Below are positions 1 to 29,209 of a DNA stretch of 29,209 nt, piece after piece. The notes below the pieces were generated by a model. That model was not told where the DNA came from. It was given only the letters and a program-made list of their open reading frames with translations, and ran no database searches. Made by a program: the position numbers and the translations under genes. The number at the start of each line of letters is the position of its first letter. Positions within the stretch are counted from its first letter, which is position 1. Source of the stretch: a virus. Taxonomy: Duplodnaviria; Heunggongvirae; Uroviricota; Caudoviricetes. The DNA is taken from positions 1-29,209 of the IMG/VR virus record IMGVR_UViG_2695420456_000023. One strand, written 5' to 3'.

Positions 1-258
1 ATGCAAACCGTTATTTTTGGTCGTTCGGGTTGCCCTTACTGTGTGCGTGCAAAAGATCTGGCTGAGAAATTGAGCAATGAACGCGATGATTTTCAGTATC
101 AGTATGTAGATATTCGTGCGGAAGGGATCACTAAAGAAGATCTACAACAAAAGGCAGGTAAACCCGTAGAAACCGTGCCGCAGATTTTTGTCGATCAGCA
201 ACATATCGGCGGCTATACCGATTTTGCTGCATGGGTGAAAGAAAATCTGGACGCCTGA
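1..258 (+). CDS. grxA: glutaredoxin 1 (85 aa, complete)
   Basis: Translation carries the CPYC active-site motif near the N-terminus and is 85 aa, matching E. coli GrxA as I recall it; neighbours ybjM/ybjL fit the K-12 gene order. Confidence 0.9.
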   Translation: MQTVIFGRSGCPYCVRAKDLAEKLSNERDDFQYQYVDIRAEGITKEDLQQKAGKPVETVPQIFVDQQHIGGYTDFAAWVKENLDA

Positions 259-268
259 TCGTCTGACA

Positions 269-300
269 AGCCCTCGCGTTGAGGGCTTTACTGATTTTTT
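269..300 (+). terminator. intrinsic terminator-like hairpin after grxA
   Basis: agccctc-gcgtt-gagggct stem-loop (269-287) followed by a T-rich tract ending ttttttc; it sits between convergent grxA and ybjM. Confidence 0.5.
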
Positions 301-665
301 CTGTGCTGTGGTTTAAACAAACTACTGATAAATAAGAAACACAGTGCCCCCAGCGCACACCAGAACACCGCGCTTAGTAACCATGCCAGCTCTTGCCAGA
401 ATGAGCGCGTCGGTGAAAAAAACAGCCGCATAATGAGCATTGAACAGGGTGCCGCCAGCATTGCGCCAAATAGAGGTTTCAGGACTTCTCTACGCTGTGA
501 AAAGAAGCTGGCGACTGCTCCAGGAAGAATGAAAAATAGCAAGCCGATTTCAGGATGCCCGGCAGCCCGAAAAGCGCCTTTCATGTGCGTCGCCAGAAAA
601 AGGCACACCACAATGAAGAGGACAAAACAGCAGATTGCCCCCGCCCAACGTTGTTTATGTTTCAC
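288..665 (-). CDS. ybjM: inner membrane protein YbjM (125 aa)
   Basis: 125-aa hydrophobic ORF between grxA and ybjL on the opposite strand, matching the size and position of K-12 ybjM. Confidence 0.75.
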   Translation of the reverse strand: MKHKQRWAGAICCFVLFIVVCLFLATHMKGAFRAAGHPEIGLLFFILPGAVASFFSQRREVLKPLFGAMLAAPCSMLIMRLFFSPTRSFWQELAWLLSAVFWCALGALCFLFISSLFKPQHRKNQ

Positions 666-934
666 TCGTTCCTCCTGACACTGCGTCTATCGAACACATT
701 TTTCGCCAGTGTGGCGTTCAGTAAGATAAAGCCGCTTCGCATTCCATGCTAATATAGGCCAACGCAATTCATATAGCCGTTGATACCTAATGTGATTACA
801 CTAGTAAAATATATTGTTACTTTACTATCGTTTAGGTGCGCTGAATGAATCTGCGCCCTGAATTCTGGTAAAAAACATTATCGTAAATTACCATTTCTTT
901 CAACAGCTTACTAGTAAACAAGAAGTTAGCCTCC

Positions 935-2620
935 GTGAATATAAACGTCGCCGAATTGTTAAATGGGAATTACATTCTGTTATTATTTGTGGTCCTCGCG
1001 CTTGGGCTATGTCTCGGAAAGTTACGACTTGGTTCGATCCAACTGGGTAATTCCATTGGCGTTTTAGTCGTATCGCTGTTATTAGGCCAACAACATTTCA
1101 GCATTAACACCGATGCGCTTAATCTTGGCTTTATGCTGTTTATTTTCTGCGTCGGGGTCGAAGCCGGACCGAACTTTTTTTCCATTTTTTTTCGCGATGG
1201 GAAAAATTACCTAATGTTAGCACTGGTGATGGTTGGCAGTGCGCTGGTGATCGCCTTAGGGTTAGGTAAGCTGTTTGGCTGGGATATTGGCCTGACGGCC
1301 GGTATGTTAGCAGGCTCTATGACGTCGACACCGGTTCTGGTCGGTGCTGGCGATACACTGCGTCATTCCGGCATGGAAAGCAGGCAGCTCTCACTGGCAC
1401 TGGATAATCTGAGCCTCGGGTATGCCTTAACCTATTTAATCGGTCTGGTGAGTTTGATTGTTGGTGCGCGTTACTTGCCGAAATTGCAGCATCAGGACTT
1501 ACAGACCAGCGCCCAGCAAATCGCCCGCGAACGTGGCCTGGACACTGATGCCAACCGTAAGGTTTATTTACCGGTGATCCGCGCCTATCGCGTCGGCCCG
1601 GAGCTGGTGGCCTGGACCGACGGCAAAAATCTGCGTGAACTGGGTATTTATCGACAAACCGGCTGCTACATTGAACGTATTCGACGTAACGGGATTCTGG
1701 CAAATCCAGACGGTGATGCCGTGCTACAAATGGGCGATGAAATAGCGTTGGTAGGCTATCCCGACGCCCATGCCCGACTCGATCCCAGCTTCCGTAACGG
1801 TAAAGAAGTTTTCGATCGTGACCTTCTCGACATGCGTATCGTCACTGAAGAAGTGGTCGTTAAAAACCATAACGCTGTAGGTAAACGTCTCGCACAACTG
1901 AAGTTGACCGATCACGGTTGCTTCCTTAACCGCGTCATTCGTAGCCAGATTGAGATGCCGATAGATGACAACGTCGTGCTTAACAAAGGTGACGTTTTAC
2001 AAGTCAGCGGTGATGCCCGTCGCGTAAAAACCATCGCCGATCGCATCGGCTTTATCTCGATTCACAGCCAGGTCACTGACCTGCTGGCATTTTGCGCCTT
2101 CTTTGTTATTGGGCTGATGATCGGGATGATCACCTTCCAGTTCAGCACATTCAGTTTCGGCATGGGGAACGCTGCCGGGTTGTTATTCGCCGGAATTATG
2201 CTGGGCTTTATGCGTGCTAACCACCCGACCTTCGGTTACATTCCGCAAGGTGCATTAAGCATGGTGAAAGAGTTCGGCTTGATGGTGTTTATGGCAGGCG
2301 TTGGTCTGAGCGCCGGTAGCGGTATTAATAACGGCCTGGGCGCGATTGGCGGTCAGATGTTGATTGCCGGATTAATTGTCAGTCTTGTGCCCGTGGTTAT
2401 CTGTTTCTTGTTCGGTGCTTATGTATTGCGAATGAACCGCGCACTGTTGTTCGGCGCAATGATGGGCGCACGCACCTGCGCGCCGGCAATGGAGATCATC
2501 AGTGATACAGCTCGCAGTAACATCCCTGCGCTGGGCTATGCGGGCACCTACGCAATCGCCAACGTCCTGCTGACGCTGGCAGGGACAATCATCGTCATGG
2601 TATGGCCAGGATTAGGATAA
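935..2620 (+). CDS. ybjL: putative AAE-family transporter YbjL (561 aa)
   Basis: 561-aa polytopic membrane protein with a central soluble region, matching E. coli YbjL in length and in synteny with ybjM and grxA. Confidence 0.85.
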
Positions 2621-2732
2621 AACTGAAGTTGCCCTGAAAATGAAATTTTTTTGCACAACCGCAGAACTTTTCCGCAGGGCATCAGTCTTAATTAGTGCCA
2701 CTGCTTTTCTTTGATGTCCCCATTTTGTGGAG

Positions 2733-2776
2733 CCCATCAACCCCGCCATTTCGGTTCAAGGTTGATGGGTTTTTTG
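2733..2776 (+). terminator. intrinsic terminator-like hairpin downstream of ybjL
   Basis: cccatcaacc ... ggttgatggg stem followed by tttttt on the plus strand; probably still host DNA next to the prophage junction. Confidence 0.4.
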
Positions 2777-2855
2777 TTGCCTGAAATTTAAGATGTTTAA
2801 AATCATGATGTTAGAAGCACTGTTTTTTAACGATGGCGACAAAATGGCGGCAGCG

Positions 2856-3074
2856 TCAAAGAGAGAGCGCCACCTGTCCTGATTTCATTGGATGCGGCTG
2901 AACTGGATTCGACTCTTTTGGTGTTGCAATCGAACGAACAAAAGTTTCATGGGTAACAAAAGTATGGCTGCAGTTAATGTTCTGGCACTGGTTATAACGC
3001 TCTTTGGTCAATGAAGATACCTGAAAACTGCTGCGAGTATGGGCGGCACTTCCACACAGTGGGCAAATCATCAT
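2856..3074 (-). CDS. ogr: late gene transcriptional activator Ogr (zinc-finger)
   Basis: Translation contains CPLCG...CQNINC, the Cys4 zinc-finger signature of P2 Ogr. Starting at the internal Met gives 72 aa, the size of P2 Ogr; the longer 83-aa ORF start is less likely. Confidence 0.85.
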   Translation of the reverse strand: MMICPLCGSAAHTRSSFQVSSLTKERYNQCQNINCSHTFVTHETFVRSIATPKESNPVQPHPMKSGQVALSL

Positions 3075-3164
3075 TTTTCGAGTTCTCCCCATTTTTGCTA
3101 AATTCACAACAATGATACCGTATTATTCCATTTTGCAAACTTAAAAGTTCTCCATTGCGAAGAA

Positions 3165-4265
3165 TCATTCCATTTCGAAATCATCAATCCTCACTTCAAG
3201 CTCCAGACTGGTCGTAAAACCGTTATCCGGGCTGACGGTATGTGTCAGGGTGGTAATGGTCCATTCCGCATCATCTATCGGCTGTTTAAAGCCGCTGACC
3301 TTCACAGGCATTTCCGTGTAGAGATCCGCCCGACCTTCCGCCAGTTGTAGCGAGAATGACGCAACACCGCGTTGCAGGCGTTCCCACTGCATTTTCGCTG
3401 CCCGTTCGGCGTTACTCCGATTAGCATAGGTGCGATTAAGTACCAGCACGTTTTCATCCGTCCCCACCAGGTAATCGCCCTGCTTCGCTTCCGGCTCTTT
3501 CTTCTGCTTCTTAGTCCTGCGCTTACGCTTCACCGTGGTGCTTTTTTTCTTCGCGGGTTCGCGGGTATGCAACCAGCTGGCTATTACACCCGTGTAAGCT
3601 CCGCGATCCGCCAGGGTAAAGCGGTGACTGTCGCCGTCCTTACGTGTGATAGTGATCACCGGTAGTGGTTTACCGCTGGCGCTTTTACCCTGTCCCTGCC
3701 GGATGAATAACAGATTGCCATTTTTCACCGACGCAATAGCACCGTACTGTCGCGCCAGCCGCATCAGAAAACTGCCGTCACTCTCATTAGTCTGGTCTAT
3801 ATGCTCCACGGGCTTATCCGACAGGTCTTTACCCAGTGCCATCTTCAGCTTGTGCCGCGCGGCTATTTCCTTCACCACTTCCCCGATGGTGGTGTTATGC
3901 CACGATTTTTCACGGCGGGTATTCAGCGTTTCACGAAAATCAGCACTTCGCGCCCGGATAGTCAGGCGGTCCGGTGCGCCAGTGTGTTCAATCTCGTCCA
4001 CCGTGAATGCCCCTTTCGGGAAAAGCGGCAGCCCCTTCCAGCCCAGCGCCAGCGTAATGACCGCACCACGGCGCGGCAGCACGATTTTTCCGTCGGCGTC
4101 GTCCAGCTCCAGATCAAGCTGGTCCGCTTCAAAGCCCCGATTGTCCGCCAGCGTCAGACTCATCAGACGGTTATCCAGCACAGTGGTGATATCCCTGCCC
4201 TCAATACTGATACTGAATGCCGGAGTTTTGTTGCCTTTGTTAAGCAGTTCAGAGCTGAAATTCAT
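3165..4265 (-). CDS. D: tail protein D (late control D family)
   Basis: 366-aa ORF directly upstream of ogr and downstream of U on the same strand, in the P2 D position; a basic KKKSTTVKRKRRTKKQKK stretch is present. Confidence 0.85.
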   Translation of the reverse strand: MNFSSELLNKGNKTPAFSISIEGRDITTVLDNRLMSLTLADNRGFEADQLDLELDDADGKIVLPRRGAVITLALGWKGLPLFPKGAFTVDEIEHTGAPDRLTIRARSADFRETLNTRREKSWHNTTIGEVVKEIAARHKLKMALGKDLSDKPVEHIDQTNESDGSFLMRLARQYGAIASVKNGNLLFIRQGQGKSASGKPLPVITITRKDGDSHRFTLADRGAYTGVIASWLHTREPAKKKSTTVKRKRRTKKQKKEPEAKQGDYLVGTDENVLVLNRTYANRSNAERAAKMQWERLQRGVASFSLQLAEGRADLYTEMPVKVSGFKQPIDDAEWTITTLTHTVSPDNGFTTSLELEVRIDDFEME

Positions 4266-4747
4266 GACAGCAGCCCTCCCACCGTTTTACTGATATCGCT
4301 TAAGGCAGATGTTGCCATGTCCTGCAGATTATTCAGCTGCGCACTGAGATCACCAAACATATCGGACAGGGATTCATCCACCCGTTTGAGCGACAGGGTG
4401 AACTCAATCCGGCGCGGCATACCGTCGCGGAAAAACTCCGTTTTGGTCTGATTCAGTCCCTCAATCACATACATGCCGTAAATCGTGCCGCTGCCTTCAA
4501 TCAGGGGCCATGCTTTCCCCTGTTCTGCCATCTGCTCCAGTGCCAGCAATGACAACCTGCCGCCTGTTATCTCCGGCATAAGAACACCAGAAAGCGTCAG
4601 CATGTCGTTGTCCGGTCCCAGAAACTGCGTGGATGGACGACGATTTACCCGACTGTTAGCCGCATGTCGCCAGCTGCGCTGATACTGCAGTTCCTGATAC
4701 GGCACGGTGCGCAGCATAAACACGTACAATCCCAGCACCATCATCAT
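4262..4747 (-). CDS. U: tail protein U
   Basis: 161 aa, 4-bp overlap with D start and with T stop; matches P2 gpU in position and size. Confidence 0.85.
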   Translation of the reverse strand: MMMVLGLYVFMLRTVPYQELQYQRSWRHAANSRVNRRPSTQFLGPDNDMLTLSGVLMPEITGGRLSLLALEQMAEQGKAWPLIEGSGTIYGMYVIEGLNQTKTEFFRDGMPRRIEFTLSLKRVDESLSDMFGDLSAQLNNLQDMATSALSDISKTVGGLLS

Positions 4748-7700
4748 GCGTCGTATCCCCCCTGATCGCTGTAGTTACTCCTGGCTTTTGCCTTCAGCCT
4801 GCGTTCACGTTCATCAAGCTGGCGGGCCACCTCCCGTGCAATATCCTGCGCACTTTGTCCTGGCTGCGTCTGGATGATGATCTGCGTTGGTGCCTCAATC
4901 TGGTAAACGGGCGGCACAGTGACTGCGCGACTCACCATCGCTTCACCGCCTTTCGCGGGAAGCGCCAAAGGATGCAACGGTGGAAACTCTGCTGGCGCGG
5001 CAGCAACGCCCATCATTCCGGCGACAACCGCAGCCAGTGCAGCGGTATTTCTCCGGCTGGTCACGTTTGCCGGGCCATTGACAATTTCAGGCCCGTTTTC
5101 ACCGACAATGCCAAACTGCCCGCGCGGGATATAGCCGCCGCGGTCATACATCCCCGCAAAGCCATATCCCCATGATGGAAAACCACCCGATGACATCATC
5201 ACTTTACCGTCTGCATTCACCGTCACAGGTTGCTGACGCGTCACGCTTTCCGGCAGTTTTGCCTTTTCGGCCTCTTTACTGACAATGCCAAGTTTCTCCA
5301 GTAACCAGGAAACACCGGATTTCAGGGAGTCCAGCGGATGCATAACCATATTCAGCCCTTCCGCCAGTGCCTCCCCGAATCGTCGCCCCATTGCCGCTGC
5401 GCTCTGCAGTTCGGCAGAGGTCGACTTAACGGGCGTCAGCAGATCAGTAAACCAGCCCCACAGCGCCTGTACTTTATCGCCAATCCACTGAAATACAGGC
5501 TTAAGTGGTTCGAATGCTGCACTGACGGGACCAGCCGCCGCTTTGAATCCTTCCACCACGCCACCGAGAAATGCGGTGATGGGTTGCCAGTATTTCCAGA
5601 CAACCAGCGCCACGCCCGCCAGTGCAGTAACCACAAGACCTATCGGACTGAGCAGAGCACCTAACAGACCAGATATGGCATACAGGGCAACGCGCAGCAT
5701 CGCCAGTGGACCAGATGCCAGTACTCGCAGCACCGTGCCTGCGGCGGCCAGTCCACCGCGCAGTACCGCCAGAGGATTCATAAACATCACAGCAACAGCA
5801 CGTAAACCGGATAATCCAGACCGCAAAAGTGCAACCGGCGCACCTGCTACAGTTTTCAGGACATTTCCCGTCAGTGATGCCGTGCGGCGCAAAGACGACA
5901 ACGGCGCAGTAAGTAAACCTGCGGCGTTGCCCGATGAAGCAAGCCCGCGTCGCAGCAGTGCCAGTGGTGCGCCAGCCAGCCAGGATAACGCGCTGCTGGT
6001 TCGAGTTACTGCTGCCGTAACGGAAGATAACGTTTTGATACCCAACACAGAGAATCCCAGACGGATCACTGCCAGCGGCCCCAGCACTGCAGCCAGCGCC
6101 ACCGCTAAGGTGCCGAGGCCGACGGTAACCGCAGCCACAACAGCCGATGCTTTCATCAGTGTGCCTGTCAGTTCCGGGTTAGCTTCCACCCAGCGACGCA
6201 ACGCCCCCGTGACGCTTTTCACCGTGTACAGAATATCCATCAGCGGCTGGCGCAGCGTTTCGCCCAGGCTGCTGAAGGTGTTCTGCGCTCCGGTTTTGAC
6301 CAGCAACCACTGCGCAGAAAGTGAATCCTTGTTAATGTCGGATTCTTTCTGCATGGAGCCGAGCGCATCATTGCCCGCTGTCAGTTTTAACTGACGCTGC
6401 AGTTCCGGCAGGTTGTTTGCCAGTTTCGCCGCGTCATCGCCAAACTCTTTACCAAACAACATAGTCATGGCAGACAGGCGCTTGTCCTGCGGCAGCGCGT
6501 TTACCTTCTCCAGCACGCGCTGGATGGTTCCCATCGCATCCTTCGTCATCTGCTTTTCAATCACTTCAGGATTGAGTTTCAGCAGATTCATCCCTTCAAA
6601 GAAACTCTTGCTTTGCATGGTGGCAATGGACAATTCACGCACCATCGCGTTTGCTGCACTGGCTGCAACCTCTGGCGCAGCGCCCAGTGTCAGGAAGGTG
6701 GAACCCAGCGCCGCCGCTTTACGATAATCCAGACGGTCAGCCACACCGCCCAGACGTTGCATCACATCAATGATGTCTGCCCCTTTCGACATGGCGTTAT
6801 CATCCAGATAGTTCAGCGCATCACCGAGCTGTTCAATATTGCGGGTGGGGATTTTGTAGAGCTGGGCGATTTTCCCCAGACTTTCTGACAGTTCATCCGC
6901 TGGCAGCTCAAAGGCTGTTGCCGCCTTTGCTGCCGTACTGGCGAAGGCCAGCAGGTCACGTTTCTGATCTTCCCAGCTGTCGTCAGGGTTTGCGACGTTC
7001 ATGCGCGCACCACCTTCAACCAGTGCAGCGAAGTCCACCGCACCGTTTTCCATCGGCAACTGTTCGCTGGCAGCCTTGATGGCATCCTGCATTTCATAAA
7101 AACGTGCAGTGCGGTTGCCATTATCGTCACGCAGACCATTGACCTGCTTTGCCACACCTTTCATGGCATCTTCCATGCTGGTATAGCTTTTTACTGCCGC
7201 CATCACTGGCGCACCCATTGCCAGCCCTGCAGCCGTGGTGGTGGCTCCGGCACCTGCAATACGATCACGCACCTCCAGCGAACGGGCATAACTGGCACGC
7301 GCTGCATTCATCCTGCGCTGAGCTTCCCCCAGTCGCTTCAGCCGCGCCTCCTGTTTCGAAAGTTCCTGGTTATAACGTGATGTTTCACGGGCTAAACGGG
7401 CAGTTGCTCCCGCATCGTCTTTCGCAGAAATTCCCGCCCGGTACAGTTCAGCACGCACAAGCGCCGTCTGCTGCTGCAGCTTTTTCTGGCGTTCTTCCAG
7501 GCGCTGAACAGCCAGCCGTTGACGGCCCAGAGCAACAACCTGACGTTGCGAAGGCGGCCCCATCGCTCCCAGTTCCTGACTGAGCAAATTTGCACGCTGG
7601 CGGGCATAGTTCAGCCTGTCGCCTAATTTCTGATTTTCTGCCTGCAGCTTTCGGAAGCTGTCCAGACTGCTCCCGGCCTGATCAAGCTGCTTTATTGCAT

Positions 7701-7821
7701 CGCGGGATTTTTTGACAGCAGCAGCCAGTTCTCTTGAACTGGCCTGCGCAGATCGAAATGGACGGGTGAGCTTGTCAACCGCATTAAGAATGACCTGCAG
7801 ACGCAGGTTGTTATCACTCAT
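4744..7821 (-). CDS. T: tail tape measure protein
   Basis: 1025-aa ORF with a coiled-coil N-terminal part and Ala/Gly/Leu-rich internal repeats (several PLA(L/V)LR.GL units); it follows E/E' as in P2. Confidence 0.9.
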   Translation of the reverse strand: MSDNNLRLQVILNAVDKLTRPFRSAQASSRELAAAVKKSRDAIKQLDQAGSSLDSFRKLQAENQKLGDRLNYARQRANLLSQELGAMGPPSQRQVVALGRQRLAVQRLEERQKKLQQQTALVRAELYRAGISAKDDAGATARLARETSRYNQELSKQEARLKRLGEAQRRMNAARASYARSLEVRDRIAGAGATTTAAGLAMGAPVMAAVKSYTSMEDAMKGVAKQVNGLRDDNGNRTARFYEMQDAIKAASEQLPMENGAVDFAALVEGGARMNVANPDDSWEDQKRDLLAFASTAAKAATAFELPADELSESLGKIAQLYKIPTRNIEQLGDALNYLDDNAMSKGADIIDVMQRLGGVADRLDYRKAAALGSTFLTLGAAPEVAASAANAMVRELSIATMQSKSFFEGMNLLKLNPEVIEKQMTKDAMGTIQRVLEKVNALPQDKRLSAMTMLFGKEFGDDAAKLANNLPELQRQLKLTAGNDALGSMQKESDINKDSLSAQWLLVKTGAQNTFSSLGETLRQPLMDILYTVKSVTGALRRWVEANPELTGTLMKASAVVAAVTVGLGTLAVALAAVLGPLAVIRLGFSVLGIKTLSSVTAAVTRTSSALSWLAGAPLALLRRGLASSGNAAGLLTAPLSSLRRTASLTGNVLKTVAGAPVALLRSGLSGLRAVAVMFMNPLAVLRGGLAAAGTVLRVLASGPLAMLRVALYAISGLLGALLSPIGLVVTALAGVALVVWKYWQPITAFLGGVVEGFKAAAGPVSAAFEPLKPVFQWIGDKVQALWGWFTDLLTPVKSTSAELQSAAAMGRRFGEALAEGLNMVMHPLDSLKSGVSWLLEKLGIVSKEAEKAKLPESVTRQQPVTVNADGKVMMSSGGFPSWGYGFAGMYDRGGYIPRGQFGIVGENGPEIVNGPANVTSRRNTAALAAVVAGMMGVAAAPAEFPPLHPLALPAKGGEAMVSRAVTVPPVYQIEAPTQIIIQTQPGQSAQDIAREVARQLDERERRLKAKARSNYSDQGGYDA

Positions 7822-8250
7822 CGTTGGCCCCGCTTCTCTGAATCGCTTTATACCGCCATTCCAGCACTTCGGTCAGCGGCATAACGTCAGTAACGGATGG
7901 CGGCCAGTGAAAAATGGTGGCGATATCTGCCACCAGATCGTCAACCGTCAGGCTGTCGGTAAACCGGCAAGCACCGACTTCTTCAACAAAAAAGTGACAA
8001 CCTCAACCGACATGGCTGTGAGATCTGCCGGGTCCATCTCTGCAATTTCCTGTGCAGTCAGTGCCGGACTGGAGATGCGGGGGATCACGGTCATCATCGC
8101 GTTTACATCCATATCCATAATGGCCTGCAGGCGTGTACCGCGCAGCGCACCGGACTGCGGTTTACGCAGCACAATTTCGGTGATTTCTGTTTTACCGCGC
8201 TTGATGGGGGTATCCAGTTGAATGGTCTTTTCAGTCTGCTTATCGCTCAT
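7814..8250 (-). CDS. E': tail assembly chaperone E+E' (programmed -1 frameshift product)
   Basis: Slippery site T TTT TTG in the E frame (minus strand, 7993->7987). My hand translation of the -1 frame continues about 57 codons to a TGA at 7814-7816, which overlaps the ATG of T (7819-7821). Confidence 0.7.
7948..8250 (-). CDS. E: tail assembly chaperone E
   Basis: 100-aa ORF immediately upstream of T, containing the slippery heptamer near its 3' end. Confidence 0.85.
   Translation of the reverse strand: MSDKQTEKTIQLDTPIKRGKTEITEIVLRKPQSGALRGTRLQAIMDMDVNAMMTVIPRISSPALTAQEIAEMDPADLTAMSVEVVTFLLKKSVLAGLPTA
7987..7993 (-). other. -1 ribosomal frameshift slippery heptamer TTTTTTG
   Basis: X XXY YYZ-type heptamer in the E reading frame (T of ACT, then TTT, TTG); the plus strand reads caaaaaa. 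Confidence 0.7.
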
Positions 8251-8304
8251 TTTGCTGTCCTGTCAATTGGGTTCTGGCGCGGTATCCCGCGCCGTTCAGA
8301 TATA

Positions 8305-8820
8305 TCAGAGGCCGAGGGCGTTGCGGTGCGCTTCCATCAGGTCCACACCGTCCACAATTTCCACCATGTTGATAAGGTCCACTTCATAGAGCACCTCACC
8401 ATTGATGGTCAGCTTCGCGTAGCTGTTGGTACTGGTCACTTTGGTGGTGTTGCTTTCGCCCGTCTTCCACTCGCCGGAATCCACTTCTTTGTGACGTCCA
8501 CGCACGACAAGCTCCACGGCCTGCACTTCCCCGGTATCGTCACGCTGAATAGAGCCGGTAAAGCGCAGCTGGATGCCATCCACCGTGGCTTTACCCATCT
8601 GTTTAAACAGCAGCAATTCAGTACCACCAATGGAAAATTCTGTGTCCAGCGCACTGTCATCAAGCCCCAGATCCACATCCACCGCACCCGGCATTCCGCC
8701 GCCGCGATACTTCTCATATTTGCGGGTAAATTTCGGCAGCGTCAGCGACTCAACGATCCCCTGCCAGTTGTTCCCGTCGTTAAACAGGTTCAGGTGTTTT
8801 AATTTGCGTGGTAAAGCCAT
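8305..8820 (-). CDS. FII: tail tube protein FII
   Basis: 171 aa (P2 FII is about 172 aa), directly downstream of the sheath gene. Confidence 0.9.
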   Translation of the reverse strand: MALPRKLKHLNLFNDGNNWQGIVESLTLPKFTRKYEKYRGGGMPGAVDVDLGLDDSALDTEFSIGGTELLLFKQMGKATVDGIQLRFTGSIQRDDTGEVQAVELVVRGRHKEVDSGEWKTGESNTTKVTSTNSYAKLTINGEVLYEVDLINMVEIVDGVDLMEAHRNALGL

Positions 8821-8829
8821 GTTGTCCCC

Positions 8830-10002
8830 TTACGCGCTGACCTGGCTGGCGAAATTCACCAGGTACTGATCGGTGATGCGCTGACGCAGCATCAGGTTTT
8901 CAAGTGGCGGCACTGGCGTGTAGTCGTAGTCGATGGTGAGTTTTCCGGCTTTCAGCGTGTCTTTGTCGTTCACCGACTCATCCAGCCAGCAATCACCACC
9001 AATGAGATAGCCCTGACTGACCAGGCTGCGCATTTTGGCGCGGATACCTTCGATAATGTCGCGGGCCAGCGACGGGTTAAGCGGTTTATCCACCGCCCAC
9101 ATGTGTGCTTCTGCCATCGTGTCCATCAGCACCTGCGCCGTGCGGGTGTAGTTTTCGAAGGCAAAGAGCGGGTCATCACTCAGGCAGCGGGAGCCCCAGA
9201 AGCGGAAACCGTCTTTACGCACAAGCGTGGTGACGTCGTTCTGGTTCAGCAGACCTGCATCGGTTGCCGGGTCCTGCAGATCCCAGAACACATCTGCAGA
9301 AATTCCGGTGACACCGTTCACGCCCACGTTGGACAGGCTTTTGTGCCATCCGGTCTGCTCGTCAATTTTGGCGCGCAGACCAAGCGCACGGGCGGTGGCA
9401 TATGCTGTTGCTTCGGCATTCAGCACCGTGTCCCAGCCAGTAAAGTCAGGCCAGATCAGCATCCCTTCGCGCTGGCTGAAGTTTTCGCGGTAAGTGATCG
9501 CCTCCTGCACTGTCTTGCAGCCATACGCTGACAGGTAAGCAAATCCACGCAGGCTTTGCGCCACGCTCAGCAACTCAGTAGCTACCGCCTTGGTGTCGTG
9601 GCCTGGCACGCCGAGAATGCGCGGTTTAACGCCGAGCTGTGACTGGGCAGATAACAGGGCTTTCATACCTGTTTTTTTACCTTCAGCAGTCACTGCGCCG
9701 ATGATATTGGTCGTGGTTTCGTCTTCCGTTTCACCCTGCGGCACACGCACAACAATGGTCACGGGTTTTGCCTGGTCAGCGATGGCATCCAGCGAACGGG
9801 CCAGAGTACCGGACTCACCCGCTTTACCGCTGGCAGTCAGCACATCAGTGATCAGCACGGGTTTATTAAGAGGAAACATTTTTGCATCGGCATCATCGCC
9901 CGTGCAGACCATACCCACGATGGCGGTGCTCACCGTGGTAATGGATCGGGTGCCTTCGTTGACTTCAACAACGCGCACCCCGTGGTGGTAATCCTGAGCC
10001 AT
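8830..10002 (-). CDS. FI: contractile tail sheath protein FI
   Basis: 390 aa, first gene of the FI-FII-E-T-U-D block; size and position match P2 FI. Confidence 0.9.
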
Positions 10003-10078
10003 AGTGGCGAACCTCCTGATTGGATTAGGCTTCGCCCTATGTTGAAGTGATTGTGCCTGACAAACAGCTAAGCGCAGT

Positions 10079-10096
10079 TGTACCGTTATTCACACA
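10079..10096 (-). promoter_or_regulatory. putative Ogr-dependent late promoter element (P_F-like), TGT-N12-ACA dyad
   Basis: tgtaccgttattcacaca sits about 85 bp upstream of the FI start codon and shares TGTACCG...CACACAAA with the dyad upstream of O. Confidence 0.4.
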
Positions 10097-10144
10097 AAAT
10101 GACGGTATTTGTCTGCTTTCAGGGATAATCAAAATAAAGCTGAT

Positions 10145-10711
10145 TCAGGGAGATTTATTGCTCTTATTGGCCGGAAATTTTCGATAAATGGTAGAAACGC
10201 CTACATCAAAAATCAGTGCAATACGCTGTCTTGATTCTCCGGCCTCGAGTAAACGCCCAATCTGTGCCCACTGTTCGCTGGTCAACTTAGGACGGCGTCC
10301 ACCTACTCTGCCTTTAGCACGAGCTGCAGCCAGCCCCGCCCTGGTACGTTCAACTATCAGTTCGCGTTCCATTTCAGCCAGGGCCCCCATGACATGAAAA
10401 AAGAAACGGCCCATTAGGGTGCTGGTATCAATACTGTCAGTCAGGCTTCGGAAATTCACGCCACGCTGGCGCAGCTCTTCTATCAGCGTAACAAGATGCC
10501 GCATACTGCGCCCCAGTCTGTCCAGCTTCCAGACAACCAGCGTGTCTCCTGCCGATAGTGTCCTGAGCAGCTTTTTCAGCCCCGGTCTGTCGGACTTGGT
10601 GCCACTGATTCTATCCTCAAAAATCCGCTCACATCCCGCACAGTTCAGTGCATTGCGTTGCAAATCGGTGTTCTGGTCATTTGTTGACACGCGTACATAG
10701 CCAATAAGCAT
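10145..10711 (-). CDS. serine DNA invertase, Gin/Pin/Hin/Cin family
   Basis: N-terminus MLIGYVRVSTNDQNTDLQ with the catalytic serine motif, VVWKLDRLGRS, and a C-terminal helix-turn-helix; very close to Gin and Pin as I recall them. The ORF track begins two codons earlier at 10717. Confidence 0.9.
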   Translation of the reverse strand: MLIGYVRVSTNDQNTDLQRNALNCAGCERIFEDRISGTKSDRPGLKKLLRTLSAGDTLVVWKLDRLGRSMRHLVTLIEELRQRGVNFRSLTDSIDTSTLMGRFFFHVMGALAEMERELIVERTRAGLAAARAKGRVGGRRPKLTSEQWAQIGRLLEAGESRQRIALIFDVGVSTIYRKFPANKSNKSP

Positions 10712-10777
10712 GATCATCCCCCTGAATAAAAACCGGAGATGATGCCAGTTAGCCGTTATCTCTGCATTTTCATAAAC

Positions 10778-11236
10778 GTTGGTTTGGGAGAAGGTGCTCC
10801 AGCTATTGGCGTTCCGTTCTTCTGGCCCTCCGCTGCAATGCCAAATACTGTAATCGACAGTTGGTCCGGTATGGTGTTTTTGAAGTTCAACGGGGCGAAA
10901 TTTTCTGCCACTGATTACCCTGTGCTGGCGAAAGTGTTTCCTTCACTGGCATTACCTGAAGCCCGCGGTGATTTCATTCGTATCTGGGATGACGGACGAG
11001 GTGCAGATGGTGGTCGCGAATTATTAAGCTGGCAGGCTGCTACAAACTTTTCTCAGTTTGCCGGGAATATAGGCGGAGGTGCGGGACACACAATTAACTT
11101 TCATGATGGCATCGCCGGAAATCAGCCAGGATTTTCACGATTTAATTTCACCAGTAACTCTGTGGGTGATGGTGTGAATTTTGTTGCTGTCAGACCGCGA
11201 AATATCGCATTTAACTTTCTGGTGAGGGCTAAATAA
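10778..11236 (+). CDS. alternative tail fibre C-terminal segment (currently not fused to H)
   Basis: ORF is in frame through the crossover site (NVGLGEG...) and would be joined to the constant part of H after inversion. The ATG at 10739 reported by the ORF track is probably not a real start. Confidence 0.65.
   Translation, partial: VGLGEGAPAIGVPFFWPSAAMPNTVIDSWSGMVFLKFNGAKFSATDYPVLAKVFPSLALPEARGDFIRIWDDGRGADGGRELLSWQAATNFSQFAGNIGGGAGHTINFHDGIAGNQPGFSRFNFTSNSVGDGVNFVAVRPRNIAFNFLVRAK
10779..10793. repeat. inversion crossover site, left (gix/hix-like)
   Basis: ttggtttgggagaag; its exact reverse complement is at 12627-12641. Lies about 65 bp from the invertase start codon. Confidence 0.7.
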
Positions 11237-11829
11237 TGAGACCTGTTTTTGATGAAAATGGGCTGGCTACAGTGCCGGGCGATATGCGTTGTTTTTATTA
11301 TGATGCAGTAACGTATGAATATACTGGCTGGTCTGATGAATATATTAATACTGGCGTAAGTATGCCCGCCTGTTCCACTGGTATTGACCCTGGCGAAAAC
11401 ATTCCGGGGAAAGTGGCAGTATTTACGGGGAAGAGATGGAGCCATGAAGAAGACCATCGCAATGAGACTGTTTACTCAACAGAAAATGGCGCAGCTGTTA
11501 CAGTGGATTATATCGGTGCCATCAAAGACGGTTATGTCACGCTTTCACCGTTAACGCCATACGATAAATGGGATGGTGAGAAATGGGTGACGGATACCGA
11601 GGCACAGCATAGCGCCGCAGTAGACGCGGCAGAAGCACAGCGTCAGTCACTAATTGATACTGCAATGGCTTCCATTAATCTGATTCAACTGAAATTGCAG
11701 GCCGGGAGGAAGCTGACGCAGACAGAAACCACCCGACTAAACGCTGTGCTGGATTACATTGACGCGGTGACGGCAACGGATACCAGCACAGCGCCGGACG
11801 TCATCTGGCCTGGACTGCCGGAGGCGTAG
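11236..11829 (+). CDS. tail fibre assembly protein (alternative, partner of 10778-11236)
   Basis: 197 aa starting at the stop of the alternative fibre segment; C-terminal ...TSTAPDVIWPGLPEA parallels the other assembly protein (...TSTAPDIEWPTPPAVQAR). Confidence 0.8.
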   Translation: MRPVFDENGLATVPGDMRCFYYDAVTYEYTGWSDEYINTGVSMPACSTGIDPGENIPGKVAVFTGKRWSHEEDHRNETVYSTENGAAVTVDYIGAIKDGYVTLSPLTPYDKWDGEKWVTDTEAQHSAAVDAAEAQRQSLIDTAMASINLIQLKLQAGRKLTQTETTRLNAVLDYIDAVTATDTSTAPDVIWPGLPEA

Positions 11830-12244
11830 GCCATTCAATATCGGGTGCTGTTGAAGTATCAACACGCATCAGCAGCACACGGTATTTCTTCCATTGGGTG
11901 AGAGTTGAAGTTTCTTCATCTGTTGCGATATCAGCATCAACAGCATCCTGACGCCAGGATATTTCACTGTCAGCTTTTGCACGAAATGTGGCTTTCATGT
12001 TTTCTGCATCTGATATTTTCTGTTCTGGTGAAAGCGGCGGCTCATCAACCCATGCAAGGGCCCCTGAAACCATTCCCAGCATTTTTCCTGTTGGCTTATT
12101 TCCCCCATTAAATCTGACAGCATCCTCATCGCTGATTTCAATACCATCCTGCGGCCATGTCCCCTCCTTGATATAACTTTCGTATAGCGCTGCGTTGTAG
12201 ATTGCATTTTCGGAAGGGCTGTAAACACTTTTAACTTTATTCAT
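11801..12244 (-). CDS. G: tail fibre assembly protein (active orientation)
   Basis: 147 aa, immediately downstream of H; converges on the alternative assembly gene and overlaps its 3' end by 29 bp. Confidence 0.85.
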   Translation of the reverse strand: MNKVKSVYSPSENAIYNAALYESYIKEGTWPQDGIEISDEDAVRFNGGNKPTGKMLGMVSGALAWVDEPPLSPEQKISDAENMKATFRAKADSEISWRQDAVDADIATDEETSTLTQWKKYRVLLMRVDTSTAPDIEWPTPPAVQAR

Positions 12245-12248
12245 TCTG

Positions 12249-13688
12249 TTATCTCCCTTTCGCTATATAGCAAAGATTAAACCCACCTCTACCTGACATA
12301 CGGGCTGTAAAATCCGTTCTTGAAGTACCAGGTGAGCTAACTCCATAAGCAGGCATGGTTGTTGGAGAAAGCAGAGACTCTTGGATATCTGCCATTGTCA
12401 GTGTAATTGATTCGACCCGCGCGGGGAAAGGTAGCGGGAAAACAACATTCGTCCCTGTCTGTCCAACGGGGAAACCGAAAATACCCCATTGTGTAATTAC
12501 CCCATCCGGCCCCTTACTCCATCCAGATTTAGGATTCGGCCAGTCTGCTGCTCCAGAGTGCCCCGTTGTAAAACTACTCATATCTGGTACTTGCCCGGTA
12601 TCCGTTCCGACGTTCCTCGTTGCCGCTTCTCCCAAACCAAGGTATGTGAGAAGACCAGCTACATCCTTTCCACTCAAATTGGTAAGCGTATTGTCCAGCG
12701 GTTGTTTACCTGACAGCGCATTAAGCATTGTCGTGGCAAAGTTCGGATCATTCCCCAGTGCCGCCGCCAGTTCGTTCAGTGTATCCAGTGCAGCAGGTGC
12801 AGAACCCACCATTCCTGCAATCGCCGATTTCACAAAAGCCGTAGTGGCAATCTGTGTATTGTTGACCGACTGCGCCGCCGTGGGGGCTGTTGGCGTTCCG
12901 GTGAGTGCCGGACTCGACAACGGTGCTTTTAGTGCCAGCGCATTGTTAATGGTGGTACTGAAATTCGGATCATTGTTAATGGCTGCGGCTATTTCTTTCA
13001 GCGTGTCCAGCATGGCTGGCGCACCATTAATAAGGGCCGTCAGTGCCGCCTGTACAAACGCAGTGGTCGCAACCTGCGTGGTATTATTCCCCGCCGCTGG
13101 CGTTGGCGCTTTGGGGGTTCCGGTAAATGTCGGGCTGGCTTTTGGCGCGTACTGTGAATGCGGGTCCGGTGCGGCAAGATGTTTTGCCATCTGATCATCC
13201 GCGTAAACCTTCAGCTCCAGTGCCTTGTCATCCACATACTTGCGGGTTGCCAGCACTACGGCAGGGTCGATTTTCAGGGTGATATTGTCCGTGCTGCTGG
13301 TAATCAGCACCATGCGCACGGTCTGGGTGCGCCCGCTGCCTTCAGCCAGTTGCGGCTTGTAGCTTTCCGGGCAGTTGCCCACGGCAATCAATGCCCCGGA
13401 TTCATCAAACAGGCCCACTTCACGTATCCACCAACCACCCTCGTTTTCAGGGATCACCTGTTCAGCAATAATCTGGCTGCTGTTCTGCGGGTCGATATAG
13501 AGCATATTCAGCGCAGCCCGGCGTTTCTCATTTACCAGTGCAGTCTGCTTTGCGTCTGGCGTCGGCAATGTTCCGCCACCATCGCCCACCGCCATATGGG
13601 TAATTTTTAGCGGCACACCGAGCGCGGCGGCGCTGGCAAGTTTCGCAGCGCCAATATCCGTCAGCAGGGTATAAAATTTTGTGCTCAT
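12249..13688 (-). CDS. H: tail fibre protein H (constant N-terminal part plus currently fused variable C-terminus)
   Basis: 479 aa; N-terminus MSTKFYTLLTDIGAAKLA... is P2 H-like; the crossover site lies at 12627-12641 within the ORF. Confidence 0.9.
   Translation of the reverse strand: MSTKFYTLLTDIGAAKLASAAALGVPLKITHMAVGDGGGTLPTPDAKQTALVNEKRRAALNMLYIDPQNSSQIIAEQVIPENEGGWWIREVGLFDESGALIAVGNCPESYKPQLAEGSGRTQTVRMVLITSSTDNITLKIDPAVVLATRKYVDDKALELKVYADDQMAKHLAAPDPHSQYAPKASPTFTGTPKAPTPAAGNNTTQVATTAFVQAALTALINGAPAMLDTLKEIAAAINNDPNFSTTINNALALKAPLSSPALTGTPTAPTAAQSVNNTQIATTAFVKSAIAGMVGSAPAALDTLNELAAALGNDPNFATTMLNALSGKQPLDNTLTNLSGKDVAGLLTYLGLGEAATRNVGTDTGQVPDMSSFTTGHSGAADWPNPKSGWSKGPDGVITQWGIFGFPVGQTGTNVVFPLPFPARVESITLTMADIQESLLSPTTMPAYGVSSPGTSRTDFTARMSGRGGFNLCYIAKGR
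12627..12641. repeat. inversion crossover site, right (gix/hix-like)
   Basis: cttctcccaaaccaa, perfect 15-bp inverted copy of 10779-10793; located inside tail fibre gene H at the codons for GLGE. Confidence 0.7.
12700..13120 (-). repeat. intragenic tandem repeat in H (two units of about 65 aa)
   Basis: The protein shows ...NNTTQVATTAFVQAAL...AMLDTLKEIAAAINNDPNFSTTINNALALKAPL followed by ...NNTQIATTAFVKSAIA...AALDTLNELAAALGNDPNFATTMLNALSGKQPL. DNA coordinates are approximate. Confidence 0.45.
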
Positions 13689-14290
13689 GGATTCACTCTC
13701 ATTGTGTCAATAACATGGACCGCCCCGCCTTCATGCGCGGTGCCGCCAGAAATAATTGTTTCGTTGATATACGGATAGATCGTGATTTCTTCGCCAAGAT
13801 AGCTGGCGGCCCCAACCCAATGCGGACCGCTGGTCTGCAGATTGATGGACATGCCGATCATGTGACGGCTACATGGTTTGGCATCGCTTATCAGCCGCTC
13901 AAGTTCCAGATAGGTATCTTCAGTGATGCCCTGATCCTGCACGCCAATGTCCAGGCGAAACGTGCCCGGTGTTTCTCCGGTCTGCCACCACTCAATAATG
14001 CGTATCAGGAAGCCGAACGGCTCCACCACCCGCCGCACGGCACTTGTGGTTCCTTTATGCTGATGAATATAAAAAGCATCCTTCACCACCTGGCGCTTGA
14101 CGCTTTCTGTCCAGCCCTCGTCCCAGCGATCCACAGAGAACGCCCAGGCGAGATAAGGCAGGAAACTGACCGGACAGGTTGCCGGATTCCACAAGTCACG
14201 AAGCGGTACCTGCAGATCAGAAATCCCGCTGCAGGTTTGCGCCAGTCGGCGCTCCAGTGGTGTTGAACCCGGTGGCAGCAGACTATTCAT
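13685..14290 (-). CDS. I: baseplate protein I
   Basis: 201 aa between H and J, overlapping both by a few bp; P2 gpI position. Confidence 0.8.
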   Translation of the reverse strand: MNSLLPPGSTPLERRLAQTCSGISDLQVPLRDLWNPATCPVSFLPYLAWAFSVDRWDEGWTESVKRQVVKDAFYIHQHKGTTSAVRRVVEPFGFLIRIIEWWQTGETPGTFRLDIGVQDQGITEDTYLELERLISDAKPCSRHMIGMSINLQTSGPHWVGAASYLGEEITIYPYINETIISGGTAHEGGAVHVIDTMRVNP

Positions 14291-15191
14291 CCGTTCCTCC
14301 GTTGGTTACGCTCCACTGCGTACATGATGCCGCCTGTGTTTTGTTCAGGACCACATCCGCCAGAGGAGAAGCCAGCTCCACACGCTGCACCCCCTCAACA
14401 TGCAGGGCGGCAAAGATGGCGCTACGGCGAATATCCCGACCAAGACGCGTCTGACTGGCGATGTACTTCTGCAGGCTGGCTTTTGCCGCTGCCATTACCG
14501 GCTCTGCTTCCGGTCCAGGATAGAGAAAAATGGTGGCTTCCACGCGATACGGGATGATTTCTGCGCTGCGAACCGTAAGACGGTCAGCCACCGGGCGGAC
14601 GTTCTCACTGTTCAGAGCTTTTTCCACCACGTCCAGCAGGTCTTTTTCTGCAGTTCCATCGCCTTCGCGGCTAAGGACAGTCAGCACCACCTCTGCAGGT
14701 GCCGGGCTGGTTGCACTGGCATCCGCCACCCGACCGTCGGCGCTTCGGGCATGAAATTCATAAGCTGCAGTTGGCCCCGCAACAGAAAGCCCTTCAAAGG
14801 CTGCAGGCACACGCAGGCGCAACGCTTCATCGCTTTCCATCACAGCTGCAACGGGCGGCACAGCATCATTATCAGCAGGCGTCACCGTCAGGCGTGTCAC
14901 GTTGTAGTTGGCAGCGAGCTGGTCAAGATCGCCGCCCATCGCGTAAGCCACCATCACCGCCTGCGCGGCTTCGTTAATGCGCTGGCGCAGAAGCAACTCA
15001 CGGTAAGCGTTCTCCTGCAACAATTTAGTGGCGGGTTCAGATTCCAGTTCCAGCGTGCGGATCACTGCTTCCTGCTCATCTTTCGGATGAAGCGCCACAA
15101 ATTCTGCCTTGCGTTCGGCAAGCAGCGTCTCAAAGTCCGGCACATCCACAATCTGCGGTGCAGGCAACTGCGAAAGGTCAATCACTGCCAT
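14283..15191 (-). CDS. J: baseplate protein J
   Basis: Starting at the internal Met (MAVIDLSQLPAP...) gives 302 aa, matching P2 gpJ in size; the ORF track extends to 15230. Confidence 0.85.
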   Translation of the reverse strand: MAVIDLSQLPAPQIVDVPDFETLLAERKAEFVALHPKDEQEAVIRTLELESEPATKLLQENAYRELLLRQRINEAAQAVMVAYAMGGDLDQLAANYNVTRLTVTPADNDAVPPVAAVMESDEALRLRVPAAFEGLSVAGPTAAYEFHARSADGRVADASATSPAPAEVVLTVLSREGDGTAEKDLLDVVEKALNSENVRPVADRLTVRSAEIIPYRVEATIFLYPGPEAEPVMAAAKASLQKYIASQTRLGRDIRRSAIFAALHVEGVQRVELASPLADVVLNKTQAASCTQWSVTNGGTDE

Positions 15192-15537
15192 TCTCTGCTC
15201 CTGTTGATACGGAAAGGGACACAGGCACACCGTTATTCCGCCGCCCGGTCAGCTCCACCACCATTGAACCGTCAAAATTGCTGTTGATGGTGATGGAATC
15301 CAGCGTCAACCGTGGCTCCCAGCGACTCAGCGCCACATACACTGCCGACATGACCTGCAGGCGTAATGCCGGATTTTGTGGCTGATCTATCAGTGCCGAC
15401 AGCAGGGAACCATATTCCCGGCGGGCAATACGGCTACCCTGCGGTGTCAGCAGAATGTCCCGCACCGACTGGCGCAGATGATCAATATCAGTAATGACTT
15501 TGCCGCTGGTATTGTTCATCCCGCTATAAAGCGTCAT
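15178..15537 (-). CDS. W: baseplate protein W
   Basis: 119 aa between V and J; size and position of P2 gpW. Confidence 0.85.
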   Translation of the reverse strand: MTLYSGMNNTSGKVITDIDHLRQSVRDILLTPQGSRIARREYGSLLSALIDQPQNPALRLQVMSAVYVALSRWEPRLTLDSITINSNFDGSMVVELTGRRNNGVPVSLSVSTGAENGSD

Positions 15538-16112
15538 ACCGGGCCTCCGGTTGTATCGCCGCCTTTCAGGACGCCAGTATACTGATGCGCATCAACCACG
15601 ATCCCGTTAGAACTCATCGCTCCGCCGCCCTGGGTAACGCCACCATTGATCACCACTTCGCTGTTAATGCGCGTGCGGTTAGCCTCCAGTACAAACTCAC
15701 TGGTTTTCATGGTGATGTTGTCAGCAGCCTCAATGACCATTGATTTGATGCCCCTGACATACCAGCGCCCGGTGGCGGGTTCGTATTCAAACCAGCCACC
15801 GTCAGGATGTTCTGTCACGCAGGCGTCCGCCGACGTCGACGGTGGTGCGAACTGATTCGAATAGATGGCGGGCAGCGCAAACGCGGTTTCCAGATTGCCG
15901 CCCATGCTCAGCACCACCACCTGCTCATCTGGCGACGGGCACCACCATGTACGGGCACCACCGGCGCGTAGCGTCAGCCAGTTAATCCAGTTGGTTTCAA
16001 GCTCGCCTACCTTCACCCGGCACAGCCATTTGTTCCGGTCCACTTCGGTCACAATGCCGGTGCGGATCAGATTGGTGATAAGGCGCATAATTTCTGTGAG
16101 TTGTGCGTTCAT
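15534..16112 (-). CDS. V: baseplate spike/hub protein V
   Basis: N-terminal ...NAQLTEIMRLITNLIRTGIVTEVD resembles the P2 gpV N-terminus as I recall it. Start chosen at the second Met; the ORF track starts at 16127. Confidence 0.85.
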   Translation of the reverse strand: MNAQLTEIMRLITNLIRTGIVTEVDRNKWLCRVKVGELETNWINWLTLRAGGARTWWCPSPDEQVVVLSMGGNLETAFALPAIYSNQFAPPSTSADACVTEHPDGGWFEYEPATGRWYVRGIKSMVIEAADNITMKTSEFVLEANRTRINSEVVINGGVTQGGGAMSSNGIVVDAHQYTGVLKGGDTTGGPV

Positions 16113-16144
16113 GGTTGCAGTTTGCATGAAATCAAAAGAAAATA

Positions 16145-18013
16145 GTGATTTTCAAATTGTATGAAGGGTCTTACAATCCAATGAATTACAATGAAGAGCT
16201 AACCTCATATCTTAATTATTTAGTGGATCTTGAAAAATCCCCTAATTTCGCAGTAATGATTGACGGCGAATGGGGAAGCGGGAAAACATGGTTTGTCCGT
16301 AAATTAATGAATGAAGAATCACTAAAAGGGAAAGTTAAGCCATTAATGATCTCATTATATGGAATAAAATCCACCGAACAAATTGACGAAATAATTTTCA
16401 AGCAAATGCATCCCTTCCTTTCATCTAAAGGCATGTTGCTTGCTGGCACACTAACTAAGGCACTAATTAAAGGCACACTTAAGATTGATTTAAGTGATTC
16501 ATTCGTTACAAGTGTAGAGGGCTCCCCAGAACTACCCAACGTAAGCATTAAAGACTTTTACTACTCACCAGAAAACACCATATTGATATTTGATGATCTT
16601 GAACGCTGCGAATTAGATTGGAATTCTATATTTGGTTATATAAATAATTTCGTTGAAGAAAAAGAATGCAAGGTTTTGATTATCGCCAATGAGAGAGAAA
16701 TATTAAACCCCGCTAGAAATAAAAATCATGATGGTATTTATTTAGATGCAAAAGAAAAAGTTATAGGTATAACTTTCAAATATCAACCTCAACATTCTCA
16801 CGCCTACGAATATTTTCTAAAAAATATAACTAGCGAACTCAACACCATTCTGAACATAAAAAATATTGAGAGCTTACTCACTCTTTCAGAGTGTAATAAC
16901 ATTAGATTAATTGAAAGGCAAATTTCTTTTTTTGAAAGAATATTCAAAATATTACCAGCACAGTTTCAGCAAAATTCAGCTTTGACACTCAGATTATATC
17001 AATTACATTTTATACTCTATTTTGAATCTAATAAAATAAAACGAACCGTTTCTGACTTGTTAACATATAAAATAGATGATGATAATAAATACACATCCAA
17101 TTTAATTGAAAAATATGGTACAACTTATTTGTCAAATTTAATCTTAGACGAGGATACCTGGATCGATATAATTGACAATCAGAAAATCAATCAAGAAAAA
17201 ATAATATCTGAATTAATAACATTCGTCAGTGTTTCTAATAAAACAATTGAGCCATGGACACAACTTTGGAATTATGATCGATTAAAATACACAGAATTTG
17301 AGGAAAATTACAATTCAACACTTCATACGCTTATTAATTTTGAAATATTGAACGAGCATGTTCTTAAGCATATTTACGGATTATTACTTCATTTATCCAG
17401 AGAACATATAAAACCCATCAACGAACACTATTTAACAAACTTAGCCCACTCTGCTGTTGATATTTTAGCAGAAAAAGGAATGATACAAACTAGTTATGAA
17501 ATTTTTGATGAAGACATTAAGGATGAGCGATGGAGAGGATTAACTTTTCATTGCAAAGAAACTAGGGAATTCAAGGAGCTTGTTAATTACATAGAACAAA
17601 AGAAAAATGTATTAATTGCATATCAACTTAGCCAAGACGCTCAAAAGATATTCAAATTAATACAGTCCGGAAATCATGAATATTACGCACATCTAAATTT
17701 CAACAACAAAGATATTTATTCATTTCACGACAAACCAGTTCTTTATTTTGGTGATGCTGAACAACTAACAAAAATACTGATAGACTCAACCGAGATGCAT
17801 TTCTTTGGCTATGCTATAAAAAACCGATACAACAACACCCCTTATCTAAAAGAGCTTTCTGCAGAGCGTTTTTTCCACCGCGAGCTAATTAGAAAGCTAA
17901 TTGAAAAGAAAACTCAAATAAACTCAAATATATTATCATTACAAATCGATGAGCTCATAAATGATTGTTTAACTCCCGCAATAGATAAATTAAAGCAAAG
18001 CATTGAAAATTAA
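16145..18013 (+). CDS. KAP-family P-loop NTPase (cargo gene; candidate anti-phage / abortive-infection protein)
   Basis: Walker A GEWGSGKT and Walker B-like LIFDDLER are hallmarks of KAP NTPases, the family that includes F-plasmid PifA. Strongly AT-rich compared with flanking phage genes, opposite strand to S and V. Start is GTG at 16145 or ATG at 16181. Confidence 0.8.
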   Translation: MIFKLYEGSYNPMNYNEELTSYLNYLVDLEKSPNFAVMIDGEWGSGKTWFVRKLMNEESLKGKVKPLMISLYGIKSTEQIDEIIFKQMHPFLSSKGMLLAGTLTKALIKGTLKIDLSDSFVTSVEGSPELPNVSIKDFYYSPENTILIFDDLERCELDWNSIFGYINNFVEEKECKVLIIANEREILNPARNKNHDGIYLDAKEKVIGITFKYQPQHSHAYEYFLKNITSELNTILNIKNIESLLTLSECNNIRLIERQISFFERIFKILPAQFQQNSALTLRLYQLHFILYFESNKIKRTVSDLLTYKIDDDNKYTSNLIEKYGTTYLSNLILDEDTWIDIIDNQKINQEKIISELITFVSVSNKTIEPWTQLWNYDRLKYTEFEENYNSTLHTLINFEILNEHVLKHIYGLLLHLSREHIKPINEHYLTNLAHSAVDILAEKGMIQTSYEIFDEDIKDERWRGLTFHCKETREFKELVNYIEQKKNVLIAYQLSQDAQKIFKLIQSGNHEYYAHLNFNNKDIYSFHDKPVLYFGDAEQLTKILIDSTEMHFFGYAIKNRYNNTPYLKELSAERFFHRELIRKLIEKKTQINSNILSLQIDELINDCLTPAIDKLKQSIEN

Positions 18014-18038
18014 AATAAAGCCCAGATCGCCACTGGGC
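18009..18038 (-). terminator. intrinsic terminator-like hairpin after gene S (minus strand)
   Basis: gcccag-atcgcca-ctgggc hairpin (18020-18038) followed on the minus strand by tttatttta; it overlaps the stop codon of the KAP gene. Confidence 0.4.
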
Positions 18039-18053
18039 AACAATATACGCAAG

Positions 18054-18497
18054 TTATGAAATACAATATATCAAAAATCTCTCAACTTCTTTTTTAATAG
18101 GCTCATTAATACCTAGCAAGCATCGTCTGGAATAATGAACTATCGGCCCACGTTTACTGACACGATCACGCAGTCCATAATGGTGAACACGGGCAATGCG
18201 CTGCACCTTACCTTCAAACTGCACGCTGGCAGAATCGGCGCTGGCGGCAGTTTTCAGGTATTTTGTGGTGCGCAGCTTCGCAAACATCTGACGTTTGATG
18301 CGGCCTTTTTTACTGCGCGCTGTTACCCGTCGCGGCTCATAACTACTGCCATCTGGATTGCGCTGCATCCTGATGTTTTGCTGCTGTGTCCGGCGCAGCT
18401 CTTGTGCCAGTTGGCGCATCATGCGACTTCTTGCAGCTGGCTCCAGATTCGCCAGTAAGGCACTCAGCCAGTCGTCCACTTTCTGCAATTCAGCCAC
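18054..18497 (-). CDS. S: tail completion protein S
   Basis: 147 aa downstream of R in P2 order; the last 85 bp or so (18054-18140) are AT-rich like the adjacent cargo. Confidence 0.85.
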   Translation of the reverse strand: MAELQKVDDWLSALLANLEPAARSRMMRQLAQELRRTQQQNIRMQRNPDGSSYEPRRVTARSKKGRIKRQMFAKLRTTKYLKTAASADSASVQFEGKVQRIARVHHYGLRDRVSKRGPIVHYSRRCLLGINEPIKKEVERFLIYCIS

Positions 18498-18942
18498 GTT
18501 TCACCGTCCACATTTCTTCAGGTTCATCGGGTTCCGTTATCGCTTCAACGCTCGACACACTGCCGTCAGTGCTGACCAGCACACGCTCCGTCAGTTGCAG
18601 GTTCAGGCTGATATCACAGACATCATTGCGCAGAATATCCACCTCAAAGGTGAATAACTTTTCCCGTAACGCCGGGTTATTGATGGCATCGGGCTGGTTA
18701 TCCCGCAGCCACAGCAAAACCGGGGCCATCAACAGATTCTGGTCGCCGCTGAAATCCTCAACCACCACGTTCAGGGTGTAACGATACTCCCATGACATGG
18801 AGCTGGCCCCTGTAGCAACCAGCGAACCGTTATCCACAAACAGATGCAGTTTGTCCGGGTTATTGCGGACATAAGGCACCGCTTTATTGAGGGCGTGGCG
18901 CAGGGATTGTGGTTTGTTCACTGTTTCGCTCCTGACACGCAA
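18490..18942 (-). CDS. R: tail completion protein R
   Basis: 150 aa between the lysis cassette and S, as in P2. Confidence 0.85.
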   Translation of the reverse strand: MRVRSETVNKPQSLRHALNKAVPYVRNNPDKLHLFVDNGSLVATGASSMSWEYRYTLNVVVEDFSGDQNLLMAPVLLWLRDNQPDAINNPALREKLFTFEVDILRNDVCDISLNLQLTERVLVSTDGSVSSVEAITEPDEPEEMWTVKRG

Positions 18943-19174
18943 TAATCATGTCCACTTTATCTGCACAGACCGCCCAAGCGGCTTCCGTTTCATCCAGCAA
19001 TGCGCTCAGATCACCGTTAGTATGCGGCGCGGCCTGATCCAGCCGACACGGCGTCACTCGCGGACAACCACTGACGGTAAGCTGCACCTCCGGTGAATGC
19101 TGGACGTTTTCGCAGCCGGATAATGTCAGCAGGCAAAGGAGTATCAGCCCAGCGGCGTAAATCCTCGTTCTCAC
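18884..19174 (-). CDS. lysC: outer-membrane lipoprotein spanin component (LysC/Rz1-like), nested out of frame in lysB
   Basis: Signal peptide plus lipobox (LTLSGC); the ORF overlaps the 3' part of lysB in another frame and runs into the start of R. Confidence 0.6.
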   Translation of the reverse strand: MRTRIYAAGLILLCLLTLSGCENVQHSPEVQLTVSGCPRVTPCRLDQAAPHTNGDLSALLDETEAAWAVCADKVDMIIACQERNSEQTTIPAPRPQ

Positions 19175-19445
19175 GTTTCAGTTCCTCAATCCGGTGTTGT
19201 CGTTGTCTCAGCAGTGCACTGGTCTGTTCTGCTTCGGCATAGAGCCGCGCCTGCTCCCGGTTGTTAGTTTCAGTCAGAATGGACAGGCTGATAAGCTGGT
19301 TGTTGCTCTTTGCCAGCGCCTGGCTTTTGCTCTGCAGCTCGTCTGCCTGCGTGCTGATGGTCTGGCTGGCATCAGCCAGCCGCCACGTCTGCCAGCCCAG
19401 CGCCGCCAGTAATAACGCCAGCACACCCAGCAGCAACCGGTTCAT
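19017..19445 (-). CDS. lysB: inner-membrane spanin component (LysB/Rz-like)
   Basis: N-terminal transmembrane helix followed by a charged coiled-coil region (REQARLYAEAEQ...EELKRENEDLRR); P2 lysB position. Confidence 0.75.
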   Translation of the reverse strand: MNRLLLGVLALLLAALGWQTWRLADASQTISTQADELQSKSQALAKSNNQLISLSILTETNNREQARLYAEAEQTSALLRQRQHRIEELKRENEDLRRWADTPLPADIIRLRKRPAFTGGAAYRQWLSASDAVSAGSGRAAY

Positions 19446-19819
19446 GCTGCTACCTGTTGCGCCATCTGATTACGGGTGATCCAGAAGGCAATAACGGTCA
19501 GTAGATAAAAGACCAGGGTAATAGCCCACCCCGTCCAGGCGAGACTTACAACAATCAGCAATCGCATCACCCAACTGGTAAATACGTTTTCTTTTCGGGT
19601 AATTGTCTTCAGCAAAGATGCCCTTAACTGCTGCCAGAGCGGGCCATTCTTAATTAACGCAGCCAGTGCTACCGGAATTACCGCCCATGTCAGCAAACAG
19701 GCTACCCAAACGCCGGACGCTGCCAGTACCGGAAAAATCCCCTGCGGATACACCATTGCTGCGATTAACAGCGCCATCCATAACATCAGAAACAGTCCGC
19801 TGATTAATTTCTTTTTCAT
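19442..19819 (-). CDS. lysA: lysis regulatory membrane protein (LysA-like)
   Basis: Multi-pass membrane protein immediately downstream of the endolysin gene; start chosen at MKKKLISGL, which abuts the K stop codon. The ORF track extends to 19891. Confidence 0.6.
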   Translation of the reverse strand: MKKKLISGLFLMLWMALLIAAMVYPQGIFPVLAASGVWVACLLTWAVIPVALAALIKNGPLWQQLRASLLKTITRKENVFTSWVMRLLIVVSLAWTGWAITLVFYLLTVIAFWITRNQMAQQVAA

Positions 19820-19820
19820 T

Positions 19821-20333
19821 TCAGTTTGCTCCCTGTAAACACCAGGCCATCTCCCGCGCACGGCGGTTATCCAGCCCCTGATTAAAAACACCTTTCACAT
19901 AAACCCAGCGCGGCAACTGTCGGCATGCATCCGCCCAGCGCCGCTGATTGAGCAATTTCACCAGCGTGGAACTACAGGCATTGCCCGTCCCCACGTTGAA
20001 GGCAAACGACACCGTAGCGTCATACACCTTCTGCGGCGGCTGTTGCTTCACACACCTTTCCAGCGCCCGCTCCACTCGTAGCACGTTGGAGATCAGCCCT
20101 TCAGCTGCCTGTCGTTCCGTAATAATTTTGCCGGGAATGACGCCCGACGTATTACCAATGCCGTCGGTCCAGACACCCGCGCTGCACTGATACGGCTGCA
20201 GACGACAGCCTTCATAATCGGCGATCAGTTTCAGTCCCTCCTCGGAGGTGTGAAGCTGCTGAAACCCCGGCAGCGTGGCAGCAATAGCCAGCACGGCCCC
20301 GACAAGGCAGCGTTTAACGATTGATGGATTCAT
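19821..20333 (-). CDS. K: endolysin (lysozyme-like) with N-terminal signal-anchor-like hydrophobic segment
   Basis: 170 aa; N-terminal hydrophobic stretch VGAVLAIAATLPGF then a lysozyme-like domain; P2 K position. Confidence 0.85.
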   Translation of the reverse strand: MNPSIVKRCLVGAVLAIAATLPGFQQLHTSEEGLKLIADYEGCRLQPYQCSAGVWTDGIGNTSGVIPGKIITERQAAEGLISNVLRVERALERCVKQQPPQKVYDATVSFAFNVGTGNACSSTLVKLLNQRRWADACRQLPRWVYVKGVFNQGLDNRRAREMAWCLQGAN

Positions 20334-20529
20334 AGTCCTCCCGCGAGATCTGCCCGTCGCGCAGAAGCTGGTAGGCTTTGTGTTTGTAGTACCAGTTGAT
20401 AGCCAGCATCAGCACACCGATCATCAGGCCGCCCAGCGTTGAGGCATCCTTGATGGACAAATCGCCCAGCCAGGCCAGCACGACGGCGATGCAATACGTG
20501 ATAAAGGCGCTGATTCGCTCAAGCGTCAT
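20314..20529 (-). CDS. holin (in the position of P2 Y)
   Basis: 71 aa with two hydrophobic helices and a charged C-terminus, overlapping the endolysin start; shorter than P2 Y as I recall it, so it may belong to a different holin family. Confidence 0.65.
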   Translation of the reverse strand: MTLERISAFITYCIAVVLAWLGDLSIKDASTLGGLMIGVLMLAINWYYKHKAYQLLRDGQISREDYESINR

Positions 20530-20532
20530 AAT

Positions 20533-20736
20533 TCAGTCCCATAGCTGGACGGTCTGCACGGTGGTGGTTGTCGGAATGTCCGGCAGCTCCACCTGCAGCC
20601 CGTGAGGTAAAAAGGGGACGTATTCGGCAAGCCCCGGATTTGCCTTCAGTACCTGCTCCGTGACACCCTGCGTGCGCCCGTAATGACGCCAGCAAAGTGC
20701 GTCCACCGTGTCATACTGATGCGCACGCACTTTCAT
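20533..20736 (-). CDS. X: tail protein X
   Basis: 67 aa between L and the holin, as in P2. Confidence 0.8.
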   Translation of the reverse strand: MKVRAHQYDTVDALCWRHYGRTQGVTEQVLKANPGLAEYVPFLPHGLQVELPDIPTTTTVQTVQLWD

Positions 20737-21263
20737 CAGATAAGCTCCACTGTGCAGTGCGGCGCATCCTGCACCCGGCTGATGGCCCAGCGGGCGTCAC
20801 GCCATAAATCACCGCTTGCTTCCGCCAGTTCCTCGCCTCGCTTCGCACCGGATGCCGTGGCGTCATAGTCCTGGTAACGTTCGTTGAGCATGGCGCGTGC
20901 CCAGCAATAAACCGCGTTGAAATAGTGCTGAATGCGCTCGCTTTTGCCGTCCAGTTGTTCCGCCGGGACTTCTGCCAGCGAGGCATACCCCAGCATCTGC
21001 TGGCGTCTGCGAAACTCATACAGCTCTGCGTTGACCTCCGAAATTGCCGACAGGGCAACCTGTTTTAAACGCGGCTGCGTCACCGTGCCGTCAGTGCGCA
21101 TCACACTGCGAAACTCCGACAGGTCCACATCAGGCCAGAACGGCGTATTCCTGATGATTTCCGCCTGTTCCGGTGCCTGTTCTGGCGCAACAAACTTCAT
21201 GCTGCTTTCTCCTGAAATAGAGGGCGGTGGACGGGGTTTTGATGTGGCAGTGCCTTTCGCCAC
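20736..21263 (-). CDS. L: head completion/stabilisation protein L
   Basis: 175 aa following M in P2 order. Confidence 0.85.
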   Translation of the reverse strand: MAKGTATSKPRPPPSISGESSMKFVAPEQAPEQAEIIRNTPFWPDVDLSEFRSVMRTDGTVTQPRLKQVALSAISEVNAELYEFRRRQQMLGYASLAEVPAEQLDGKSERIQHYFNAVYCWARAMLNERYQDYDATASGAKRGEELAEASGDLWRDARWAISRVQDAPHCTVELI

Positions 21264-21295
21264 CCCGTGCCGCCCGTGCGCGGGGGCACGTTCTG

Positions 21296-21946
21296 TCAGC
21301 GGCTGTCATTGCGCAGTCTGCGCTCCAGCTGCTGTTTGTCTTTTTTCACGCCACAGCGGGGATCGAGCTGTAACGCATGGTTGAGATGATTAAGGGCAGA
21401 CGCCGGATTTCTTTCACTCAGGACAGCGCCAATCGCTTTATGCAGACGCGCCCGTGATTGGTCCGGCATATCCATACCGTCTGTCAGCTCCAGGGTCTGC
21501 AGCAACAGATCGGCATCAAAGCCGGTGGCGGCAAGCATTGCGCTCTGGGCTGCATCTGCCATTTCCTCTGCCAGCACGGTCTGCACGTTGCGGTTACCTA
21601 ACGGCATCACCCAGCCATGACGCAGGGCGTGACGCCCGATCTCCAGCGCCCCGGCATAATCTCCGGCATCAATGCGCCACAGCATCACGTACATCAGCAC
21701 GTCATCCTGTTGAGCGCCTCCGGCAGCCAGGACACCCTCCGCCCAAGCGGCGTACTTCGGCAGCAGCTCCACCTTGATTTCCGCTTTTTTGACCGTGGAC
21801 TGAACGCCCTTGAGACGGCGGCGGTCTTCCGCCAGTTGCAGCAGCATCAGGTCATAGCCCGACGCGTGGCGAACGCTGCCGCCCTCGCGGGCGGCCTGTT
21901 CAGCCTGAACGCGCAGGCGATGCTGCCGTGCGGGACTCAGGCTCAT
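21296..21946 (-). CDS. M: terminase small (endonuclease) subunit M
   Basis: 216 aa following the major capsid gene in P2 order. Confidence 0.85.
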   Translation of the reverse strand: MSLSPARQHRLRVQAEQAAREGGSVRHASGYDLMLLQLAEDRRRLKGVQSTVKKAEIKVELLPKYAAWAEGVLAAGGAQQDDVLMYVMLWRIDAGDYAGALEIGRHALRHGWVMPLGNRNVQTVLAEEMADAAQSAMLAATGFDADLLLQTLELTDGMDMPDQSRARLHKAIGAVLSERNPASALNHLNHALQLDPRCGVKKDKQQLERRLRNDSR

Positions 21947-21949
21947 GAA

Positions 21950-23008
21950 TTACGCTCCGGTTTCTGCTGCTGCGGCGCTGAAGTCGCCAATCTGGATGTT
22001 TTCCACCAGTGCGGCGCAGCGGTAGTCCTCAACCACATAGGCTTCGTTAACGGATTCAAAGTTTTCAATCCGGTCACGTTTCGGGTTGTCGATAACTGAG
22101 CGGCGGCGGGTGTCTTCCTGCCAGTAGATGGACAGGTTATCCAGACGGGTGATCAGCAGTGCATTCGGCGGGAAGAACGGCGCACGCACGGCCTGCAGGC
22201 CACCCATGCGTTTCTGACTGATGATCATATCGGCAGCCAGTTTTTCACTGTTTTCCTGCTCTTTGTTGACCAGCGGGAAATACTTGTCAGACAGCAGTTC
22301 ACGACCGCAAATCACCACCAGATCGTCATCGTCCTGGTAGACCACATCGATAAGCTCATTGACGGCATCCATCACCACGGCGTCCAGGTTGGCATATTCG
22401 CCACCTTTCCCGACTTTCACCGCACCCGGTGTGGTTTCACCGCCCGTGGTGGTGCTGCCCATGACGTGATCCGGTGCATCTTCACGGATTTTCTGCAGCC
22501 AGCCTTTGTTCACATCCTGCAGCAGCGGGTTATCGCTACGGTTGGAGGTTTTCGCACGCTTCACGCCGTTAAAGCCGATCATGATGCGGTCCAGTGCCTG
22601 ACGTTTCACGATGGCGTCACGGATGCGCACCTGGAAATCCTGAAACTTCGCCCACAGGTCCAGCTTCGCGTAGGTCAGCACCGTGTCAAAGTTGGTCTGC
22701 TCGCATTTGTATTCCACATCGACCATCAGCGTCGGATCGACAGGTTCACGCTCTTTCGCGGTGGTGTCAGTGGTTCCGGCAATGGTGCTGCCAACCCCCA
22801 GCCCCAGCAGCTGACCGGACTGCTCAGTCACTGGCGTGACGTTAATCAGCGTCAGGAAAGCGGCGGACTGCTGGATCTGGTCTTCCAGCGTCTGCTGTAC
22901 AGACGGCTCCACGGTGAACTTGCTGGACAGTTCTTCAACTGCCACACCGTTCAGACGCGCCAGCTGCTGCAGGTAAGCGTTAAAAGCAAAGCGGGTATTC
23001 TTCTTCAT
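21950..23008 (-). CDS. N: major capsid protein N
   Basis: 352 aa following the scaffold gene; size and position of P2 gpN. Confidence 0.9.
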   Translation of the reverse strand: MKKNTRFAFNAYLQQLARLNGVAVEELSSKFTVEPSVQQTLEDQIQQSAAFLTLINVTPVTEQSGQLLGLGVGSTIAGTTDTTAKEREPVDPTLMVDVEYKCEQTNFDTVLTYAKLDLWAKFQDFQVRIRDAIVKRQALDRIMIGFNGVKRAKTSNRSDNPLLQDVNKGWLQKIREDAPDHVMGSTTTGGETTPGAVKVGKGGEYANLDAVVMDAVNELIDVVYQDDDDLVVICGRELLSDKYFPLVNKEQENSEKLAADMIISQKRMGGLQAVRAPFFPPNALLITRLDNLSIYWQEDTRRRSVIDNPKRDRIENFESVNEAYVVEDYRCAALVENIQIGDFSAAAAETGA

Positions 23009-23024
23009 CAGGTTTTGTGCTCCA

Positions 23025-23858
23025 TCAGCAATTGGTCAGAGTGTCAGCGGGGGCGTTACCGCCTGTTGCACGCTGGCGGTAGTCCTGGCGGCTGTCTTCA
23101 TGACTCAGCTTGTCCACCAGTTCGTTAAAGGCGGTTTGCTGTGCCTGCAGGGCAGTCTCCAGCGCAGACAGGCGTTCTTCCTGCTCAGACAGGGATTTTT
23201 CGGTGCGTGCGCTCAGGTTCTGCTGCTCAGTGGCGACCAGCTCCACGGCCTTATGCACATCAGAGAACCGGGCGTCATCGGACTGCTCTTTTTTGGTAAA
23301 CAGCGCCGTGACGCGGGCAAACAGGGACGGTTTGTCGTCCTGGACTTCTTCCAGTTCGATCACCGTTTCCTCTGCGGCGGTAAAGAGATTGGCGGGATTC
23401 TGCTTGCGGTTTGCCAGCGGGTTATGGGCTGCGCTGGCGCTGAATGTCAGCATTTCAGTGCCCAGACTGGCAGGGTCATCAGTGGCAGCCAGGCCGACCA
23501 GGTAGGCTTTGCCCGTATCAGCGAACTTCGGGCTGACTTCCATAGAGGTGAATAATTTCTGGCCTTTTTTCACCAGTTCCACCAGGGACTCCGTTGGCTC
23601 AACGTCAGCATACAGCGCCATCTTGCCTGCCAGCGGACCTTCCGTGATTTCTTCAGCAAACAGCGCCGTCACCTTGCCGTAGCGGTTAAAGGTGCTGTCC
23701 GGCAGATAAGACTTGATGTGCTCAAGGTTAATCAGCGCGGTATACACCGCCGGGTTATAGCTGGCTGCCATCTGTTCCAGCCATTCACGCTGGATTTCGC
23801 GTCCGTCGGTGGTGGCACCTTCCACCCCGATGCGAAAACGCTTTGCTTTCACTGTCAT
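23025..23858 (-). CDS. O: capsid scaffolding protein O
   Basis: 277 aa, first gene of the O-N-M-L operon, divergent from P. Confidence 0.9.
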   Translation of the reverse strand: MTVKAKRFRIGVEGATTDGREIQREWLEQMAASYNPAVYTALINLEHIKSYLPDSTFNRYGKVTALFAEEITEGPLAGKMALYADVEPTESLVELVKKGQKLFTSMEVSPKFADTGKAYLVGLAATDDPASLGTEMLTFSASAAHNPLANRKQNPANLFTAAEETVIELEEVQDDKPSLFARVTALFTKKEQSDDARFSDVHKAVELVATEQQNLSARTEKSLSEQEERLSALETALQAQQTAFNELVDKLSHEDSRQDYRQRATGGNAPADTLTNC

Positions 23859-23936
23859 GAGCCGTGCTCCGTTAGAAAAAACTTACTGGAGCCTTATGGT
23901 TGCGGTGATGGGGGCAGTGAAACAATGCGCGGTATT

Positions 23937-23954
23937 TGTACCGACAACCACACA
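23937..23954 (-). promoter_or_regulatory. putative Ogr-dependent late promoter element (P_O-like), TGT-N12-ACA dyad
   Basis: tgtaccgacaaccacaca sits about 87 bp upstream of the O start codon in the P/O divergent region, with the same geometry and extended sequence as the element upstream of FI. Confidence 0.4.
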
Positions 23955-24000
23955 AACCGCAGGCGGGGAAAGCCTTCATTCAAGGCTGTAGGTTTGTGCC

Positions 24001-25767
24001 ATGAACACCACACTGACACCCGCAGATCTCGATCCCCGTCGGCAGGCCATGCTGCTGTACTTTCAGGGATACCGCGTAGCCCGCATTGCTGAAATGCTGG
24101 GCGAGAAAGTTGCAACCGTTCACAGCTGGAAAAAACGCGACAAGTGGGGTGACTATGGGCCGCTGGATCAGATGCAGCTCACCACCGCCGCACGCTACTG
24201 CCAGCTCATTATGAAGGAGCACAAAGAAGGGAAAGATTTCAAAGAGATTGACCTGCTGGCGCGCCAGTCGGAGCGCCATGCGCGGATCGGCAAGTTTAAC
24301 AATGGCGGCAACGAAGCCGACTTAAACCCTAACGTCGCCAACCGCAACAAAGGCCCGCGCCGTCAGCCGGAAAAGAACGTTTTCACCGATGAACAGATTG
24401 AGAAGTTGGAAGAAATCTTCCATTCCTCCATGTTCAACTACCAGCGCCACTGGTGGGAAGCCGGAAAAACCAACCGCATCCGCAACCTGCTGAAGTCACG
24501 CCAGATCGGCGCGACCTTCTATTTTGCCCGTGAAGCCCTGATTGACGCCCTGCTAACCGGGCGTAACCAGATTTTCCTTTCCGCCAGCAAGGCTCAGGCC
24601 CACGTCTTTAAGCAGTACATCATCGACTTCGCCAAAGAAGTGGAGGTGGAGCTGAAAGGCGATCCGATGGTGCTTCCTAACGGGGCCACGCTGTACTTCC
24701 TCGGCACCAATGCCCGCACGGCCCAGAGTTACCACGGCAACCTGTATCTGGATGAATATTTCTGGATACCGAAATTCCAGGAGCTGCGCAAAGTGGCTTC
24801 CGGTATGGCTATTCACAAAAAATGGCGACAAACCTATTTTTCCACGCCATCCAGCCTGACACACAGTGCTTATCCGTTCTGGTCCGGTGCGCTGTTCAAC
24901 CGAGGGCGCAACAAAGCCGATAAGGTGGACATCGACCTGTCCCACAGCAATCTGGCCCCCGGCCTGCTGTGCGCAGACGGGCAGTACCGCCAGATAGTCA
25001 CTGTGGAAGATGCGGTGCGCGGCGGCTGTAACCTGTTCGACCTCGACCAGTTGCGCATGGAGTACAGCCCGGACGAATACCAGAACCTGCTGATGTGTGA
25101 GTTCGTGGACGATCTCGCGTCTGTGTTCCCACTCAGCGAGCTGCAGGCGTGCATGGTGGACAGTTGGGAAGTCTGGACCGACTTTCATGCACTGGCCCTG
25201 CGCCCGTTTGGCTGGCGCGAAGTGTGGATCGGATATGACCCGGCGAAAGGTACGCAGAACGGCGACAGCGCCGGATGCGTGGTGGTGGCGCCGCCAGCCG
25301 TGCCGGGCGGTAAGTTCCGCATTCTTGAGCGTCACCAGTGGCGCGGAATGGACTTCCGCGCCCAGGCTGACGCCATCAAAAAACTGACCGAACAGTACAA
25401 CGTGACCTATATCGGTATCGACTCAACCGGCGTTGGTCACGGGGTTTACGAGAACGTGAAAGCGTTTTTTCCTGCCGTCCGGGAGTTTGTCTACAACCCC
25501 AACGTTAAAAACGCCCTGGTACTCAAGGCCTACGACATTATCAGCCACCGCCGTCTGGAGTTTGACGCCGGACACACCGACATAGCGCAGTCCTTTATGG
25601 CAATCCGTCGCGCCACCACCGCCAGTGGCAACCGCCCGACCTATGAAGCCAGCCGCAGCGAAGAAGCCAGCCACGCCGATCTGGCCTGGGCAACGATGCA
25701 CGCACTGTTTAACGAACCGCTGCAGGGCGAATCCGCCAATACCAGCAATATTGTGGAGATTTTTTGA
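24001..25767 (+). CDS. P: terminase large (ATPase) subunit P
   Basis: 588 aa, divergent from O and overlapping the start of Q by 4 bp; P2 gpP position. Confidence 0.9.
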   Translation: MNTTLTPADLDPRRQAMLLYFQGYRVARIAEMLGEKVATVHSWKKRDKWGDYGPLDQMQLTTAARYCQLIMKEHKEGKDFKEIDLLARQSERHARIGKFNNGGNEADLNPNVANRNKGPRRQPEKNVFTDEQIEKLEEIFHSSMFNYQRHWWEAGKTNRIRNLLKSRQIGATFYFAREALIDALLTGRNQIFLSASKAQAHVFKQYIIDFAKEVEVELKGDPMVLPNGATLYFLGTNARTAQSYHGNLYLDEYFWIPKFQELRKVASGMAIHKKWRQTYFSTPSSLTHSAYPFWSGALFNRGRNKADKVDIDLSHSNLAPGLLCADGQYRQIVTVEDAVRGGCNLFDLDQLRMEYSPDEYQNLLMCEFVDDLASVFPLSELQACMVDSWEVWTDFHALALRPFGWREVWIGYDPAKGTQNGDSAGCVVVAPPAVPGGKFRILERHQWRGMDFRAQADAIKKLTEQYNVTYIGIDSTGVGHGVYENVKAFFPAVREFVYNPNVKNALVLKAYDIISHRRLEFDAGHTDIAQSFMAIRRATTASGNRPTYEASRSEEASHADLAWATMHALFNEPLQGESANTSNIVEIF

Positions 25768-26798
25768 TGGGAAAGAGTAAGAAGAACCGCGCTGCGGCGA
25801 CGAAACAGATCCAGCTTAAAAGTCAAACTACAGCCGAAGCATTCAGCTTCGGCGATCCCGTTCCTGTTCTGGACCGCCGAGAACTGCTGGATTATGTGGA
25901 ATGCGTACAGATGGACCGTTGGTATGAGCCGCCCGTCAGCTTTGACGGACTGGCGCGCACCTTCCGCGCCGCCGTGCATCACAGTTCCCCGATTGCAGTA
26001 AAGTGCAACATTCTGACCAGTACCTATATCCCTCATCCGCTGCTCAGCCAGCAGGCTTTTTCGCGTTTTGTGCAGGACTATCTGGTATTTGGTAACGCCT
26101 ACCTGGAGAAACGCACGAACCGATTCGGTGAAGTTATCGCTCTTGAGCCTGCGCTTGCAAAATACACCCGACGCGGATTAGACCTGGATACCTACTGGTT
26201 TATGCAATACGGTATGACAACCCAGCCGTATCAGTTCACGAAAGGCAGCATTTTTCATCTGATGGAACCGGATATTAATCAGGAGATCTACGGCCTGCCC
26301 GGCTATCTTTCTGCCATCCCATCCGCTTTGCTCAACGAGTCCGCCACGCTGTTCCGCCGCAAGTATTACATTAACGGCAGTCATGCAGGCTTCATCATGT
26401 ACATGACCGATGCGGCGCAGAACCAGGAGGATGTGAACAACCTCCGCAACGCGATGAAAAGCGCCAAAGGTCCAGGCAATTTCCGCAACCTGTTTATGTA
26501 CTCACCTAATGGCAAAAAGGATGGGCTTCAGATCATTCCTCTGTCAGAAGTTGCGGCGAAGGATGAGTTTCTGAATATCAAAAATGTCAGCCGCGATGAC
26601 ATGATGGCTGCGCACCGCGTACCACCGCAAATGATGGGGATTATACCTAATAATGTTGGAGGATTTGGGGATGTGGAAAAGGCTAGCTGTGTGTTTGTGA
26701 GGAATGAGCTAATACCATTACAGGAAAGAATAAAAGGATTAAATAGTTGGTCTAATGAGAATATAATCCAATTCAAACCGTATACACTTGAATTCTAA
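25764..26798 (+). CDS. Q: portal protein Q
   Basis: 344 aa downstream of P; the final 160 bp or so of the gene are AT-rich. Confidence 0.9.
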   Translation: MMGKSKKNRAAATKQIQLKSQTTAEAFSFGDPVPVLDRRELLDYVECVQMDRWYEPPVSFDGLARTFRAAVHHSSPIAVKCNILTSTYIPHPLLSQQAFSRFVQDYLVFGNAYLEKRTNRFGEVIALEPALAKYTRRGLDLDTYWFMQYGMTTQPYQFTKGSIFHLMEPDINQEIYGLPGYLSAIPSALLNESATLFRRKYYINGSHAGFIMYMTDAAQNQEDVNNLRNAMKSAKGPGNFRNLFMYSPNGKKDGLQIIPLSEVAAKDEFLNIKNVSRDDMMAAHRVPPQMMGIIPNNVGGFGDVEKASCVFVRNELIPLQERIKGLNSWSNENIIQFKPYTLEF

Positions 26799-26801
26799 GA
26801 T

Positions 26802-26826
26802 AATGGGCGCCTACATAGGCGCCATT
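26802..26826. terminator. GC-rich palindromic hairpin between convergent Q and the cargo ATPase gene
   Basis: aatgggcgcc-tacata-ggcgccatt; no clean U-tract on either strand, so terminator function is uncertain. Confidence 0.3.
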
Positions 26827-26846
26827 ATCTATAATAAAGACATGAA

Positions 26847-28115
26847 TTAATTTGGCAACTCCAAATCATCCTTTAGATCTTTGATATCTTGATGTTGCAA
26901 CCATATTAGGAAGCCTTTATCAACAACATTCAGTTTCCTATTTGTTTGGTCATAATCCAAAATAATAGGCATTATATTTTTCTTTATTTGCAAAGACGCA
27001 GTTGATTGTAACGACTGAGTAACATTACCCAGGTTTAACTTCTCCCCTCTTGGATGTACACTTTGTAATATTGCCCTTATATCTTTAAATTTCAAACCTA
27101 ATTCAAGTTCACTAATGGTTGATGAAAGGACAGGATATAAAATCCATTTATGCATTTGAAGTTCAGTATCTTGAAATCCATCTGAAAAATTAATAAGGAA
27201 AGAATTGTAACGAGCCGATTGGTCATTAACAATTTTTGCAATGATATCCTTTCCATCCAAACCAGCTCCAATAGTTCTTTTTGTTTGCTGAGTCTCTGAT
27301 ATTCCGCATTCAATACACGCACGCCTACATGCTTCTTGCACTAAATAAATACTATTGAGACAGTGTGTTACTACATCTGCTTTGAAAGTTGGATCAAAAT
27401 CAATGTTAAGGAGTAAACCTCCTTTATCAATTGCCATCTCCAGTTCAGAATCTTGCCATTTGTCTGCGTTAACAGAAATAATCCTGCCAGTTAAGTCACC
27501 ATTGTAAACAATGAGCCGATTATCTTCTAGCCAAACTCCAACAATTACAAAAATAATGCTTGATGTTTCATGAAAGGCTTTTAATGCGATCGAAAAATCT
27601 CTTTGAGTTTCGAAAGGCATATAATGAAAATCCTCAAGAACGATAATCTTCTTGAAATTTATAGATTTTAAAGCCGCTATAACATCATTAACATCATCAA
27701 CATCAATTTCTAAAGGCGCGGTTACTTGTTCATGAGATTTCGTATCTTCGATCTCGCCTCCGGCACTCGCCACAAAACCCAAAATAGAAGTTTTTATTGA
27801 TGCAATTATTTTATTTTTCCCCGTAATACCTTTCTTGGTAGACTGAGTTATTTCGAATCCAGCTCTTTTTAAAATACTTGCATTCAATTCAGATACATCA
27901 GAACGATTCGAACACTGCACCAAAATATAATCATCAGAATTAATACAGTGTTTTCTTACGCAAGTCTTACCCTGCTTTGAACTGCCGTAAATAACAATAT
28001 GTTTCTTTGCTTGTAATTCCTGTTTAAGTTTGAAATCAACATCAGGTCTTTCAATGTAATTAAGTGGCAAATCTCTTGAGAGCCCAAAGATATCATTCGT
28101 ATCAAAAATTTCCAT
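26847..28115 (-). CDS. P-loop ATPase (AAA-like; cargo gene, candidate defence protein)
   Basis: Walker A GSSKQGKT near the N-terminus and Walker B-like IIVLEDFH about 120 residues later; 422 aa, AT-rich, located between Q and the cos-like site. Confidence 0.75.
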   Translation of the reverse strand: MEIFDTNDIFGLSRDLPLNYIERPDVDFKLKQELQAKKHIVIYGSSKQGKTCVRKHCINSDDYILVQCSNRSDVSELNASILKRAGFEITQSTKKGITGKNKIIASIKTSILGFVASAGGEIEDTKSHEQVTAPLEIDVDDVNDVIAALKSINFKKIIVLEDFHYMPFETQRDFSIALKAFHETSSIIFVIVGVWLEDNRLIVYNGDLTGRIISVNADKWQDSELEMAIDKGGLLLNIDFDPTFKADVVTHCLNSIYLVQEACRRACIECGISETQQTKRTIGAGLDGKDIIAKIVNDQSARYNSFLINFSDGFQDTELQMHKWILYPVLSSTISELELGLKFKDIRAILQSVHPRGEKLNLGNVTQSLQSTASLQIKKNIMPIILDYDQTNRKLNVVDKGFLIWLQHQDIKDLKDDLELPN

Positions 28116-28230
28116 TTTAATATTCTCAACGTTCAGAATTTGCTACTAAACATATAATGCTCCGCGTTTTTTTGCAACTTGTCTCGAATATTTATATGAG
28201 ATTGTTCTCATATAAATTAACCAGCGCGCG

Positions 28231-28249
28231 CTCGTATCCCCGCCACGCC
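28231..28249 (-). other. cos-like cohesive-end site
   Basis: Minus strand reads GGCGTGGCGGGGATACGAG. From memory the P2 and 186 cohesive ends begin GGCG(A/T)GGCGGGGA; orientation relative to Q is as expected for P2. It is a GC-rich island inside AT-rich cargo. Confidence 0.5.
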
Positions 28250-28272
28250 TGCCCGCTTTATGTAGTTGTTTT

Positions 28273-28373
28273 CATGCACCTGCATGCTCTACGCAAAAGC
28301 CCGCCAGTTCTGGTGGGCCTTAGCAATAACGATCCTCAAACGATCATGCAATCTCATGCAGTATAGGCATGCA
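28273..28373. promoter_or_regulatory. cluster of CATGCA/TGCATG hexamers (possible operator array) in the divergent cargo intergenic region
   Basis: Palindrome CATGCAccTGCATG at 28273-28286 plus CATGCA at 28345, 28355 and 28368; five hexamer copies within about 100 bp. Confidence 0.4.
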
Positions 28374-28519
28374 CAACAACTTACCTTAAGAAAAAACATC
28401 TGATATGCCCAACTGTTTCGTCTCTTTTCCAGTAGCTTGCTATGGCTTATCTTTAATGCAACTGTAATCGTGTATGAAGATACAATCCCTACCAATCATA
28501 AAAATGAGGAACACAAAGA

Positions 28520-29209
28520 ATGACTGTGCACAAGCTCTCTGGTGCGTTTTTCCACGATATGCAGGTTGAGTGGCCCTGCCCTAACTGCAATCAGAAAACC
28601 CTACAGATCATTAAAGAAAGTTTCGTCTCGTATGACACACATGATACCCGAAAATTCCGCAGTGAAGATTGGTTTGAACTAGAAATGGATTCATCTATTT
28701 TCAGTTGCATGGCCCGCTGTTCAAGAATGCAATGTGGTGAAGTTGTGGCCTGTACTGGTAAGAGTGGATGGGAACAAGGTTGGGATGAAGAAAGAAATGA
28801 TATTGAGTACTATCAATGGCACAGACCTTTCACCTTTTACCCATCACTGCATCCTTTCGAAATACCTGAAAAATGCCCAGAAGAAATTACCGAACCGCTT
28901 GAAGCCTCATTTTCCATTTTCCTAATACAGCCTGGCGCAGCAGCAAACCTAATTCGAATTTCAGTTGAAAGAATGCTAACCGCTATGGATGTAGCTGAAC
29001 GTAATGATAATGGCAAACGCATAACTCTACACCACCGTTTAGGGATGCTACCTGAATTATACGGATCGTTTTCAAGACCTCTTATGGCAATTAAATTTTT
29101 AGGAAATGCCGGAAGCCATACCTACGATGAAGTAAAAGTCAAAGACATTGAGGATGCTTTTGTGAGGTGTACTGACAATAGCGGACACTACCATTTGTTC
29201 TTTTTTTAA
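28520..29209 (+). CDS. hypothetical Cys-rich protein, truncated by the window end (candidate defence gene)
   Basis: Good RBS (gagga) 9 nt upstream of the ATG; N-terminal CPNC and CMARCSRMQCGEVVAC cysteine clusters; C-terminal RITLHH and FLGNAGSH motifs; no stop codon before the end of the window. Confidence 0.7.
   Translation: MTVHKLSGAFFHDMQVEWPCPNCNQKTLQIIKESFVSYDTHDTRKFRSEDWFELEMDSSIFSCMARCSRMQCGEVVACTGKSGWEQGWDEERNDIEYYQWHRPFTFYPSLHPFEIPEKCPEEITEPLEASFSIFLIQPGAAANLIRISVERMLTAMDVAERNDNGKRITLHHRLGMLPELYGSFSRPLMAIKFLGNAGSHTYDEVKVKDIEDAFVRCTDNSGHYHLFFF

Follow-up and report, generated by a model that had tools for sequence, protein, structure and literature searches.

A probable Pin/Gin-type inversion switch for tail-fibre specificity in a P2-like prophage of Escherichia coli

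The window, i.e., the whole 29,209-nucleotide stretch of viral DNA that was analysed, contains the P2 late-gene set in the P2 order (Q P / O N M L ... V W J I H G / FI FII E T U D ogr), with Pfam matches to Tail_P2_I, Phage_GPD, Phage_base_V, Phage_tail_S, sheath, and portal. The prophage, integrated next to rybB/ybjL in E. coli, is apparently intact, with genes for the baseplate, sheath, tube, tape measure, capsid, and terminase all present. Nucleotide identity to the Peduoviridae phage 500465-1 (NC_049342) is 98% from the sheath gene to the invertase gene and 98% across the constant part of the tail-fibre gene H. Phage P2 (NC_001895) shares the late-gene order V-W-J-I-H-G / FI-FII-E-T-U-D-ogr and ∼70% nucleotide identity in the sheath gene, but it has a single H tip, a single G chaperone, and fun(Z) between G and FI, where the window has a second tip-and-chaperone cassette and an invertase gene (Table 1). 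Two candidate defence genes, PDC-S49 and PDC-S59, are also carried by the prophage.

Table 1. Features of the invertible tail-fibre region and associated genes (positions in the window)
Feature	Position	Strand	Remarks
DNA invertase gene, Pin/Gin-family small serine recombinase, 188 aa	10145..10711	-	Pfam, PHROG, PDB alignment
Candidate recombinational enhancer, 5' invertase coding region	10627..10690	-	Two Fis-like 15-mers; inferred
Invertase-proximal crossover site	10767..10792	+	TTTTCATAAACG-TT-GGTTTGGGAGAA; core 10779-10780
Silent alternative tail-fibre C-terminal cassette, 151 codons, GLGEGAPAIGVPFFW...	10781..11236	+	Without own start or promoter
Chaperone of silent cassette, TfaE-like, 197 aa	11236..11829	+	Caudo_TAP, E 3e-27; PHROG 105
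Chaperone of expressed cassette, 147 aa	11801..12244	-	Caudo_TAP, E 2e-32; PHROG 188
Whole tail-fibre gene H, 479 aa	12249-13688	-	One crossover site within
Expressed variable C-terminus of H, 129 aa	12249..12638	-	gp53-like C-terminal domain
H-internal crossover site	12627..12652	-	TTCTCACATACC-TT-GGTTTGGGAGAA read on minus strand; core 12639-12640
Constant N-terminal part of H, 350 aa	12641..13688	-	Pfam Phage_tail_fib N-terminal, E 3e-65
ogr-like zinc-finger ORF	2856-3107		

The recombinase open reading frame spans 10145-10717, with an upstream ATG at 10717, and the true start is likely the ATG at 10711, which is preceded by a GGGGGA Shine-Dalgarno sequence and gives an N-terminus, MLIGYVRVS..., like that of Gin and Pin. 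The product matches Pfam Resolvase (residues 5-137; E 1e-51), HTH_7 (residues 140-183; E 6e-16), and the PHROG 125 DNA invertases (E 9e-99). Its best PDB matches are the Mu Gin entries 3UJ3 and 4M6F (E 4e-91), to which residues 1-184 align with few substitutions, and PinE is very similar, in keeping with its original prediction as a Gin/Pin-type invertase. The active-site serine (Gin S9/Hin S10) and arginines are present: R7, DRLGRS, and the catalytic Ser9, whose substitution had been named in advance as evidence of inactivity, are intact, and MLIGYVRVSTNDQ and KLDRLGRS are unchanged from Gin 4M6F. H106 and M114, positions at which hyperactivating changes are known, are conserved in wild-type form. 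In Hin, K47/R48/K51 and Q151/R154/L155 are specific to Fis/enhancer-dependent invertases and absent from resolvases (PMC3798978), and the window invertase keeps their equivalents, K46/K47/R50 and Q150/R153/L154 (Hin numbering minus one). Identity of the invertase gene to pinE is 87% over the first 200 nucleotides and 71% over nucleotides 200-540. The invertase promoter could not be placed, because a consensus scan of 9950-12700 found no sigma-70-like promoter for the gene. A weak terminator-like hairpin lies at 10750-10731 (minus strand).

Within the 5' part of the invertase gene, two Fis-like 15-mers of the form G-N13-C, GTGTCAACAAATGAC (10676-10690) and GTGCGGGATGTGAGC (10627-10641), lie at coding nucleotides 22-36 and 71-85, and their positions are identical in the window, pinE, and gin. 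Coding nucleotides 25-41 are invariant, synonymous sites included, among six representatives (<93% identity), and the first 30-90 nucleotides show the least synonymous diversity, as a gradient rather than a sharp footprint and overlapping the conserved catalytic-serine codons. A Fis-bound enhancer in this region, and with it Fis dependence, is suggested by the alignment to gin and pinE together with the Hin Fis sites, which lie at positions homologous to those of the two candidates. The proximal candidate lies ∼97 bp from the crossover core, and the enhancer-to-site distance in Hin is ∼100 bp (PMC3798978).

The perfect 15-bp inverted repeat from which this analysis started, TTGGTTTGGGAGAAG, is exact at 10779-10793 (plus strand) and recurs as an exact inverted copy on the minus strand; the left copy lies where it had been placed, and the right copy, reported at 12627-12641, is at 12626-12640, one base away. 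The segment from 10779 to 12640 measures 1862 bp, the 1.86 kb originally given. There is no further match with ≤2 mismatches besides these two copies, and the pair of matches was reproduced in 0 of 100 dinucleotide shuffles. A repeat search extends the pair to 27 nucleotides at 85% complementarity (10767-10793/12626-12652), and each copy of the 15-bp repeat makes up the core and inner half of a canonical 26-bp (12-2-12) invertase crossover site. The functional sites are 26 bp long, and crossover takes place at the TT with which the 15-bp repeat begins. As expected of Fis-dependent invertase sites, the two are in inverted orientation and have an identical 2-bp TT/AA core and an imperfect dyad; their outer half-sites differ at 4 of 12 positions. 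The DNA between the cores is 1858 bp, the invertase gene lies 56 bp from the proximal site, and the window contains no further site of 26-bp architecture that could indicate a shufflon- or Min-type arrangement. The proximal site is identical to the pinE-adjacent site of the E. coli K-12 prophage e14 (locus L008, 5606-5631), and the same site type adjoins the invertase gene in ∼70 related loci. The outer half-site of the H type, TTCTC(A/G)CATACC, is present in ∼45 P2-like loci, and the 12-TT-12 two-site pattern recurs in 64 two-site loci.

Codon-by-codon reading of both copies bears out the claims that the repeat falls within H at the codons for GLGE and that both C-terminal segments are in frame through it. 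The H frame reads TAC CTT GGT TTG GGA GAA GCG (Y L G L G E A), and the left copy reads AAC GTT GGT TTG GGA GAA GGT (N V G L G E G), in frame with the open reading frame at 10739-11236. The layout is that of a Mu G-type segment, with a constant N-terminus outside and two in-frame tips inside, each with its own chaperone gene, and the two chaperone genes are convergent with the predicted 29-bp overlap. Homology of the constant part to relatives runs from 13700 and stops abruptly at precisely 12626. The fusion that inversion would create, H', is 501 aa long in silico without stops and exists as an intact open reading frame in two relatives, L018 (97% identity) and L015 (95%).

The two tips belong to different families. 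Expressed with H is a tip with a Pfam Gp53-like_C domain (H residues 394-478) and matches to the PHROG tail-fibre families 1396 and 2557; its PDB matches are marginal only, e.g., a weak one to 4MTM (a putative tail fibre). The silent tip is of the StfE-like/tail-collar type: its PHROG matches are to the C-termini of tail-fibre families 3100 (E 5e-51) and 523 (E 4e-41), and it is 42% identical to the C-terminus of e14 StfE, and is 93-97% identical to the fibre tips of phages mEp043 and 500465-2, while a PDB sequence search returned no match and hence no solved homologue. Neither tip has detectable similarity to the tips of P2 H, Mu S, or Mu S'. The chaperone of the silent cassette is 62% identical to e14 TfaE, and that of the expressed cassette resembles TfaP, Mu U, and P2 G in part. 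The difference in family between the tips would fit binding to different receptors.

Both orientations occur among relatives, while the present clone is represented in one orientation by a single assembled sequence. Relative to the invertase gene, this 1.86-kb segment (at 96% identity) has the opposite orientation in L004, L005, and L007 and that of the window in L006; L006 and L007 are one chromosomal locus in two strains. In each of two pairs of near-identical P2-like prophages (L014/L017 and L046/L054), the members are distinguished by an inversion that runs precisely from site to site, and their segments are 99.6% identical. In L046/L054, the change of orientation is accompanied by an exchange of sides between the inner half-site variants GAGAT and GAGGG. 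Among 20 close relatives, the TfaE-like cassette is silent in 12 and joined to H in 8. Exact queries of 37-38 nucleotides detected all four predicted junctions in viral contigs (13, 30, 3, and 2 contigs), and homology breakpoints in relatives fall exactly at the crossover sites. The exact cassette pair was not found flipped on a near-identical H-type backbone in IMG/VR, where only the window-like L107 and L114 were recovered; the flipped pair occurs in L004, whose P2-like backbone is more diverged, and in the e14-like prophages L005 and L007. These relatives, together with a Caudo_TAP gene beside each tip, uphold the claim that inversion would exchange the H C-terminus along with its cognate chaperone.

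The original prediction of a Mu G-like switch on a P2-type backbone holds, with the refinement that the nearest relative is the Pin/P-segment system of e14 (pinE, stfP/ycfK, tfaP, tfaE, and stfE) and not the Mu G segment. The e14 system shares the core and inner half-site at the distal site also, a constant fibre N-terminus, two convergent tip-plus-chaperone cassettes, an invertase gene that is outside the segment and reads away from it, and a segment of ∼1.8 kb. It differs in being a cryptic lambdoid prophage rather than an apparently complete P2-like myovirus prophage, and the expressed gp53-like tip is unrelated to StfP. The outer half-site in the window is TTCTCACATACC and not the CTCTCGAAAACC of e14, because the constant part is P2 gpH. 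The Mu G segment and Gin are of the same mechanism class, with S/U versus S'/U' corresponding to H/tfa versus H'/tfa', and the Mu invertase gene likewise lies outside the segment and adjoins one site. However, the gix sites differ in sequence and core (TTCCTGTAAACC GA GGTTTTGGATAA), the segment is ∼3 kb on a Mu rather than a P2 backbone, and no similarity to Mu tips or chaperones is detectable except between the C-terminal part of one window chaperone and Mu U. Closer in backbone are the prophages of enteropathogenic E. coli (EPEC) E2348/69 and phage 500465-1, in which an invertase gene and second cassette also lie between the tail-fibre operon and the sheath gene FI. Phage 500465-1 has other tips, in mosaic cassettes, and a TfaE-like cassette joined to H. 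In the EPEC P2-like prophages, inversions of ∼1.8-2.2 kb have been demonstrated experimentally by sequencing and PCR (Goldberg et al. 2014, PMC4272514); one of these prophages has three sites and four variants, whereas the window has two sites only.

We conclude, with a probability of about 0.9, that tail-fibre specificity in this P2-like (Peduoviridae) prophage is switched by site-specific inversion of the 1.86-kb element through a Pin/Gin-type system. The first observation and its interpretation are thus supported, with refinements concerning site length and closest relative. The following mechanism is proposed. Dimers of the 188-aa serine invertase would bind two inverted 26-bp sites, one just upstream of the invertase gene and the other within H at the codons for LLTYL|GLGE. 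On the Hin and Gin model, the sites would come together with a Fis-bound enhancer situated early in the invertase coding sequence, all four strands would be cut at the central TT/AA through phosphoserine links, and half of the tetramer would rotate by 180 degrees before religation of the ends, inverting 1858 bp. In the present orientation, the late V-operon transcript encodes H (350 constant aa plus the 129-aa gp53-like tip) and the 147-aa chaperone; after inversion its products would be H', in which a StfE-like tip of 151 aa follows the 350 constant aa, and the TfaE-like chaperone of 197 aa. Virions of two kinds, differing in receptor specificity, would thus be released by a population of lysogens. 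Activity of the switch in the present clone is predicted, as is the binding of different receptors by the two tips.

The repeat could in principle reflect chance or shared coding similarity at GLGE, with rearrangement by general homologous recombination rather than by a site-specific invertase, as its perfect identity covers just 15 bp and lies inside coding sequence. However, RecA does not recombine efficiently over as little as 15 bp, and the shuffles, the 12-2-12 dyad architecture, the identity of a site with that of e14, the invertase gene 56 bp away, and the exact coincidence of the relatives' breakpoints with the sites leave this explanation without credence. A module that derives from a switch but no longer flips, through an unexpressed invertase or a defective enhancer, would leave the left cassette as a silent fossil. 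Such a relic would be compatible with the lack of a recognisable promoter upstream of the invertase gene, the single orientation in the window, and the 4 of 12 differences between outer half-sites. Yet an unselected silent cassette would be expected to decay, and all five open reading frames are intact without frameshifts; the catalytic and Fis-contact residues are kept, and both sites match forms in loci demonstrably found in both orientations. Unlike outer half-sites are, moreover, normal in the family, including in e14, which inverts (PMC4272514). We consider loss of activity quite improbable.

The switch might alternatively be kept mainly for the benefit of the lysogen, if the fibre made in one orientation masked outer-membrane receptors and blocked superinfecting phages. 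The precedent is StfE2 of e14, which is reported to block T2 adsorption after PinQ-driven inversion (PMC12529663); the similarity of the silent tip to the StfE C-terminus (42%) and of its chaperone to TfaE (62%) recalls that case, and the same prophage has candidate defence genes. The e14 precedent is, however, a cryptic prophage, whereas H belongs to a late operon that is complete, in a P2-like prophage that is apparently intact, and would for that reason be expressed only on induction, and the sequence gives no sign of expression in the lysogen. This role is highly improbable as the main function, and an inversion switch that serves virion tail-fibre specificity is the preferred reading.

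A further, unlikely proposition is that the sites are cross-wired with other Pin systems, with flipping in trans, recombination between prophages, and a role for H' as a receptor-masking antiphage factor. The core and inner half-site are common to hundreds of prophages, and because of this, and because the proximal site is identical to that of e14, the invertases PinE, PinQ, and PinR of resident cryptic prophages may flip the switch in trans. Sites in different prophages may also recombine with one another and cause large chromosomal rearrangements. Such cross-wiring could have left its mark on loci such as L068 (invertase-segment-invertase) and L023 (an H-type half-site on either side), and by analogy with e14 StfE2, H' with its StfE-like tip might act as a receptor-masking antiphage factor.

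The device itself is ordinary and already known, being common, annotated, and documented by experiment in P2-like prophages, and the finding matters little beyond correct annotation. The 165-aa open reading frame at 10739-11236 is a promoterless alternative 3' end of H and not a free-standing gene, and the "recombinase family protein" is a tail-fibre invertase, neither an integrase nor a resolvase. Because the segment flips, assemblies of the region may differ between isolates or be chimeric. The receptor specificity of both tips would be of practical use for host-range prediction, and the locus is one further case of the well-documented modularity by which P2-like, Mu-like, and lambdoid phages exchange fibre tips.

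The plus strand carries the 15-mer TTGGTTTGGGAGAAG at 10779-10793, and a perfect inverted copy of it lies at 12626-12640. The original prediction placed the first copy correctly and the second (12627-12641) one base too high. No further copies with ≤2 mismatches were found in the window, and two matches were obtained in 0 of 100 dinucleotide-preserving shuffles. In an independent repeat search, the paired stretch reached 27 nt with 85% complementarity (10767-10793/12626-12652). Within a canonical 26-bp (12-2-12) invertase crossover site, the 15-bp repeat makes up the central dinucleotide and the inner half; no third site of this architecture was found in the window. Cores and inner half-sites are identical on the two sides; between the outer half-sites there are four differences. 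The left site is the same at every base as the site adjacent to pinE, the invertase gene of Escherichia coli K-12 prophage e14, and the distal e14 site has the core and inner half common to the window sites. The gix crossover sites of phage Mu are alike in architecture but differ in sequence and core. Recombination through the TT core would flip the 1858 bp from 10781 to 12638.

Features of the prophage, its invertible segment and the flanking chromosome
Feature	Position	Strand	Description
RybB sRNA gene	2700-2778	+	Rfam RF00110, 105 bits; abuts prophage end
ogr-like zinc-finger ORF	2856-3107	-	78 bp beyond RybB gene
Invertase ORF	10145-10717		Resolvase and HTH_7 domains
Left crossover site	10767-10792	+	TTTTCATAAACG-TT-GGTTTGGGAGAA
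Silent cassette	10781 to 11236		151 codons; similar to tail-fibre PHROGs at their C-terminal ends (E 5e-51)
Right crossover site	12652 to 12627	-	TTCTCACATACC-TT-GGTTTGGGAGAA
Tail-fibre gene H	12249-13688		479 aa; P2-type N-terminal fibre domain and gp53-like C-terminal domain
KAP-family P-loop NTPase	16145-18013	+	622 aa; PADLOC candidate defence family PDC-S49, full length, E 2e-134
Cargo gene	26847-28115	-	422 aa; PADLOC PDC-S59 (E 5e-72), weak AAA_22 match
Cargo gene, DUF4145 protein	28520-29209, runs past window end	+	weak PD-T7-4 match

Direct reading of the codons across the repeat gives Y-L-G-L-G-E-A in H and N-V-G-L-G-E-G in the left-hand ORF, both in frame, as had been proposed for the two C-terminal segments. 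Also borne out is the 29-bp overlap of the convergent assembly genes (11236-11829 on the plus strand and 11801-12244 on the minus strand). A Caudo_TAP chaperone gene follows each tip, and the 197-aa chaperone is 62% identical to TfaE, the chaperone of e14. The silent tip shares 42% identity with the C terminus of the e14 fibre StfE and 93 to 97% with the fibre tips of phages mEp043 and 500465-2. Having neither a promoter nor a start codon context of its own, the silent cassette is expressed only once fused to H. The predicted fusion product, H' (501 aa, no stops), is found as an intact ORF in two related loci (97% identity in L018 and 95% in L015).

The invertible segment has mosaic features. 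A 313-bp block (11548-11860) that includes the 3' ends at which the two chaperone genes converge is ∼90% conserved in almost all related segments, even where the tips on its two sides are unrelated, and the window and the related locus L001 have their mosaic breakpoint at 11548. The block resembles a hinge for homologous recombination that allows phages to exchange half-segments. The GC content of the invertase and invertible segment (10001-13000) is 48 to 50%, compared to 55 to 59% in adjacent P2 late genes, which fits a horizontally exchanged module.

The window holds a single orientation, and inversion was therefore judged from comparative data. Other E. coli genomes contain the whole 1.86-kb segment with ∼96% identity. 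Its orientation relative to the invertase is flipped in L004, a P2-like prophage, and in L005 and L007, both e14-like prophages, and window-like in L006, which represents the same chromosomal locus as L007 in a second strain. Homology to relatives breaks at 10793 and 12626. Two pairs of near-identical prophages (L014/L017 and L046/L054) are distinguished by an exact inversion, the inverted segments being 99.6% identical; in the latter pair, the inner half-site variants …GAGAT and …GAGGG swap sides with orientation, which is what crossover at the core predicts. Among 20 close P2-like relatives, the TfaE-like cassette is silent in 12 and joined to H in 8. Exact 37- to 38-nt matches to the four possible junctions were sought in viral contigs: the silent tip is joined to H in 13 and to the invertase side in 30, and the expressed tip to H in 3 and to the invertase side in 2. 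In clonal cultures, inversion has been demonstrated by sequencing and PCR for two P2-like prophages of EPEC E2348/69 and likewise occurs in e14 of K-12 (Goldberg et al., PMC4272514).

Exactly two sites were found in 64 of 80 viral contigs encoding close invertase relatives. In these 64 contigs, the core and inner half are nearly invariant, and the outer half is of either an invertase-side or an H-side type. Some relatives have other layouts. In L023 (3903-3928), the invertase-adjacent 12-bp outer half-site is swapped exactly for the H type with flanks unchanged; L025 (2054 and 3920) and L068 (2174 and 3920) have invertase-type outer half-sites on both sides, L068 with a second invertase gene; and L027 and L035 have four and three sites, respectively. 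These layouts could reflect recombination between sites of different prophages, multisite shufflon-like variants, or assembly chimeras of a flipping region.

The best solved-structure matches of the invertase are two entries for Gin, the Mu invertase (E 4e-91, residues 1 to 184), and the catalytic Ser9, DRLGRS motif, H106 and M114 are all unchanged from Gin. PinE is also highly similar. The probable start codon is the ATG at 10711, from which a 188-aa protein is read that begins MLIGY..., like Gin and PinE. Between this codon and the left crossover site, a weak terminator-like hairpin followed by TTTTTATT (10731-10750, minus strand) lies on the same strand as the invertase and H and could be the end of the fibre operon or an attenuator of invertase expression.

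Invertases of the Hin family depend on an enhancer bound by Fis, which is located within the 5' portion of their own gene and ∼100 bp away from one of the crossover sites (PMC3798978). The invertase has K46/K47/R50 and Q150/R153/L154, equivalents of Hin residues that are conserved only among Fis/enhancer-dependent invertases (McLean et al., PMC3798978). Identity to pinE is 87% over the first 200 nt and 71% over the remainder, and synonymous diversity among 64 unique relatives is minimal in the first 30 to 90 nt. Nucleotides 25 to 41 of the coding sequence are invariant, including synonymous positions, in six representatives of <93% identity, gin and pinE among them. Two G-N13-C 15-mers, at coding nucleotides 22 to 36 (10676-10690, ∼97 bp from the crossover core) and 71 to 85 (10627-10641), occupy the same positions in pinE and gin. 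These data fit a candidate enhancer but do not prove it, because the same region encodes the catalytic serine.

The left end of the window is E. coli chromosome (ybjM, ybjL and the RybB sRNA gene; 99.9% identity to many E. coli genomes), and the remainder is a P2-like prophage with ogr, D, tape measure, tube, sheath, baseplate, capsid and terminase genes. Over the sheath, the invertase and the constant part of H, the prophage shares 98% identity with Peduoviridae phage 500465-1. The position of the RybB gene at the prophage end indicates integration next to rybB or at its 3' end, downstream of ybjL; the same junction also appears, at 99.8 to 99.9% identity, in further complete genomes including that of E. 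coli W. In P2 itself, fun(Z) occupies the interval between the fibre operon and sheath gene FI; here that interval holds the invertase gene and the second cassette. Baseplate gene V (15534-16127) and tail-completion gene S (18054-18497) flank the KAP NTPase gene, which runs on the other strand, has 30 to 35% GC against ∼56% in the backbone and resembles a moron or defence cargo gene. The two other cargo genes also have low GC (35 to 44%) and lie past portal gene Q, the old/tin position in P2.

A chance or RecA-based origin of the repeat is excluded by the shuffles, the e14-identical site, the site survey and the precise inversions in relatives. The module might instead be a frozen relic that no longer flips in this prophage, which is unlikely: all its parts are intact and indistinguishable from those of relatives found in both orientations. 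Less probable still is a role benefiting the lysogen, in which the fibre product masks receptors, as reported for StfE2 of e14 (PMC12529663); H here sits in the late operon of an apparently complete prophage.

An inversion switch is the preferred reading, and sites, genes, backbone and relatives in both orientations agree that the Mu G-like tail-fibre switch on a P2-type backbone was a real observation, rightly interpreted. It is not new: the closest known system, the e14 Pin/P segment, shares the layout and has an identical site and a very similar invertase, and on a P2-like backbone the module has both experimental documentation and existing annotation in reference phage genomes. Parts of a 3.6-kb query match 3,020 of 5,426 complete E. 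coli genomes.

Most likely, the invertase would act on the segment through standard serine-recombinase subunit rotation, with infrequent flipping in lysogens; we infer that the enzyme is active in this clone and Fis dependent. Induced cells would then yield virions carrying either H with the 147-aa chaperone or H' with the 197-aa chaperone, and these two virion types may differ in receptor specificity and hence in host range.

Follow-up and report, generated by a model that had tools for sequence, protein, structure and literature searches.

A KAP-family NTPase gene of the candidate defence family PDC-S49 as cargo between tail genes S and V of a P2-like prophage

The NTPase gene and its surroundings

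The window analysed here is a stretch of 29,209 nucleotides from a P2-like prophage (IMG/VR record IMGVR_UViG_2695420456_000023), in which an intact single ORF, antisense to the late operons, lies between the genes for gpV and gpS (Table 1). Positions 16113–18053 make up the entire V-to-S intergenic span, which is longer than the ORF itself, and GC content drops to 0.27–0.39 over positions 16001–18000, against 0.55–0.59 in the flanks. The preliminary description of this DNA, which reported a single AT-rich gene on the strand opposite to S and V, was accurate in these respects (ORF 16145–18013 on the plus strand, ~30% GC or about 0.31, with gpV and gpS on either side). Its product length of 622 aa is also correct for the longest ORF, read from a GTG at 16145, with the likelier ATG at 16181 giving 610 aa. 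That this ATG is the probable start codon is favoured by three observations: RefSeq annotates a 99.9% identical gene in APEC IMT5155 from the same ATG, PADLOC and Pfam matches begin only at residues 14–19 of the 622-aa ORF, and an ORF begun at the GTG would extend over the dyad at the late promoter of V. At ~30% GC about 8% of random codons would be stops, and by our own calculation at least 610 open codons would arise with P ~1e-22; this probability, together with 528 homologues, rules out a chance ORF. The gene is foreign single-gene cargo in a P2-like prophage.

Table 1. Coordinates of the features at the S/V junction (positions in the window; residue numbers refer to the 610-aa protein)
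Feature	Position	Strand	Basis or remark
gpV baseplate spike gene, left flank	15534..16112	-	Pfam Phage_base_V, TIGR01644 1.4e-63
TGT-N12-ACA dyad, probable Ogr/activator site of late promoter pV	16158..16175	-	~55 nt upstream of V start codon
KAP-family NTPase gene	16181..18013	+	610 aa plus stop; ORF, RefSeq start, Pfam and PADLOC
N-terminal NTPase module, AAA+/STAND-like fold	16181..16885	+	residues 1–235
Walker A GEWGSGKT	16265..16288	+	residues 29–36
Conserved Walker A–B insert, Gly/Lys-rich, semi-hydrophobic	16406..16570	+	residues 76–130 (…LSSKGMLLAGTLTKALIKGTLKIDL…)
Walker B FDDLER	16589..16606	+	residues 137–142
C-terminal all-helical region, conserved in family	16886..18010	+	residues 236–610
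Rho-independent terminator, late O operon (…R-S)	18020..18038	-	between stop codons of S and cargo gene
gpS tail completion gene, right flank	18054..18497	-	Pfam Phage_tail_S, TIGR01635 4e-33

On the S side, a terminator scan identified a hairpin with a 6-bp stem (five GC pairs) followed on the minus strand by TTTATTTT. Because it qualifies as a terminator on the minus strand only, this element ends the O operon (R-S), like the equivalent element in P2, whose record places a terminator (9397–9433) between S and Orf30 in a matching arrangement. The terminator-like hairpin noticed earlier therefore does mark an operon boundary, with its position corrected from 18009–18038 to 18020–18038. The final 12–15 codons of gpS form part of the variable module, and S tails differ downstream of LLG(V/I)N where junction cargo differs. 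On the other side, the gpV start (ATG at 16112, MNAQ…) is conserved, and the dyad upstream of it is of the type that, from what is established for P2 late promoters, we take to be an Ogr site. It lies at an unchanged distance from the V start in locus L009, Cartapus, SEN8 and one empty junction, and the P2 record has a matching geometry (activator site 10239–10266, V start 10308), so that it is probably the activator site of pV. A promoter scan for the NTPase gene itself yielded 10 matches against 9.4 expected from shuffled sequence, none of them convincing, and the sole candidate near the gene start would initiate within the start codon. At 30% GC, the gene may be silenced in E. coli.

Family membership and protein architecture

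Assignment of the product to the KAP-family P-loop NTPases, proposed earlier from its GEWGSGKT and FDDLER motifs, was borne out by profile searches. Pfam KAP_NTPase (PF07693) matched residues 19–240 of the 622-aa ORF with 60 bits against a cut-off of 20 (E = 2.9e-16), and was present in all 120 homologues listed from the total of 528. Both the KAP Walker A type GxxGxGK[ST] and the Walker B type hhhhDDL(D/E)R are found in the protein, and in an alignment of 49 homologues G29, W31, G32, G34 and K35 of Walker A, F137, D138, D139, E141 and R142 of Walker B (ILIFDDLER in its longer form) and also residues of the C-terminal region were invariant.

A search against defence-system models, which had been suggested alongside that for KAP, was positive as well. 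All three PADLOC models of PDC-S49 matched near full length (PDLC05029, 1.8e-134; PDLC05031, 1.1e-132; PDLC05030, 1.1e-74), the best match running from residue 14 to 618 of the ORF product against model positions 3–617 of 619. On these profile matches, the protein is a full-length member of this PADLOC candidate family, which it also resembles in its single-gene architecture. The PDC set comprises 145 computational defence candidates whose models were built from genes lying inside BREX, DISARM or type I RM loci (Payne et al., bioRxiv 10.1101/2024.01.29.577857), and this origin makes membership in PDC-S49 a piece of contextual evidence that does not depend on the phage location. The present copy differs in its location, which is a tail-gene junction of a P2-like prophage rather than a BREX, DISARM or RM locus. 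Our literature search returned no paper naming PDC-S49. The gene has no constant partner, its neighbours varying among P2 junctions, a prophage remnant, Pseudomonas islands, Vibrio cassette-like arrays and Methylobacter.

TM helices with or within the NTPase domain are typical of many KAP members. None was predicted in the present protein (maximum 19-residue Kyte-Doolittle value, 0.98) nor, across the 49 homologues, in the stretch between Walker A and Walker B (maximum 1.32). The spacing between the two Walker motifs is constant in the family (98–108 aa), and the insert that occupies it has the top mean conservation (0.64) among the blocks scored. This insert also holds the most hydrophobic 19-residue windows of the protein, which yet fall below the TM threshold, and AF2 confidence is low at residues 82–125. 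As a side observation, TM helices of KAP proteins elsewhere sit at the position of this insert in the P-loop domain. In the C-terminal region (~375 aa) we detected no enzyme fold and recognised no TPR, LRR or WD40 array, nor was an effector domain recognised at the N-terminus. A sequence-profile search against solved structures gave no relative at E of 1 or below. Structural comparison placed RdrA (RADAR), Apaf-1, Cdc6/ORC, plant NLRs and CED-4 closest to the NTPase fold, with TM-scores of about 0.25 and only the NTPase core aligning. STAND proteins have a tripartite layout of effector domain, NOD-type NTPase and C-terminal repeat sensor, and the helical C-terminal region of the present protein occupies the position of the sensor domain in STAND/AAA+ immune NTPases (Avs-type proteins, Apaf-1, NLRs, RdrA).

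PifA of the F plasmid, the founding bacterial KAP protein, excludes T7, and the preliminary description had called the product PifA-like. This holds at the superfamily level, where the two share the KAP_NTPase domain, the GxWGSGKT and DDLxR motifs (GAWGSGKT and VMDDLDR in PifA) and the absence of TM helices, the very features that would speak for a true orthologue performing F-type exclusion, with T7-like infections aborted on a gp1.2 or gp10 trigger. Beyond the motifs the likeness does not extend. The PADLOC PifA model, which scores PifA itself at 2.9e-290, did not match the present protein at E of 1 or below; BLASTP aligned the two proteins only at Walker A (25 residues, E = 0.006) and at a fragment of Walker B; the proteins differ in length (741 against 610 aa) and have unrelated C-terminal regions. 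In the F plasmid pifC lies directly upstream of the P-loop gene, whereas here no pifC-like partner is adjacent and the NTPase gene is the only one separating V from S. We consequently reject orthology, a reading that is very improbable, on the unmatched PifA model and the restriction of BLASTP similarity to the Walker motifs.

The junction as a cargo site and the spread of the gene

The preliminary description regarded the S/V junction as a cargo site not previously described. This was mistaken, since the site is already known from phage P2, where it is one of three variable regions. In the P2 record this place is taken by the nonessential Orf30, which runs antisense and is flanked by the O-operon terminator and the pV activator site, and orf30 has been grouped with tin/old and Z/fun as common regions of acquired genes in P2-like phages (Lynch et al., 2010, PMC3091744). 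Phage R18C carries another, different gene in this slot (PMC6823313). The locus studied here resembles the orf30 slot in its position between terminator and pV site, antisense orientation, foreign base composition and variable occupancy, but Orf30 is an unrelated protein of 261 aa, seemingly membrane-associated, with no Pfam or PADLOC match.

Variable occupancy, which the preliminary description had proposed to look for, was confirmed in our survey: among 67 species-level loci, the junction was occupied in 32 and empty in 35. This survey left out L083 and L085, in which apparent large gaps reflected a misassigned V with J-, I- and H-like genes in between. Among S/V loci from IMG/VR, 48 of 76 were empty. 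Junction ORFs formed 51 clusters, built from the gaps plus six reference cargo genes, and ~45 of these represent genuine unrelated cargo families. Taking both collections together, 59 occupied junctions had a called ORF, and in 54 of them the largest cargo ORF was antisense; enterobacterial S/V cargo is AT-rich. A common S tail plus terminator, considered as a flank for recombination, was rejected, each of 11 junctions with different cargo having its own S tail.

These data bear on the possibility that the gene encodes an ATPase for phage morphogenesis or a late function of the tail cluster. Its position between two tail genes, and nothing else, would suggest such a role; yet the gene reads against both late operons and belongs to neither, being bounded by the O-operon terminator and the pV activator site; roughly half of the related phages lack it and others have unrelated genes in its place; homologues occur outside phages; and no full-length copy was found in deposited phage genomes. 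The comparative data effectively refute this idea, which we find scarcely credible.

All full-length copies came from prophages or IMG/VR contigs, and of 5426 complete E. coli genomes just 10 have the gene. Elsewhere, solo family members occur in serine-recombinase islands, cassette-like arrays of V. cholerae and a cyanobacterial plasmid, adjoining toxin-antitoxin and methylase genes in some mobile contexts, and the cargo can be 99.4% identical between phage backbones whose V genes are just 90% identical. As these sequence comparisons show, the family moves among mobile elements as a single gene. It might then be asked whether the gene is a silent or decaying passenger, that is, foreign DNA hitch-hiking unexpressed in a recombination-prone slot and with no current function, as its ~30% GC (typical of xenogeneic DNA), the outcome of the promoter scan and its rarity in E. 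coli would allow. Against this, the ORF is unbroken in every copy seen, with its catalytic and C-terminal residues invariant; dN/dS is 0.14 at dS of 0.56 for two homologues of 60% identity; and three independent assemblies show the gene still intact in a prophage remnant that has lost its head genes and whose V, S and H are disrupted. As judged from substitution patterns, the PDC-S49 family is under purifying selection, and a functionless passenger is improbable.

Proposed function and the wider contents of the slot

Three single-gene KAP systems provide the background to a functional interpretation. PifA is a single-gene defence that acts at the membrane without having TM helices (PMC13001434). 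EF_KAP, likewise a single gene, requires both its Walker B motif and a C-terminal region of unknown function, has a TM helix within the KAP domain and was reported to defend non-abortively (PMC13552941), so that not every KAP protein leads to a PifA-type outcome. Reve, a KAP protein from P4 hotspots, also confers phage defence as a single gene (PMC13586616). EF_KAP and Reve resemble the present protein in combining a KAP NTPase with a C-terminal region of ~320–375 aa that lacks a known fold, and both are single genes on mobile elements for which a block to phage was shown experimentally. EF_KAP differs in having TM helices, which the present protein lacks, and similarity to enterococcal KAP genes is confined to the NTPase (~28% over residues 23–214). 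Reve is unrecognised by PADLOC, which does recognise the present protein, and probably belongs to a different subfamily.

We consider it rather probable that this is a single-gene candidate for anti-phage defence (PDC-S49), gained by horizontal transfer and carried as cargo at the orf30 position, and its most likely function is that of a single-gene anti-phage NTPase switch. The earlier proposal of a credible single-gene anti-phage candidate gains from the full-length PDC-S49 profile match and, with a significant KAP match on record and a junction that does not hold the same gene in all P2-like phages, the defence hypothesis stands as a candidate. Purifying selection, spread among mobile elements and a slot that behaves like a defence hotspot count in its favour as well. 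The established part of the scheme is a KAP P-loop NTPase of AAA+/STAND-like fold whose catalytic motifs are intact and whose C-terminal ~375 aa form a conserved helical region. We infer that this C-terminal region would recognise a product of the infecting phage and thereby switch the NTPase, probably by nucleotide-dependent oligomerisation by analogy with STAND and other KAP defence proteins. Most speculatively, the NTPase module might itself deliver the output, given that no enzymatic effector is recognisable. The version of this that we favour, speculative and rather doubtful, is that the Gly/Lys-rich insert engages the membrane and, in a PifA-like manner, compromises its integrity or drains energy; alternatively, the protein might hydrolyse ATP without control, or inactivate a phage protein directly and leave the cell alive. 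What favours an output through the insert is that its block is the most conserved of those scored and holds the most hydrophobic segment, and that EF_KAP has a TM helix in its KAP domain and PifA acts at the membrane without one; engagement of the membrane is without direct support, since the insert is not a TM segment and is modelled with low AF2 confidence.

A different role altogether would be that of a prophage 'moron' serving lysogenic conversion, host physiology or the regulation of a membrane-associated complex, and regulation of such complexes has been suggested broadly for KAP proteins of prokaryotes. Neither P2 Orf30 nor the commonest junction cargo, the Cartapus type, carries a defence annotation, so that the S/V site is not exclusively defensive; P2 hotspots are also home to genes unrelated to defence, toxins and partition systems among them (PMC9122126); and phage exclusion has been argued to be possibly not the primary role of PifA (PMC8594841; PMC13552941). 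We nevertheless think a moron of this kind unlikely, because the PDC-S49 family was identified inside BREX, DISARM or RM loci and also occurs in serine-recombinase islands and beside toxin-antitoxin and methylase genes, because the slot is shared with Septu, PARIS and AbiU, and because three other single-gene KAP proteins give phage resistance. Should the preferred reading, protection against phages, be true, the PADLOC candidate PDC-S49 would become a validated single-gene defence, a soluble subfamily without TM helices would join the small set of defensive KAP NTPases, and a compact system would be at hand for asking how an effector-less KAP NTPase halts infection. The findings extend known patterns and leave current understanding unchanged: the S/V KAP gene is plausibly a good candidate at a known site, not a new kind of thing.

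The slot itself holds, in other loci, Septu PtuA/PtuB, PARIS AriA/AriB and a fused AriAB, AbiU, a ThsA-like SIR2 protein, a NucC-like nuclease and the candidates PDC-S15, S20 and S31. The slot was not named in the defence-hotspot papers from 2022–2024 that we examined, and so offers a useful place for mining further candidates. A bolder combination seems to us decidedly unlikely: the S/V junction would be a third true defence hotspot of P2-like phages, too little described in the defence literature, with modules (each with its own S tail and terminator) swapped among backbones, and PDC-S49 would be a new class of effector-less soluble KAP immune sensor whose insert is the effector, moving to the membrane once a phage trigger is bound by the helical C-terminal domain. 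In deposited phages, S/V spans of 1094, 1663, 2063 and 2769 bp were found.

The cargo gene and its junction

A P2-like (186-type) prophage adjoining ybjL makes up the window, and E. coli APEC IMT5155 carries a nearly identical one (99.9% across the region of interest). A single long open frame lies between gpV and gpS, with a GC content of 0.27–0.39 versus 0.55–0.59 in both flanks. Because the chance of a frame this long at ~30% GC is ~1e-22 by our own calculation, and the encoded protein has 528 homologues, the cargo gene reported in the preliminary description is confirmed, but its start had to be corrected. ATG 16181 (610 aa) is the likely start rather than GTG 16145, since RefSeq starts there, conservation across the family sets in at residue 4 when counted from this ATG, and a start at GTG would carry the frame across the pV activator dyad. 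This TGT-N12-ACA dyad, which we take to be an Ogr-type activator site from established P2 late-promoter knowledge and the P2 annotation, lies at an equal distance from V in the intact P2-like phage L009, Cartapus, SEN8 and one empty junction. The layout matches that of the P2 reference record, which runs S, O-operon terminator, Orf30 (nonessential, on the opposite strand), pV activator-binding site and V. The hairpin beside the cargo gene is terminator-like, as first described, but with corrected coordinates and a score on one strand only; it terminates the O operon (…R-S), not primarily the cargo gene. A promoter scan for the cargo gene found none, and at 30% GC its expression may be limited.

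Coordinates of features in the window
Feature	Position	Strand	Basis or remark
Site-specific invertase gene	10145-10717	minus	'recombinase family protein' in IMT5155 copy
gpV	15534-16112	minus	Pfam + NCBIfam
Cargo ORF, between gpV and gpS	16145-18013	+	ORF call
TGT-N12-ACA dyad	16158-16175		~55 nt upstream of conserved V start
O-operon terminator hairpin	18020-18038	minus	terminator score on minus strand only
gpS	18054-18497	minus	Pfam + NCBIfam
Second cargo region, gene 1	26847-28115	minus	
Second cargo region, gene 2	28520-29209	+	runs past window end

The variable module starts ~40 nt within gene S, whose 3' end occupies 18054-18095 of the window: after a conserved LLG(V/I)N, the last 12–15 S codons are specific to each cargo type, which implies from the aligned junctions that the gpS C-terminal tail tolerates replacement. 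At empty junctions the S stop codon is followed by 2 nt and then the pV dyad.

A KAP NTPase distinct from PifA

Profile searches assigned the protein to Pfam KAP_NTPase (60 bits, cut-off 20), and three PADLOC PDC-S49 models all matched it end to end (best 1.8e-134); NCBIfam had no model for it. The genes behind the PDC models were found inside BREX, DISARM or type I RM loci, and the authors present these models as candidates (Payne et al., bioRxiv 10.1101/2024.01.29.577857); PDC-S49 was not found by name in the literature searched. Family members, found in gamma-proteobacteria, cyanobacteria and other groups, have 600–700 aa and align over their full length, with invariant residues in Walker A (G29, W31, G32, G34, K35) and Walker B (F137, D138, D139, E141, R142), at E171, K193, N240 and R242, and in the C-terminal part (W359, L362, P519, R549, Y550). 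The earlier label 'KAP-family (PifA-like)' thus stands in its first half. PifA shares the KAP_NTPase domain, but BLASTP detected no similarity beyond the two motifs, and the PADLOC PifA model, which scores PifA itself at 2.9e-290, did not match the cargo protein, so that PifA orthology is rejected.

Occupancy of the S/V slot

The preliminary description took S/V for an undescribed cargo site, wrongly, since the orf30 position is already named, with tin/old and Z/fun, among the three usual sites of acquired genes in P2-like phages (Lynch et al. 2010, PMC3091744), and phage R18C carries a different gene of 741 bp there (PMC6823313). The defence content of the slot has drawn little attention. Defence-hotspot papers of 2022–2024 cover the tin/old and Z/fun sites, one of them adding a site beside the CI repressor gene, and a 2026 survey reports more hotspots 'within the tail genes' and 'downstream of GpL' (PMC13586616).

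With gpS as bait we collected 155 loci. S and V were found together at 69 loci of a one-genome-per-species collection: 35 were spaced as empty junctions (typically 56 bp) and inserts of 0.6–4.3 kb filled the other 34; two of these 34 were artefacts and were left out. The junction is therefore variably occupied across P2-like prophages, in 32 of 67 species-level loci and in 28 of 76 loci among the 80 closest IMG/VR contigs. Of the 59 occupied junctions in which an ORF was called, 54 had their largest cargo ORF on the strand opposite to S and V, and cargo GC in enterobacterial phages was 0.31–0.39 versus 0.47–0.63 in the flanks. Gap ORFs and six reference cargo genes formed 51 clusters, ~45 of them genuine unrelated cargo families. 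When 20 cluster representatives were scanned with PADLOC, 12 gave matches, namely to Septu (PtuA 1.9e-139, PtuB 1.1e-72), PARIS (AriA and AriB, as well as a fused AriAB), AbiU, a SIR2 protein of ThsA/PDC-S25 type, an ApeA-like protein, a NucC-like PD-(D/E)xK nuclease, PDC-S31, PDC-S66 (weakly) and PDC-S20, which is a different KAP subfamily. The SEN8 cargo is PDC-S15. P2 Orf30 and the commonest cargo type (Cartapus type) had no PADLOC match. The S/V slot is thus a hotspot of mixed content, with abundant defence genes.

The PDC-S20 protein (478 aa; 7.8e-89, and weaker matches to QatA and PifA) sits at S/V in a distantly related P2-like prophage of Pseudomonas sp. UBA4194, with its gene on the strand of S and V, that is, not antisense; KAP NTPases have thus been recruited to the slot independently. 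At S/V in [Erwinia] mediterraneensis, a two-gene PARIS (AriA + AriB) is accompanied by an ORF judged by eye from its sequence to be an IS1-type transposase; if so, insertion sequences also enter the slot.

Mobility, retention and possible mode of action

The V/S slot also houses two homologues with 60–61% identity, that of L009 (61%) and that of a decayed P2-like remnant at ybjL (L006–L008, about 5900-17200). The remnant lacks R and the head genes; it has a split V, no more than a fragment of S and a truncated H fused to a D fragment, together with ogr, I, J, W, CI and integrase. Its 618-aa KAP gene is intact in three independent assemblies, which in so heavily deleted a remnant suggests retention for the host's benefit; dN/dS between the L009 and remnant copies is 0.14 at dS 0.56. 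Compared with E. coli PigCaeca_2, the window is 99.4% identical in the cargo and 99.1% in S but only 90.2% in V, a pattern suggesting that the module has moved from one backbone to another. The exact gene occurs in 10 of 5426 complete E. coli genomes, and deposited phage genomes held no full-length copy.

Distant family members stand alone in other mobile contexts. Two small Pseudomonas islands (L168, L169) each hold one alongside a large serine recombinase, a resolvase and a YagK/YfjJ-type gene, in agreement with published work that takes serine recombinases as a sign of defence cargo (PMC13552941); L168 splits a Mg-chelatase/comM-like gene, and the other Pseudomonas island has a DNA methylase and a HigB/HigA-type pair just upstream of the family gene. 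Further members lie among the small genes of cassette-like arrays in V. cholerae, beside BrnT/BrnA toxin-antitoxin genes in Methylobacter and aboard a cyanobacterial plasmid.

The KAP NTPase is thus intact, conserved and mobile; its C-terminal region is helical, it has no effector that can be recognised, and its slot elsewhere carries known defence systems. The gene is real and well supported, and its standing as a defence candidate is sound; already known are the S/V site, the family as a catalogued candidate and precedents for single-gene KAP defence. Of these, EF_KAP blocks phages non-abortively and requires Walker B and its C-terminal region (PMC13552941), and Reve gives protection from phages of several families (PMC13586616). 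PifA depolarises the membrane and lets nucleotides leak out, and STAND proteins sense phage proteins via C-terminal repeats (PMC13001434). By analogy with these proteins, the C-terminal region might sense a phage product and switch the NTPase, and the output would arise from the NTPase module itself. We prefer a version in which the conserved insert would work at the membrane, albeit as a tentative and, in absolute terms, rather unlikely proposal; ATP drain or direct neutralisation of a phage protein would be alternative outputs.

L009 has a second KAP_NTPase-domain gene beside its portal gene (13855-15386), and so two KAP proteins in two hotspots. In the window, a second AT-rich cargo region (GC 0.34–0.39) beside the portal gene (25764-26798) is the classical tin/old hotspot; it contains the gene for a 422-aa P-loop protein matching the PADLOC candidate PDC-S59 (4.8e-72) and one of DUF4145 type that matches PD-T7-4 weakly (2.4e-4), so that, with the S/V gene, the prophage has candidate defence genes in two hotspots. 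The invertase gene adjoins oppositely oriented tail-fibre and tail-fibre-assembly segments, and this region (10145-12244) resembles the usual P2/Mu type of inversion switch for host range.

Follow-up and report, generated by a model that had tools for sequence, protein, structure and literature searches.

A cargo hotspot between gpA and gpQ of P2-like phages, extending across cos, has been described, and its contents include old, tin, retrons, DprA-PRTase and TIR systems (Rousset et al. 2022, PMC9122126; Vassallo et al. 2022, PMC9519451). The exact protein studied here, WP_000402159, is listed in Table S5A of the first of these works as 'hypothetical', with different neighbours (Rousset et al. 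2022, PMC9122126). In that hotspot table it appears only under this label, and no cloning or assay record was seen for it. P2 Old itself is annotated as 'AAA family ATPase', and a published analysis describes it as an ABC ATPase coupled to TOPRIM. The family to which the protein belongs, PDC-S59, is a computationally predicted single-gene phage defence candidate of PADLOC-DB v2 (one of 145), defined through 'guilt-by-embedding' within systems of the BREX, DISARM and type I RM kinds (Payne et al., bioRxiv 10.1101/2024.01.29.577857). In the papers searched, preprint supplements included, the name PDC-S59 did not occur and no P2 cos-proximal or RNR-adjacent context was described for it; literature searches covering PDC-S59, PA1154 and ORC-/Cdc6-like single-gene defences gave no characterisation of the family. 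For other AT-rich cargo of P2, silencing by H-NS has been reported (bioRxiv 10.64898/2026.09.05.749240). The hotspot, its cos-spanning extent, PDC-S59 as a candidate and WP_000402159 as a table entry are, then, already known.

Organisation of the Q-cos interval

The window (the whole stretch of DNA that was analysed, 29,209 nt from the IMG/VR record IMGVR_UViG_2695420456_000023) contains the following features in the region of interest:

24001-25767, plus strand: gpP
25764..26798, plus strand: gpQ portal gene (ORF), left border of the variable cassette
26806..26823, strand not applicable: GC-rich hairpin between the convergent Q and ATPase genes, with a 7 bp stem containing 6 G-C pairs
26847..28115, minus strand: ORF of the 422-aa AAA+ ATPase (PDC-S59 family), ATG start, 34% GC
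28149..28177, minus strand: putative sigma-70 promoter of the ATPase gene, with -35 TTGCAA (28172-28177), a 17-nt spacer and -10 TATGTT (28149-28154)
28190..28217, strand not applicable: inverted repeat with perfect 12-bp arms, ATTTATATGAGA-ACAA-TCTCATATAAAT, where the cassette meets the cos block
28223..28378, strand not applicable: conserved cos block, from the alignment with the P2 junction and the Cartapus cos
28520..29162, plus strand: DUF4145 gene, situated across cos toward gpA and lacking its 3' end (Pfam DUF4145, E 2.3e-11; phrog_1305, E 3e-43)
29163..29209, strand not applicable: end of IS600 (IS3 family), inside which the window stops

In E. coli APEC IMT5155, which has the identical prophage, the product of gpQ is annotated as 'phage portal protein' and the gene order is Q, ATPase, cos, DUF4145, DinI, hypothetical protein and gpA. 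The portal region is 92-95% identical at the DNA level to the closest E. coli P2-like phage records. Since gpP and gpQ are located on the plus strand and the ATPase gene on the minus strand, the latter converges on Q. The ORF bears out the first-pass annotation, which had described an AT-rich gene inserted between the Q stop and the cos-like sequence on the strand opposite to Q: GC content was 0.34-0.39 in the ATPase stretch versus 0.51-0.60 in the phage genes that precede it, and the base composition of the ATPase gene was deviant (GC 0.34 versus 0.52). The hairpin separating both genes gave a terminator-like score on either strand, has a sequence different from that of the P2 tQ terminator, and likely acts as a bidirectional terminator. 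Upstream of the ATPase ORF, the pattern TTGCA..N17..TATNTT was retained in the alleles of Klebsiella (86% aa) and L106 (95% aa) despite differing surrounding bases, and this element (28149..28177) is regarded as the putative promoter of the gene; it scored under the threshold in a consensus promoter scan. The 12-bp inverted repeat was considered as an operator or cassette boundary and rejected, being partly kept in the L106 allele and absent from the Klebsiella, L109 and L111 alleles. With the exception of a 68-aa ORF that overlaps the cos flank, no ORF of at least 40 aa starts on the strand of the ATPase gene from 28116 to the window end, and therefore the gene has no same-strand partner in the window, as had been noticed from the ORF list.

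The equivalent of the 19-nt cohesive end was located at 28231-28249, inside the cos block. Read on the minus strand from 28249 to 28231, GGCGTGGCGGGGATACGAG shares 14 of its 19 positions with GGCGAGGCGGGGAAAGCAC, the cohesive end of P2, and the surrounding block can be aligned both to the cosR/cosL junction of P2 and to the cos annotated in phage Cartapus. Conservation extends for ~130 bp toward gpA and only ~10 bp toward Q; the second matching piece of the P2-like phage records stops at 28372-28378 of the window, and a cos 40-mer is identical in the IMT5155, Klebsiella and IMG/VR prophages. Judged from these alignments, the cos-like sequence is a true homologue of P2 cos, which answers the objection raised beforehand that it might not be the packaging site, and because of this homology the ATPase gene would be the first one at the left end of the packaged genome. 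In P2, 167 bp separate the end of Q from cosL, and old and tin are located at the opposite end; the P2 sequence agrees with the arrangement given in the first-pass annotation (portal gene followed by cos, with old and tin across it). The window ATPase gene is on the Q side of cos, whereas P2 old and tin are on the gpA side.

The position between Q and cos, regarded as unusual in the first-pass annotation, turned out to be commonly occupied: of the 25 P2-like phage records that match best, 21 align to Q as well as to the cos block and have some other annotated gene in between, and the published hotspot spans cos. Genes in the same interval of other P2-like phages include AIPR/Abi, TIR/SEFIR, Hypoth_Ymh and DUF4145. 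The ATPase gene resembles this cargo in that it lies between A and Q, adjoins cos, is AT-rich and is replaced by unrelated genes in sister prophages. Since the position is a known and frequently occupied cargo hotspot, the find is real but mostly ordinary.

Fold and family of the ATPase

The domains of the 422-aa protein, taken from an AlphaFold model, are:

residues ~1-217: nucleotide-binding domain, with an insert at ~87-131 (beta-hairpin and disordered loop)
residues ~218-270: lid
residues ~280-420: helical linker and winged helix

Both motifs proposed from the sequence were confirmed in the ORF. Walker A (GSSKQGKT, G44 to T51) and Walker B (IIVLEDFH, I157 to H164) are invariant or nearly so in an alignment of 38 homologues, in which mean column identity reached 64% over the whole length. 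They are situated on a P-loop core of alpha/beta type, after which come a helical lid and a winged helix; together these form an AAA+ module of the ORC/Cdc6-STAND type, and the protein stops right after the winged helix. It matched the PADLOC PDC-S59 profile HMM with an E-value of 4.8e-72 (241 bits; residues 5-411 of 422, profile positions 4-405 of 428).

The nearest solved folds are the archaeal ATPases 2qen (PABY2304) and 2fna (SSO1545), which we take to be members of Pfam ATPase_2 (PF01637). SSO1545 has been described as a structural relative of Cdc6/Orc1 and NLR proteins. Sequence identity of the window ATPase to both structures is 11-14%, and its beta-hairpin and disordered insert are additional to them. 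In Pfam, AAA_22 scored 21.3 bits against a cut-off of 27, below the gathering score, and ATPase_2 was not matched; assignment to ATPase_2, one of the subfamilies named beforehand, is favoured by the closest folds but not by the profile search. The Pfam TniB match was sub-threshold, NCBIfam gave no match, and no chain was retrieved with HMMER against PDB sequences at E <= 10. The sole PHROGs match was a family without assigned function, with no structural or packaging PHROG, and the BFVD viral structure search returned generic clamp loaders with TM-scores mostly of 0.2-0.5. No effector domain was found in the 422 residues, the C-terminal half resembling only lid and winged-helix folds. In the model, the fold is closest to those of replication initiators and loaders.

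Within the winged helix, H354 (a candidate counterpart of the STAND 'MHD' histidine, which contacts the bound nucleotide) is kept in the family and in the 28-41% paralogues. The residues of the recognition helix are invariant and polar (N, Q, S, T) rather than basic, which could indicate a protein partner instead of DNA. Residues C57, C68, C263 and C267 were invariant in the first alignment, and a four-cysteine metal site was considered. Other members and paralogues have H, N, A, W or Y in place of C57, and the idea was dropped as unsupported.

The protein departs from several known groups of ATPases. It differs from OLD in fold and architecture, with neither an ABC-type ATPase nor a C-terminal TOPRIM nuclease, and from the Orc1/Cdc6 initiators in lacking an origin-binding context. 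STAND NTPases (Apaf-1, CED-4, plant NLRs, MalT, Avs) combine a C-terminal repeat sensor with a fused effector, whereas the window ATPase has neither TPR, LRR or WD40 sensor repeats nor an N-terminal effector, TIR or nSTAND fusions being confined to distant relatives; Avs and NLR proteins are, in addition, much larger. In contrast to TniB, TnsC and MuB, it carries a C-terminal winged-helix module, and the operon with TniA/TnsB and TniQ/TnsD is missing: among 80 loci, sampled from genome and viral scans out of ~2000 homologues in all, no transposase, TniA or TniQ partner was conserved.

Distribution and neighbourhoods of the family

Relatives with 47-62% identity occur across many bacterial phyla and in haloarchaea. 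The gene was present in 11 of 5426 complete E. coli genomes and in none of 50,697 deposited phage genomes, and it is absent from P2. In 68 of 70 loci it was AT-richer than the flanking sequence, and the difference extended to third codon positions. All-against-all clustering of the ORFs of the 80 loci revealed no conserved partner, the next family being present in only 11 of them and at no fixed position, and a look for terminal repeats gave none. In different IMG/VR prophages the ATPase gene faces different cargo genes across cos, and in Serratia prophages it is itself on the opposite side of cos. Homologues with 53-56% identity adjoin Q in more distant P2-like contigs (L112, L116), and one homologue was present in an unrelated Burkholderia prophage. 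The ATPase gene is a horizontally acquired single-gene cargo and does not encode a packaging protein; the first-pass annotation had likewise read it as variable cargo.

With PDC-S59 as published the window gene shares the single-gene organisation, and embedding in a defence system was observed in this sample too: in two of the 80 loci (L041 and L050, Clostridia) the gene is between HmaA and HmaB. Recognisable defence islands were a minority of the sampled neighbourhoods. Among distant relatives, one has a C-terminal TIR fusion (hhalign probability 97%), one has an AbiTii neighbour on a Shewanella plasmid and others have N-terminal nSTAND3 fusions; these associations tie the ATPase core to conflict systems.

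Two subclades are located directly downstream of ribonucleotide reductase (RNR) genes and in the same orientation: subclade I comes after nrdAB (P. aeruginosa, S. stutzeri and Vogesella) and subclade II after nrdJ (three Acidobacteriaceae). Identity among the ATPases of subclade II is no higher than 62-65%, suggestive of long co-residence. Co-transcription with nrdB was considered for Pseudomonas and rejected, owing to a strong hairpin between the two genes.

Possible roles of the ATPase

The best explanation, to which we assign a probability of roughly 0.55, is that the gene is a stand-alone acquired 'moron' in the cos-proximal hotspot, encoding a minimal ORC/Cdc6-STAND-type AAA+ protein of PDC-S59 whose most likely role would be to protect the lysogen against other phages or mobile elements. 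The locus anatomy, family membership, fold, lack of a conserved partner and mobility were established; expression, defence activity, DNA binding and oligomerisation we infer as follows. Transcription of the gene would start at a promoter of its own, ~60-80 bp away from the cos cut, and the resting protein would be closed, with nucleotide bound. Nucleotide exchange and oligomerisation, here modelled on ORC/Cdc6, TnsC/MuB and STAND proteins, might be triggered by phage DNA, a replication intermediate or a phage protein, and the assembly, probably formed on nucleic acid by way of the C-terminal winged helix, would stop replication or expression. The assembly itself is proposed as the blocking agent because the ATPase has no enzymatic effector domain. 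That same lack of an effector, together with the polar recognition helix, the minority share of defence-island neighbourhoods and the absence from the deposited phage genomes, was counted against a defence role; moreover, the identity across phyla and the stable RNR adjacency of two subclades are atypical for fast-evolving defence genes. A bolder form of the defence reading, which we consider unlikely, is that an effector-less minimal ORC/STAND-like ATPase is by itself a complete immune or anti-replication module sensing a universal feature of replication or dNTP supply. The 47-62% identity across phyla and haloarchaea suggests such a universal target rather than a variable phage protein, and the recurrence of stable linkage to RNR genes of classes Ia and II would be in line with this.

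The same observations could be read without immunity. A replication or nucleotide-supply factor, for instance a regulator or chaperone acting with RNR or at origins and carried by phages and hosts to tune DNA synthesis, would account for two separate subclades immediately 3' of RNR genes, for a fold nearest to replication initiators and loaders and for the very high cross-domain conservation. We consider such a factor unlikely: RNR adjacency was found in only four of the 80 sampled species, the P. aeruginosa gene is separated from nrdB by the hairpin and is AT-rich there too, most copies are in prophage hotspots or mobile contexts, the highly conserved flanking genes could act merely as recombination anchors, and RNR classes Ia and II are not known to share a cofactor assembly pathway. 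A further possibility is a selfish or orphan mobile-element gene without benefit for the carrier, for example a decayed TniB/TnsC/MuB-type transposition regulator or an addiction-like module spreading through recombination between conserved flanks. We regard this as quite improbable, since there is no conserved transposase or TniA/TniQ partner, terminal repeats were looked for in vain, conservation does not extend to the inverted repeat upstream, and the strong purifying selection over the full length would be hard to maintain without function.

Pairing of the ATPase with the divergent DUF4145 gene as a two-gene system across cos is very improbable. Both genes are adjacent and divergent in the window, in IMT5155 and in two IMG/VR prophages, and a weak match to PD-T7-4 (E 2e-4) was obtained for the DUF4145 protein. 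However, the identical ATPase is accompanied by other genes in place of DUF4145 in L102, L104, L105, Klebsiella and entries of the Rousset table, phage Cartapus has DUF4145 alone between Q and cos, and none of 80 distant loci had a conserved neighbour. The DUF4145 gene of the window is also disrupted by IS600: the intact copy of IMT5155 encodes 246 aa, the window departs from it at 29163, and 29163..29209 matches annotated IS600 ends in 441 E. coli genomes with 100% identity. The DUF4145 gene is independent cargo. A packaging or morphogenesis accessory acting at the neighbouring cos would fit a winged-helix ATPase encoded ~115 bp from the cos cut, beside the portal and terminase genes. This explanation is effectively refuted by the absence of the gene from P2 and the deposited phage genomes, the unrelated genes in its place in sister phages, its presence in non-phage chromosomal contexts and archaea, and the lack of any match to a packaging or structural family, the viral structure matches being generic clamp loaders.

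A gene annotated as 'hypothetical protein' is now placed in PDC-S59 with a fold and single-gene mobility, and represents a 1.4 kb candidate, easy to clone, whose hotspot has a good validation record. For the biology of P2, the locus shows that cargo is tolerated within ~10 bp of the Q side of cos and that one and the same cassette can be found to the left or the right of the packaging site. Two observations had not been made before, the linkage to RNR genes and the conservation across domains; they could hint that the target belongs to replication or nucleotide supply. If active, the ATPase would be among the smallest STAND/ORC-like immune proteins, without a recognisable effector, and it would then have to be explained how a phage is stopped by nothing more than an ATP-switched winged-helix protein; if it were a complete module sensing a universal feature, it would represent a mechanistic class apart from the known nuclease-, TIR- or pore-based defences.

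The ATPase cassette between gpQ and cos

The window contains the late region of a P2-like prophage. A prophage of the APEC strain E. coli IMT5155 is 99.9% identical over 11.4 kb, and in that strain the ATPase ORF is annotated as a 'hypothetical protein' (WP_000402159.1). The following features were located.

Features of the gpP-DUF4145 region
24001-25767, + strand: gpP ORF
25764-26798, + strand: gpQ ORF
26806-26823, both strands: GC hairpin (terminator score)
26847-28115, - strand: ATPase ORF, 422 aa, converging on Q
28149-28177: weak candidate promoter, TTGCAA-N17-TATGTT (sequence pattern)
28190-28217: perfect 12-bp inverted repeat, ATTTATATGAGA / TCTCATATAAAT, 4-nt spacer, exactly where the ATPase cassette meets the conserved cos block
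28249->28231, minus strand: cos cohesive-end sequence, GGCGTGGCGGGGATACGAG
28520-29209: DUF4145 gene from 28520 onward, divergent from the ATPase gene (phrog_1305; weak PD-T7-4 match), and end of IS600

The first-pass annotation had placed an AT-rich ATPase gene between Q and a cos-like site, on the strand opposite to Q, and this was borne out by the ORF coordinates and the cos alignment. GC content is 0.34-0.39 in this stretch, whereas it is 0.51-0.60 in the neighbouring phage genes, and the gene is present in only 11 of 5426 complete E. coli genomes. The variable cassette occupies the interval between the Q stop and the cos block and has four elements: the GC hairpin, the ATPase coding sequence, the candidate promoter and the inverted repeat. 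The candidate promoter pattern is kept in the Klebsiella alleles and in that of homologue locus L106 despite differing surrounding bases; no conservation of the inverted repeat was found among the other alleles compared.

The cos-like sequence is real. GGCGTGGCGGGGATACGAG agrees with the P2 cohesive end at 14 of its 19 nt, and the surrounding block can be aligned both to the joined cosR/cosL region of P2 and to the cos annotated in phage Cartapus. The stretch conserved in other P2-like phages begins at about 28216-28223, ends at about 28378 and is asymmetric around the cohesive end, with ~130 bp on the gpA side and only ~10 bp on the Q side. This fits cargo being tolerated directly beside the Q side of cos, and may explain why cargo sits so near it. 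The P2 layout given in the first-pass annotation is correct: in P2 itself 167 bp separate the end of Q from cosL, and old/tin are found at the opposite end.

The intact DUF4145 protein of IMT5155 has 246 aa. The copy in the window departs from it at 29163, where the sequence passes into the end of IS600 and the window stops, so that the gene is truncated here and the IS is the probable site of the contig break. The same prophage has a second AT-rich cargo site (16000-18000, GC 0.27-0.39) around a 622-aa KAP-family P-loop NTPase (16145-18013, +; Pfam E 2.9e-16), which lies between gpV (15534-16127) and gpS (18054-18497), on the opposite strand, where P2 has its nonessential orf30.

Recurrence of the cassette in the P2 hotspot

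Comparison of the Q-cos interval across P2-like prophages, which the first-pass annotation had suggested, revealed that the interval is variable and the ATPase gene is cargo. Of the 25 P2-like phage records that match best, 21 align to both Q and the cos block and have another annotated gene in between. Alternatives include AIPR/Abi-alpha, TIR/SEFIR and Hypoth_Ymh genes, and DUF4145 in Cartapus. The position is thus an ordinary one for cargo, and the P2 hotspot has been defined as the whole gpA-gpQ interval around cos (Rousset et al., PMC9122126). WP_000402159 is included in Table S5A of that work as 'hypothetical', with differing neighbours (PMC9122126).

Klebsiella prophages carry an 86%-identical allele in the same cos-ATPase-Q order, and 53-56%-identical alleles adjoin Q in more distant P2-like contigs. 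In Serratia P2-like prophages (homologue loci L093-L095; also L110) it is the gpA side of cos that carries a 76%-identical ATPase, and the Q-cos interval is filled by a hicAB toxin-antitoxin pair, indicating that the same cassette uses both sides of the packaging site. An identical ATPase is also paired with different cargo across cos in IMG/VR prophages. With its neighbours and side of cos varying in this way, the ATPase gene is an independent cassette that recurs in the P2 hotspot on either side of cos. The initial finding was correct and well read, but cargo at this location is commonplace in P2-like phages and the family already has an entry among the catalogued candidates.

Fold and distribution of the ATPase family

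Pfam searches gave only a below-threshold AAA_22 match, an NCBIfam profile search gave none, and the PHROG match is a family without assigned function. The protein belongs to PADLOC family PDC-S59, which it matches over its full length (E 4.8e-72). The 145 PDC candidates were called because their members lie inside BREX, DISARM or type I RM loci (bioRxiv 10.1101/2024.01.29.577857); a literature search found no publication naming PDC-S59. Walker A (G44SSKQGKT51) and Walker B (I157IVLEDFH164), both read from the sequence at the outset, show little or no variation across 38 homologues.

The AlphaFold model derived from these homologues (pLDDT 85.5) divides into three parts: a P-loop domain bearing a beta-hairpin and a disordered insert (about residues 87-131), a helical lid, and a C-terminal module of helices and a winged helix. 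When the last 205 residues were modelled separately (pLDDT 94.4), they matched the lid and winged helix found in 2fna and in NB-ARC, as well as the DNA-binding winged helices of the McrA sulfur-binding domain, RepE and ORC2. Structure comparison of the models showed no effector fold, whether nuclease, TIR or any other. The protein combines an AAA+ core of ORC/Cdc6-STAND type, in which the Walker motifs are intact, with a winged helix, and it lacks an effector.

The family is large and very widely spread: it has 2322 matches in 90% clusters, and in 50% clusters there are 364 representatives at E <= 1e-30. Relatives of 47-62% identity occur in Proteobacteria, Acidobacteria, Cyanobacteria, Firmicutes, Actinobacteria, Bacteroidetes and Deinococcaceae, in one CPR bacterium and in two haloarchaea. 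Homologues were found in P2-like and other prophages, in small islands with transposases and, in two loci, between HmaA and HmaB; no neighbouring gene family was common to more than 11 of 80 species-representative loci (L013-L092). Compared with its flanks, the gene has a GC content lower by over 3 points in 68 of 70 loci (mean -15 points), and GC3 is lower in 69 of 75, a composition that marks it as foreign almost everywhere. These results show a single-gene, mobile, AT-rich cassette.

Two separate subclades lie directly downstream of ribonucleotide reductase (RNR) genes on the same strand (L005-L012, L015, L027, L056, L060), one after class Ia nrdAB in P. aeruginosa, S. stutzeri (Stutzerimonas) and Vogesella, the other after class II nrdJ in three Acidobacteriaceae. 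The acidobacterial proteins are mutually only 62-65% identical, which suggests long co-residence. A strong hairpin separates nrdB from the ATPase gene in P. aeruginosa; none was predicted between the RNR and ATPase genes in one acidobacterial locus.

Proposed role and alternatives

A role in defence or exclusion is favoured, at a probability of roughly 0.55. Distant relatives (loci L099, 3731-5245, and L100, 4989-7254; proteins P0240 and P0259) tie the ATPase core to conflict systems: a Gloeothece plasmid protein joins it to a C-terminal TIR (hhalign probability 97%), a paralogue on a Shewanella conjugative plasmid is followed by an AbiTii protein, and two long relatives carry an N-terminal nSTAND3 NTPase in one polypeptide. 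The mechanism, which we hold less likely than the role itself, would be that of an ATP-dependent switch, most like ORC/Cdc6, STAND and TnsC-type switches. Oligomerisation would follow a trigger, for which nucleic acid contacted by the winged helix is the most plausible candidate, and the assembly would block replication or expression of the invading element and so protect the lysogen. The protein stands apart from Avs/NLR (it has no sensor repeats or effector), from OLD (no ABC ATPase or TOPRIM) and, at the sequence level, from Pfam ATPase_2.

Several points count against defence: the protein has no effector, its winged-helix recognition helix is polar and invariant and could instead contact a protein partner, its sequence is highly conserved for a defence gene, and its linkage to RNR is stable in some clades. 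That adjacency could mean that the ATPase is functionally tied to dNTP supply or replication, and a non-immune function of this kind is an unlikely rival. Alternatively, the cassette may use highly conserved genes as anchors for recombination, a part that Q and cos may play in P2-like phages. A selfish or orphan transposition-type ATPase is improbable; the protein also differs from TniB/TnsC in having no transposase partner. A two-gene system with the divergent DUF4145 gene, which is separate cargo, is more doubtful still. Least credible is a packaging accessory: the viral structure library returned generic clamp loaders only, and none of the 50,697 deposited phage genomes searched encodes the ATPase. 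Cross-domain conservation, near-general AT-richness and RNR adjacency are the features that could raise the interest of this ATPase.
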